Part shown: piece after piece, positions 1 to 26,462 of the stretch | Numbering within the stretch: position 1 is the stretch's first letter | Layout: the number at the start of each line of letters is the position of its first letter | From: a candidate division WOR-3 bacterium | GTDB taxonomy: Bacteria; Hydrothermota; Hydrothermia; Hydrothermales; Hydrothermaceae | Direction of reading: 5' to 3' | DNA: 26,462 bases | NCBI GenBank assembly: GCA_039803745.1 | Contig: JBDRZD010000026.1 | Location: forward strand, 1 to 26,462 | Position numbers and translations under genes: made by a program | The notes under the pieces: model-generated | Databases searched by the model: none | Seen by the model: the letters and a program-made list of their open reading frames with translations, nothing else | Told to the model about the DNA's origin: nothing

Positions 1-1821
1 TTTTAAAAAATTAAGAATTTTATCTTTATACTTTTCTGGCTCTTTATAAATCTCTTTTTCTTTTTTATTTATAATATTTTCAATTTCATCAATTAAATTT
101 CTCAAAATTTTTCTTTTTTCAAGAAAATCTCTTTCATATTCTTCGTCATGGCATTCATTACAAAAATTTTCTTCTGGCTTTTTTATACTTTCTTTCTTTT
201 TATGGCAATCAAGACAACTTACCTCTGCTTCCTTCATAACATCAGGGGAAAAATCTTTAAATTTCCCATTATATATTTCATATTGGATTTTATGGCAGTT
301 TTCACAATTTTGAATTTTTTTATGATGGCAGGAATTGCATTCATATGAATTTTTATAAGTTAGACCGTGAATTTTCTTTGAATGGCAATCCTCACAGGAA
401 TTTATAAGAAGATGGGAATAGTGATTAAAGGTTTTATTTTTAACATTTACTTCCTGATGTTCTATACCAAAATGGCAGGAAAGACATTCAGGATCTTTTT
501 CAAAAAGCCTTTCAAGGGAAATTTTTTTTATATTTGAATCAAAAAATTTTCTTTCACCCTTTTCTAATTCTTCTTCAATTCTGTTTAAAATTAAATGGGC
601 ATATTTTATATTATGCAAGCCATTACTTTTGTCACTTTTAATAAATTCAAAATTCTGTTTTATTAAATCTGTATTTAAAGGAAGATTCAGGATATCTGAA
701 ATTTTAATAATTCTTTCTACCCTTTCATCCATCCTTTTAACTCTGTCCCTTATCCCTTTCTGCCAGATTACTGCAAGTTTATCATAACCTTTTCCATGGC
801 AATCATTACAAACCTGTGGGGTTGAAATGGTAAATATAGACTTATGTCCAAAAACCAATTTCTCCTCTTTAATCTGATGACAACCTATACATGAAACACC
901 TGATAAAAACATTGGGTCAGGAGTTACTGGCACATCTATTGCTCCTACACCTATATAAAGTCTTTCTTGAAGTGTATGTTTTCCACCATGGCATTCCTCG
1001 CATTTTGGAGAAAGGGCATAAGCCATTTCAATTTTTTTGTGTTTTATTTCACTATGACACCATTCACATTTTATCTTCTCTTTTGTTACATGCACATTAT
1101 GTAAGAATATGTGGTCTTTATATCCTATCTCTCTTTCAACATGGCATTGAGAACACTTCTCTTGAACAACTTCGCCTCTTCCTTCTGTTACATAAATATG
1201 GCATGTCCTGCACCCAATCTTTGCCTCTTCATATTTTGTATGGGAAAATTTAATACCCCTTACAAGGATAACCTCCTTTGGTGGACCATGACAACCCTCA
1301 CATCCTGCAACAGGTTCACTTGCCTCTTTACCTATAAAATGGCATATTATACATACATCTTTATTTACAGCAGTATGTTCTCCCTGAACAAGTTCTGAAT
1401 GGCAGGATTGACATGCAAGATTTACTCCCCTTATTTCTTTATCATAGTGTTTAACATGCTTGAATTTTATTCTTTTTGCAAATAAAACTTCACCTATTTC
1501 AAGTTCCTCTTTAACATGACATTTTTTACAATTTTTATCATCTATTTTTGAATGAAGCCTTACATGATACACTCCTGCAAAATATCTTATCATCTCAGCA
1601 AGCAATCTAAACTTACCTTCCATGTAACCGAAAAATCCTTTTCTATAATGACAATCTATACAATTAACATTGTTGTGGCTTGAAGAAAGCCAGTTTTCAT
1701 AATAGGATTTCATTATATGACAGGAATTACAGAAAGATGGGTTATCTGAAACTCTTATAAAAAGATAAAAGAAATACAAAATTAAAATAGTTAGTATTGG
1801 AAAAATTATTTTCTTTTTCAT
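1..1821 (-). CDS. Membrane-anchored NapC/NrfH-type multiheme cytochrome c with at least 18 CxxCH motifs; 3' end runs off the window
   Basis: Not in the ORF track. I translated it by hand from ATG 1821 (ATGA overlap with the stop at 1818); it is open for 607 codons to position 1. It begins [58 protein letters not shown] (N-terminal TM helix, CxxCHxM, WxxSxH). 18 CxxCH counted, plus a helical SNGLHNIKY segment. Collinear paralog of 5248..6930. Confidence 0.93.
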
Positions 1822-2678
1822 TCTTTTTTATTTTCCCTTTCCTTCATTATCTTCTCATATTCAAGTGGATGCTCTTTAATCATCCTTTCCTTACTTATTT
1901 TACCTGTGAAAATTGTCGGATTAAATGGAAAAACTTCTGGATTGAAATGGGCATTATACCAGTGCCATATTATTATTGCAAGGGTTGCAAGAAGTGCTTC
2001 ATCAGAATGTGCTTCCCTTGCTATATCAAGAAAAAATTTTGGAATAATTCCAAGAAAAAAATTATGTAACCACATAAGTGTTCCTGATACAATCATTATA
2101 ACCATTCCCCAGTAAACTGCCCAATAATCAAATTTTTCTATATAAGAATACCTTCCAAATTTCGGCTTTTCCTTTGTAAGACCCAAAAAATATTTTATAT
2201 TTTGAAAAAAATCAAGAAAATCTTTTTTCCTTGGCAAAAGTTCTTTAAATTCTCTTCTTCCTTCTTTTGTAAAAAGATATATTGTATGCCATATTGCAAC
2301 TAAAATTAAAAGTGCTGCACCAATTCTATGTAAAATTCTTGATACCTGTATCCCACCTGTTATTTTAAAATAAATTTCTGCCCATCCTGTTTCGTGAAAT
2401 TTTATTGGTAAACCTGTTATTATTAAAATTAAACAACCTAATGCAAGGATAAAGTGCTGTAATCTAACATTTAAACTGAATCTTATGAAATATTCCTCTT
2501 CCTCTTTCTTTATTTTTTCTCTTTCTTTTTTAATTCTCTTAATTTCCTTTTCTATCTCTTTTCTATACCTTTCTTTGATTTCCTCCTTTATTCTTTTTTT
2601 TATCTCTTCCTTTAATTCAATTCCATCCTTTTCAATTTCTTTTATTATTTCTTCATAAATTTTTTCTTCTTCTTTCAT
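1818..2678 (-). CDS. FdnI/HydC-family (CbcL-like) membrane cytochrome b with a charged N-terminal extension
   Basis: RFS..RLQH start of TM1, four TM helices, His in LQH, ILHR, IWHT, AHSDEA and WHWYNAH, plus the motif [17 protein letters not shown]. The first ~62 aa are almost entirely E/K/R/I. Confidence 0.88.
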
Positions 2679-3703
2679 TTTTTAAACTTTCTTATACCTC
2701 TTCCTGTCAAATCAAGAATTATATGAACAATGAGGCCAAAAATCACAAGAAATGTAAACCATTTAAAAAAGTTATAAACATAATAAACAATGCCTGCCTC
2801 TTTTTCTTCAGGAATTATGTGATATTTTCCCTTTGCAACATTTTGAGAAGCACCGGGATGACATTTACCACATGTTGCTGCAAGATTTTTTGGATGAATT
2901 GGTGATTTTGGGTCAGTAGAGGGAAGGATATCATGATATCCATGGCAGGAAACACAATTTGCTGCTTTAACAACACCATATTCAAGTGCAATCCCGTGAA
3001 AACTTTCTTTAAAGGCTTCAACCTGTTTTACAGGAACACCATACTTTTTCATTATTGTTATATCTGCATGACACTTTTCACATGTACCAGTCACATTCTT
3101 TGGATTCAAAGTAGAACGGGGGTCCTCTGGTGGCAAAATGTCATGCTCTTTATGGCAATCATTACAAACTGCTGTTTCTAAAACCCCTTTTAAAAGAGCT
3201 TTACCATGAATTGATTTAATATATTCTTCTTTAACAAGTTTATGACATTTACCACAGGTATTTGGTATATTTTTCTTATTTATTGTGGATAGTGAATCAC
3301 CTGGATGTCTTATTGAATGAGTTGTATGACAATCAATACAATCAGGTGCAATTTTACCTTTCTCTTTCGCTCTTCCATGGACACTCTCTTTATATTTCTC
3401 AGGCATTTCCTTAACAGGGGCACCAACTACATTTCCTGCATAATGACATTGAAGGCAATGTATCTTTTTCGGTTTCCTTAAATGGGGAATTGTTATGACA
3501 TCATAATGGCATTGAGTACATAACATATCTTTATGAACACTTTGATAATATTCAGAAGGAGAAACAAAGAGAGGTCTTTCAATTCCATCCTCAATTATCT
3601 TATAATCCTCCTTACCATGGCATAAAAAGCATCTTCTATTTTTTGTAACTATATCCTGAGAGTAGAGATTAAAAATGAAAATTAAAGTTAAAAGTTTTTT
3701 CAT
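2675..3703 (-). CDS. Nonaheme cytochrome c with signal peptide and C-terminal TM anchor (resembles the CbcL periplasmic domain)
   Basis: 9 CxxCH; three repeats of SxHG..CxxCHxxH.I..S..N..TCxKCH; C-terminal hydrophobic helix ending VHIILDL. Confidence 0.9.
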
Positions 3704-4380
3704 TCTTCCCCCTTTTTCATCTCCTCATATTCAAGAAAATGCTCCTCTTTTAACCATTCCTCAGAAACATATCCATCCCAGAAACTTAAATTTATTGGAA
3801 AATTTGAAGGTGTTAAATGGATTTCGTATATATGCCAGAAAACTATAAAGATTAAAATGAGTGTTCCTCCCCATCCATGAATTCCATATACAAGGTCAAA
3901 TAACCATTTTGGAATTAAAACTAAAAAATAGTTATGCCACCACATAACAATCCCTGTTATTATCATAAGAAAAACGAATAGGAAAAATACCCAGTATTGG
4001 AGTTTTTCTTTAAATCCATACCTTTTTATCTTTGGTTTCTCTTCTATTTTTCCAAAATTATAAAGGATGGTTTTAAAATAATTTGAGAAATCATCTTTTT
4101 CAAATAAAAAACTTTTAAACTCCTTTCTACCTTCTTTTGTAAATATTATATAGATTAAATGATATAAGGCTGTGAATATCAATAAAAAGGCTGATAGTCT
4201 GTGAAGTGCCCCCCTTGCCTCAAAACCTCCTTCAAGGAAAATCAAGAATTTTCCAAACCATGAATCAGAAAATCTTAAAGCAATCCCTGAAATTATAAGA
4301 AGAAAAACAGAAACCATTAAAAGAAAATGCTGTATTCTCCAGTTTAATGAAAATCTCAAAATGTTTCTTTTACCCTTCAT
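3700..4380 (-). CDS. FdnI/HydC-family membrane cytochrome b, paralog of 1818..2678
   Basis: RFSLNWRIQH, ALHRL, LYHL, EKLQYW, GIHG and FWHIYEIH; C-terminal WLKEEHFLEYEE matches [11 protein letters not shown] of the paralog. Confidence 0.87.
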   Translation of the reverse strand: MKGKRNILRFSLNWRIQHFLLMVSVFLLIISGIALRFSDSWFGKFLIFLEGGFEARGALHRLSAFLLIFTALYHLIYIIFTKEGRKEFKSFLFEKDDFSNYFKTILYNFGKIEEKPKIKRYGFKEKLQYWVFFLFVFLMIITGIVMWWHNYFLVLIPKWLFDLVYGIHGWGGTLILIFIVFWHIYEIHLTPSNFPINLSFWDGYVSEEWLKEEHFLEYEEMKKGEE

Positions 4381-5354
4381 TTTCTTCTCCTTCTTAAATC
4401 AAGAATTATATGAAGTAAAAACATAAAGCCTAAAAAACTTATAAAACAAATATAAAAGACCCTGACAACATAAACACCAAAAGAAACTTCCTTTTTTGCT
4501 TCAACATGGATTTTAACATCCTTTAATTTCCATTCCTTATCTTTATGGCATTTACCACAGGTAATAGTAAGATTTGCTGGATGTATTGAACTTTCAGGGT
4601 TTGAAGATGGTAAAATTTTGTGATATTCATGGCAAGAGATACAATTTGCAGTATGCAATTCACCTTTATATAAAAATATACCATGATAACTTTTTTTATA
4701 AGTTGAAAAACGTCTTGGTGGAATTCCATAAAGGGAAGTAATCCTTGTATTTTCATGACATTTTGCGCAAGTCTCAGGGATTTTTTTTGGAGAAACAGGA
4801 GATTCAGGAGATAAAGGAGAAAGTATTTTATGTTCATAATGGCAATCTATGCAGGTAGGAGCATCTTTAATCCCTTTTTTAATTCCCTCAAAATGAATAC
4901 TTCCTTTATATTCTTCTCCCTCTTTTTTATGACAGGAAGAACATTTTTCCTGCACAAGAATCTTACCACCATAAACTTTAAATGAAATTGTTTTATGCTT
5001 TCCATGGCATTCAAAACATTTTAACTTATTAAAGTGGACACTTTTCTCAAAATTCATCACAACCTCAGGATGACAGGAAGAACAAGAAGATTTTTCAATT
5101 TTTAAGGGATGAGGAACTTTTTCAAACTCGCTATGGCAATCATTACAATTTAATAAAAGGTGAGGAGAAATAGAAAGAGAATCTTTAATAAGATTTGAAT
5201 GGCACTTTAAACAATCACCGTATAAATTTAAATTAAATATAAAAAGATTAATCGTGGCAATCTTTACAAACTTTGTAATCCACCTCAATTTTTTTATGGC
5301 AATCAGAACATTTAAATTCATTTTCTTCAATATGCAATTTATGAGAAAAATCAC
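4377..5354 (-). CDS. Nonaheme cytochrome c with C-terminal TM anchor, paralog of 2675..3703; true start probably downstream of 5354 (TTG at 5288)
   Basis: 9 CxxCH, the same repeat units and the C-terminus LHIILDL. The track start overlaps the upstream gene by 107 bp, whereas TTG 5288 gives a signal-like MRWITKFVKIATINLFIFNLNLYG. Confidence 0.88.
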   Translation of the reverse strand: MIFLINCILKKMNLNVLIAIKKLRWITKFVKIATINLFIFNLNLYGDCLKCHSNLIKDSLSISPHLLLNCNDCHSEFEKVPHPLKIEKSSCSSCHPEVVMNFEKSVHFNKLKCFECHGKHKTISFKVYGGKILVQEKCSSCHKKEGEEYKGSIHFEGIKKGIKDAPTCIDCHYEHKILSPLSPESPVSPKKIPETCAKCHENTRITSLYGIPPRRFSTYKKSYHGIFLYKGELHTANCISCHEYHKILPSSNPESSIHPANLTITCGKCHKDKEWKLKDVKIHVEAKKEVSFGVYVVRVFYICFISFLGFMFLLHIILDLRRRRK

Positions 5355-6930
5355 CTATTTTTGTTTTAAGAATTTTATTATAAACATTTTTATGACAGAG
5401 AATGCAATCTTTTCTAACCTTTTCTTTGTGATGGCAGGAAGTGCAACCCTTTTCATCAAATTTCAAAACCTCACCTTTCGGTTTTTCATAATGAGGTCTA
5501 TGACATTCTGTGCAGTTTAAATTCTCTTCATCTAAATGGGTTCTATGGGAAAAACTTATATTAAAAATTAAACCCCTTTTTTCTTCAATACCCTGATGAC
5601 ATCTCATACATATTCTTCTCTCAGGTCTATATTTTATCCACGGCAATGGAAAATACTTATCTATTTTTCTCTCTTTTAAATCCTCATTTACAAATTCAAT
5701 TGCCTTTTCAAGTAAAACCTGAGAATAATCAATGTTATGAATTGCATATCCTTTTTTAACAAGTTCAAAATTAAAGAGAGCATCATTTAATTTTTGGGAA
5801 TTCTTTGGAAGAATTTTTTTTGCCTCTTCTATTATTTTTTCAGTCTTTTTTATCTTATCTTTTATACTCTCTTCCCACATTTTATAGATGTTATAATAAG
5901 AAGCACCATGACAATTCATACAGGAAAAAGCACCTGATGTTTTTATTCCATCACCTTCCATAAAATGACACCCCTCACATCTAACACCTGCTATATACAT
6001 TGCAGATGGCATTGGCGGAATTCCTTTGCCTCCTATTCCCATATAAAGGTCCTTTTGTGGAGAATGCCCTTTTAAGTGGCATGTAGAACAGGGAGTTTTT
6101 ACAACTGCTTCAATATCCCTTGGCTTTCCATGATATATCTCCTGGTGGCAGGCTATGCATTCAACTTTATGATCTGTAATATGGGTTTCATGCATATATT
6201 CAATTTCATCATATTTTTCAATTCTTTCTGGCTCATTATGACAGGAAAAACATCTTTCTTTTGGAACCTCACCATTTCCTTCAACAGAATGGGAATGACA
6301 AAAGATGCAATCCATCCTGTATCTTTCAACATCTTTATGATCAAATTCAAAACCTGCTTCAAAAATTTTTTTCTCAGGTGCTCCATGGCATAACTTACAA
6401 TCTGCTATATCCTCACCTATTCTTTCAACTTCCTTAAAGTGACATAAAAAACAGGTTGTTTCTGTAACTTTTATATGTGCTCCCTGAACAATCTGGGAAT
6501 GGCATGAAGTGCATCTTAACTTTTTCTTTCTTCTCATCTCGGTTAAATGGGGAGTATGGTCAAATAAAACATTTTTAAATAAAGTTTTGCCTGCAAGGAG
6601 CCTTTTGTCATGACACCTTAAACATGCTTCATCCTCAATTTCAGTCCATGGATTTGTTGAATATGTTCCTGTTATGTATCTTGCAACCATCGCAAGTGCC
6701 TCATATTTTTTCCTTATTTCAGAAGTAATGCCTGGTGGAATATGACATTCAACACAGGAAACTTCATTATGGGAAGATGTTTCCCAGGATTTATAATAGG
6801 GTTTCATAACATGACATATATTCCCACAGAATTTGGGATGAGAGGTAATTTGAATTAAAAGAAAAAATAAAACAACTCCTAAAACTATAACAAAAGAAGA
6901 TAATATAAAGATTATCTCTACTTTCCTCAT
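5248..6930 (-). CDS. Membrane-anchored NapC/NrfH-type 18-heme cytochrome c (17 CxxCH plus 1 CxxxCH)
   Basis: N-terminal TM helix, FCGNICHVM, SWETSSH, helical GYAIHNIDY segment, and C-terminal cytochrome c3/c7-like FSHxxH...CxxCH units. Confidence 0.92.
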   Translation of the reverse strand: MRKVEIIFILSSFVIVLGVVLFFLLIQITSHPKFCGNICHVMKPYYKSWETSSHNEVSCVECHIPPGITSEIRKKYEALAMVARYITGTYSTNPWTEIEDEACLRCHDKRLLAGKTLFKNVLFDHTPHLTEMRRKKKLRCTSCHSQIVQGAHIKVTETTCFLCHFKEVERIGEDIADCKLCHGAPEKKIFEAGFEFDHKDVERYRMDCIFCHSHSVEGNGEVPKERCFSCHNEPERIEKYDEIEYMHETHITDHKVECIACHQEIYHGKPRDIEAVVKTPCSTCHLKGHSPQKDLYMGIGGKGIPPMPSAMYIAGVRCEGCHFMEGDGIKTSGAFSCMNCHGASYYNIYKMWEESIKDKIKKTEKIIEEAKKILPKNSQKLNDALFNFELVKKGYAIHNIDYSQVLLEKAIEFVNEDLKERKIDKYFPLPWIKYRPERRICMRCHQGIEEKRGLIFNISFSHRTHLDEENLNCTECHRPHYEKPKGEVLKFDEKGCTSCHHKEKVRKDCILCHKNVYNKILKTKIGDFSHKLHIEENEFKCSDCHKKIEVDYKVCKDCHD

Positions 6931-8072
6931 CTTTTTCTAATATATATTATAAGGGAAATTGTAAATAAAATGAAAAGCCATAAAAACGGTAAAAATAATT
7001 TTCTGCTTTCAAAAAGTTTTTTTCTCCTTATCCCTTCCCTTTGGACTTCCTGTGCTATTGACTTTGATTTTATAGCAAAACTTTTTATTTCTTCCAGTTT
7101 CAGGGAATGGGAAACAGGTCCTGCTTCTAAAAGATATGTTTTTGCCTCTTCTATTCTTCCCAAAAAATCTTCTACGCTTACAGGAATTTTCTTTAAATCT
7201 TCAATTATTTCTTCTGTTTTTAATATTTCCATTTGGGTTGTTATAAATAGTGTATATATTTCTTCTGCTATTTTATAATTTTTTGAATCCTTTGAATGGC
7301 ATAAAAGGCATTTTTCTTTCCAAAGCTTGTGTGAAGCTTTTTTCACATAATGATTTTCATGGCATATCTCGCATTCTCCATAACCAAGTTCCTTCCAGAA
7401 TTCAGCATGTTTACTTTTCAAAAAATATTCCCTTGTCTTTATATGACATTTACCACAAACTTTCTCAATTTCTCCAATTCCAGCAGGTGTTGCACCATGT
7501 GTTCCATGGCAATCTTTACATGTTGGTGAATTTGTATTTCCCTCTCTTAATTTTTGAGCATGAATTCCCAAATTATATTCAAGAACAACATCAGAAGAAA
7601 TATTATATTTTTTCATCATGTTAAAATCACTATGACATACTCCGCATGTGCGGGGCAAGTTAAGAATATTTGTTCTTGAATTATTATCAAATGAACTTAA
7701 AATTTCATGATGCCCATGACAATCAGTGCATAGTGCTACTTCTTCATTTCCCCTTTTAAAGGCTTCTCCATGTTCTGAGGTATAATAAAGGATTTCCTGA
7801 TCAAAGGGAATACCATAAGATTTCATAATTTTTGGCGAGCTATGACATTTTGAACAGATTTTTATTATCTCTTTTCTTTTTGGTTTACCTATAAATCCAT
7901 CATGATGGGCTTTTTTAATATCAATAGCATTCAAGTCTCCACCGTGACAGGCATCACATTTAACTTTTTCTTTATAATGAATACTTTTTGTATATTCATT
8001 TTTGACTTCTGAATGACATATAATACATCCTTCATTTTGAGAAATAAGCATCAAAAAAATAAAAAGTTTCAT
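6927..8072 (-). CDS. Nonaheme cytochrome c with helical stalk and C-terminal TM anchor
   Basis: 9 CxxCH in the first ~260 aa, then a ~95 aa helical region and a hydrophobic tail LFLPFLWLFILFTISLIIY. Confidence 0.9.
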   Translation of the reverse strand: MKLFIFLMLISQNEGCIICHSEVKNEYTKSIHYKEKVKCDACHGGDLNAIDIKKAHHDGFIGKPKRKEIIKICSKCHSSPKIMKSYGIPFDQEILYYTSEHGEAFKRGNEEVALCTDCHGHHEILSSFDNNSRTNILNLPRTCGVCHSDFNMMKKYNISSDVVLEYNLGIHAQKLREGNTNSPTCKDCHGTHGATPAGIGEIEKVCGKCHIKTREYFLKSKHAEFWKELGYGECEICHENHYVKKASHKLWKEKCLLCHSKDSKNYKIAEEIYTLFITTQMEILKTEEIIEDLKKIPVSVEDFLGRIEEAKTYLLEAGPVSHSLKLEEIKSFAIKSKSIAQEVQREGIRRKKLFESRKLFLPFLWLFILFTISLIIYIRKR

Positions 8073-8986
8073 TGTCTATAAAAACCAAAAATTCCTGTAA
8101 TTAAAATTGTAATTAAAACTATTAAAGAAATTATTAAAGAGATTTTCCTTTTATGAAGAGGTAAAGGTTTACTTTTGTCAATCCATGGTAAGATAAAAAT
8201 TAAAAGGATGGCAAGAAGAATGAATAAACCAAAGAGTGTCTTTGGCATATAAATTTTCAAAAAATAAACTGGCAAAATAAAAAGGGGCAAATATACTTTA
8301 GGAGGAGTTTTAAAGGGATTATAAATTTCAACATGTTTAAAAGGAAAAAGAATGGAAAGAGTTAAGAGGATACCTAAAAAGATAGTGAAAATAATAAATA
8401 TATCAAAAAAATAAAAGTTATGAACATTTTCTCTTTCAAATTTAAGAAAAATTAAAATTAAAATGACTATTGATAAAAATGGAATTATAAGGGAATGAAA
8501 AATATAAAATCTTATATGAACAAACTCATTTATTAAAAAGTTTCCAAAAAAGAAAGAATAAATAAAATTTAAAATTGGAATATCTCTTATTATTTCCATA
8601 ACTCTTTCAACTTTCCAGTATAAATTATTTTCCATTGGAAGCAAAATACCTGTAAAATATTCAAAAAATAAAAATAAAAGGAAAAGAAATGTAAAAACCC
8701 ATAAAAATTTATTATTTTCATAAAGTTTATAATAAAAAATTTTAACAATTTCTAAAATGGAAAAAAACAAAAGGAAATTTGCACCCCATAAATGCATATT
8801 AAAGAAATAATATCCAAATGCCACATCCCTTATTATAAAAAGTGTGCTCTCATAACCTTTTCCCATTGAGGGTATATAATAAAATAGCATAAAAAATCCT
8901 GTTAAAGCCTCAAATAAAAAATTTATTAAAATTAAAATTTCAAGAAAATATTTTTTTAAAGGGAAAAATTTATTAAAGGATAACAT
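8069..8986 (-). CDS. Divergent cytochrome b/b6 (fused PetB+PetD type) of a Rieske/cyt b complex; only the heme bL ligands are retained
   Basis: Family landmarks LTG..L..YY.P..YES, HLWGAN, FTG.LLP, RFY.FH...IP, NP..TP and LPWID. His65 and His164 are present; the partner His positions are E79 and L178/I179. Adjacent to a Rieske gene. Confidence 0.85.
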   Translation of the reverse strand: MLSFNKFFPLKKYFLEILILINFLFEALTGFFMLFYYIPSMGKGYESTLFIIRDVAFGYYFFNMHLWGANFLLFFSILEIVKIFYYKLYENNKFLWVFTFLFLLFLFFEYFTGILLPMENNLYWKVERVMEIIRDIPILNFIYSFFFGNFLINEFVHIRFYIFHSLIIPFLSIVILILIFLKFERENVHNFYFFDIFIIFTIFLGILLTLSILFPFKHVEIYNPFKTPPKVYLPLFILPVYFLKIYMPKTLFGLFILLAILLIFILPWIDKSKPLPLHKRKISLIISLIVLITILITGIFGFYRQ

Positions 8987-9392
8987 AAAATTTATCCCCT
9001 CTTTTTTCTATTTCATATCTTTTTAATGGAAAGGAAGGAGGACCTTTTAATGGATTCCCATTTAAATCAAATAATGCACCATGGCAGGGACAATTTATCA
9101 TTCTTTCTTCTTTTTTATATTCAAGTATGCATTTCATATGGGTGCAAACTGCTGATATTGCAATGAAACCTGTTTCAGTTTTTATAAAAAATAAAGGCTC
9201 CTTTAAATGGGGGATAAACTTATATTCCCATGGCGCAAGTTCGTTTGCCCCTTTAATTTCTATTTCCTTTTCAAATTCTTCTCTCTCAATCTTTGGTAAT
9301 TTTATAAATGAAAGGATTGAACCGATAATTCCTAAAAACCATGCAAAAATTGTTCCTTTAAAAATATAATTTAAAAAATCCCTCCTTTTCAT
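8973..9392 (-). CDS. Rieske [2Fe-2S] protein (QcrA/PetC-like), Tat-anchored
   Basis: MKRRDFL Tat motif plus TM helix; box I CTHMKC, box II CPCHG, and GPP..PL. Confidence 0.93.
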   Translation of the reverse strand: MKRRDFLNYIFKGTIFAWFLGIIGSILSFIKLPKIEREEFEKEIEIKGANELAPWEYKFIPHLKEPLFFIKTETGFIAISAVCTHMKCILEYKKEERMINCPCHGALFDLNGNPLKGPPSFPLKRYEIEKRGDKFYVIL

Positions 9393-10570
9393 ACTCTCCT
9401 TTCTTTTTCATAAGGAGGTAAAAGCCATATCAAAAAAAGAAGAATTAAAAATGGTAAAAATAGTAATCCCATACTTGCATATATCCCCTCTCTTCCTATA
9501 AGCCCCAATTTATATATTGTTAAACCTCTTAAACTTTTTGAAAAAAGTTGACCTCCTATAACAACATTCCATCTTGTTGCAAAAATACCAATTAAAACCA
9601 TAACACTCACTAAAAAATATGTGAACTTCTTTGCACTATCAGATGAACCAAATATTCTTATATAACCTAAAAAAAGAATTGGTAAAATTGCTCCTATTAG
9701 TATTTGAAATATAAAAAGGGAAATAAATAGTTTTCCTTTTATAAGAATTTGAAACATATCAAAGAACTCTTCTGCTTCATAAATTCTTTGAACAAGATCA
9801 AGCATCTCAAGGGAAAAATCTATTATTATTGAATATAAAAGATATTTTGCCATTGCATCAAGACAGGGAATTGAGGGCTCTTTCCCTTTCAAATAATTCA
9901 AAACCATGTAAATGAAAATGACAAGGGCAATACCTGAAACCATTGCTGAAAAAAGGAAAATAACTGGCATTATAACACTTGACCACCAAGGATTTGCTTT
10001 AACAGAACCAAATATGAATCCAACATATCCATGCAAAAGGATTGCAGAAGGTATACCTATTACTGCAATAAATTTACTGAACCTTTTATCAAAATCTTCT
10101 ATTTCTTCATTTATCTCTTTCACACCAAGTGTCAAAATTTTATAAATAAATCCTTTTATTCCTTTATTTATTTTTGAAAATTCAATTATCTCTTTTCTAT
10201 ATTCAAGCCATATTTCTATTAATAAAATTGCCATTAAATACCATATATAAACAAATCCAAAAACTGCCATAGCAGATGAAAGATGAGGGGTTAAAAATAT
10301 CTCAAAACCCCTGAAAGGATGGGTAATATGGAAAACAAGTGGGAGCGGAGCACAAATCAAAAAAGCAAGGGCAGTTAAAAGGGAAAGCCTGTAAGTCGGT
10401 CTTACATCCCTTATTTCAAAAACTTTTTCTAAGGAAGCAAGAATGAATGCACCTGCAACAAGCCCTGTTATATATGGATAAAGAACAATTAATATACTCC
10501 ATCTTAGTTCTATTTCATTTGGATATATAAAACCCTCTATACTTCTTAAAACCTCATACAAATGTTCCAT
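9389..10570 (-). CDS. NrfD/PsrC-family membrane quinone-interacting subunit (CbcU-like)
   Basis: W..LIVLYPYITGLVAG, H..HP.R, TP..SSAM, RWNVVIGGQ; about 10 hydrophobic segments; follows an NrfC-like gene. Confidence 0.9.
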   Translation of the reverse strand: MEHLYEVLRSIEGFIYPNEIELRWSILIVLYPYITGLVAGAFILASLEKVFEIRDVRPTYRLSLLTALAFLICAPLPLVFHITHPFRGFEIFLTPHLSSAMAVFGFVYIWYLMAILLIEIWLEYRKEIIEFSKINKGIKGFIYKILTLGVKEINEEIEDFDKRFSKFIAVIGIPSAILLHGYVGFIFGSVKANPWWSSVIMPVIFLFSAMVSGIALVIFIYMVLNYLKGKEPSIPCLDAMAKYLLYSIIIDFSLEMLDLVQRIYEAEEFFDMFQILIKGKLFISLFIFQILIGAILPILFLGYIRIFGSSDSAKKFTYFLVSVMVLIGIFATRWNVVIGGQLFSKSLRGLTIYKLGLIGREGIYASMGLLFLPFLILLFLIWLLPPYEKERRV

Positions 10571-10575
10571 TTCTA

Positions 10576-11307
10576 TTATCTTACCTCCATATCCATATCC
10601 TTATAATAAACTTTTGGATGGGTTCTCAAATGGGGTTTTAATACCTGAAGTGGATAACTTTTTAAAAATTTATAAACAGGACTATCAGGATCATCTATCT
10701 TACCAAAAATTCTTGCATTTTGTGGGCACACAAGAACACAAACAGGTAAAAGCCCCTTTTTTATTCTATGATAACAGAATGTGCATTTATCAGGTGTTTT
10801 TGTTTCTGGATGAAAATACCTTGCACCATATGGACATGCCTGAATACAATAACCACAACCTATACAATATTTCTTATCAACAAGAACAACACCATCATCT
10901 GTTTCATAAGTTGCCCCTACAGGACAAACTTGAACACATGGGGCTTCTTCACATTGATTACAGAGTTTTGGAACAAAAAAACTCTTTGCTATCTTTTTTG
11001 GAGGATTAATCTTTTTAAATCCATTAAATCCGCCATCAGGTGATTCAACATAAACCTCACCATCCTCAAAGATAATATATCTTTCTATCCATGTCCTAAA
11101 ATAAAATGGATACTTTGGAACATTATTTTCCTCTTTGCAAGCCCTTACACACTCTCCACATCCAATACATTTACTTATATCAATTACCATTCCAAATTTA
11201 TTTTTACCATATCTAAAAGTTTGAACAATAAAATTTAAAAGTTCATTTTTAAAAAAGGGAGTTAAAATAAAAAACTTTAATTTATTTATAAAATCTCTTC
11301 TTGTCAT
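10576..11307 (-). CDS. NrfC/PsrB-family 4x[4Fe-4S] protein (CbcT-like), Tat signal
   Basis: MTRRDF; Cys groups CIGCGECVRAC, CNQCEEAPCVQVCP, CIGCGYCIQACP and CTFC...CVLVCP. Confidence 0.94.
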   Translation of the reverse strand: MTRRDFINKLKFFILTPFFKNELLNFIVQTFRYGKNKFGMVIDISKCIGCGECVRACKEENNVPKYPFYFRTWIERYIIFEDGEVYVESPDGGFNGFKKINPPKKIAKSFFVPKLCNQCEEAPCVQVCPVGATYETDDGVVLVDKKYCIGCGYCIQACPYGARYFHPETKTPDKCTFCYHRIKKGLLPVCVLVCPQNARIFGKIDDPDSPVYKFLKSYPLQVLKPHLRTHPKVYYKDMDMEVR

Positions 11308-11774
11308 TTTATAGAAGGATTATGAGGTATATGGCATTCAATACATTCTTCATCGGGATTATGTTCTTTCTCGTTAACCTGTGGAAAAGATGAAGGTCTT
11401 GATTCAATTTCAAAATGGCAAATACCACAAGAATTTCTTTTCATCTCTTTTAAAGGTTTATTTTCATCAGGATTTTCTATGTGGGCTGAAAGTGCCCCAT
11501 GACATACCTGACAATTTAAACTCTTGTGTGAATAAGAAATAACTTTTTTATACTCTTCTTCATGACAACTTTCACATTCCTTTATATCAGCATATTTTGT
11601 AGGCAAATTTATATTATCAGCAATTGAATCAGCCCTGTAATGCCCAAATTTTCCAAAACTCTTTGGAATCAAAAATGGTCTTAATATTATAAAAATTATC
11701 AAAATTCCAAAATAAATTCCAAAAAGCCTTTTTATATGAGAATACTTAGAGATTTCCTTTTTCCCCTCTTTCAT
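11304..11774 (-). CDS. Membrane-anchored tetraheme cytochrome c (CbcS-like)
   Basis: N-terminal TM helix, PKSFGKFGHYRA, 4 CxxCH (CESCH, CQVCH, CGICH, CIECH); directly upstream of the NrfC/NrfD pair. Confidence 0.88.
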   Translation of the reverse strand: MKEGKKEISKYSHIKRLFGIYFGILIIFIILRPFLIPKSFGKFGHYRADSIADNINLPTKYADIKECESCHEEEYKKVISYSHKSLNCQVCHGALSAHIENPDENKPLKEMKRNSCGICHFEIESRPSSFPQVNEKEHNPDEECIECHIPHNPSIK

Positions 11775-12811
11775 ATTCCAAAAATTACATCAAATCCTTC
11801 TTCTTTCAATTTTAAGATCCAAACCTTTTTCTTTTGAACATACAATTTTTTAATGGAATTGTTTAAATTTTCCCTGTTATAAAATCTCAGATTCTCAAAA
11901 CATTTTGATAAAAAATGGACTGATTCATAAGAGAGGGCAGAAAGAAAATTTGGTTTTTTACCATATTCTATTTCAAATTCATTTATAAAATCTCTATATT
12001 CTTCTATTTCTATATCAGGATGGAATGGTGAAGATATAAAAACTTTAATTTCCTTTTTGGAATAATTTTTAAGTTCTTTTACAACCTCTTCAGAATACCA
12101 TCCATCCCCTCCTAAAAATATGGGTGTAAAATTTTCGCCTATACATTTTTTAACAAAAAAAATTGCTTCCTCCGCATAAAGGGGTGCAAATATTCCGGAA
12201 GGATTAACCTTTTTTAAATAAGAAATTTTTGAAATAATATTCTCCCTATCAAATTCTTCAACTGCTAATATTTTTCCACCCATTTCTTGAATAGATTTTT
12301 TAAACTCTTCAAAAAGTACTTTTGAATAAGGCTCATCCTTTTTATATATTATTGCAAATTTATCAATTCCATAATATTCTATTGCAAATTTTGCAATAGC
12401 CTTTGCTTGATCTATATCAGAATAGGTCATACTATGGATATAATTTTTGTCCTTTGTAATAAAAGGAGAAGTTGCTGTAGGCGTTAGGAGTGGAATTTTA
12501 TTTTCTTCACATAAAGAAGAAGCATATAGGGCAAATTTTGAAATAAGTGGACCTATAATACATAAAAAATTTTCATCCTTTAAAATTTCCTCAATTTTTA
12601 TTTTTAAATTTTCTGAATCGGATTTAAAATCAAATATTTCAATTTCAAAGGGGAGTTTTAAATTATTTTTCTTAAAAAAATCAACTCCTAAAAGAGCCTC
12701 ATTTGCGTAATTGGAATATTTACCTGTTAATTCAAAAAGAATTGCAACTTTTAATTCCCTCTTTTCCTTACATAAAAGAAAGAGAAAAAAAAATATTAAA
12801 AATTTCCTCAT
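11771..12811 (-). CDS. LivJ/LivK-like (type I periplasmic-binding fold) putative lipoprotein
   Basis: Signal ending LLC; LTG, IIGPLIS, PLLTPTAT, QAKAIAKFA, LGGDGW. Confidence 0.85.
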   Translation of the reverse strand: MRKFLIFFFLFLLCKEKRELKVAILFELTGKYSNYANEALLGVDFFKKNNLKLPFEIEIFDFKSDSENLKIKIEEILKDENFLCIIGPLISKFALYASSLCEENKIPLLTPTATSPFITKDKNYIHSMTYSDIDQAKAIAKFAIEYYGIDKFAIIYKKDEPYSKVLFEEFKKSIQEMGGKILAVEEFDRENIISKISYLKKVNPSGIFAPLYAEEAIFFVKKCIGENFTPIFLGGDGWYSEEVVKELKNYSKKEIKVFISSPFHPDIEIEEYRDFINEFEIEYGKKPNFLSALSYESVHFLSKCFENLRFYNRENLNNSIKKLYVQKKKVWILKLKEEGFDVIFGI

Positions 12812-13917
12812 TCAGGTGTCATTGTGAGCACATATTTAAAACCTTCTGGTGAAACTTCTAATATAAAAACATCCCTTAAAGGGTCTTTACCTCTTTTAAA
12901 AGAAATATTTCCTGTTACACCTTGATAATCTATCTCTTTTAAATTTTTTAAAAATTCCATCCTTTCGGGTTTTTCCATCTTTTTAAGTACTTCATAAACT
13001 ATTCCAAGAGCATCATAACAAAGGGCGGATGTAAATTCAGGCTCACTTTTATATTTTTCCTTATATTTCCTGATAAATTCTTTTGTCTTTTCATAGGGCA
13101 AAAAGGGAGTAAAGGGTGAGGAAATGTATGCTTTTACATTTTCAAATATATCTTTATTTTTGCTTATAAGTTCATAGGAATACCATCCATCCCCTCCAAC
13201 AAAAACAGGATTAAATTTTACTTCAAGACACTCTTTTAAAATAAGAGGAACAAAATTCGCATATACTGGAAGAAATAGAACCTCTGGATTGAAAGAACTT
13301 ATCTTATCTATTTTTGAATAAAATATTGTATCATTTTCAAAGAAGTATTCAGATGTAAGAATTTCTCCTCCAAAATTTTTAAAGGAAATTTCAAAATTTC
13401 TTGATAAAACTTCTGAATATGGGTCATTTGCTTCATATAAAATGGCAACCTTTGTTTTTTTAAGTTCTTTATAAATAAATTTTGCAAGAAGACATCCCTG
13501 GATTGAATCAGTAAAAGTTGTTCTGAATACAAAATCACTCATTTTTGTAACAAGTGGATGGGTGGCAGTTGGTGAGATTAAAGGTAAGAAATATTTTTGC
13601 GAAATTGATGCAGCAACAAAAACATTTTTTGAAACAAGAGGACCTACAACGCACAAAACTTCTTTATCCTCTGCTAAAGCGTTTATTAATTCCTTTGTTT
13701 TTGCTGGCAAACCCTTGTTATCTTTTATTAGAATTACAAGATTTCTTCCAAAAAATTTTTCACCCTTTTTTTCTTCAAGAAATATGTTTATTCCATTCAA
13801 AGCATTTTTTCCATAAATTGAAGCAGGACCTTCAAGAGGAATTACAACACCAATCTTAATACTTGGTGCCTTGCATGAAAGAAAAATCAGAAAAATAAAT
13901 ACTATTAATTTTTTCAT
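12808..13917 (-). CDS. LivJ/LivK-like (type I periplasmic-binding fold) lipoprotein
   Basis: Lipobox FLSC; IKIGVVIPLEG, ISPTATHP, VFRTTFTDSIQG, GGDGW, YDA, GVTGNISF. Paralog of 11771..12811. Confidence 0.88.
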   Translation of the reverse strand: MKKLIVFIFLIFLSCKAPSIKIGVVIPLEGPASIYGKNALNGINIFLEEKKGEKFFGRNLVILIKDNKGLPAKTKELINALAEDKEVLCVVGPLVSKNVFVAASISQKYFLPLISPTATHPLVTKMSDFVFRTTFTDSIQGCLLAKFIYKELKKTKVAILYEANDPYSEVLSRNFEISFKNFGGEILTSEYFFENDTIFYSKIDKISSFNPEVLFLPVYANFVPLILKECLEVKFNPVFVGGDGWYSYELISKNKDIFENVKAYISSPFTPFLPYEKTKEFIRKYKEKYKSEPEFTSALCYDALGIVYEVLKKMEKPERMEFLKNLKEIDYQGVTGNISFKRGKDPLRDVFILEVSPEGFKYVLTMTPE

Positions 13918-13952
13918 AATTGTTTTATTATATTAAAAATTATTCTTTGTTT

Positions 13953-14462
13953 TTATTTTTCTTTTGGAACTGGATGCTTTATTTTCTCATAAAATTCTTC
14001 AAACTTGAATTCCTTATATGTGGGGCTATTTTCATTATGGCACTCTATGCAATTCTTTTCTGTAGGTCTTATAAGACCATAATCTTCTGGTTTTGCCTCA
14101 CCACTATAAATTTTCTTCATTACACTCATTGCCTTATATTCAGAACCCGGTCCATGACAATCTTCACAACCTATTCCATTTTCATTATCCTTTCCATTAT
14201 GGCAAGAAAGACATTTTTCAGATTTCTGTGGATCTTCTATTCCCATTTTCTTTGCAATTTCTTTTGATTTTTCAGATGCGAGAGTTTCAAATGCCTTTGA
14301 ATGGTTTGATTTTTCCCATATTTCCCATTGGCTTCCCTTCTTTTCACCCTTGTGGCATACTTTACATTTTTCAGACCCTACATACTCAAACTTCTTTTCC
14401 TCTTTTTTCTCCTGTGCCATACAGAATGTTATTCCTATTACAAGTATAAGTAATTTTTTCAT
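13953..14462 (-). CDS. Soluble periplasmic tetraheme cytochrome c (c554/c552-like)
   Basis: Sec signal, YVGSEKCKVCH, WEKSNHSKAF, 4 CxxCH including GCEDCHGPGS; AGGAGG RBS at 14467-14472. Confidence 0.9.
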   Translation of the reverse strand: MKKLLILVIGITFCMAQEKKEEKKFEYVGSEKCKVCHKGEKKGSQWEIWEKSNHSKAFETLASEKSKEIAKKMGIEDPQKSEKCLSCHNGKDNENGIGCEDCHGPGSEYKAMSVMKKIYSGEAKPEDYGLIRPTEKNCIECHNENSPTYKEFKFEEFYEKIKHPVPKEK

Positions 14463-14474
14463 ATAACCTCCTTT

Positions 14475-15626
14475 TTAAAAACAAAAAAATTTTAAAGTTT
14501 TTAAAAATAAAAAGTCAAACAATCTATTTTTTATGATTAAAAAAATTCTAACTGGATAATAAAGAAAAAAAAGGGGCTCGGGAAGTAAAATAAAATTCAA
14601 AACATTTTCATCAGGATTTAAAAGGGAAAGTGTATGATATATTTTCTGAGGGAATGACTCAATAAAAATTAATGGTAACAAATCCTTTTTAAATCCGTAA
14701 GCCTCTTTTTCTTTTAAAACAAAATCTTTTAAAAAAATTGGTAAATTTTTGAATTTTAAAAAACTTGGTAAATCCGTTTCAAAAATAAAATTTGATAAAG
14801 TTAAACTAAGTTTTACAATTTTTAAAATGTGAAGTATTTTAGAAATTTCATAAACTTTATAAAAATCAATCTCTTTTTTAAATTTCAAAATGAATTTATG
14901 AATATCAAAAAGAAATTTTAAAAGACTGTATTTATGTAAAAATGAATGGATTGAAAGAAGAATTATTTCCCACTCCTTTGAAAAGATATAAATTTTTAAA
15001 CCATTTAAATCAAGATTTTCAAATTCAAAAAATTTCTCAAAATTTTTAATCTTTTTAAATCTTTTTGGAAGAATATCAAAATGAATTTCAACTAAAAAAT
15101 TTTCTTTATAGAGCCTGTATTCATTATATAATCTGAAATGGATTTTTTTTAAAAAGTTTTCCCTTTTTTCATCCAAATCAAAATAAAAACCTTCATTTTT
15201 TAAAATATCAATTGCTTTAAATAAATCCCTTTCAAAAACAAATATATCAATATCATTAAAACTCCTTGAAAATAAATCTTCATAAACTCTTTCAGAAAGC
15301 AAAAAACCCCTTAGAGGGATTGCAATTATATTATTTTCCATTAATTTTTTTAATATATAAATTGTTCTTTCCTTTAAAAATAAAACTCTATCTTTATTTT
15401 TTTCATAAAGAATTTCAAGAATTTTAAAAAAACTTTCAGGAATTAATTCTTTCCTATTTAAAAAAAATTTATAAAAAATTGGATAAATATCTTCACTTAT
15501 CAAAATATTTAAAAATTTTTCCCAATCAATTCTTCCATTTTTTTCAATTTTTTCTTTTCTTAAAATCTCAGTTATTAAACTTTTCTCATAGGAGAAATTA
15601 AAATCTTTGAGTGATCTCAAGCCCAT
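14475..15626 (-). CDS. Nucleotidyltransferase family protein (NTP_transf_5-like, PqqD/RiPP-associated)
   Basis: PLRG...Y....RSFNDIDIFV (LKG/DxD signature), VEIH, IH..H...LKFLFDI; context with PqqD and kinase. Confidence 0.82.
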   Translation of the reverse strand: MGLRSLKDFNFSYEKSLITEILRKEKIEKNGRIDWEKFLNILISEDIYPIFYKFFLNRKELIPESFFKILEILYEKNKDRVLFLKERTIYILKKLMENNIIAIPLRGFLLSERVYEDLFSRSFNDIDIFVFERDLFKAIDILKNEGFYFDLDEKRENFLKKIHFRLYNEYRLYKENFLVEIHFDILPKRFKKIKNFEKFFEFENLDLNGLKIYIFSKEWEIILLSIHSFLHKYSLLKFLFDIHKFILKFKKEIDFYKVYEISKILHILKIVKLSLTLSNFIFETDLPSFLKFKNLPIFLKDFVLKEKEAYGFKKDLLPLIFIESFPQKIYHTLSLLNPDENVLNFILLPEPLFFLYYPVRIFLIIKNRLFDFLFLKTLKFFCF

Positions 15627-16347
15627 TTTGATACAAAAATTCTATATCTTTCCAGAAAATTTTATAAAAAGGCACTTCCTCTACAATTCTCACTAAATCC
15701 CTTAATCCTTTATTTTTTATATATTCCTTTCTATTTATACAAATTGCTGAAAGGTATAAAAAGGCTTTCTTTTTATCCATTAATGTTATCTTATTGATTT
15801 TTGAAGGTATTGGAAATATAAAACATTTTAAAGGGAAAAAATTATCTTTTATTATTTTTTTTGGAAAAACAAAAAATTCTTCAAAATTTTCATCTTCAAT
15901 TGTTTCTTCATCATCCACATATTTTTTAAAATCCCTATGAAGTTTTATTGGCTGGGGATAGGGAAATGAAAAAAATTTATTTTTTATAATAAGAGGTGAA
16001 ATATCATCACTTAAATAAAATAAATTTTTTGAAATTAAAAATGCTAATAGACTTTTACCAACCTTTGTCCTTCCCCCTATTAAAAAAGCCTCTTTACCAT
16101 TTGAAATACTTGATGCATGGAATATTAAAAAATCGTTTATTTTTGGAAATATTTTTTCTCTTATATAAAAATCAAAATAAAGTAAGAGAAAAAAAGGAGA
16201 TTTTTTATAATTTAAATCAAATTTAAAATCACTTTTACCTTTAAAATCTTTAAAGTATTTATAATATTTTTTAAAAATAAAAACTTTATCTCCTTCTTTA
16301 TCTTGAATTTCAATCCTTTTTAATAATATTTTTTTTAATGAATTCAT
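15598..16347 (-). CDS. HPr kinase-related P-loop kinase
   Basis: FHASS, Walker A GRTKVGKS, YLSDD; lacks the N-terminal domain of true HprK. Confidence 0.82.
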   Translation of the reverse strand: MNSLKKILLKRIEIQDKEGDKVFIFKKYYKYFKDFKGKSDFKFDLNYKKSPFFLLLYFDFYIREKIFPKINDFLIFHASSISNGKEAFLIGGRTKVGKSLLAFLISKNLFYLSDDISPLIIKNKFFSFPYPQPIKLHRDFKKYVDDEETIEDENFEEFFVFPKKIIKDNFFPLKCFIFPIPSKINKITLMDKKKAFLYLSAICINRKEYIKNKGLRDLVRIVEEVPFYKIFWKDIEFLYQNGLEITQRF

Positions 16348-16591
16348 TAATTATCTTTATAGTATCCTGTGAAATTTTTTCCTTTTCAACATTTAATGTT
16401 TCAGAAATTATATCAATCATCTCCTTTATTGTAAAATTTCCATCACACATATTAAGTATTACACTTGCACTATTATTTAATAAAAAAACCTCATCATTTA
16501 ATGGATCATAGACCACGCTTCCATCCTCTATATTTTCTATTTTTAAATCTTCTCTTTTTTGGGGCTTAAAATCTAAAGAAATTTCTTTCAA
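16310..16591 (-). CDS. PqqD family protein / stand-alone RiPP recognition element
   Basis: 93 aa; P......IEDGSVVYDP....FLLNNSASVILNMCDG..TI.E.....D....I.EF....II. Confidence 0.9.
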   Translation of the reverse strand: MKEISLDFKPQKREDLKIENIEDGSVVYDPLNDEVFLLNNSASVILNMCDGNFTIKEMIDIISETLNVEKEKISQDTIKIINEFIKKNIIKKD

Positions 16592-16776
16592 AATTTATCT
16601 TCACCTTCTTCATTTTCTTCAAAAAATTTTTTCTCTTTTCCCCCAAATGGTGTTCCTGCCCATAGTTTTTTTTGAGTAAAGGCAATTATAACAGGAACTG
16701 ACCATATACTCATTTTAAGAAGTTTTCTTCTTATTTCATCTATTTTTTCTTCCTTCTTTTTAATTTCTTCTCTCAT
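16588..16776 (-). CDS. Putative RiPP-like precursor peptide with a twin-arginine-like leader
   Basis: AAGGAG RBS at 16782-16787 and ATGA overlap with pqqD. Sequence IRRKLLK-MSIWSVPVIIAF-TQKKLWA|GTPFGG followed by an acidic tail. Confidence 0.72.
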   Translation of the reverse strand: MREEIKKKEEKIDEIRRKLLKMSIWSVPVIIAFTQKKLWAGTPFGGKEKKFFEENEEGEDKF

Positions 16777-16807
16777 ATTTTCTCCTTTGTAAAAAATTTA
16801 TATTTTA

Positions 16808-16836
16808 ATTATACACTAAAAAAAATTAAATTTCAA
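16808..16836 (-). promoter_or_regulatory. Sigma70-type promoter for the peptide/PqqD/kinase/NTase cassette
   Basis: Minus strand TTGAAA (16836-16831), N17, TATAAT (16813-16808). The -35 box lies inside the 3' end of the HAD gene. Confidence 0.65.
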
Positions 16837-17503
16837 TCAAAACAGAGACTATTTTTCTATAATCTTTAAAATTTTCAAAAACAAAATCTGGTGAAAATTT
16901 TTCAAGTTCTTCCTTTTTAAAATTTCCTGTTGCCATCCCAATGGAGATAAATCCTGTTTTTTTTGCAGCAATAATATCTAATGGTGTATCCCCTATTACA
17001 ATAACTTTTTCAATTTCGCATTTTTTATATTTTTCTGCCCTTTCTTTTGCAATTTTAAGGATTTCCTCTCTTTTTTCTGAATCAGATGCAAATGCTCCTA
17101 TTTCAAAAAGATCCCATAACCCTGATGGTAAAAGTTTTATTTTTGCCCCTTCATATATATTACCTGTTGCAATTCCAACTATGAATTCTTTTAATTTTTT
17201 TAATTCAATTATCAATTCCCTTACACCTTCCATAACTCTATAATCTTTATTCCATACAGTTTCCTTTAAATAGTAAAGATAATTTTCAAAGACCTCTTCT
17301 ATTTCCTTTTCATCTGGCTCTTTATTTAAATTTTTTTTAAATATTTCTTTAATTATCTGAGGATCTGTCATTCCATCAGGATTAATACCCTTTAATGGCT
17401 CAGAAATATTATATAATTTTTCAAAAGTTTTTTTAAGCGCACGGGAACCCGCATAACCTGACCATATTAAAGTTCCATCTATATCAAATAAAACAAGTTT
17501 CAT
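16826..17503 (-). CDS. HAD-superfamily hydrolase (phosphoglycolate phosphatase-like)
   Basis: LFDIDGTL, ATGN, IGDTPLD. Confidence 0.92.
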   Translation of the reverse strand: MKLVLFDIDGTLIWSGYAGSRALKKTFEKLYNISEPLKGINPDGMTDPQIIKEIFKKNLNKEPDEKEIEEVFENYLYYLKETVWNKDYRVMEGVRELIIELKKLKEFIVGIATGNIYEGAKIKLLPSGLWDLFEIGAFASDSEKREEILKIAKERAEKYKKCEIEKVIVIGDTPLDIIAAKKTGFISIGMATGNFKKEELEKFSPDFVFENFKDYRKIVSVLIEI

Positions 17504-17853
17504 TTAAAAATTATATAATCCTTTATTTTTTCAAGCTTTTTCTTTCCTATTCCTTTAACTTTTAAAAGGTCATCGTAATTTTTAAACTTTTCCCTTTCTC
17601 TTAAATTTATTATAATCCTTGCAGTTTTTTCACCTATTCCAGGAATTAAAATTAATGATTCAAGAGGAGCAGAATTTATATTTATTTTAAAATTATCCTC
17701 TTCATAAAAATAATTTGAACTTTCTTCTCTATTTTCATTTTTTAAACCTTTATAAATGTTTCCTGTAAATATCATAAAAAAGAAAAGTAATAAAATAAAT
17801 CTTTCAAAGGGCAATAATGCAAAACTATATTTTATTTTTTCAAAAAGTTCCAT
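17500..17853 (-). CDS. ComEA-like helix-hairpin-helix DNA-binding protein
   Basis: N-terminal TM helix; ININSA...L..IPGIG...A..II..R; DLLKVKGIG.K. Confidence 0.88.
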   Translation of the reverse strand: MELFEKIKYSFALLPFERFILLLFFFMIFTGNIYKGLKNENREESSNYFYEEDNFKININSAPLESLILIPGIGEKTARIIINLREREKFKNYDDLLKVKGIGKKKLEKIKDYIIFK

Positions 17854-18610
17854 CTTTTAAAAGTTCCCTTGTTATTTCAAGATAAATTTTAAAAAAATCA
17901 GGAAAATTTTCATAGAGATATTTTTCATGTTTAAAAAGCGTATGATAATCTTTTCTCTTTGCAGGTCCTGTTAATGCCTTATAAACTCCTTCTTTTTTTA
18001 TATTTTCAAAAGTTGTTTTTATAAGGGGGAAAAGGATTTCAAGAGGAAGATGGGTATTTTTTAAAATTTCTTCAGATTTTCTTAATAAAAAAACAAAAAA
18101 ATTTGATGAAATTGTTGAAGCAAGATGGATTAAAAATTTTTTTTCCTCTGTAACTTTCAAAATTTTTACATCATTGTTAAAAATTTTTTTTAAAACCGTG
18201 TAAATCTCCTCATCACCTACAAAACTTGCATATATATCTTTAAAATAAGAAGGAGAAGGAAATGAAAAAGTCTGGATAGGATGAAATGAGCCTAAAAAAA
18301 ATCCTTTTTCTTTTAATGGATTTAAAACAGAAAGGGGTAAAGTGCCAGAAAGATGAACTGCCATTTTTTTACCTTCAATCTTTACCTTTTTAGCAAATTT
18401 TTCAATCTCATCATCCTTTATACATATAAATATCAAATCTGAATTTTCAAAAACTGAATCAGGTGAATCTTCAGGTTCCCCTATTATACTTTTATATTCT
18501 TCTCTTTTCTTTTCGCTTTTTGTCCACCATAAAAATTTAAGATTTTTTTCTTTTAAATATAAAGAAAGGGAAAAACCAACATTTCCAATTCCTATAATTC
18601 CAAATTTCAT
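17840..18610 (-). CDS. Rossmann-like plus DUF2520 oxidoreductase (PanG-like ketopantoate reductase family)
   Basis: GIGNVG, HLSG, SFHPIQTF, H.A....SNF, ALTGPA.R.D. Confidence 0.85.
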   Translation of the reverse strand: MKFGIIGIGNVGFSLSLYLKEKNLKFLWWTKSEKKREEYKSIIGEPEDSPDSVFENSDLIFICIKDDEIEKFAKKVKIEGKKMAVHLSGTLPLSVLNPLKEKGFFLGSFHPIQTFSFPSPSYFKDIYASFVGDEEIYTVLKKIFNNDVKILKVTEEKKFLIHLASTISSNFFVFLLRKSEEILKNTHLPLEILFPLIKTTFENIKKEGVYKALTGPAKRKDYHTLFKHEKYLYENFPDFFKIYLEITRELLKDGTF

Positions 18611-18615
18611 TAAAG

Positions 18616-19323
18616 TTATTCTATTTCTTCTCCTGGATTTAAAACTATTATTTCTGTTTTAACATCATAATCTTTTACTTTTTTAATAAATTCTTCTGGA
18701 GTTCCTGTTAAAGGTGGAAAGGTTCCAAAATGCATTGGAATCGCATATTTTGGCTTTAAAATGTTTATTGCAAATGCTGCCTCTTCTGGACCCATTGTGA
18801 ATAAACTTCCAATTGGAATTAAGACAAGGTCTGGCTTATAGATTTTTTCAATGTATTCAAGTCCACCAAAAAGACCCGTATCACCCATATGGTATATTTT
18901 AAATCCATTTTCAAAGGATATTATAAAACCACAGGGTTCTCCTCCTGAAAACATTCTTCCACCTTCTTCTATTCCTGATGAATGGGTTGCATCAGTCATA
19001 ATTATTTTAATATTATCAAAATAAAATGTCCCTCCCTTATTCATCCCTTGAACATTTTTAACACCCTTTGAACTTAAATAAAAAGAGATTTCATAAATTG
19101 CAAGGACAAGCGAGTTTGCCTTATTTGCAATCTCTATTGCATCACCAAGATGATCACCATGCCCATGAGTTATTAAGATTAAATCAACTTTATCAAAATC
19201 TTTACCAGGAGATTTTGGATTTGAAAGCCATGGGTCAACAAATATTATTTTACCTTTTGGTGATATAAGTCTAAAAGCAGAATGTCCATAATATTTAATT
19301 TTAACTCCATCAAACCTTTTCAT
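18616..19323 (-). CDS. Metallo-beta-lactamase-fold metal-dependent hydrolase (UPF0173)
   Basis: GHSAF, DPW, THGHGDH, ATHSS, YHMGDT, IPMHFGTF; AGGAGG RBS at 19328-19333. Confidence 0.92.
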   Translation of the reverse strand: MKRFDGVKIKYYGHSAFRLISPKGKIIFVDPWLSNPKSPGKDFDKVDLILITHGHGDHLGDAIEIANKANSLVLAIYEISFYLSSKGVKNVQGMNKGGTFYFDNIKIIMTDATHSSGIEEGGRMFSGGEPCGFIISFENGFKIYHMGDTGLFGGLEYIEKIYKPDLVLIPIGSLFTMGPEEAAFAINILKPKYAIPMHFGTFPPLTGTPEEFIKKVKDYDVKTEIIVLNPGEEIE

Positions 19324-19347
19324 GATTCCTCCTTTTAAATTTTTAAT

Positions 19348-19377
19348 ATTATAAAGAGAATTTATTTTATAAGTAAA
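19348..19377 (-). promoter_or_regulatory. Possible sigma70-type promoter for the 19323 operon
   Basis: TATAAT at 19353-19348 with TTTACT at 19377-19372 (18-nt spacer). The AT-rich background weakens this call. Confidence 0.35.
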
Positions 19378-21641
19378 ACACCTATACCTTTTTGAATACC
19401 TTCTAATCTTATAAAATACTTACCCGATGATTTAATTTTTAATGTTATTCTTTTTGAGTTATTTAAACTTAATCTTTCTACTTCTTTTCCTGTTATATCA
19501 TAAATTTTCAAATAACCTGAATAAGGTAAAGAAAATTTTAACTCAATATTATCTTTAAAAACAGAACTCTTTAAAAACAGAGGAGAAATTTTATTTGCCA
19601 TTTCATAGATTTGTGTAAAATAAAACTTTTTAAAATAGATATCAAAATTGCCACTTCTTGAATCTTCAAATACAGTATACATGTAATTGTCTTTTACTGC
19701 AATTCTTGGGAAAAGGGAAAAGTTTTGATAAGATGATATTTGAAAGAAAGGAGACCAGGTATTTCCTGTATCATTAGAAAAAACTCCTCCTATACACCAT
19801 TTATCTTCATAACTATTATAATTTGCCCATATACATAATAGAATTCCATCTCCTAAATATTTTATACTTGGATAAATTCCGCTAAATGGATAACTTATTA
19901 AATTTACAGGTTCTGTCCAAGTATTTCCATAATCATTACTTTTTCTATAAAATATTTGCCAGAGATTGCCAGGCATAGAAGCATCAAGGTTTGAATAGAC
20001 AAGATGAAGATTTCCATAAGGATCACTTTCTATTGAGGGGAAATATGAATAAATATTTTCATTATTATTTGTAATTTTTTTATAATTATTCCCACAGGGC
20101 TCTTTATCAATCCATATATTCCAAAAAGAATGCTCCCAATGATTTGCAACCATTTCCTGCCATACACAGTATAAGCTTCCATTTATATAAGTAATGCTTG
20201 GAGAATAGGAATATTTATATATATCCATTCCAACAAGTTCTGGTGGTAAAAATGTGTTTCCTGTATCAATACTTAAATTTCTCACAATTCTTGGATTAAA
20301 CTGCCCATAATAATCCATTGATACACAATTTATTTTATTTTCAAAAATTTTAATTGCAGGGCGATGGGTAATTTCACCGGCATTTAAAATAAAAACTTCA
20401 TTACTCCAAGTATTCCCTCCGTCTCTCGATTTTTTACCTTTAATCTTCCATACATATGTTTTTTCATTTGTATAAATTGTATCACAGATTTCTGATGCAA
20501 CAACATATATTAAACTATCTCCATAACCAGAAATTGAAGGATAAAGATATTCCTTATCTAAATTACCTTGAAAAAGAACAATAGGCTCTGTAAAGGAATT
20601 GCCAAAATCTTGAGATTTAGTATAATAAATTTGATAAAATCCGTCTGTATTATCAGAAAATACAACATGGATACCTGCCTCATTTACAAAAATATCAGGG
20701 AAAGAAGATCTTCCCGATGAATTACTTATGTTCATTTCATCTTGATAAAAAATTGGTAAGTTCTCCTTTTCTTTAAATCCCTCTATCATTTCACTCATTA
20801 CCTCTCCATAAAAATTTGGAATATCAAGACCCATTAAATAAGCAATTGTTGGAGCAATATCAACATAATCCCTTCTTAAATCCACAGCTGTATCAACTTT
20901 TATATCAGGACCTATTGCGAGAAAAGGAATATGCCTGCATCCATGACAAAAATCCCCGTGCCCTTGATAGGAATAATCATGTCTTCCATGGTCAGTTGTT
21001 ATTATAAATAATGTGCTATCCTTATAAAATGGGTCATCTTGAATTTTTTTATACACTTCAAAACATAATGAGTCAGCCTGCTTTATTGCATTTATATAAC
21101 CATTCCATCCTCCATGATGACCCATTTCATCAATTTCTGGAAAAACCGCATATATAAACCTTGGATGGTCTCTATCCATTATATTTACAAGTGAATCATA
21201 GACTTCAATATCATCCTGACTTGATTGAGTTAAAACAATTTTTGGAGAATAAGATTCTCCAAAACCGGGTAAAAGGCTGATTGGATATTTCCATATTGTA
21301 TTTTTACCAGAAATATAATAAACTTTATTTTGAGGTAAATTTAAATATTTAATCAGATATTCACCAATTCCTGGGAAAAATTGTTTTTGAATTTGAGGTG
21401 TGTAAATGTTTAAAAGTAAAATTTCATGGGATGAATTTATTATTACTGAATGGGATGCGGTTGTATATGTAATACCGGTTACATAAAAATTTGTATAAAT
21501 TGTTCCTTTTGGTCTTAAAGAATCCCATATAAATTTTGTATATAAATTCTGTGCTTCAAAGCATTCATTATTCCTTATTCCATCAATGTTTAAGACTATG
21601 CAATTTTTAGCAAGAAAAATTAAGAGAAATATTAAGTTCAC
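19362..21641 (-). CDS. Secreted alkaline-phosphatase-superfamily domain, Asp-box (BNR) beta-propeller and T9SS type A CTD-like tail
   Basis: GTG start with GGAGG RBS. AlkP motifs IDGIR, TYTTASH, EIDEMGH and TTDHG. Five SxDxGxT/SW/F boxes. Tail LKIYDITGKEV...SSGKYFIRL. Confidence 0.83.
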   Translation of the reverse strand: MNLIFLLIFLAKNCIVLNIDGIRNNECFEAQNLYTKFIWDSLRPKGTIYTNFYVTGITYTTASHSVIINSSHEILLLNIYTPQIQKQFFPGIGEYLIKYLNLPQNKVYYISGKNTIWKYPISLLPGFGESYSPKIVLTQSSQDDIEVYDSLVNIMDRDHPRFIYAVFPEIDEMGHHGGWNGYINAIKQADSLCFEVYKKIQDDPFYKDSTLFIITTDHGRHDYSYQGHGDFCHGCRHIPFLAIGPDIKVDTAVDLRRDYVDIAPTIAYLMGLDIPNFYGEVMSEMIEGFKEKENLPIFYQDEMNISNSSGRSSFPDIFVNEAGIHVVFSDNTDGFYQIYYTKSQDFGNSFTEPIVLFQGNLDKEYLYPSISGYGDSLIYVVASEICDTIYTNEKTYVWKIKGKKSRDGGNTWSNEVFILNAGEITHRPAIKIFENKINCVSMDYYGQFNPRIVRNLSIDTGNTFLPPELVGMDIYKYSYSPSITYINGSLYCVWQEMVANHWEHSFWNIWIDKEPCGNNYKKITNNNENIYSYFPSIESDPYGNLHLVYSNLDASMPGNLWQIFYRKSNDYGNTWTEPVNLISYPFSGIYPSIKYLGDGILLCIWANYNSYEDKWCIGGVFSNDTGNTWSPFFQISSYQNFSLFPRIAVKDNYMYTVFEDSRSGNFDIYFKKFYFTQIYEMANKISPLFLKSSVFKDNIELKFSLPYSGYLKIYDITGKEVERLSLNNSKRITLKIKSSGKYFIRLEGIQKGIGVLLIK

Positions 21642-21665
21642 TTTTCCTCCTTTTTTGAGTAATTT

Positions 21666-21694
21666 ATTATAAAAAAAAATTTAAATTGAGTCAA
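21666..21694 (-). promoter_or_regulatory. Sigma70-type promoter for the 21641 gene
   Basis: Minus strand TTGACT (21694-21689), N17, TATAAT (21671-21666). Confidence 0.65.
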
Positions 21695-21715
21695 ATAGGG
21701 AATTATCTTTAAAAT
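21686..21715 (+). promoter_or_regulatory. Possible sigma70-type promoter for the glyA operon
   Basis: TTGAGT (21686-21691), N18, TAAAAT (21710-21715); AAGGAG RBS before ATG 21741. Confidence 0.45.
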
Positions 21716-21740
21716 TATAAAAATTAAAAAGGAGTTTAAA

Positions 21741-22979
21741 ATGCAAAAATTTAAAATTTTTGATGAAGAAATATATTCATTAATAGAGGAAGAATTAAAA
21801 AGGCAAAGGGAAAATATAATCCTTATAGCATCTGAAAATCATGCACCTCTTAAAGTTCTTTATCCAATGGGAACATGGCTTTCAAATAAATATGCAGAAG
21901 GGTATCCTTATAAAAGATATTATGGTGGATGCGAGGTTATGGATAAAATAGAAGAGATTGCCATAGAAAGATTAAAAAAACTATTTAATGCAGAGCATGC
22001 AAATGTTCAACCCCATTCAGGAACACAGGCAAACTTAGCAGTATATCTTGCCCTTTTAAATACAGGTGATACAATTTTATCAATGGAACTATCCCATGGG
22101 GGACATCTTTCTCATGGTCATCCTGTTAATGCTTCAGGAATTTATTATAACATAGTAAGATATGGAGTAAATAAAGAGACTGAAACAATTGATTTTGACC
22201 AGGTTAGGGATTTGGCAAAAAAACATAGACCTAAAATAATTGTTTGCGGTTATTCAGCATATCCAAGGATAATAGATTTCAAAAAATTCAGGGAAATATG
22301 TGATGAAGTTGGTGCATATTTAATGGCTGATATTGCCCATATAACAGGACTTGTTGCAACAGGAGTTCATCCAAATCCATTCCCCTATGCAGATGTTGTA
22401 ACAGGAACAACCCATAAAACATTAAGGGGACCAAGAGGAGGATTTATACTTTGTAAAAAAGATTTTGCAAAAAAAATTGATAAGGCAGTTTTTCCCGGAA
22501 CACAGGGTGGTCCTTTAATGCATGTTATTGCTTCAAAGGCAATATGTTTTAAAGAAGCAATGAAAGAAGAATTTAAGATATACTGTGAGCAAGTTATTAA
22601 AAACAGCAAGAAACTTGCAGAAACCCTAAAAGAAAAAGGGGCAAGAATTGTTTCAGGAGGCACAGATACCCACCTTTCACTTATTGATTTAAGACCTTTA
22701 AATATAACAGGTAAGGAAGCAGAGGATTTACTTGGAATGGCAGGAATAGTTGTCAATAAAAATACAATCCCCTTTGATGATAAACCACCAGCAATTACAA
22801 GTGGAATAAGAATTGGTTCTCCCTGTGTAACAACAAGGGGAATGAAAGAAAAGGAGATGGAGATAATTGCTAATTTTATATATGAAGTTATAACAAAAAA
22901 AGATGAAGAAACAATTAAAAGGATAAGAAAGGAAGTTTATGAGTTTTTAAAGAATTTCCCCCTTTATGAAGAAACTTAA
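21741..22979 (+). CDS. glyA: Serine hydroxymethyltransferase
   Basis: [45 protein letters not shown] (PLP Lys). Confidence 0.98.
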
Positions 22980-23442
22980 TATCCTTTTTATTTTTTTTAT
23001 TTCCTGCATTTATTCCTTTCATGGTTTTTTCCCAAAGGAATTTAAAAAAGTTGGTATTGAAACATTTGAAAATGAAAGTATAAAATATGGAATTGAAATA
23101 AGTGTAACACAAAATTTTATAAAGGGATTTGAAGAAGACAGAAGACTTGAAGTTGTTGAGCCTCGTAATGCAAATCTTTTAATAAAGGGAAAAATAAAGG
23201 AATTTATAAAAAATCCCCACTCCTTTGATGAAAAAGGGGGAGTTTCAGAGTATAAGATAATAATCAGTGCTGAAATTGAATTTATAAATAAAATAAAGAA
23301 TGAAGAATTTTTGCCAAAAAGAAATTTTTCAGGATGGGGAATATATAAGGTCCCATTAGAAGATGAGGAAATTGGAATTGAAAGAGCATCCCAGGATTTA
23401 GCAAAAAAGGTTATAACATTTTTATTTTCATCATCATGGTAA
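22966..23442 (+). CDS. LptE-like (LPS assembly) lipoprotein
   Basis: Lipobox ISC followed by IYSFHG, FENES, A.L.I.G.I and a C-terminal helix ending in W. Recognised by pattern only. Confidence 0.7.
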
Positions 23443-24767
23443 AAAAAACTTATGAAGTTGAAATAAAAAAATTAACAGAAAAGGGAATTGGGATCGGTTT
23501 TAAAGGAGATAAAAAAATTCTTGTTCCATTTTCCCTTCCGGGTGAAAGGTTAATTGCTGAGGTAGTAGAGGAAAAAAAAGATATTGCTTTTGGAAGAATA
23601 AAAAAATTTCTGAGAGTCCATGAAAAAAGAAAGGAGCCACCATGTCCTTATTTTGGAGAATGTGGATCCTGCCACATTCAAATGGCATCCTATAAATTAC
23701 AACTTGAATTAAAAGAAGAAATATTAAGAGATATTTTAAAAGAAATAGGAAGTTTTGAGAATTTACCAATTGAAAAAATAGAACCTTCTTCTTCAGAACT
23801 ATTTTATAGAGTAAAAGCACAATTGCCTTTAAAAAGGATAAAGGGTAAAATTTACATGGGATTTTATAAACCTAATTCCCATTATATAGTTGATATAGAT
23901 GAATGCATAATACATAAAAAGAAAATAAGCGATTTAATCAAAAAGATTAAGGAAATTCTACAGGAAGAAAGGATAAGTGTATACGATGAAAATAAAAAAA
24001 TGGGAAGATTGAAATACTGTGTGATAAGGTCTGATTTAGAAGAAAAAAATTTACTTATAATTTTTGTAACATATTTAAAGGGATTTTCAAAATTACTTGC
24101 AAAAAAGATATACGAAATTGATAAAGAAAATATAAAAGGAATAGTTGAAAATTATAATCCAGCAGAGGGAAATAAAATATTTGGGGAAGAAACAAAATCC
24201 CTTATAGGGGATGACCATCTTTTCCAGAAAATAGACAAAAATATTTTTAGAGTTTCAGCAACTTCATTTTTTCAATTAAATCCTGAAACAGCAAAAAAAA
24301 TGCTTGATTTTATAATTTCAAAAATGGATAGATATGATATTGGAATTGATGCCTTCTCTGGTGTTGGCTTTTTTTCAATACCACTTTCCGAGAAATTTAA
24401 AAAGTTAATATCAATTGAAATTGATAAATCTTCATATAAAGACCTTTTAAGAAACATAAAGATAAACGATAGTTTAAATGTTGAAGCGATAAATGCAGAT
24501 GCAGGTAAATATTTAAAAGAAATTGATAAAGCAAATTTAATTATCTTTGACCCACCAAGGAAAGGACTTGATGAAGAAATATTTAAAAATATCAAAAGGA
24601 TTTTGCCTGAAAAAATAATTTATGTTTCCTGCAATCCAAAAAGTTTTGTAAGGGATTTGAAAATATTTTATGAGGAAATTGGATATGATATAGAGATTTT
24701 AAAACCCTTTGATTTTTTCCCACAAACCTATCATATTGAAATATGTGCATTCCTTAAAAAAAGATGA
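23436..24767 (+). CDS. rlmD: 23S rRNA m5U1939 methyltransferase (TrmA/RumA family)
   Basis: TRAM N-terminus, CPYFGECGSC Fe-S motif, SFFQLN, DAFSGVG, DPPRKG, YVSCNP, DFFPQTYHIE. Confidence 0.92.
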   Translation: MVKKTYEVEIKKLTEKGIGIGFKGDKKILVPFSLPGERLIAEVVEEKKDIAFGRIKKFLRVHEKRKEPPCPYFGECGSCHIQMASYKLQLELKEEILRDILKEIGSFENLPIEKIEPSSSELFYRVKAQLPLKRIKGKIYMGFYKPNSHYIVDIDECIIHKKKISDLIKKIKEILQEERISVYDENKKMGRLKYCVIRSDLEEKNLLIIFVTYLKGFSKLLAKKIYEIDKENIKGIVENYNPAEGNKIFGEETKSLIGDDHLFQKIDKNIFRVSATSFFQLNPETAKKMLDFIISKMDRYDIGIDAFSGVGFFSIPLSEKFKKLISIEIDKSSYKDLLRNIKINDSLNVEAINADAGKYLKEIDKANLIIFDPPRKGLDEEIFKNIKRILPEKIIYVSCNPKSFVRDLKIFYEEIGYDIEILKPFDFFPQTYHIEICAFLKKR

Positions 24768-26386
24768 AATGGATAATAAAAGAAGTGCGAAGGGATCTTC
24801 CCCTTTTGGAAAGAATTCTAATTTCAAGGGGTATAAAAGATTTTGAAAGTTTTCTAAATCCAAAAATTTCTCATCTTCATTCACCATTCCTTTTTGAAGA
24901 GATGGAAAAAAGTGTTAAAAAAATATTAGAGGAGATTGAAAAGGGTTCAAAGATTGGCATATTTGGTGATTATGATGCTGATGGATTATGTGCGAGTTCA
25001 TTTTTATATAGAAAACTTAAAGAAATTGGAGCAAAAGTAGTTTTATATATTCCTTCAAGATTAAAGGAAGGTTATGGAATAAGTATTAATGGAATTGAAG
25101 CACTAAGGAAAAGGAATATAAAACTTTTAATTTCTGTTGATTGCGGAATAAGTGCATTTGAAGAAATTGAATATGCTAAAAAATATGGTATAGAAACAAT
25201 AATAACAGATCATCATGAACCACTTAAAAAATTGCCCGATGCTTTTTCAATAATAAATCCAAAAATATCAAAAAATTATCCATTTAAATATCTATCTGGA
25301 GCAGGAGTTGCTTTCAAACTCATTGAAGCAATATATGAAAAATTAAATTTTGAGAAAAACGATTTATACTGGGATCTTGATTTAATAGCAATTGGAACTA
25401 TTGCGGATCAGGTTCCACTTGTTGATGAAAACAGGATATTTTCCTATTTTGGATTAAAGGTGATTGAAAATACAAAGAAGGCAGGAATTAAGGCAATTAA
25501 AAAAATAGGGGGTATAAAAAATAGAGTAAATGAATTTGATGTAAACTTTATAATTGCACCAAGATTAAATGTATCAGGAAGAATGGAACATGCAAAAAAA
25601 TCAGCACAGCTTTTAATAACAAAGGATGGTGATATAGCAATTTCAATTGCAGAAGACCTTGAAGAAAAGAATAAATTAAGGCAAAAAACACAGGATTTTA
25701 TCTATGAAGAAGCAAAAAAATTTTTAAAGGAAGATAGATTTGTAAATGTTATATGGAATAAAGAATTCCATGAAGGGGTAATTGGAATAGTTGCATCAAA
25801 AATTCTTGAAGAAACGGGTAAACCAACATTCATATTTAAGATATCTGATGGGATAGCAAAGGGTTCTGCAAGGAGTATAGAGGAATTTGATTTGATATAT
25901 GCACTTCAAAGATGTGAGGATTTATTCATAGAATATGGAGGACATAAACTTGCTGCAGGAATTAAGATGAATGAAAAAAATTTAAAAATATTTGAAGAAA
26001 GAATTGAGGAAATAGCAAAGGAATTACTTGATAAAGAAAAAATTAAAAAGAAAATACATATTGATACTGTTGCAAGTTTAAAAGAAATAATAGAGGAGGG
26101 TGAAAAAGTTTTAGAAAAACTCGCACCTTTTGGAGAGGGAAATCCACCACCTGTTTTTTTAATTAAAAATTTAAAAGTTTTATCAAAAAATAAAGAAAAA
26201 AAATATATTTATCTTGGAGAGGAAAATTATTTTATAAAAGGCTATATTCAAAATGAAAACAAAGATTTTGAAATAGGTGAGGTAATAGATTTGGTTTGTG
26301 AATTAAAAATAAAGGGGGAAAAATTTTTAAAAATTATTGATTATAATCTTAAAACCCAGATTTCCTTTGAATCTCCCGGAGAATAA
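24764..26386 (+). CDS. recJ: Single-stranded DNA exonuclease RecJ
   Basis: GDYDADG, EGYG, VDCG, TDHH, GTIAD.VPL..ENR, GSARS, GGH..AAG, PFGEGNP.P. Confidence 0.96.
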   Translation: MKWIIKEVRRDLPLLERILISRGIKDFESFLNPKISHLHSPFLFEEMEKSVKKILEEIEKGSKIGIFGDYDADGLCASSFLYRKLKEIGAKVVLYIPSRLKEGYGISINGIEALRKRNIKLLISVDCGISAFEEIEYAKKYGIETIITDHHEPLKKLPDAFSIINPKISKNYPFKYLSGAGVAFKLIEAIYEKLNFEKNDLYWDLDLIAIGTIADQVPLVDENRIFSYFGLKVIENTKKAGIKAIKKIGGIKNRVNEFDVNFIIAPRLNVSGRMEHAKKSAQLLITKDGDIAISIAEDLEEKNKLRQKTQDFIYEEAKKFLKEDRFVNVIWNKEFHEGVIGIVASKILEETGKPTFIFKISDGIAKGSARSIEEFDLIYALQRCEDLFIEYGGHKLAAGIKMNEKNLKIFEERIEEIAKELLDKEKIKKKIHIDTVASLKEIIEEGEKVLEKLAPFGEGNPPPVFLIKNLKVLSKNKEKKYIYLGEENYFIKGYIQNENKDFEIGEVIDLVCELKIKGEKFLKIIDYNLKTQISFESPGE

Positions 26387-26462
26387 AAATCCTTAATTAT
26401 TCCTTCACAATTAAATCCGTATTTTTTATAAAGACTCTTTGCCTTCAAATAGTATTCAGAAG
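26341..26462 (-). CDS. C-terminal end of a GNAT-family N-acetyltransferase (5' part outside the window)
   Basis: Not in the ORF track. Hand translation of 26460..26341 gives SEYYLKAKSLYKKYGFNCEGIIKDFYSPGDSKEIWVLRL*, containing the GNAT A..LY.K.GF motif and DFY.PGD. Overlaps the 3' end of recJ by 46 bp. Confidence 0.75.
   Translation of the reverse strand, partial: SEYYLKAKSLYKKYGFNCEGIIKDFYSPGDSKEIWVLRL

Follow-up and report, generated by a model that had tools for sequence, protein, structure and literature searches.

The systems closest to the locus described here are the inner-membrane cytochrome modules that Geobacter encodes in separate Cbc clusters. One of these, CbcL, combines nine hemes with an FdnI-like b domain (extracts of PMC9129911 and PMC6295460), and members of the wider CbcL/MtrH/MtoC family range from 3 to 23 hemes, according to the same extract of PMC6295460. 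Rieske/cytochrome b complexes form a second point of reference: in a survey of them Pyrobaculum was the only one described without a heme bH ligand, other such sequences having been filtered out (PMC4122944). WOR-3 bacteria are described in the literature consulted as fermentative or microaerobic, and the main text of a survey of 181 WOR-3 genomes mentions neither extracellular electron transfer nor Qmo.

Here we analyse a contig from a hot-spring-type WOR-3 bacterium (JBDRZD010000026.1, 26,462 nt), the whole of which is called the window. The gene run at its left end is a real gene arrangement in this organism. It carries on past the left end of the contig, and the window holds only its first half, the entire run comprising 87 c-type hemes in eight multiheme cytochromes over about 25.5 kb. 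Comparisons covered 41 genomes of the class, with five in the family and four in this genus; the genome itself is 1.7 Mb and 93% complete, and the bins compared are 67-93% complete.

Extent and conservation of the gene run

Fifteen co-oriented open reading frames were found on the minus strand between 1 and 14462, as the first-pass annotation had it, and 4-nt ATGA overlaps join ten of their 14 junctions. Genome-wide, such overlaps occur in 316 of 1142 co-oriented pairs (28%), giving a binomial P of about 8e-4 for the excess in the window. Co-orientation and tight spacing are generic in this genome, being seen in 82% of 1400 adjacent gene pairs and, for gaps of 40 nt or less, in 86%. Long co-oriented runs are common in it as well, an observation counted against the run as a functional unit.

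The expected total of 71 heme motifs was likewise recovered, as 70 CxxCH and one CxxxCH (CGNICH). By motif count the CxxCH number 18, 9, 9, 17 (plus the CxxxCH), 9, 4 and 4 in the seven window cytochromes, shuffled versions of which carry 0.52 heme motifs in total. Two NapC/NirT N-terminal domains, two cytochromes b561, an NrfC/NrfD pair, a Rieske protein and a cytochrome b were all found, and CxxCK is absent from every window protein scanned, consistent with the reported lack of a CxxCK nitrite reductase. The redox modules are therefore as first described, but two of the 15 genes encode LivK-type binding proteins and are not redox genes.

When compared with the family genome G001, 20 of 20 genes tested gave dN/dS values of 0.07-0.31, the highest (0.31) belonging to the cytochrome b gene, and no broken gene was seen in the run. 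Pseudogene decay is rejected on values that stay at or below 0.31 throughout. Recent horizontal import is unsupported by GC content, which is 0.297 for both cluster and genome. Promoter and terminator scans were at chance, with 120 promoters against 108.6 expected and 6 terminators against 9.3 expected.

Quinone-linked modules in the window

All features described below lie on the minus strand. The run opens with a tetraheme c554-like periplasmic cytochrome (13953..14462; PF13435, E 5e-11), in which some axial sites may be open or have a ligand other than His, as it has only two non-motif His for four hemes. It is followed by two LivK-type binding proteins, both probable lipoproteins matching PF13458, the first a LivK/LivJ-type periplasmic protein (12808..13917) and the second at 11771..12811. 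An Atlas search with the LivK/LivJ-type protein returned generic binding-protein families only, and LivK-type paralogues recur beside cytochrome genes in G005 and G008.

Three adjoining genes reproduce the composition of Geobacter Cbc4. These encode a membrane-anchored tetraheme cytochrome c in a CbcS-like position (11304..11774; four CxxCH, N-terminal TM helix at 18-36), a CbcT-like Fe-S protein of the NrfC/TtrB/DsrO family with a twin-arginine signal (10576..11307; below all NCBIfam equivalog cut-offs) and a CbcU-like, quinone-interacting membrane protein of the NrfD family (9389..10570; PF03916, E 1e-36).

The Rieske protein (8973..9392) precedes a petB/petD-type cytochrome b (8069..8986) and a nonaheme cytochrome c with a C-terminal helical region and TM anchor (6927..8072). 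The first-pass annotation was right that a Rieske/cytochrome b pair is present, but overlooked the loss of the heme bH ligands. Both heme bL His are kept in cytochrome b, while both heme bH His are replaced, by Glu and Ile (H-E-H-I vs H-H-H-H), and LPLF occupies the aligned PEWY position, with loss of the PEWY Glu. The protein belongs to a clade without heme bH ligands and without this Glu, so that no textbook Q cycle is expected. A clade in which Arg has replaced the helix-B His goes together with 9- and 18-heme partners, and cytochrome b has undergone further ligand loss in this genus. The Rieske CTHxxC/CPCHGA ligands are intact here (CTHMKC, CPCH for [2Fe-2S]) and lost in the orthologues of G005, G007 and G008, in the sister family. 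The nonaheme cytochrome is a constant neighbour of the pair and may be its cytochrome c1 analogue. Models for ExtN, ExtO and ExtP all scored below cut-off (ExtP 92 bits vs 290; ExtN/O 20-22 vs 200).

MHC18a, an 18-heme cytochrome (5248..6930), has a TM anchor, an NrfH-like domain, a helical-bundle core and c7-like C-terminal repeats. A second 18-heme cytochrome, MHC18b (1..1821), is 35% identical to it and runs off the contig; full-length orthologues likewise have 18 hemes, so the truncation costs no heme motifs. At the position of the putative quinol-site acid, MHC18a has Met81 and MHC18b has Glu.

Between the two lie two gene pairs built on the CbcL/MtrH/MtoC plan, in which an N-terminal multiheme c domain leads into an FdnI-like b domain that carries His ligands. 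In each, a nonaheme cytochrome c with a C-terminal TM helix (4377..5354, counted by motif and with an uncertain start codon; 2675..3703) is succeeded by an FdnI-type cytochrome b561 (3700..4380 and 1818..2678, respectively). Each pair can be aligned over its full length to a CbcL-type fusion protein encoded on contig C64, and the four His ligands are intact in all three b561 domains. This alignment, together with the Cbc4-type composition, bears out the earlier view that Geobacter-like inner-membrane modules are concatenated here. The single-polypeptide form is confined to the C64 gene; the window pairs are each two genes with an ATGA overlap, a split conserved in relatives, and 117 of 120 among the longer homologues listed are c+b561 fusions. 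A sequence search of the PDB with the fused protein gave no match.

Continuation into a Qmo-type unit and hydrogenase

Beyond the window, on contigs C64 and C76, the run proceeds through genes for a CbcL-type 16-heme cytochrome, a PlsY-like protein, GT2, QmoC, HdrA, MvhD, MvhG, MvhA and HycI. C64 and C76 share an exact overlap of 127 nt, and the window contig (C26), C64 and C76 are collinear with G001. Only two family genomes, G001 and G004, have examined contigs that span the region, and in both the run continues on one contig into CbcL16-PlsY-GT2-QmoC-HdrA-MvhDGA. The gaps in G004 are all 40 nt or less from the first cytochrome to MvhA, except at one slot, which holds an uncalled 9-heme gene. 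The cluster had been described as free of a catalytic subunit, a description that must be withdrawn given the [NiFe] hydrogenase large subunit, HdrA and QmoC downstream in the same run. A standard terminal reductase had been named as a downstream find that would overturn the first reading; the enzyme encoded there is instead a cytoplasmic hydrogenase, probably serving as electron donor and not as terminal reductase, and the reading is not overturned on this count.

The co-occurrence of MvhA, MvhG and MvhD with HdrA, and Ni-binding motifs at both ends, place the hydrogenase in Group 3c (Mvh); the best matches of the three subunits are VhuA/G/D, below archaeal cut-offs. QmoC has a full-length best match to qmoC (166 bits vs a cut-off of 300), and HdrA is a single two-flavin protein of 1019 aa. 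Full-length QmoC is present in all five family genomes and, elsewhere among the 41, in only one, an 8%-contaminated bin. The unit reads as an H2:quinone module rather than an APS-reductase donor; a search for aprA was negative in five of five genomes, but gave no match in any control genome either.

Outer-membrane conduits and accessory genes

A conduit cytochrome occurs in nine of the 41 class genomes, sister genus included, at loci separate from the run, and a beta-barrel-like gene adjoins it in the inspected loci; porin-cytochrome conduits were found in G004, G005, G009 and family f8. The same search was negative in all four genomes of this genus. In this 93%-complete genome, searches found neither an MtrB-family porin nor, with a six-sequence profile, a WOR-3-type conduit porin, and a homology-independent motif scan found no conduit cytochrome in it. 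The profile and the conduit-cytochrome search were used in place of a single-query porin search, which missed the G004 porin. An MtrB search was negative in 41 of 41 genomes; since no NCBIfam family matches the conduit porins of WOR-3, this null alone says little. A heuristic beta-barrel list returned many ordinary outer-membrane candidates. In other phyla, modules homologous to those of the run lie beside MtrAB-like genes. The suggestion of metal or electrode respiration is unsupported for this genome itself.

Outside the window, the only multiheme proteins of the genome are the C64 gene product and an HAO-like octaheme, and G001 lacks even the latter. An anchorless Tat Mo-enzyme was found in G003 and G004; in this genome, neither a periplasmic Mo-enzyme nor a heme-copper oxidase was found. 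The genome does encode a bd oxidase, adjoining peroxiredoxin- and rubrerythrin-like genes; motifs also point to CcmF- and CcmE-like genes, and a marker of heme synthesis is present. The quinone is assumed in what follows, as the menaquinone head-group pathway (MqnA/D, MqnC, MenD) was not detected and the MenA-like and MenG-like genes both fall below cut-offs.

Discussion

The gene content, gene order, cofactor ligands and purifying selection demonstrated above enabled us to propose a model for the run as a Geobacter-like menaquinol-oxidising hub with end acceptors encoded elsewhere, a reading to which we assign slightly better than even odds (roughly 0.55). In this model, the run supplies that half of a menaquinone-based anaerobic respiratory chain which lies in the inner membrane and periplasm. 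Cytoplasmic MvhAGD would oxidise H2 and pass electrons through the two-flavin HdrA to membrane-bound QmoC, resulting in menaquinone reduction, and the HdrA/QmoC step probably bifurcates to ferredoxin. Menaquinol would then be reoxidised by parallel modules, comparable to the separate Cbc clusters of Geobacter: the three CbcL-type bc cytochromes, the Cbc4-type trio, the NapC-type MHC18b and the Rieske/cytochrome b with heme bL only. The last would move no charge across the membrane and pass electrons only outward, to the 9- and 18-heme cytochromes that partner it. It is plausible that a periplasmic network of the 87 c-hemes feeds end modules that differ between genomes, whether porin-cytochrome conduits, the anchorless Tat molybdoenzyme or the HAO-like octaheme. 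Since the octaheme is the only one of these that this genome was found to have, the acceptor here is most likely a soluble, periplasm-reaching compound and not a solid, with sulfur species, chelated metal, humic quinones and N-oxides as candidates.

Several results count against the hub: the failure to find an outer-membrane conduit in this genus, a periplasmic Mo-enzyme or heme-copper oxidase in this genome, or the octaheme in G001; the undetected menaquinone head-group pathway; and the position of the Qmo/Mvh genes, as two lipid genes intervene between them and the cytochromes and the sister family does not have the two groups side by side. Nor does sequence settle which way the electrons run, as CbcL-type proteins are known from both Fe reducers and Fe oxidisers (extract of PMC6295460). 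The sole WOR-3 isolate, which reduced S0 and O2 but not Fe(III) (PMC12285271), may also weigh against it. The further proposal of one supercomplex is doubtful, because the sister family has the modules in a different arrangement or at separate loci.

A more ambitious version, which we consider unlikely and put forward only tentatively, would make the run a complete H2-to-periplasm chain with two hitherto undescribed devices: MvhDGA-HdrA-QmoC as a hydrogen:menaquinone oxidoreductase bifurcating to ferredoxin without APS reductase, and a one-heme Rieske/cytochrome b that splits quinol electrons on the periplasmic side. A high-potential wire would lead from Rieske to the 9-heme cytochrome and a low-potential wire from heme bL to the Met-ligated 18-heme cytochrome, with no Q cycle. 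If true, in a genus lacking an outer-membrane conduit this could be the route of WOR-3 thermophiles to sulfur or other soluble low-potential acceptors.

It is unlikely that the run is instead a self-contained terminal reductase, with MHC18a, MHC18b or the c554-like tetraheme acting catalytically on nitrite, hydroxylamine or some sulfur compound, although this would explain its retention in a genus without conduits. The core of MHC18a is OcwA/NrfA-like and its profile matches OcwA (E 1.2e-23, positions 212-437), a protein with open hemes and a weak activity towards nitrite and hydroxylamine (PMC6703420); OcwA and nitrite/sulfite reductases also make up most of the top fold matches of the MHC18a model, and the tetraheme has the spare-ligand shortage noted above. 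However, the OcwA match lies mainly in the last hemes and helical bundle, Foldseek gave no match to the model at E<=0.001, and the window proteins scanned lack CxxCK. Moreover, the 17 invariant or near-invariant non-motif His of MHC18a, with Met42 and Met81, are enough to close all 18 hemes.

Reversed flow we regard as improbable. Here the electron sources would be partner cells, Fe(II) or sulfide, the cytochromes would reduce menaquinone, and QmoC-HdrA-Mvh would combine menaquinol with reduced ferredoxin to yield H2 or reductant. Group 3c hydrogenases are reversible, but the step from menaquinol to H2 is strongly uphill by established potentials. CbcL/MtoC-type proteins are also known from Fe(II) oxidisers, as stated in the extract of PMC6295460, and confurcation by Qmo with menaquinol has been proposed (PMC3333476). 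Against this, the searches in this genus turned up no conduit by which electrons could enter, and the lineage is described as heterotrophic (PMC12285271).

It is quite improbable that in this genus the heme network acts mainly as a capacitor, storing electrons in anoxia and releasing them, by way of the quinone pool, to the bd oxidase on exposure to O2. The neighbours of that oxidase, and 87 hemes with no evident exit through a heme-copper oxidase or conduit, would suit such a role; six kinds of membrane module under purifying selection exceed the needs of storage, and would be costly for a 1.7-Mb genome. Finally, the run may be a patchwork of unrelated modules, left over in this genus once the conduit was lost, or the conduit may just be missing from incomplete bins. 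This reading might account for the interleaved binding-protein and lipid genes, the shuffling of modules between families and the ligand loss and top dN/dS of cytochrome b, and bin completeness and the missed G004 porin leave room for it, but intact genes under selection throughout and the agreement of two conduit-cytochrome searches make it very improbable.

Returning to the hub, the run and the conduits of close relatives suggest that one thermophilic class of WOR-3 respires anaerobically by way of cytochromes; the only WOR-3 isolate shows a sulfur reduction as yet unexplained (PMC12285271). Two bounded, testable objects emerge. One is the natural bH-less cytochrome b clade, found in several phyla, which bears on the role of a Rieske/cytochrome b when there is no Q cycle; the other is a Qmo-type unit that serves a hydrogenase rather than sulfate reduction.

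Comparison with known systems

The MHC18 proteins share an NrfH-like anchor domain with NrfH/NapC/CymA, and C-terminal hemes and a three-helix bundle with OcwA, and differ from all of these in their 18-heme fusion, single TM helix and c7-like repeats. The CxxCK pentaheme NrfA partner of NrfHA was not found, the architecture of ImcH (three TM helices and seven hemes) is unlike theirs, and no solved or named equivalent was found.

The window pairs share nine hemes and an FdnI-like diheme b domain with Geobacter sulfurreducens CbcL (Cbc1), as described in the extracts cited above. Here, a single run holds three paralogues, two of which are encoded as separate c and b genes, and the likeness is one of architecture, not of alignment to GSU0274. 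Similarly, the trio shares with Cbc4 (CbcSTU) an anchored tetraheme, a 4Fe-4S protein and an integral membrane subunit without a catalytic subunit, following an extract of 10.1101/2025.04.14.648717; it differs in sitting inside a larger run and is likened by composition, not phylogeny. With bc1, b6f and Geobacter Cbc3 and Cbc6/ExtNOP, the Rieske module has in common its Rieske protein, cytochrome b, anchored cytochrome c and operon order, and it is set apart by the lost heme bH ligands and PEWY Glu.

Taken together, the QmoABC of sulfate reducers and the MvhADG-HdrABC of methanogens have counterparts in the hydrogenase unit for the QmoC-type HdrC/cytochrome b fusion, the HdrA flavoprotein, MvhD, MvhG and MvhA. 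The WOR-3 unit differs in that one two-flavin HdrA takes the place of QmoA and QmoB, HdrB is lacking from the unit and a hydrogenase is attached.

The redox run and its continuation

Fifteen minus-strand genes occupy positions 1-14462 of the window, and ten of their 14 junctions are ATGA overlaps, a proportion above the genome-wide rate of 28% (P ~8e-4), whereas tight spacing and co-orientation are ordinary in the source genome (1.67 Mb, 93% complete, with the window spanning the entire contig C26). NCBI gives proteins of this genome's relatives the name "candidate division WOR-3 bacterium", which places the lineage in WOR-3. The fifteen gene products carry 70 CxxCH and one CxxxCH heme c motifs, compared with 0.52 motifs in shuffled controls, and the gene count, overlaps and total of 71 motifs in the first-pass annotation all stand. 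Two of the fifteen genes encode LivK-type binding lipoproteins (11771-13917), which lie inside the redox run with no permease adjacent; LivK-type paralogues again adjoin cytochromes in two sister-family genomes (G005 and G008). In the family genomes examined, the 9-heme gene at 4377-5354 has no ATG near the stop of the upstream gene (region 5248-5354), and its probable start codon is a TTG or ATT within that gene. Directly upstream of the run, across a 12-nt gap, are minus-strand genes for an NTP_transf_5 nucleotidyltransferase, an HprK-related kinase and a PqqD-family protein (14475-16591). This cassette is of a lasso/RiPP-like accessory type and is kept in G003 and G004; no RiPP precursor was identified for it.

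The same gene order carries on along one contig in both G001, of the same genus, and G004, of the same family. There, MHC18b (the 18-heme cytochrome at 1..1821 (-), which runs off our contig) is followed by a fused 16-heme and cytochrome b561 protein, a PlsY-like protein, an HpnB/CruG-like glycosyltransferase, QmoC, a 1020-aa HdrA, MvhD, MvhG and MvhA, with a maturation protease after MvhA in G004. The source-genome counterparts sit on contigs C64 and C76, which share an exact 127-nt overlap; together with C26 they are collinear with G001, and ~230 nt is absent between C26 and C64. The full run measures 25.5-25.9 kb and carries 87 heme motifs in G001. Against G001, dN/dS was 0.07-0.31 in all 20 genes tested, highest in cytochrome b. 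Full-length QmoC was found in all five family genomes and in one other among the 41 genomes of the class, this last being an 8%-contaminated bin, while the sister family keeps the cytochrome modules in a different order, away from Qmo/Mvh. The run is real, conserved and under selection.

Because the run extends into QmoC-HdrA-MvhDGA, its initial description as free of a catalytic subunit is true of the window only: past MHC18b, the full run includes an Mvh hydrogenase with QmoC-HdrA. A downstream catalytic subunit that made the run a standard terminal reductase would have counted against the initial reading; such a subunit exists, but the hydrogenase is a cytoplasmic enzyme and not a periplasmic terminal reductase. 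Two further Hdr clusters occur in the source genome, HdrCBA-MvhD with a cytoplasmic FdhA (C2:31112-37306) and HdrABC adjoining a 2-oxoacid:ferredoxin oxidoreductase (C10:743-4553).

The 18-heme cytochromes and the bH-less cytochrome b

MHC18b and its paralogue MHC18a (5248..6930 (-)) share the order NrfH-like anchor domain, OcwA-like core and c7-like repeats (for MHC18a, OcwA match at E 1.2e-23 and structure model with pLDDT 77). At the position that would correspond to the NapC/NrfH quinol-site acid, in a putative register guided by published NrfH ligation, Glu is present in all eight MHC18b copies and Met in all 116 MHC18a rows, which were selected as best hits to MHC18a. MHC18a has 2713 homologues at E<=1e-20, with loci in Eisenbacteria, Fischerbacteria, Planctomycetota and Nitrospirota; within the phylum they occur in 14 of 251 genomes, every one in the same class as the source. 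In Nitrospirota and Planctomycetota, genes for short 11-heme forms of MHC18 immediately precede hdrC/hdrB(/hdrA) (L065:9992-12718, L066:419-11272), one of these short forms carrying a large fused multi-TM domain, and in Eisenbacteria 42-heme cytochromes of ~1080 aa adjoin the same Rieske/cytochrome b/9-heme/18-heme module (L062:1365-4610, L063:3753-6989).

The petB-type cytochrome b (8069..8986 (-)), encoded between the Rieske protein (8973..9392 (-)) and a 9-heme cytochrome (6927..8072 (-)), keeps both bL histidines, but its two bH histidines are replaced by Glu and Ile, and PEWY by LPLF. By Q-cycle logic, a cytochrome b with heme bL alone cannot move charge across the membrane. The helix-B bH histidine is absent in ten of the 11 copies upstream of the 9-heme/MHC18a pair, the exception (G014) keeping all four histidines, and in 14 of the best 15 cluster representatives, with Arg at this position in 13; four histidines are present in 121 of the next 135. 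The Arg forms cluster together in a FastTree phylogeny of 75 sequences. Three sister-family genomes have a paired Rieske stripped of its ligands, and two of them (G005 and G008) have a second, canonical Rieske/cytochrome b pair in the fetched loci; the source genome has no second pair. A cytochrome b survey, in its accessible part, treats the four histidines as invariable, with exceptions filtered out and only Pyrobaculum named as lacking one (PMC4122944).

Electron exit and the quinone pool

A genome-wide six-frame motif scan found just two other multiheme proteins in the source genome, one on C64 and an HAO-like octaheme on C52. The octaheme (L002:5607-6809) is secreted and encoded beside heavy-metal ATPases, with orthologues in G002-G005 and none in G001. 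A search for MtrB/PioB porins gave none in the 41 genomes. A beta-barrel-like gene (~360-410 aa) with an 11/12-heme cytochrome and lipoproteins of 6-8 hemes as neighbors is nevertheless present in G004 (L125:5938-9057, C6), G005 (L131:3150-7859, C27), G009 and family f8 (further loci L083 and L080-L082). This WOR-3 conduit protein has no NCBIfam hit, and an ArsR-like regulator is often in the locus. The conduit cytochrome was detected in nine of the 41 genomes, none of them among the four from the source genus, and a six-sequence porin profile found nothing significant in the source genome (best E 0.023). In other phyla, homologous modules adjoin DmsE/MtrB-like or GSU2204-like genes.

G003 (L130:113-19064, C25) and G004 (L126:9660-13159, C1) encode a PhsA-like molybdoenzyme of the Tat type that has Fe-S and diheme subunits but lacks a membrane anchor; G003 encodes NarGHJI as well. 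The source genome yielded neither enzyme. Its sole members of the molybdoenzyme family are a cytoplasmic FdhA and a protein resembling NuoG, and it has a bd oxidase and no detected heme-copper oxidase. With no exit module found in the genus, metal respiration, as originally proposed, is not upheld for this genome.

BamA, HemB and ETF are present, and CcmF- and CcmE-like genes were recognized by motif. MenA-like and MenG-like genes are present with scores under their cut-offs, the former encoding a prenyltransferase with an extra N-terminal domain fused (L073:1366-2745, C53). No menaquinone head-group genes were found, which, given the MenA- and MenG-like genes, suggests that the naphthoquinone head group is salvaged rather than made; neither a Men nor a futalosine head-group pathway was detected in the lineage.

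A model for the run

The reading we favor, at a probability of roughly 0.55, is that H2 and catabolic reductant reduce menaquinone, that parallel modules reoxidize the menaquinol, and that electrons pass through a periplasmic network of hemes to end modules encoded at other loci. In this model, electrons would enter through MvhAGD-HdrA-QmoC, where both the bifurcation at HdrA and a quinone site in QmoC follow PMC3333476. The b561 modules could be electrogenic, while the bL-only cytochrome b would contribute no charge movement. Against this stand the missing exit module, the two lipid genes that break up the run, the restriction of the Qmo/Mvh link to the family, the undetected de novo quinone pathway and, according to PMC12285271, the failure of the sole WOR-3 isolate to reduce Fe(III).

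The lack of an exit module would sit easily with a self-contained run in which one of its own cytochromes is catalytic; we consider this unlikely. Electron flow inward, from the heme network to the cytoplasmic enzymes, is improbable. A shade less probable still is a heme network serving as a capacitor for the bd oxidase, although that oxidase is present. The interrupting lipid genes and the gaps of a 93%-complete genome notwithstanding, a conglomerate, relic or incomplete bin is the least credible reading for genes conserved and under selection.

Comparison with known systems

The literature searched, which lay mostly outside subscription journals, yielded no account of the run, of bacterial cytochromes b forming a bH-less clade, or of WOR-3 respiration through multiheme cytochromes; supplements of two WOR-3 surveys (PMC12542636, PMC12285271) could list such genes. 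The first reports mvhADG-hdrABC in 34 WOR-3 MAGs, and its main text contains neither "qmo" nor "extracellular electron"; "multiheme" is absent from PMC11696919. Further background came from parts of PMC12133095 and PMC6703420.

Every module of the run has a known relative, and the first-pass picture of concatenated Geobacter-like modules is largely right. Both 9-heme genes that precede a cytochrome b561 gene encode a C-terminal TM helix, and each such pair can be aligned over the whole length of the fused 16-heme protein; all three b561 domains (two split, one fused) keep four histidines, and 117 among the 120 longer homologues listed are c and b561 fusions. Geobacter CbcL, compared by architecture only and from the accessible parts of its descriptions, has the same architecture as the split pairs and the fused protein (PMC9129911, PMC6295460). 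Likewise, the tetraheme cytochrome, NrfC and NrfD of the run match the composition of Cbc4, as given in the available portions of two reports (10.1101/2025.04.14.648717, 10.1101/2021.04.15.440034).

Follow-up and report, generated by a model that had tools for sequence, protein, structure and literature searches.

Gene Organization of the Locus

The DNA analyzed here belongs to a hot-spring bacterium of candidate division WOR-3; the window, i.e., the whole stretch of contig JBDRZD010000026.1 that was analyzed, measures 26,462 nt. Its minus strand carries a cassette of about 2.3 kb made up of four overlapping genes, which encode in turn a precursor-like peptide of 62 aa (16588..16776), a discrete RRE with the PqqD fold (93 aa, TTG start, 16310..16591; Pfam PqqD, E 1.1e-9), a candidate P-loop peptide kinase of the HprK/PEPCK fold (249 aa, 15598..16347; assigned from an AlphaFold2 model and Foldseek), and a nucleotidyltransferase-fold enzyme of the NTP_transf_5 family (383 aa, 14475..15626; Pfam PF14907, E 9.8e-35). 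Successive genes overlap by 4 (peptide/RRE), 38, and 29 nt. On the same strand, a Shine-Dalgarno sequence, AAGGAG (16782..16787), can be read 5 nt 5' of the ATG of the peptide gene. GGAG-type sites also precede the peptide orthologues in three of four related loci, with none evident before the start taken for the remaining one (L008).

Further upstream, a promoter-like TTGAAA-N17-TATAAT element (16808..16836, minus strand; 11 of 12 matches) has its -35 box inside the last codons of a HAD hydrolase gene. Sites of this type are no commoner in the AT-rich stretch than in shuffled sequence (21 found, 23.6 expected), and one of equal quality also lies within the RRE gene. The element is supported as a conserved putative promoter of the cassette not by its match score but by its conservation: a TTGAAA box and a -10-like hexamer recur at this position in each of the four related loci, even where the upstream gene is different. 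This agrees with the preliminary description, which had placed the four overlapping genes behind this promoter. At the other end, a cytochrome c gene begins 12 nt past the nucleotidyltransferase stop codon, and no terminator-like site was found between the two. The 3' end of the operon is not bounded, and its transcript may extend into the cytochrome c and binding-protein genes that follow.

In a Pfam scan of 28 ORFs of the window, no asparagine-synthase-like, transglutaminase-like, radical SAM, or ABC-exporter protein was detected, as had already been read from the sequence for the cassette, nor was any glycan gene or glycosyltransferase.

The Precursor-Like Peptide

From a charged N-terminus, the peptide runs through an RRKLLK motif (16714-16731, minus strand, as for the following features), a hydrophobic stretch containing WSVPVI (16687-16704), an L-W-A|G junction (16657-16665), and Thr42 (codon 16651-16653) to an acidic tail ending in Phe. 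Its gene is present in a single copy in the genome. An orthologue lies 5' of the RRE-kinase-nucleotidyltransferase trio in all four related loci, and the same four genes are found in the same order in the genomes G001, G003, and G004 and in two MAG records. A locus search with the peptide alignment identified two true loci, and nine protein clusters were retrieved for the peptide from a collection of 5.8 billion proteins. A third match of the locus search, located in a membrane protein (177 aa) from a Bryobacteraceae MAG, was attributed to chance, and a PDB search with the peptide profile returned no match.

Among the 10 peptide sequences, R16, R17, L19, K21, W25, P28, A40, G41, and T42 are invariant, the docking motif W25-x-x-P28-x-I/L30 is invariant or nearly so, and the last residue is always Phe. 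Besides three spurious out-of-frame matches, the composite RR...[W/Y]xxP motif is confined to the peptide orthologues among all fetched loci. In six pairwise comparisons, pN of the peptide was 0.08–0.17 vs. a pS of 0.28–0.87, which indicates strong purifying selection. On this comparative evidence, the small ORF is a real gene, linked to the RRE-kinase-nucleotidyltransferase trio. It had been proposed to encode the substrate of the trio, with W25 and P28 in the leader motif, and its conservation next to the trio, together with the invariant docking motif, supports this. The accompanying survey of small ORFs beside such trios gave a divided answer: the ORF is present in the four related loci but absent at two distant trios (G013 and G019), which are considered below.

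The pN of the peptide was also below that of all three enzymes (0.19–0.33) in five of the six pairs, the exception being the win-L007 pair, in which the RRE (pN 0.05) was more constrained than the peptide (0.08). This greater conservation favors a housekeeping or structural role, for instance that of a polyanion in the cell envelope or for metal binding, over that of an arms-race antibiotic.

The leader/core junction was placed by setting W25 to position -16, by analogy with Tyr-16 of LppA (from the LPP family, see below). This yields A40|G41, which coincides with the core start predicted earlier (G41) and also with the -3/-1 signal-peptidase pattern L-W-A. Conservation drops at this junction, the tail itself being conserved. 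Under the LppA spacing, Thr42 stands at +2, not +3, and lies 17 residues after the Trp vs. 18 for the phosphorylated Ser3 of LppA. As the preliminary description had noted, it is the only Ser/Thr/Tyr among the last 22 residues. Its invariance and the analogy with LppA make Thr42 the likely acceptor residue of phosphorylation, in keeping with the role first given to it.

The RRE and the Candidate Kinase

In profile comparisons, the RRE matched the lasso B1 proteins TfuB1 (2.2e-7) and TbiB1 (4.6e-7) and, more weakly, LppB (9x8z_B; 1.3e-4). RREs of the LPP/lasso type are reported to bind the motif [Y/W]xxPx[L/V/I/F/A] (PMC13381572). A model of the RRE-peptide complex, a check proposed at the outset, scored 0.58 vs. 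0.01 for the best control, with at least 93% of contacts agreeing between runs and a partner pLDDT of at least 61. Of 157 solved complexes, 116 reach the mark applied to this score, as do 2 of 215 mismatched pairs, but values of 0.60 or less are seen for only 18 of the 157 solved complexes and for both of these mismatches. Moreover, RRE-leader complexes have already been solved, so that the pass may reflect likeness alone. The model lends weak support to binding of the peptide by the RRE.

The 249-aa protein has no Pfam match, and a sequence search of the PDB (E up to 10) was likewise empty. The AlphaFold2 model of the protein (mean pLDDT 94.2) was matched by Foldseek to PEPCK (E 5e-6, TMq 0.57–0.63) and HprK (3tqf_B, 2.1e-5). 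The protein is very divergent, with only 2 of 65 representative matches below 1e-30. Its catalytic set is intact: His77, the Walker A motif G92-x4-G97-K98-S99, and Asp114-Asp115 occupy invariant columns. His77, Gly92, Lys98, Ser99, Asp114, and Asp115 are spaced, within one residue, as are H148, G163, K169, S170, D186, and D187 of BsfK, residues that were shown to matter for this kinase (PMC10368454). The modeled fold and the intact catalytic residues point to a candidate peptide kinase of the HprK/PEPCK type. Both BsfK and LppK phosphorylate Ser3 of the core (PMC10368454, PMC13381572); the activity of BsfK is stimulated by the RRE, and Thr is tolerated at the Ser3 position (PMC10368454), and for LppK it is reported that Thr is not accepted in place of Ser3 (PMC13381572).

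Relationship to Known Systems and Proposed Pathway

The LPP systems, lppA-K-B-S-D-N of Paenibacillus alginolyticus and other Bacillota, comprise a precursor, an HprK-like kinase, a discrete RRE, an SpI-like peptidase, an exporter, and an NTP-transferase (Popov et al., Nat Commun 2026, PMC13381572). The authors call them restricted to Bacillota and describe their final product and function as unknown. Like these systems, the cassette has a [Y/W]xxPx[V/I/L] leader and an HprK-like kinase but lacks a macrolactam cyclase, and the hydroxyl predicted to be modified follows closely on the leader/core junction. Its discrete RRE, closer to lasso B1 proteins than to LppB, and its putative NTP-transferase would correspond to the remaining shared parts. 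The LPP leader is cut by an enzyme of the signal-peptidase-I type (PMC13381572), whereas the cassette has neither an SpI-like LppS nor an MsbA-like LppD exporter, and no SipW/archaeal-type peptidase (TIGR02228) was detected in the 93.5%-complete genome. The cassette also differs in having Trp instead of Tyr, an additional RRxLxK twin-arginine-like motif, a candidate acceptor Thr at +2 rather than Ser at +3, and a conserved rather than hypervariable peptide tail; moreover, its host is of a WOR-3/Hydrothermus-type lineage and the locus lies outside a capsule region. When compared by eye with the leader consensus given for LPPs, YxxPxVLxHQxIxFETxxS (PMC13381572), only the docking motif and the hydroxyl spacing agree. 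The cassette had been regarded as a candidate new RiPP class; this status has been overtaken by the LPP report of May 2026, which presents the same enzyme set (PMC13381572), and by its gene content the cassette is an LPP-like variant outside Bacillota, without the dedicated peptidase and exporter.

The combination of HprK-like kinase, RRE, and nucleotidyltransferase-fold enzyme is also known from the paeninodin and pseudomycoidin clusters (PadeK, PsmK, PsmN; PMC6993621, PMC8498205) and the Bsf cluster (BsfK, BsfB1, BsfN; PMC10368454), whose catalytic H/G/K/S/D/D residues are kept here. In contrast to these clusters, there is no cyclase, B2 protease, ABC exporter, or C-terminal Ser, and, judging from these genes, the product of the cassette should be linear.

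A PqqD-family chaperone and an HprK-like protein are likewise combined in the HPr-rel-A system (NCBIfam TIGR04352 HprK_rel_A, TIGR04353 PqqD_rel_X, TIGR04355 HprK_rel_B), a label used in the preliminary description that is not supported for this locus. No curated model scores higher than TIGR04352 with the kinase, or with 29 of the 30 nearest representatives scanned, yet all these scores are far below the cut-off; the scores of the HPr-rel-A models for the cassette, 18.8 of 200 bits (TIGR04352, kinase) and 22.2 of 35 bits, both fall short. There is no second kinase, and no HprK_rel_B above the cut-off in the genome (best 21.1 of 200 bits, on the ordinary HprK). The literature searched contained no mention of the HPr-rel-A system, and the main texts of the RRE-Finder paper and of the 2025 RRE-definition paper are silent on kinase, nucleotidyltransferase, and HPr.

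From the gene structure, the conservation, the folds, the catalytic residues, the spacing, and the absence of lasso genes, we infer the chemical steps, the acceptor residue, the export, and the cleavage as follows. The 62-aa product would be the substrate, its WxxPx[I/L] motif being bound as a beta strand by the discrete RRE of the PqqD type, which would present the peptide to the HprK-like kinase for the addition of one or more phosphates to Thr42, two to three residues beyond the leader/core junction. The PF14907 enzyme would then add a further group to the phosphate, a sugar by precedent or, alternatively, a nucleotide. For export and cleavage of the leader, the cassette would most likely depend on the cell's own Tat (or Sec) pathway and signal peptidase I; the peptide set free would be acidic, about 22 residues long, and would bear a phosphate-based modification. 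We put at somewhat better than even (a probability of about 0.55) that the locus is, in this sense, a minimal cassette of the LPP kind for lasso-free peptide phosphorylation, export by Tat (or Sec) and signal peptidase I included. The first description as a lasso-free peptide-modification cassette is supported, the RRE, the HprK-like kinase, and the PF14907 enzyme being its only dedicated enzymes. A four-gene version outside Bacillota would widen the range of the LPP family and, with its 2.3 kb and one acceptor residue, would offer a very small system for the action of PF14907 on a peptidyl phosphate.

The Nucleotidyltransferase-Fold Enzyme and the Proposed Added Group

The motifs of the nucleotidyltransferase-fold enzyme are intact, with Gly107, Asp125-x-Asp127, and His182 in invariant columns. 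Its C-terminal ~80 residues are hydrophobic and poorly modeled (residues 307-383 are not part of the model, whose pLDDT is 75.7). The alignment is shallow (8 rows) because low-complexity, AT-rich words saturate the word index, the search of which recovered 6 relatives among 8000 scored candidates. Neither a sequence search of the PDB (E up to 10) nor Foldseek with the model (E <= 0.001) returned a match; with VIA-align, the model resembled MenT1 (Z 11.6), ANT(2'') (Z 9.5), and LnuA (Z 9.0). In the literature searched, PF14907 appears in phosphonate clusters, and LppN and PsmN presumably belong to this family. The same ANT(2'')/Lnu/MenT-like likeness has been reported for PsmN (PMC6993621), and BsfN is uncharacterized (PMC10368454).

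The preliminary description had phospho-Thr42 receive an NMP, to give a nucleotidylated linear peptide in a class of its own. This would suit the nucleotidyltransferase fold with its intact G/DxD/H residues, the closest solved folds (MenT1, ANT(2''), and LnuA all transfer an NMP to a hydroxyl), and the absence of a glycosyltransferase from the cassette; attack of a phosphate on the alpha-phosphate of an NTP is, moreover, the ordinary chemistry of sugar-1-phosphate nucleotidyltransferases. However, the only precedent runs the other way: PsmN, the only relative tested in such a setting, was required for the addition of hexose to the phosphate (+162/+324 Da) and not of an NMP (PMC6993621), while LppN was silent in a heterologous host and gave no product (PMC13381572). 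With its status as a separate class also superseded by the LPP family, we consider this version unlikely.

Trios without a Peptide Gene

The two distant PqqD-kinase-PF14907 trios mentioned above (G013 and G019, of the same phylum) have no small ORF and follow a gene for a Wza-like polysaccharide-export protein (201 aa, Poly_export/SLBB), so that a trio is not always in need of an adjacent peptide. PqqD-kinase pairs in G017 and G039 are likewise found behind a Poly_export/SLBB protein, a relative of the kinase (P0038) is fused to a GT2 glycosyltransferase, and LPP and paeninodin clusters are reported to be located in capsule loci (PMC13381572). The trio might thus act for a glycan of the cell surface or for some larger protein that is exported, the 62-aa product being an unrelated small membrane or secreted protein that is co-transcribed by chance. 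We regard this as quite improbable: the [W]xxPx[I/L] docking motif of lasso and LPP leaders is invariant in the peptide, the peptide gene shares 4 nt with the start of the RRE gene and is found with the trio in all genomes that possess the kinase of this clade, and the window is devoid of glycan genes. The idea that the peptide is a fragment of the Wza-like gene of the distant trios was rejected, as neither RR nor [W/Y]xxP was seen there, by eye or by motif scan.

A Signal-Like Leader

The leader has a feature that the first reading of the sequence did not remark on, namely an invariant RRxLxK followed by a 12-residue hydrophobic stretch and the L-W-A|G site. In a crude screen (an RR motif followed by 12 uncharged hydrophobic residues), only 3 of 6216 ORFs were selected, the peptide among them. 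The genome encodes TatC, TatA, and one bacterial-type LepB. In the ESM Atlas, the four nearest named clusters of the peptide are all Tat-signal proteins (scores 0.84–0.87, to be taken as leads only). Tat-signal profiles did not match the peptides, a result that is uninformative since the positive control, the Rieske protein of the genome with its RRDFL motif, was equally unmatched.

The succession of RRxLxK, hydrophobic stretch, and L-W-A|G suggests that the peptide may be exported by Tat and its leader removed by signal peptidase I. Within the proposed pathway, it is tentatively suggested that the leader has two readers: a Tat/Sec signal whose hydrophobic core doubles as the WxxP strand that docks on the RRE, the RRE holding the signal until Thr42 is decorated, after which the product would leave the cytoplasm through Tat and be trimmed by signal peptidase I. 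The LPP kind would then extend from Bacillota to deep-branching thermophiles. Alternatively, the hydrophobic stretch could be merely an RRE-binding strand. A two-reader leader, if true, would mean that a RiPP pathway leaves both its export and the removal of its leader to housekeeping secretion, and the cassette makes it possible to test whether the leader of a RiPP can also act as a signal for general secretion.

Proteins of the TorD/DmsD type are proofreading chaperones of Tat substrates. The resemblance to Tat signals and these chaperones lies in the RRxFLK-like motif, the short, weakly hydrophobic core, the basic c-region, and the A-x-A-type site, and in the presumed binding of the signal, ahead of export, by a small protein of the cytoplasm; here, however, the binder has the PqqD fold rather than the TorD fold, and the cargo is only about 22 residues long. 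Taken further, the PqqD-like protein might be a holding chaperone for a Tat/Sec signal on a small protein that is exported or membrane-tethered and not covalently modified. The signal-like leader, the Tat machinery of the genome, and the conservation of the peptide beyond that of the enzymes in five of six pairs would fit. Yet we consider this very improbable, as the kinase and the nucleotidyltransferase have lost none of their catalytic residues and their translation is coupled to that of the RRE, and the RRE serves modification in characterized relatives (PMC10368454, PMC13381572).

Search for Lasso Genes Elsewhere in the Genome

It is scarcely credible that the cassette supplies the tailoring steps of a split lasso pathway whose cyclase and B2 protease are encoded elsewhere: although the genome is 93.5% complete in 100 contigs, a genome of the same class (G016) has a true lasso cluster (PqqD, B2 with 84.5 bits, kinase, and Asn-synthase-like protein), and Gly45/Gly46 and Glu53/Glu54 of the tail have a ring-compatible spacing, the search for a trans-acting cyclase suggested by the preliminary description found neither a lasso cyclase nor a B2 protease in this genome (PF00733, lasso cyclase model, NF033537, PF13471), the peptide has no Thr at -2, and the same four genes recur alone in four genomes. 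A Transglut_core3 (PF13471) match was rejected as a B2 protease, since it lies in a 496-aa membrane protein. The two PF00733 matches in the genome are MnmA and AsnB; the latter, the only strong Asn-synthase match, is Gln-hydrolysing with an N-terminal Cys, sits in a polysaccharide-type locus, and scores 389 bits with TIGR01536, above the cut-off, vs. 242 of 525 bits with the lasso cyclase model.

Organization of the Cassette

The four ORFs would constitute a pathway in which an RRE, a kinase, and a nucleotidyltransferase act, without lasso genes, on the neighboring peptide, with Thr42 as the probable site. They are arranged in tandem on the minus strand of the window, which is contig C26 of a 1.67 Mb genome in 100 contigs (93.5% complete, 29.6% G+C), and encode a 62-aa peptide (16588-16776), a 93-aa PqqD-like protein that represents the RRE (16310-16591; Pfam PqqD, E 1.1e-9), a 249-aa P-loop protein that represents the HprK-like kinase (15598-16347), and a 383-aa nucleotidyltransferase (14475-15626; Pfam NTP_transf_5/PF14907, E 9.8e-35). 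The overlaps between them (4, 38, and 29 nt) are considered real because the N-termini that create them are kept in orthologues. Neither the peptide nor the P-loop protein has a Pfam match, and the NCBIfam matches of the kinase (HprK_rel_A, 18.8 of 200 bits) and of the PqqD-like protein (PqqD_rel_X, 22.2 of 35 bits) fall below threshold.

Upstream of the peptide gene, a TTGAAA-N17-TATAAT promoter-like site is found at 16836-16808 (minus strand), and an AAGGAG ribosome-binding-type site stands 5 nt before the ATG. The window contains 21 promoter-like sites for 23.6 expected, and a single site means little in DNA of 21-29% G+C. The TTGAAA box and a -10-like hexamer are present at the same position in all four related loci; one of these has a different upstream gene, and both upstream genes end ...EI-stop across the TTGAAA box. 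One relative carries an inserted 69-aa ORF between the HAD hydrolase gene and the peptide gene (loci L044, 4709-4915, and L009, 2769-2978); this ORF ends ...EFEI-stop, so that the box is kept. At the other end, a cytochrome c554-like gene begins 12 nt past the nucleotidyltransferase stop, no terminator-like site was found between the two, and the 3' side of the operon is open. ORF readings, family scans, and the promoter match thus bear out the preliminary description of four genes with a promoter site and no lasso machinery.

Conservation of the Peptide and Its Linkage to the Trio

In three other genomes, all of the window's family (G001, G003, and G004), all four genes recur in identical order. 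The kinase orthologue is present in four of the five genomes of this family, the exception being a 75% complete one (G002), and in none of the six genomes of the sister family, where weak matches to ordinary HPr kinases of 320-340 aa were the only ones obtained. When the peptide alignment was used to scan species-representative genomes, two true loci were recovered, in an uncultured MAG and in a Candidatus Hydrothermus pacificus MAG, both with the full cassette; a third match was rejected as a chance match. The peptide forms nine clusters in a collection of 5.8 billion proteins, and its gene is single-copy in the genome.

In six pairwise comparisons, peptide pN was 0.08-0.17 versus a pS of 0.28-0.87. 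The three enzymes had pN values of 0.19-0.33 in the five pairs other than that of the window with locus L007, the closest pair, which makes the peptide the best-conserved product of the operon in those five pairs; in the closest pair, pN was 0.05 for the RRE and 0.08 for the peptide. The small ORF is a gene, and it travels with the trio.

The Predicted Leader/Core Junction and Thr42

Among 10 aligned peptides, the invariant residues include R16, R17, L19, K21, W25, P28, F33, K37, W39, A40, G41, T42, and the C-terminal Phe, and insertions and substitutions start directly after T42. The segment W25-S-V-P28-V-I30 fits the RRE-binding motif [Y/W]xxPx[L/V/I/F/A]. If W25 is set at -16, as is the Tyr of the precursor LppA of the linear polyphosphorylated peptides (LPPs), A40 is the last residue of the leader and G41 the first of the core. 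This junction coincides with the core start given in the preliminary description, with the drop in conservation, and with a signal-peptidase-type site L-W-A|G, which has a small residue at -1 and an aliphatic one at -3. Thr42 would then be at +2, 17 residues past the aromatic residue versus 18 for the phosphorylated Ser3 of LppA, or at +3 under paeninodin spacing (W at -15). Because of this spacing, and because Thr42 is the sole invariant hydroxyl residue of the C-terminal part, its phosphorylation is the best-supported chemical inference.

The RRE profile matches the lasso B1 proteins TfuB1 (2.2e-7) and TbiB1 (4.6e-7), the LPP protein LppB (9x8z_B, 1.3e-4), as well as PqqD proteins and PbaB1 (0.022). 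A predicted complex of the RRE with the peptide gave a score of 0.58 versus 0.01 for the best control (tool verdict, 'weak support'), with at least 93% contact agreement among runs and partner pLDDT of at least 61; since RRE-leader complexes have already been solved, this score shows likeness at most. Of 157 solved complexes, 116 reach the mark used, as do 2 of 215 mismatched pairs, but only 18 of these solved complexes, and both of the mismatches that passed, score 0.60 or less.

The Kinase and the Nucleotidyltransferase

When 1.84 billion representatives were searched in full with HMMER, 65 kinase relatives were retrieved at E <= 1e-3, only two of them below 1e-30. HprK_rel_A is the best model for 29 of the 30 nearest relatives, all under its cut-off. 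The AlphaFold2 model of the kinase (mean pLDDT 94.2, pTM 0.90) matches ATP-dependent PEP carboxykinases (E 5e-6, TMq 0.57-0.63) and HPr kinases (3tqf_B, E 2.1e-5; also 1ko7, 1kkl, and 2qmh), and the protein is predicted to have the PEPCK/HprK P-loop fold. Across 27 relatives, His77, Gly97, and Lys98 do not vary, nor do Gly92 and Asp115 in the six closer ones. In BsfK, from a lasso peptide pathway, mutagenesis is reported to show that H148, G163, K169, S170, D186, and D187 matter (PMC10368454); H77, G92, K98, S99, D114, and D115 of the window kinase have the same spacing to within one residue.

In the nucleotidyltransferase, Gly107, Arg121, Asp125-x-Asp127, Asp134, and His182 are kept in all eight aligned relatives. 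Its model (pLDDT 75.7; below 50 for residues 307-383) gave no Foldseek match at E <= 0.001. Among 48,161 chains compared with VIA-align, it matched MenT1 (Z 11.6, rmsd 3.0, 174 aligned), the NTase-like 5uvd (Z 9.8), ANT(2'') (Z 9.5), LnuA (Z 9.0), and TM1012 and TglT (Z 8.8 each). A likeness to ANT(2'') was also reported for PsmN by Zyubko et al. (PMC6993621). Nothing beyond this fold favors the addition of an NMP to the peptide, as the preliminary description had envisaged. Residues ~300-383 (14475-14720) form a hydrophobic C-terminal extension, modeled as a single long low-confidence helix and missing from the 281-288-aa enzymes of two other genomes of the phylum (G013 and G019); it may serve as a membrane tail or in partner binding.

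Comparison with Linear Polyphosphorylated Peptides and Phosphorylated Lasso Peptides

The LPPs have been defined in Bacillota (Popov et al., Nat Commun 2026, PMC13381572). As described there, their clusters encode a precursor, the HprK-like kinase LppK, and the discrete RRE LppB, with no cyclase, as well as the SipW-type signal peptidase LppS, the MsbA-like exporter LppD, and the NTP-transferase LppN. LppK adds up to four phosphates to core Ser3 and rejected S3T; LppS cleaves after Thr-1, aided by LppB; and LppN is reported to have had no detectable effect in the heterologous host. The LPP leader is YxxPxVLxHQxIxFETxxS, in which RRE binding depends on Y-16 and P-13, and WxxP replaces YxxP in paeninodin-type lasso leaders; according to the authors, LPPs and paeninodins are restricted to Bacillota (PMC13381572). 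In the Bsf lasso pathway, core Ser3 is the residue phosphorylated by BsfK, which also accepts S3T and is stimulated strongly by the presence of BsfB1; BsfN is described as uncharacterized (PMC10368454). In pseudomycoidin, PsmK phosphorylates the C-terminal Ser, and the attachment of one or two hexoses to the phosphate requires PsmN, which has a DxD motif (PMC6993621; review PMC8498205).

Of the earlier interpretation, a lasso-free pathway that acts on the neighboring peptide, with Thr42 as its probable target, is retained, and nucleotidylation has no backing other than the fold; the claim to a new RiPP class has been overtaken by the LPP family (PMC13381572). Relative to the published work, the novelty lies in the occurrence outside Bacillota of a minimal LPP-like cassette that has no peptidase or exporter of its own and whose leader resembles a twin-arginine signal, a combination of which no description was found in the literature searched.

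Possible Other Substrates and Pathways

A kinase-profile scan of 272 genomes of the phylum, with ORFs viewed at the 30 best loci and family scans of selected proteins of L014/L040, L041, L015, L029, L032, L035, L036, and L042, placed HprK-like proteins of 220-270 aa in several gene settings. In G013 (L040, contig C1, 8071-12337) and G019 (L041, contig C21, 7738-12020), the trio follows a BNR-repeat protein of about 595 aa, with a weak T9SS-tail match, and a 201-aa Wza-like Poly_export/SLBB protein; PqqD is 80 aa long, and these operons contain no small peptide ORF. G025 has this arrangement up to the contig end, and G017 and G039 have the Wza-like protein, PqqD, and kinase with no adjacent nucleotidyltransferase. 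Lone HprK-like genes follow a 311-aa ORF (fumarylacetoacetase-like by eye) in one family and a 271-aa ORF (ROK-type kinase by eye) in another genus, and in the representative relative P0038 the kinase is fused to a GT2 glycosyltransferase. Elsewhere in the phylum, an HprK-like protein of ~320 aa directly follows a radical SAM/SPASM maturase in a SynChlorMet-like pairing (L035, contig C28 of G255, 1129-3061), and G255 has three more such paralogues, four in all. In the window's class, L036 (contig C15 of G016, 2-2727) is a true lasso-type cluster with a 303-aa HprK-like kinase, an Asn-synthase-like protein, a PqqD protein (lasso_PqqD_Bac, 63.9 bits), and a leader protease B2 (84.5 bits, above the cut-off of that model).

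A motif scan found the composite RR...[W/Y]xxP motif absent from the flanks of these relatives. The enzyme trio is thus older and more widespread than the window peptide. It may serve another substrate in some lineages, which keeps alive the alternative that its target is a glycan or some larger exported protein.

A split lasso pathway, with its cyclase and protease elsewhere in the genome, is unlikely, since no true lasso cyclase and no B2 protease were found in the 93.5%-complete assembly, about 7% of the genome being unseen. PF00733 occurs in two places, MnmA and a contig-end ORF that begins MCGIAG and scores as AsnB (TIGR01536, 389 bits for a cut-off of 267; lasso cyclase model, 242 of 525 bits) beside chain-length-determinant-type genes. 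The B2 model has no match, and that of Transglut_core3 lies within a 496-aa membrane protein. Several stretches of N, from masked or withheld sequence, occur on contig C17 (22131-28907), inside a polysaccharide-type locus beside the AsnB gene.

A Signal-like Leader

In the peptide's leader, the invariant R16-R17-x-L19-[L/I]-K21 reproduces the twin-arginine consensus RRxFLK. After it come 12 hydrophobic residues without charge (M22-F33), a basic c-region (QKK), and L-W-A. TatC, TatA, and a single signal peptidase I of bacterial type (LepB) are encoded in the genome; no SipW-type peptidase was found in it. A crude screen (an RR motif within residues 1-35, followed by 12 uncharged residues whose mean hydropathy exceeds 1.2) selected 3 of 6216 ORFs of at least 40 aa, namely TatC, a 120-aa protein, and the window peptide; it missed the Rieske protein of the window, which begins MKRRDFLN, and is therefore no predictor. 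Tat-signal family profiles matched neither the peptide nor this Rieske control. The three ESM Atlas clusters closest to the peptide consist of small proteins without names (0.92-0.93), and the four nearest named ones, which are leads only, are all Tat-signal proteins (0.84-0.87): a Rieske Tat-signal domain, methylamine dehydrogenase light chain, Fe-hydrogenase small subunit, and PF10518.

The LPP leader peptidase LppS is reported to be a signal-peptidase-I homologue (PMC13381572). Unlike LPP clusters, the window cassette has no counterparts of LppS and LppD; given this, and the genome's lack of a detectable SipW-type enzyme, Tat or Sec export followed by LepB cleavage would be the economical completion of the pathway, although we consider it a tentative and rather doubtful one.

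Base Composition and Surroundings

The three enzyme genes (14475-16591) have a G+C content of 20-23%, versus 28.5% for the window, 26-33% for most flanking genes, and 28.6% for the peptide gene; a foreign origin or weak selection on codons may be the cause. DNA near-identical to 14300-17000 is present in nine hot springs metagenome runs from three studies, with at least half of the sampled words in each; none of the matching runs is on record as RNA. On the minus strand, positions 1-11774 hold a long run of respiratory genes, which encode at least five multihaem cytochromes c (MtrC/MtrF-like, c3/c7, and NapC/NirT-type), two cytochrome b561-type proteins, a Rieske/cytochrome b pair, NrfD, and a 4Fe-4S protein, and which look like an extracellular or periplasmic electron-transfer module.

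Follow-up and report, generated by a model that had tools for sequence, protein, structure and literature searches.

The short gene at positions 16588 to 16776 of the window (the whole 26,462-nucleotide stretch analysed here) raised the question of whether one leader sequence can both recruit modifying enzymes and route their product through the twin-arginine (Tat) pathway. The original prediction had proposed such a leader, with an RRE-binding WxxPxI motif embedded in a Tat-like signal peptide that signal peptidase I (SPase I) would remove. The best explanation of the locus is a four-gene module whose leader would serve both PqqD docking and Tat-type export, with SPase I release, a reading whose probability we put a little short of even. 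The 62-aa peptide is very probably the substrate of the PqqD, kinase and nucleotidyltransferase cassette encoded with it.

A short gene heads a PqqD, kinase and nucleotidyltransferase operon

The genes and signals of the operon were located as follows.

16808..16836, minus strand: promoter-like TTGAAA-17-TATAAT, 11/12 (motif search)
16782..16787, minus strand: Shine-Dalgarno sequence AAGGAG, 5 nt upstream of the peptide ATG (read from the sequence)
16588..16776, minus strand: putative precursor (substrate) gene, 62 aa and TGA stop (ATG-start ORF with homologues)
16310..16591, minus strand: PqqD-family RRE, 93 aa, TTG start (PF05402, E 1.1e-9, 38.9 bits)
15598..16347, minus strand: HprK-related kinase, 249 aa, with H77 and P-loop G92..G97-K98-S (TIGR04352, E 6.8e-4, 18.8 bits)
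14475..15626, minus strand: PF14907 (NTP_transf_5) nucleotidyltransferase, 383 aa (PF14907, E 9.8e-35, 120.7 bits)

The four ORFs abut or overlap on one strand, the peptide first. The peptide's stop codon and the TTG start of PqqD share bases (TTGA), coupling translation of the two genes. Promoter-like sites in the region numbered 17 against a shuffle mean of 17.0, so that position alone argues for the site at 16808..16836. Metatranscriptome reads over 13900-17900 (0, 0 and 2 in three runs, both on the cytochrome gene 13953-14462) were too sparse to judge expression.

The ORF at 16588..16776, translated as MREEIKKKEEKIDEIRRKLLKMSIWSVPVIIAFTQKKLWAGTPFGGKEKKFFEENEEGEDKF, is a real gene, and the residues named in the original prediction (IRRKLLK at 15-21, W25, P28 and I30, TQKK, and LWA before G) were found exactly in it. 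Nine close homologues with 67-98% identity were obtained in a word-based search. M22 was rejected as the start codon because relatives have M, L or I at position 22; residues 8-21 are conserved, and the Shine-Dalgarno sequence precedes M1. Of 272 species genomes from the phylum, 4 carry the gene, and these belong to a single family (f1); a profile of the peptide matched only P0004 and P0015 among 1.84 billion representatives. A metagenome scan returned one locus, with a peptide identical to that of genome G041. P0015, a singleton, is encoded on a contig of 1,682 bases; its C-terminal part, unrelated to the other cores and Cys-containing, may stem from a frameshift. A contig scan with P0015 as query gave two spurious matches of 11-14 residues.

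The combination of motifs in this ORF is rarer than chance in the genome. Six-frame translation gave 6,216 ORFs of 40 aa or longer, of which 14 had RRx-hydrophobic-hydrophobic and at least 12 uncharged residues within the first 45 aa; a small-x-small site was additionally present in 5 of these 14, and [WY]xxPx[LIVFA] as well only in the peptide ORF.

The PqqD protein, whose gene was the sole one of its kind detected in the genome, scored 22.2 bits against TIGR04353 (under the cut-off of 35), and its profile matched PqqD 5sxy at 9.4e-4 and TbiB1 at 0.64. The kinase lay far under the TIGR04352 cut-off of 200 bits; its profile matched the HPr kinases 3tqf (6.5e-4) and 1knx (5.9e-3), and alignment with 12 bona fide TIGR04352 kinases (hhalign) gave Prob 99.2% and E 2.7e-19 over 210 columns.

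Searching the ORFs of the window (26.5 kb) turned up neither a peptidase nor an exporter gene, and the whole genome (93.5% complete) gave no match at E<=0.01 to a SipW-type (archaeal-type) signal peptidase (TIGR02228). The genome encodes one bacterial-type SPase I (on contig C16), as well as TatA and TatC, the latter also encoded in four relatives. Both the lack of a dedicated protease and exporter and the presence of Tat in this organism had been anticipated, and the gene content agreed with both.

Leader and core of the peptide

The peptide could be divided into the following parts.

16657..16776, minus strand: leader, residues 1-40, with charged N-region, RR motif, hydrophobic run and basic c-region ending L-W-A (kept in 11/11 family members)
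16714..16734, minus strand: twin-arginine motif I15-K21, RR-K-L-L-K (R16, R17 and L19 invariant in 11 sequences)
16675..16713, minus strand: M22-T34, 13-residue hydrophobic run with W25-x-x-P28-x-I30, candidate RRE-docking strand and h-region (W25, P28 and F33 invariant)
16657..16674, minus strand: Q35-A40, basic c-region (K/R at 36-37) and predicted SPase-I-type site L38-W39-A40, cut before G41 (K37, W39 and A40 invariant)
16591..16656, minus strand: core, residues 41-62, G-T-P and then an acidic tail ending in Phe, 22 residues (from the sequence)
16651-16653, minus strand: T42, candidate phospho-acceptor (invariant in 11/11, the sole hydroxyl residue of the core)

Residues 1-43 were common to the 11 family sequences. 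K11-I12-D13 was invariant, in a helix-prone segment before and through the RR, and the RR itself was present in 11/11, preceded by I or V. Counted from the proline, position +10 was L, V or M and position +12 was A in all 11, with W39 at -2 of the predicted cut. The consensus around the site is [LVM]-W-A followed by G/Q-T-P, which replaces the conserved A-x-S/T pattern that had been expected.

Homologous leaders occur in Pseudomonadota cassettes

Leaders related to that of the peptide were recovered from HPr-rel-A loci (TIGR04352 and TIGR04353, NCBIfam) of Pseudomonadota, for which the best 30 of 62 above-cut-off TIGR04352 loci, from 401 genomes, were used. An RR-leader protein was encoded immediately upstream of PqqD-kinase in 26 of these 30 loci (all except L069, L070, L072 and L073); this upstream gene is a feature observed in the present analysis and lies outside the NCBIfam definition of HPr-rel-A. 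The proteins are 157-275 aa long and Cys-containing, with the leader at the N-terminus.

Residues 9-43 of the peptide aligned to these leaders (hhalign) with Prob 94.6%, E 6.6e-8 and a score of 38.4 over 35 columns, against a maximum of 16.6 in 100 column shuffles and 5.5 for the reversed alignment. An HMM made from the Pseudomonadota leaders only (A6) found the peptide ORF as sole match in the six-frame translation of this genome (G000; E 4.3e-4) and retrieved its orthologues in G041 (2.2e-9), G043 and G044. As judged by these profile comparisons, the leader of the peptide is homologous to the Pseudomonadota cassette leaders, across phyla. A further match in G089 (E 1.4e-5) was judged spurious: the genome is GC-rich, and the match runs antisense within a 675-aa ORF. 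Families f6 and f8, which fall in the same class, have kinase-like genes as well (L036-L041); only the one at L040 has PqqD and a PF14907-like gene beside it. No RR-leader ORF was seen at L040, nor did the A6 HMM detect one in G052.

The twin arginine of the 26 Pseudomonadota leaders aligned with that of the peptide, the first Arg (R13) being invariant and the second (R14) at least 90% conserved. Loss of the RR among homologues had been named as one observation that would refute a dual leader, and the RR was instead retained. The proline was kept in 22 of the 26 leaders and missing in 4, and the aromatic residue was not conserved outside the lineage of the peptide, so that the conserved W/YxxP motif foreseen by the original prediction holds for the 11 family sequences, where W25 and P28 are invariant, and shrinks to the proline beyond them. 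In the 22 Pro-bearing leaders, Pro+12 was A or S in 19, both the -3 and -1 rules were satisfied in 15, and S or C was present at Pro+15/+16 (+3/+4) in all 22. A clean in-register -3/-1 site was missing in 6 of the 22 (L053, L057, L061, L062, L065 and L066), and L048 failed the -3 rule as well.

The predicted A40/G41 cut corresponds to Pro+12/+13 (Pro at -13), the register of LppA. In this precursor of the LPP pathway (lppA-K-B-S-D-N) of Paenibacillus alginolyticus, Pro is described at -13, cleavage by the SPase-I-like LppS follows T-1, and the phosphorylated residue, Ser3, lies at Pro+15 (Popov et al., Nat Commun 2026, PMC13381572).

Export signal or docking leader

The leader carries an RR-x-hydrophobic-hydrophobic-K motif of Tat type followed by an uncharged stretch of 14 residues (M22-Q35), within the approximately 12-20 expected of an h-region. 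Tat signals follow the consensus S/T-R-R-x-F-L-K, a polar residue usually preceding the RR, and basic residues near the cut disfavour Sec ('Sec avoidance'). In the c-region, K36-K37 and A40 at -1 suit Tat and SPase I, while L, V or M at -3 is tolerated, not typical, rather than A. LWA before G as a signal-peptidase site, another element of the original prediction, has the LppA register in its favour and the -3 residue against it.

The Tat-signal HMMs TIGR01409 and PF10518 did not match the peptide. They gave no match in all of G000, missing even the RR signals of the Rieske and NrfC-like proteins of the window, so the control fails and the test is uninformative in this genome. In five Pseudomonadota genomes, TIGR01409 (E<=1) detected 7, 11, 13, 12 and 6 signals, none of the five homologous leaders among them; in a hmmscan of the 26 Pseudomonadota substrates, TIGR01409 touched 1 (E 0.95) and TIGR02811 touched 2 (0.036-0.076). 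Given these misses, the leader family would consist at best of atypical Tat signals. The dual leader gained from its place at the head of a PqqD, kinase and nucleotidyltransferase operon and from homologous leaders with RR, and lost from the failure of generic Tat HMMs to see these leaders. A combined docking and export leader is still the best reading, with Tat as the candidate route. A complex predicted for PqqD and the peptide scored 0.60 against 0.00 for the best of three controls, with at least 97% of contacts agreeing between runs and partner pLDDT of at least 60. In the benchmark, 116 of 157 solved complexes passed the mark, as did 2 of 215 mismatched pairs; 18 of those 157 and both passing mismatches did so at 0.60 or less. 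Since RRE-leader complexes have already been solved, the pass may reflect likeness only, and the predicted complex gives weak support to docking.

The conserved RR could reflect enzyme docking instead of TatC. The leader would then serve docking only, its RR and hydrophobic run being recognised by PqqD and the enzymes, with cytoplasmic maturation, and unlinked proteins would cleave and export the product, or it would stay inside. This reading draws on the misses of the Tat HMMs and on the helix-prone segment with invariant K11-I12-D13, which could be a handle for the kinase or transferase. It also fits published systems, in which RRE-bound leader segments are hydrophobic beta-strands with [Y/W]xxP and the LPP leader, described there as not being a signal peptide, is cut in the same register (PMC13381572). 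Docking as the sole function nonetheless sits poorly with the Pseudomonadota relatives, whose N-terminal leaders mostly end in A-x-A on long Cys-containing proteins, the layout of exported proteins. It also leaves cleavage and export to other loci, in a window with no dedicated peptidase or exporter and a genome with no SipW-type peptidase, and it has to set aside the close match of RR-x-L-[LI]-K, uncharged run and basic c-region to the Tat consensus. We regard it as unlikely, if a serious rival.

The same segment could also be a Sec-type signal or an uncleaved anchor inserted by Sec/YidC, giving an exported peptide or a membrane-tethered acidic tail that is modified there or before insertion. 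Sec would be compatible with the positive n-region, with 13 residues of hydrophobic core and with the small residue at -1, as well as with the negative Tat HMMs. Structure-based atlas neighbours were mostly single-helix membrane or anchor segments (TM 0.45-0.60), a result uninformative for a chain so short. The kinase and nucleotidyltransferase, however, need cytoplasmic ATP/NTP, so modification must come before export; the conserved K/R36-K37 just ahead of the cut disfavours Sec, and a hydrophobic run of 13 residues with a Pro in it is short for a stable transmembrane helix. Conservation of the twin arginine across two phyla (second Arg at least 90% in Pseudomonadota leaders) also argues against this reading, which appears clearly unlikely. 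It is very improbable that the peptide is no substrate at all, but a small regulatory or structural protein sharing the operon, with coincidental motif resemblance: the narrow spread of the small-peptide form (4/272 genomes, 2 representatives among 1.84 billion) would fit, whereas the order RR-leader gene, PqqD, kinase recurs in 26/30 distant loci (best 30 of 62), the leader homology is well above shuffles, translation of peptide and PqqD is coupled, and the register is common to the experimentally characterised LppA (PMC13381572).

In a protein atlas, the nearest named clusters to the peptide were PF10399 (0.87), Me-amine-dh_L (0.86), Fe_hyd_SSU (0.86) and PF10518 (0.84), all Tat-signal-bearing fragments, along with Cxxx radical-SAM target peptides (0.85); all were under the 0.9 bar, and these neighbours count as a lead only.

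Relation to known systems

The module is best explained, from homology and gene order, as a compact and divergent form of HPr-rel-A, itself an uncharacterised cassette, with the Bacillota LPP pathway as a cousin. With LPP clusters as described in PMC13381572 it shares a precursor with an N-terminal [Y/W]xxPx[V/I] leader (the published RRE motif being [Y/W]xxPx[L/V/I/F/A]) and variable C-terminus. Neither includes a lasso cyclase, and in both a discrete PqqD-like RRE accompanies an HprK-like kinase and a so far uncharacterised NTP transferase; both also have a Pro 13 residues ahead of the cut (predicted here) and a hydroxyl residue just past it (PMC13381572). The module also differs from the LPP clusters of that report. 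No SipW-type LppS was found in the genome (93.5% complete) and no MsbA-like exporter LppD in the window; the leader has 40 residues here against 27, and W in place of Y. Beyond the LPP layout, the leader here has RR-K-L-L-K, an unbroken hydrophobic stretch and a basic c-region, which give it the look of an export signal. Thr is found at +2 and Pro at +3 here, compared with Ser at +3 in LPP, where Ser3 of the core is polyphosphorylated and a Ser3Thr change is not accepted by LppK (PMC13381572). LPPs are called restricted to Bacillota in that report (PMC13381572), and the host here is not a member of the Bacillota.

The HPr-rel-A systems share with the module a homologous kinase and leader and the order leader-protein, PqqD, kinase, PF14907-type gene. 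The kinase and PqqD here are far under the curated cut-offs, their homology being at profile level only, and the substrate has 62 aa with a 22-residue acidic core, in contrast to the 157-275-aa Cys-containing proteins; its Pro-3 residue is W, and Thr occupies +2, against Ser at +3. Literature searches for HPr-rel-A, TIGR04352, TIGR04353 and HprK-related kinase found no paper.

Kinases of phosphorylated lasso peptides act on a C-terminal Ser, whereas the peptide here ends in Phe, has no Ser in its core and is encoded at a locus with no lasso cyclase or B2 peptidase. Phosphorylated lasso peptides such as paeninodin and pseudomycoidin otherwise resemble it in their WxxP leader, B1-type RRE, HprK-type kinase and nucleotidyltransferase tailoring (PMC13381572). 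A lasso-peptide reading was rejected, since hits for cyclase and B2 lay elsewhere: the sole PF13471 match in the genome was a 491-aa membrane transglutaminase-like protein on contig C18, and Asn_synthase (PF00733) matches were on contigs C17 and C19, in other contexts.

Chaperones of the TorD/DmsD/NapD type bind Tat signals and hold the substrate until cytoplasmic maturation is done. The proposed system would resemble them in concept, as a cytoplasmic binder of an export signal with RR-x-hydrophobic-hydrophobic-K, short h-region, basic c-region and AxA-type site. It would differ in having a PqqD/RRE winged-helix protein as binder and in maturing a peptide by phosphorylation or nucleotidylation, not by cofactor insertion; the leader here is also not recognised by Tat HMMs.

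Proposed mechanism

In the order of steps that we infer, PqqD would bind the beta-strand-prone leader segment around W25-P28-I31 in the cytoplasm and offer the junction region to the kinase, which would phosphorylate the invariant Thr42; the nucleotidyltransferase may extend this phosphate. The leader (RR-K-L-L-K, 13-residue h-region, basic c-region, L-W-A) would then serve as a twin-arginine-type export signal, and the housekeeping SPase I would cut after A40, so that the modified, acidic 22-residue peptide is set free beyond the cytoplasmic membrane. The Tat and SPase I route would thereby stand in for the LppS peptidase and LppD ABC exporter of LPP clusters.

A broader and more doubtful version, which we offer tentatively, would equate Tat signal and RRE-read leader throughout these cassettes. 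Acting as a signal-peptide chaperone, PqqD would keep the precursor from TatC until Thr42 is phosphorylated, and perhaps nucleotidylated or glycosylated, after which Tat would export and SPase I cleave it. The leader would then be a portable tag, carried by products from 22-residue peptides to Cys-containing proteins of approximately 200 residues in at least two phyla, and these would be the missing substrate class of HPr-rel-A.

If correct, the combined docking and export leader would join leader-guided peptide modification (RRE) with general export (Tat and signal peptidase I), fields so far separate. It would explain how PqqD, HprK-like kinase and PF14907 cassettes work without their own peptidase and exporter, and would provide the orphan HPr-rel-A system with a defined substrate. 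In a literature search on twin-arginine signals combined with a RiPP leader/RRE or with PqqD-kinase-nucleotidyltransferase, no paper describing a dual leader was found. A phage-display study raised the use of Tat for lanthipeptides as a speculation and described its preliminary attempts as unsuccessful (PMC5686179); a natural export route for cytoplasmically modified peptides would be of interest to peptide engineers. The 62-residue peptide would be a very small, readily synthesised model for kinase specificity at Thr42, docking through W25 and P28, and Tat dependence.

The peptide gene and its operon

Four minus-strand ORFs in series, overlapping or abutting, encoded the peptide, a PqqD-family protein, a 249-aa protein and a PF14907 protein. 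Translation of the 62-residue peptide ORF (MREEIKKKEEKIDEIRRKLLKMSIWSVPVIIAFTQKKLWAGTPFGGKEKKFFEENEEGEDKF) placed every motif at exactly the residues named in the original prediction.

Features of the peptide operon
16836-16808, minus strand: promoter-like TTGAAA-17-TATAAT, a good match, ahead of the peptide gene
16782-16787, minus strand: AAGGAG ribosome-binding site, 5 bases upstream of the peptide ATG
16776-16588, minus strand: peptide gene
Peptide residues 15-21: RR motif
Peptide residues M22-T34: hydrophobic run with W25, P28 and I30
Peptide residues Q35-K36-K37: basic, followed by L38-W39-A40 and then G41
16591-16310, minus strand: PqqD-family protein, 93 aa (PF05402, E 1.1e-9)
16347-15598, minus strand: 249-aa HprK-related protein (TIGR04352, "HprK-related kinase A", E 6.8e-4)
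15626-14475, minus strand: PF14907 "uncharacterised nucleotidyltransferase", 383 aa (E 9.8e-35)

Promoter-like sites were as frequent in this region as expected from shuffling (17 observed, 17.0 expected). The peptide TGA stop overlapped the TTG start of the PqqD gene. Position 22 was M, L or I in the 11-sequence alignment of the peptide family, so translation starts at M1.

The 249-aa protein had no Pfam match, and beyond its marginal hit to TIGR04352, a profile built from it and related sequences matched solved HPr kinases (3tqf, E 6.5e-4; 1knx, E 5.9e-3). Compared profile to profile with 12 bona fide TIGR04352 kinases, it aligned over 210 columns (Prob 99.2%, E 2.7e-19).

The remainder of the window held respiratory cytochrome, binding-protein and housekeeping genes and a T9SS-sorted enzyme, and no peptidase or transporter genes were found among its ORFs. 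The enzyme, a 759-aa protein (19362-21641, minus strand), had a metalloenzyme/sulfatase-type domain, a BNR-like region and, at its C-terminus, a Por secretion (T9SS) sorting domain that scored weakly (21.5 bits against a cut-off of 27; E 2.9e-4). A long respiratory run (1-11774, minus strand) included several multihaem cytochromes c, two cytochrome-b-like membrane proteins and the following genes.

Genes of the respiratory run
8973-9392, minus strand: Rieske protein with N-terminal RR motif
9389-10570, minus strand: NrfD
10576-11307, minus strand: NrfC-like 4Fe-4S protein with RR motif
11304-11774, minus strand: small cytochrome c

Conservation of the peptide

Nine peptide homologues (59-67 aa, 67-98% identity) were retained from 13 candidates. 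Convincing profile matches (E 5e-37 to 4e-24) occurred in four of the 272 species genomes of the phylum, namely the genome of the window (G000), two of the same genus (G043, G044) and one of a sister genus (G041); all remaining matches had E >= 0.0016, and genome G042 (75% complete) had none. In each of the four, the PqqD, kinase and PF14907 genes came after the peptide gene, and a HAD-family hydrolase gene (16826-17503, minus strand, in the window) lay upstream of it; this phosphatase-type enzyme may belong to the module. A 69-aa ORF separated the hydrolase and peptide genes in G041.

Among 1.84 billion cluster representatives, the profile found just two matches, the second being P0015, a 74-aa singleton on a 1,682-base contig known from its protein sequence alone. 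It kept peptide residues 1-44, but in place of the acidic tail came an unrelated, hydrophobic C-terminus that contains Cys. This combination of conserved leader and variable core resembles that of a precursor, although the differing C-terminus may be a frameshift product. Invariant in 11 of 11 sequences were K11-I12-D13, R16, R17, L19, W25, P28, F33, K37, W39, A40 and T42.

Six-frame translation of G000 gave 6,216 ORFs of 40 aa or more. Fourteen combined an RR motif with an N-terminal uncharged run and five of these also had a small-x-small site; with [WY]xxP added, the peptide ORF stood alone.

Relatives of the leader in Pseudomonadota

TIGR04352, searched in 401 Pseudomonadota genomes, gave 128 matches at E <= 1e-10, 62 of them above the curated cut-off, and the 30 best of these 62 loci were inspected with 1.5 kb of flank on each side. 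In 26 of the 30, the PqqD and kinase genes were directly preceded by an ORF of 157-275 aa (length of the longest ORF) with RR-x-[LF]-[LIFT]-K/R/Q and then an uncharged run in its N-terminus (25 recognised by regular expression, one, L051, by eye). Among the four exceptions, no PqqD ORF was found upstream of the kinase in L069 and L073, L070 had a PqqD gene with no RR ORF found within the 1.5-kb flank, and the contig of L072 ended 1.4 kb upstream. No Pfam or NCBIfam family matched any of the 26 proteins above its cut-off. Once aligned, they had an invariant first Arg, with at least 90% conservation of the second Arg and of the Thr in a P-V-I-x-T-L block.

The peptide family (11 sequences) and the 26 leaders aligned over 35 columns, residues 9-43 (Prob 94.6%, E 6.6e-8), pairing RR with RR, K21 with K, P28 with P and A40 with the last A of A-x-A. 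The score of 38.4 compared with a maximum of 16.6 and a median of 7.3 in 100 column-shuffled controls, and with 5.5 for the reversed alignment. Conversely, an HMM built from the Pseudomonadota leaders only and run on the six-frame translations of 64 genomes from the class to which the window belongs matched the peptide ORF alone in G000 (E 4.3e-4, 20.8 bits) and recovered its orthologues in G041 (2.2e-9), G043 and G044. The single additional match below 1e-3, in G089, was judged spurious: it lay in an antisense frame within a long ORF, and the genome is GC-rich.

Of 22 Pro-bearing Pseudomonadota leaders, 19 had A or S at Pro+12, 15 satisfied both the -3 and -1 rules, and all had Ser (or Cys) at Pro+15 or +16. 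By leader homology and shared register, the leader-bearing substrates of the HPr-rel-A cassette (TIGR04352 kinase with PqqD-family protein) appear to form one family that spans phyla, with the peptide as a miniature member; no paper on this cassette was found in the literature search.

Six leaders (L053, L057, L061, L062, L065, L066) carried three extra residues between RR and Pro; their in-register site was unclean (K, T or R at -3), with a conserved F-G-S or F-F-G-S instead of small-x-small, and they may be processed differently from the others. Weak sub-threshold matches to PF23710 (DUF7155) in L058:590-1102 and L076:684-1169 (E 0.0076 and 0.028) covered the leader plus the beginning of the mature region, and this family may be a relative.

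Likely docking of the leader and comparison with polyphosphorylated peptides

The leader is likely to dock to the PqqD/RRE protein, given the neighbouring genes, their coupled translation, the [W]xxPx[I] motif and cross-phylum homology. Complex prediction from PqqD and peptide alignments scored 0.60 (best of three controls, 0.00), with at least 97% contact agreement between runs and partner pLDDT of at least 60, and was graded "weak support". Of 157 solved complexes, 116 attained the mark, as did two of 215 mismatched pairs; 18 of the 157 and both of these mismatched pairs did so at 0.60 or under. Since RRE-leader complexes are already solved, the score reflects likeness and is not proof. WxxP had been proposed as the conserved RRE motif: its Pro held across phyla but its aromatic residue did not, being G, A, S or V in Pseudomonadota leaders, so that the common denominator is Pro with the following beta-branched residues.

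Popov et al. (Nat Commun 2026; PMC13381572) report on linear polyphosphorylated peptides (LPP) from Bacillota, made with precursor LppA, HprK-like kinase LppK, discrete RRE LppB, NTP transferase LppN, archaeal-type SPase-I-like leader peptidase LppS and MsbA-like exporter LppD. The leader (consensus YxxPxVLxHQxIxFETxxS) docks via Y-16 and P-13; LppS cuts after T-1, requires F-3, E-2 and T-1, and acts only on leader presented by LppB; Ser3 receives several phosphates from LppK. WxxP is given there as the motif of paeninodin-type lasso leaders. By that description, counterparts of A, B, K and N follow one another in this order in the window operon, which lacks S and D; G000 encodes one bacterial SPase I and no SipW-type peptidase. 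Given a cut after A40, W25 falls at -16, P28 at -13, I30/I31 at -11/-10 and L38 at -3, exactly the LppA register as described. The invariant T42, sole hydroxyl residue of the core, would lie at +2, adjoining the position of phospho-Ser3, and the Ser/Cys at Pro+15/+16 of the Pseudomonadota leaders occupies that position. Judged from these registers, HPr-rel-A substrates and LPP seem to share one docking-to-cut geometry.

A substrate of the adjoining enzymes with an RRE-docking leader is thus a well-supported reading of the peptide; that it is not a substrate, against conserved gene order and leader homology, is very improbable.

Proposed export of the peptide

The original prediction held that one leader both docks to the RRE and acts as a Tat signal cut by SPase I. 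The best explanation, though tentative, is that the leader would dock, export would follow, and housekeeping SPase I would cut after A40; Tat as the specific route is more doubtful.

The textbook Tat motif is S/T-R-R-x-F-L-K. In favour of Tat, the peptide's RR-K-L-L-K fits this motif, and 14 uncharged residues, two basic residues ahead of the cut and A at -1 follow. The twin arginine, expected to be conserved among homologues, proved fully or almost fully conserved across the two phyla, and G000 has the anticipated machinery (TatA, TatC, and also SPase I). In Pseudomonadota the related leaders stand at the N-termini of proteins that contain Cys and look exported, and the window has no dedicated exporter or peptidase. 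Kinase and nucleotidyltransferase must act in the cytoplasm, so that export would have to be post-translational and tolerate a bulky group. The nearest named protein-atlas clusters, Tat-signal-bearing fragments and radical-SAM target peptides, scored 0.84-0.87, under the 0.9 bar, and serve as a lead only.

Against Tat, the residue ahead of RR is hydrophobic in the peptide family and -3 is L/V/M. Curated Tat-signal HMMs did not match the peptide, but they had zero matches in AT-rich G000, missing even the Rieske and NrfC-like RR signals of the window, so the test fails its control there. In five Pseudomonadota genomes, TIGR01409 found 7, 11, 13, 12 and 6 signals at E <= 1 and none of the five homologous leaders; in hmmscan of the 26 substrates it touched one (E 0.95) and a formate-dehydrogenase Tat model two. 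The leader family thus appears Tat-like by motif and atypical by profile.

RR could instead be conserved for enzyme docking; a leader that only docks is less likely than the combined reading. A Sec-type signal or uncleaved anchor, compatible with the hydrophobic run and set against the twin arginine, is somewhat less likely still.

The literature search found no RRE-read twin-arginine leader. Tat as a route for lanthipeptides is a speculation in a phage-display study (PMC5686179), whose preliminary attempts reportedly failed. The supplementary cluster lists of PMC13381572 may hold non-Bacillota examples.

Kinase-like loci within the class

L040 (G052:C1:79687-82905) held a trio of PqqD, kinase-like and PF14907-like genes; no RR-leader ORF was found in its 3.2 kb, the Pseudomonadota-leader HMM had no match in G052, and the upstream gene was a 201-aa ORF. 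Kinase-like genes of family f8 (L036-L039, L041; 238-278 aa) were distant to the window kinase (E 1.7e-7 to 3.6e-4) and had no adjoining PqqD gene. In L036-L039, a conserved 190-aa gene lay beside the kinase-like gene on the opposite strand.
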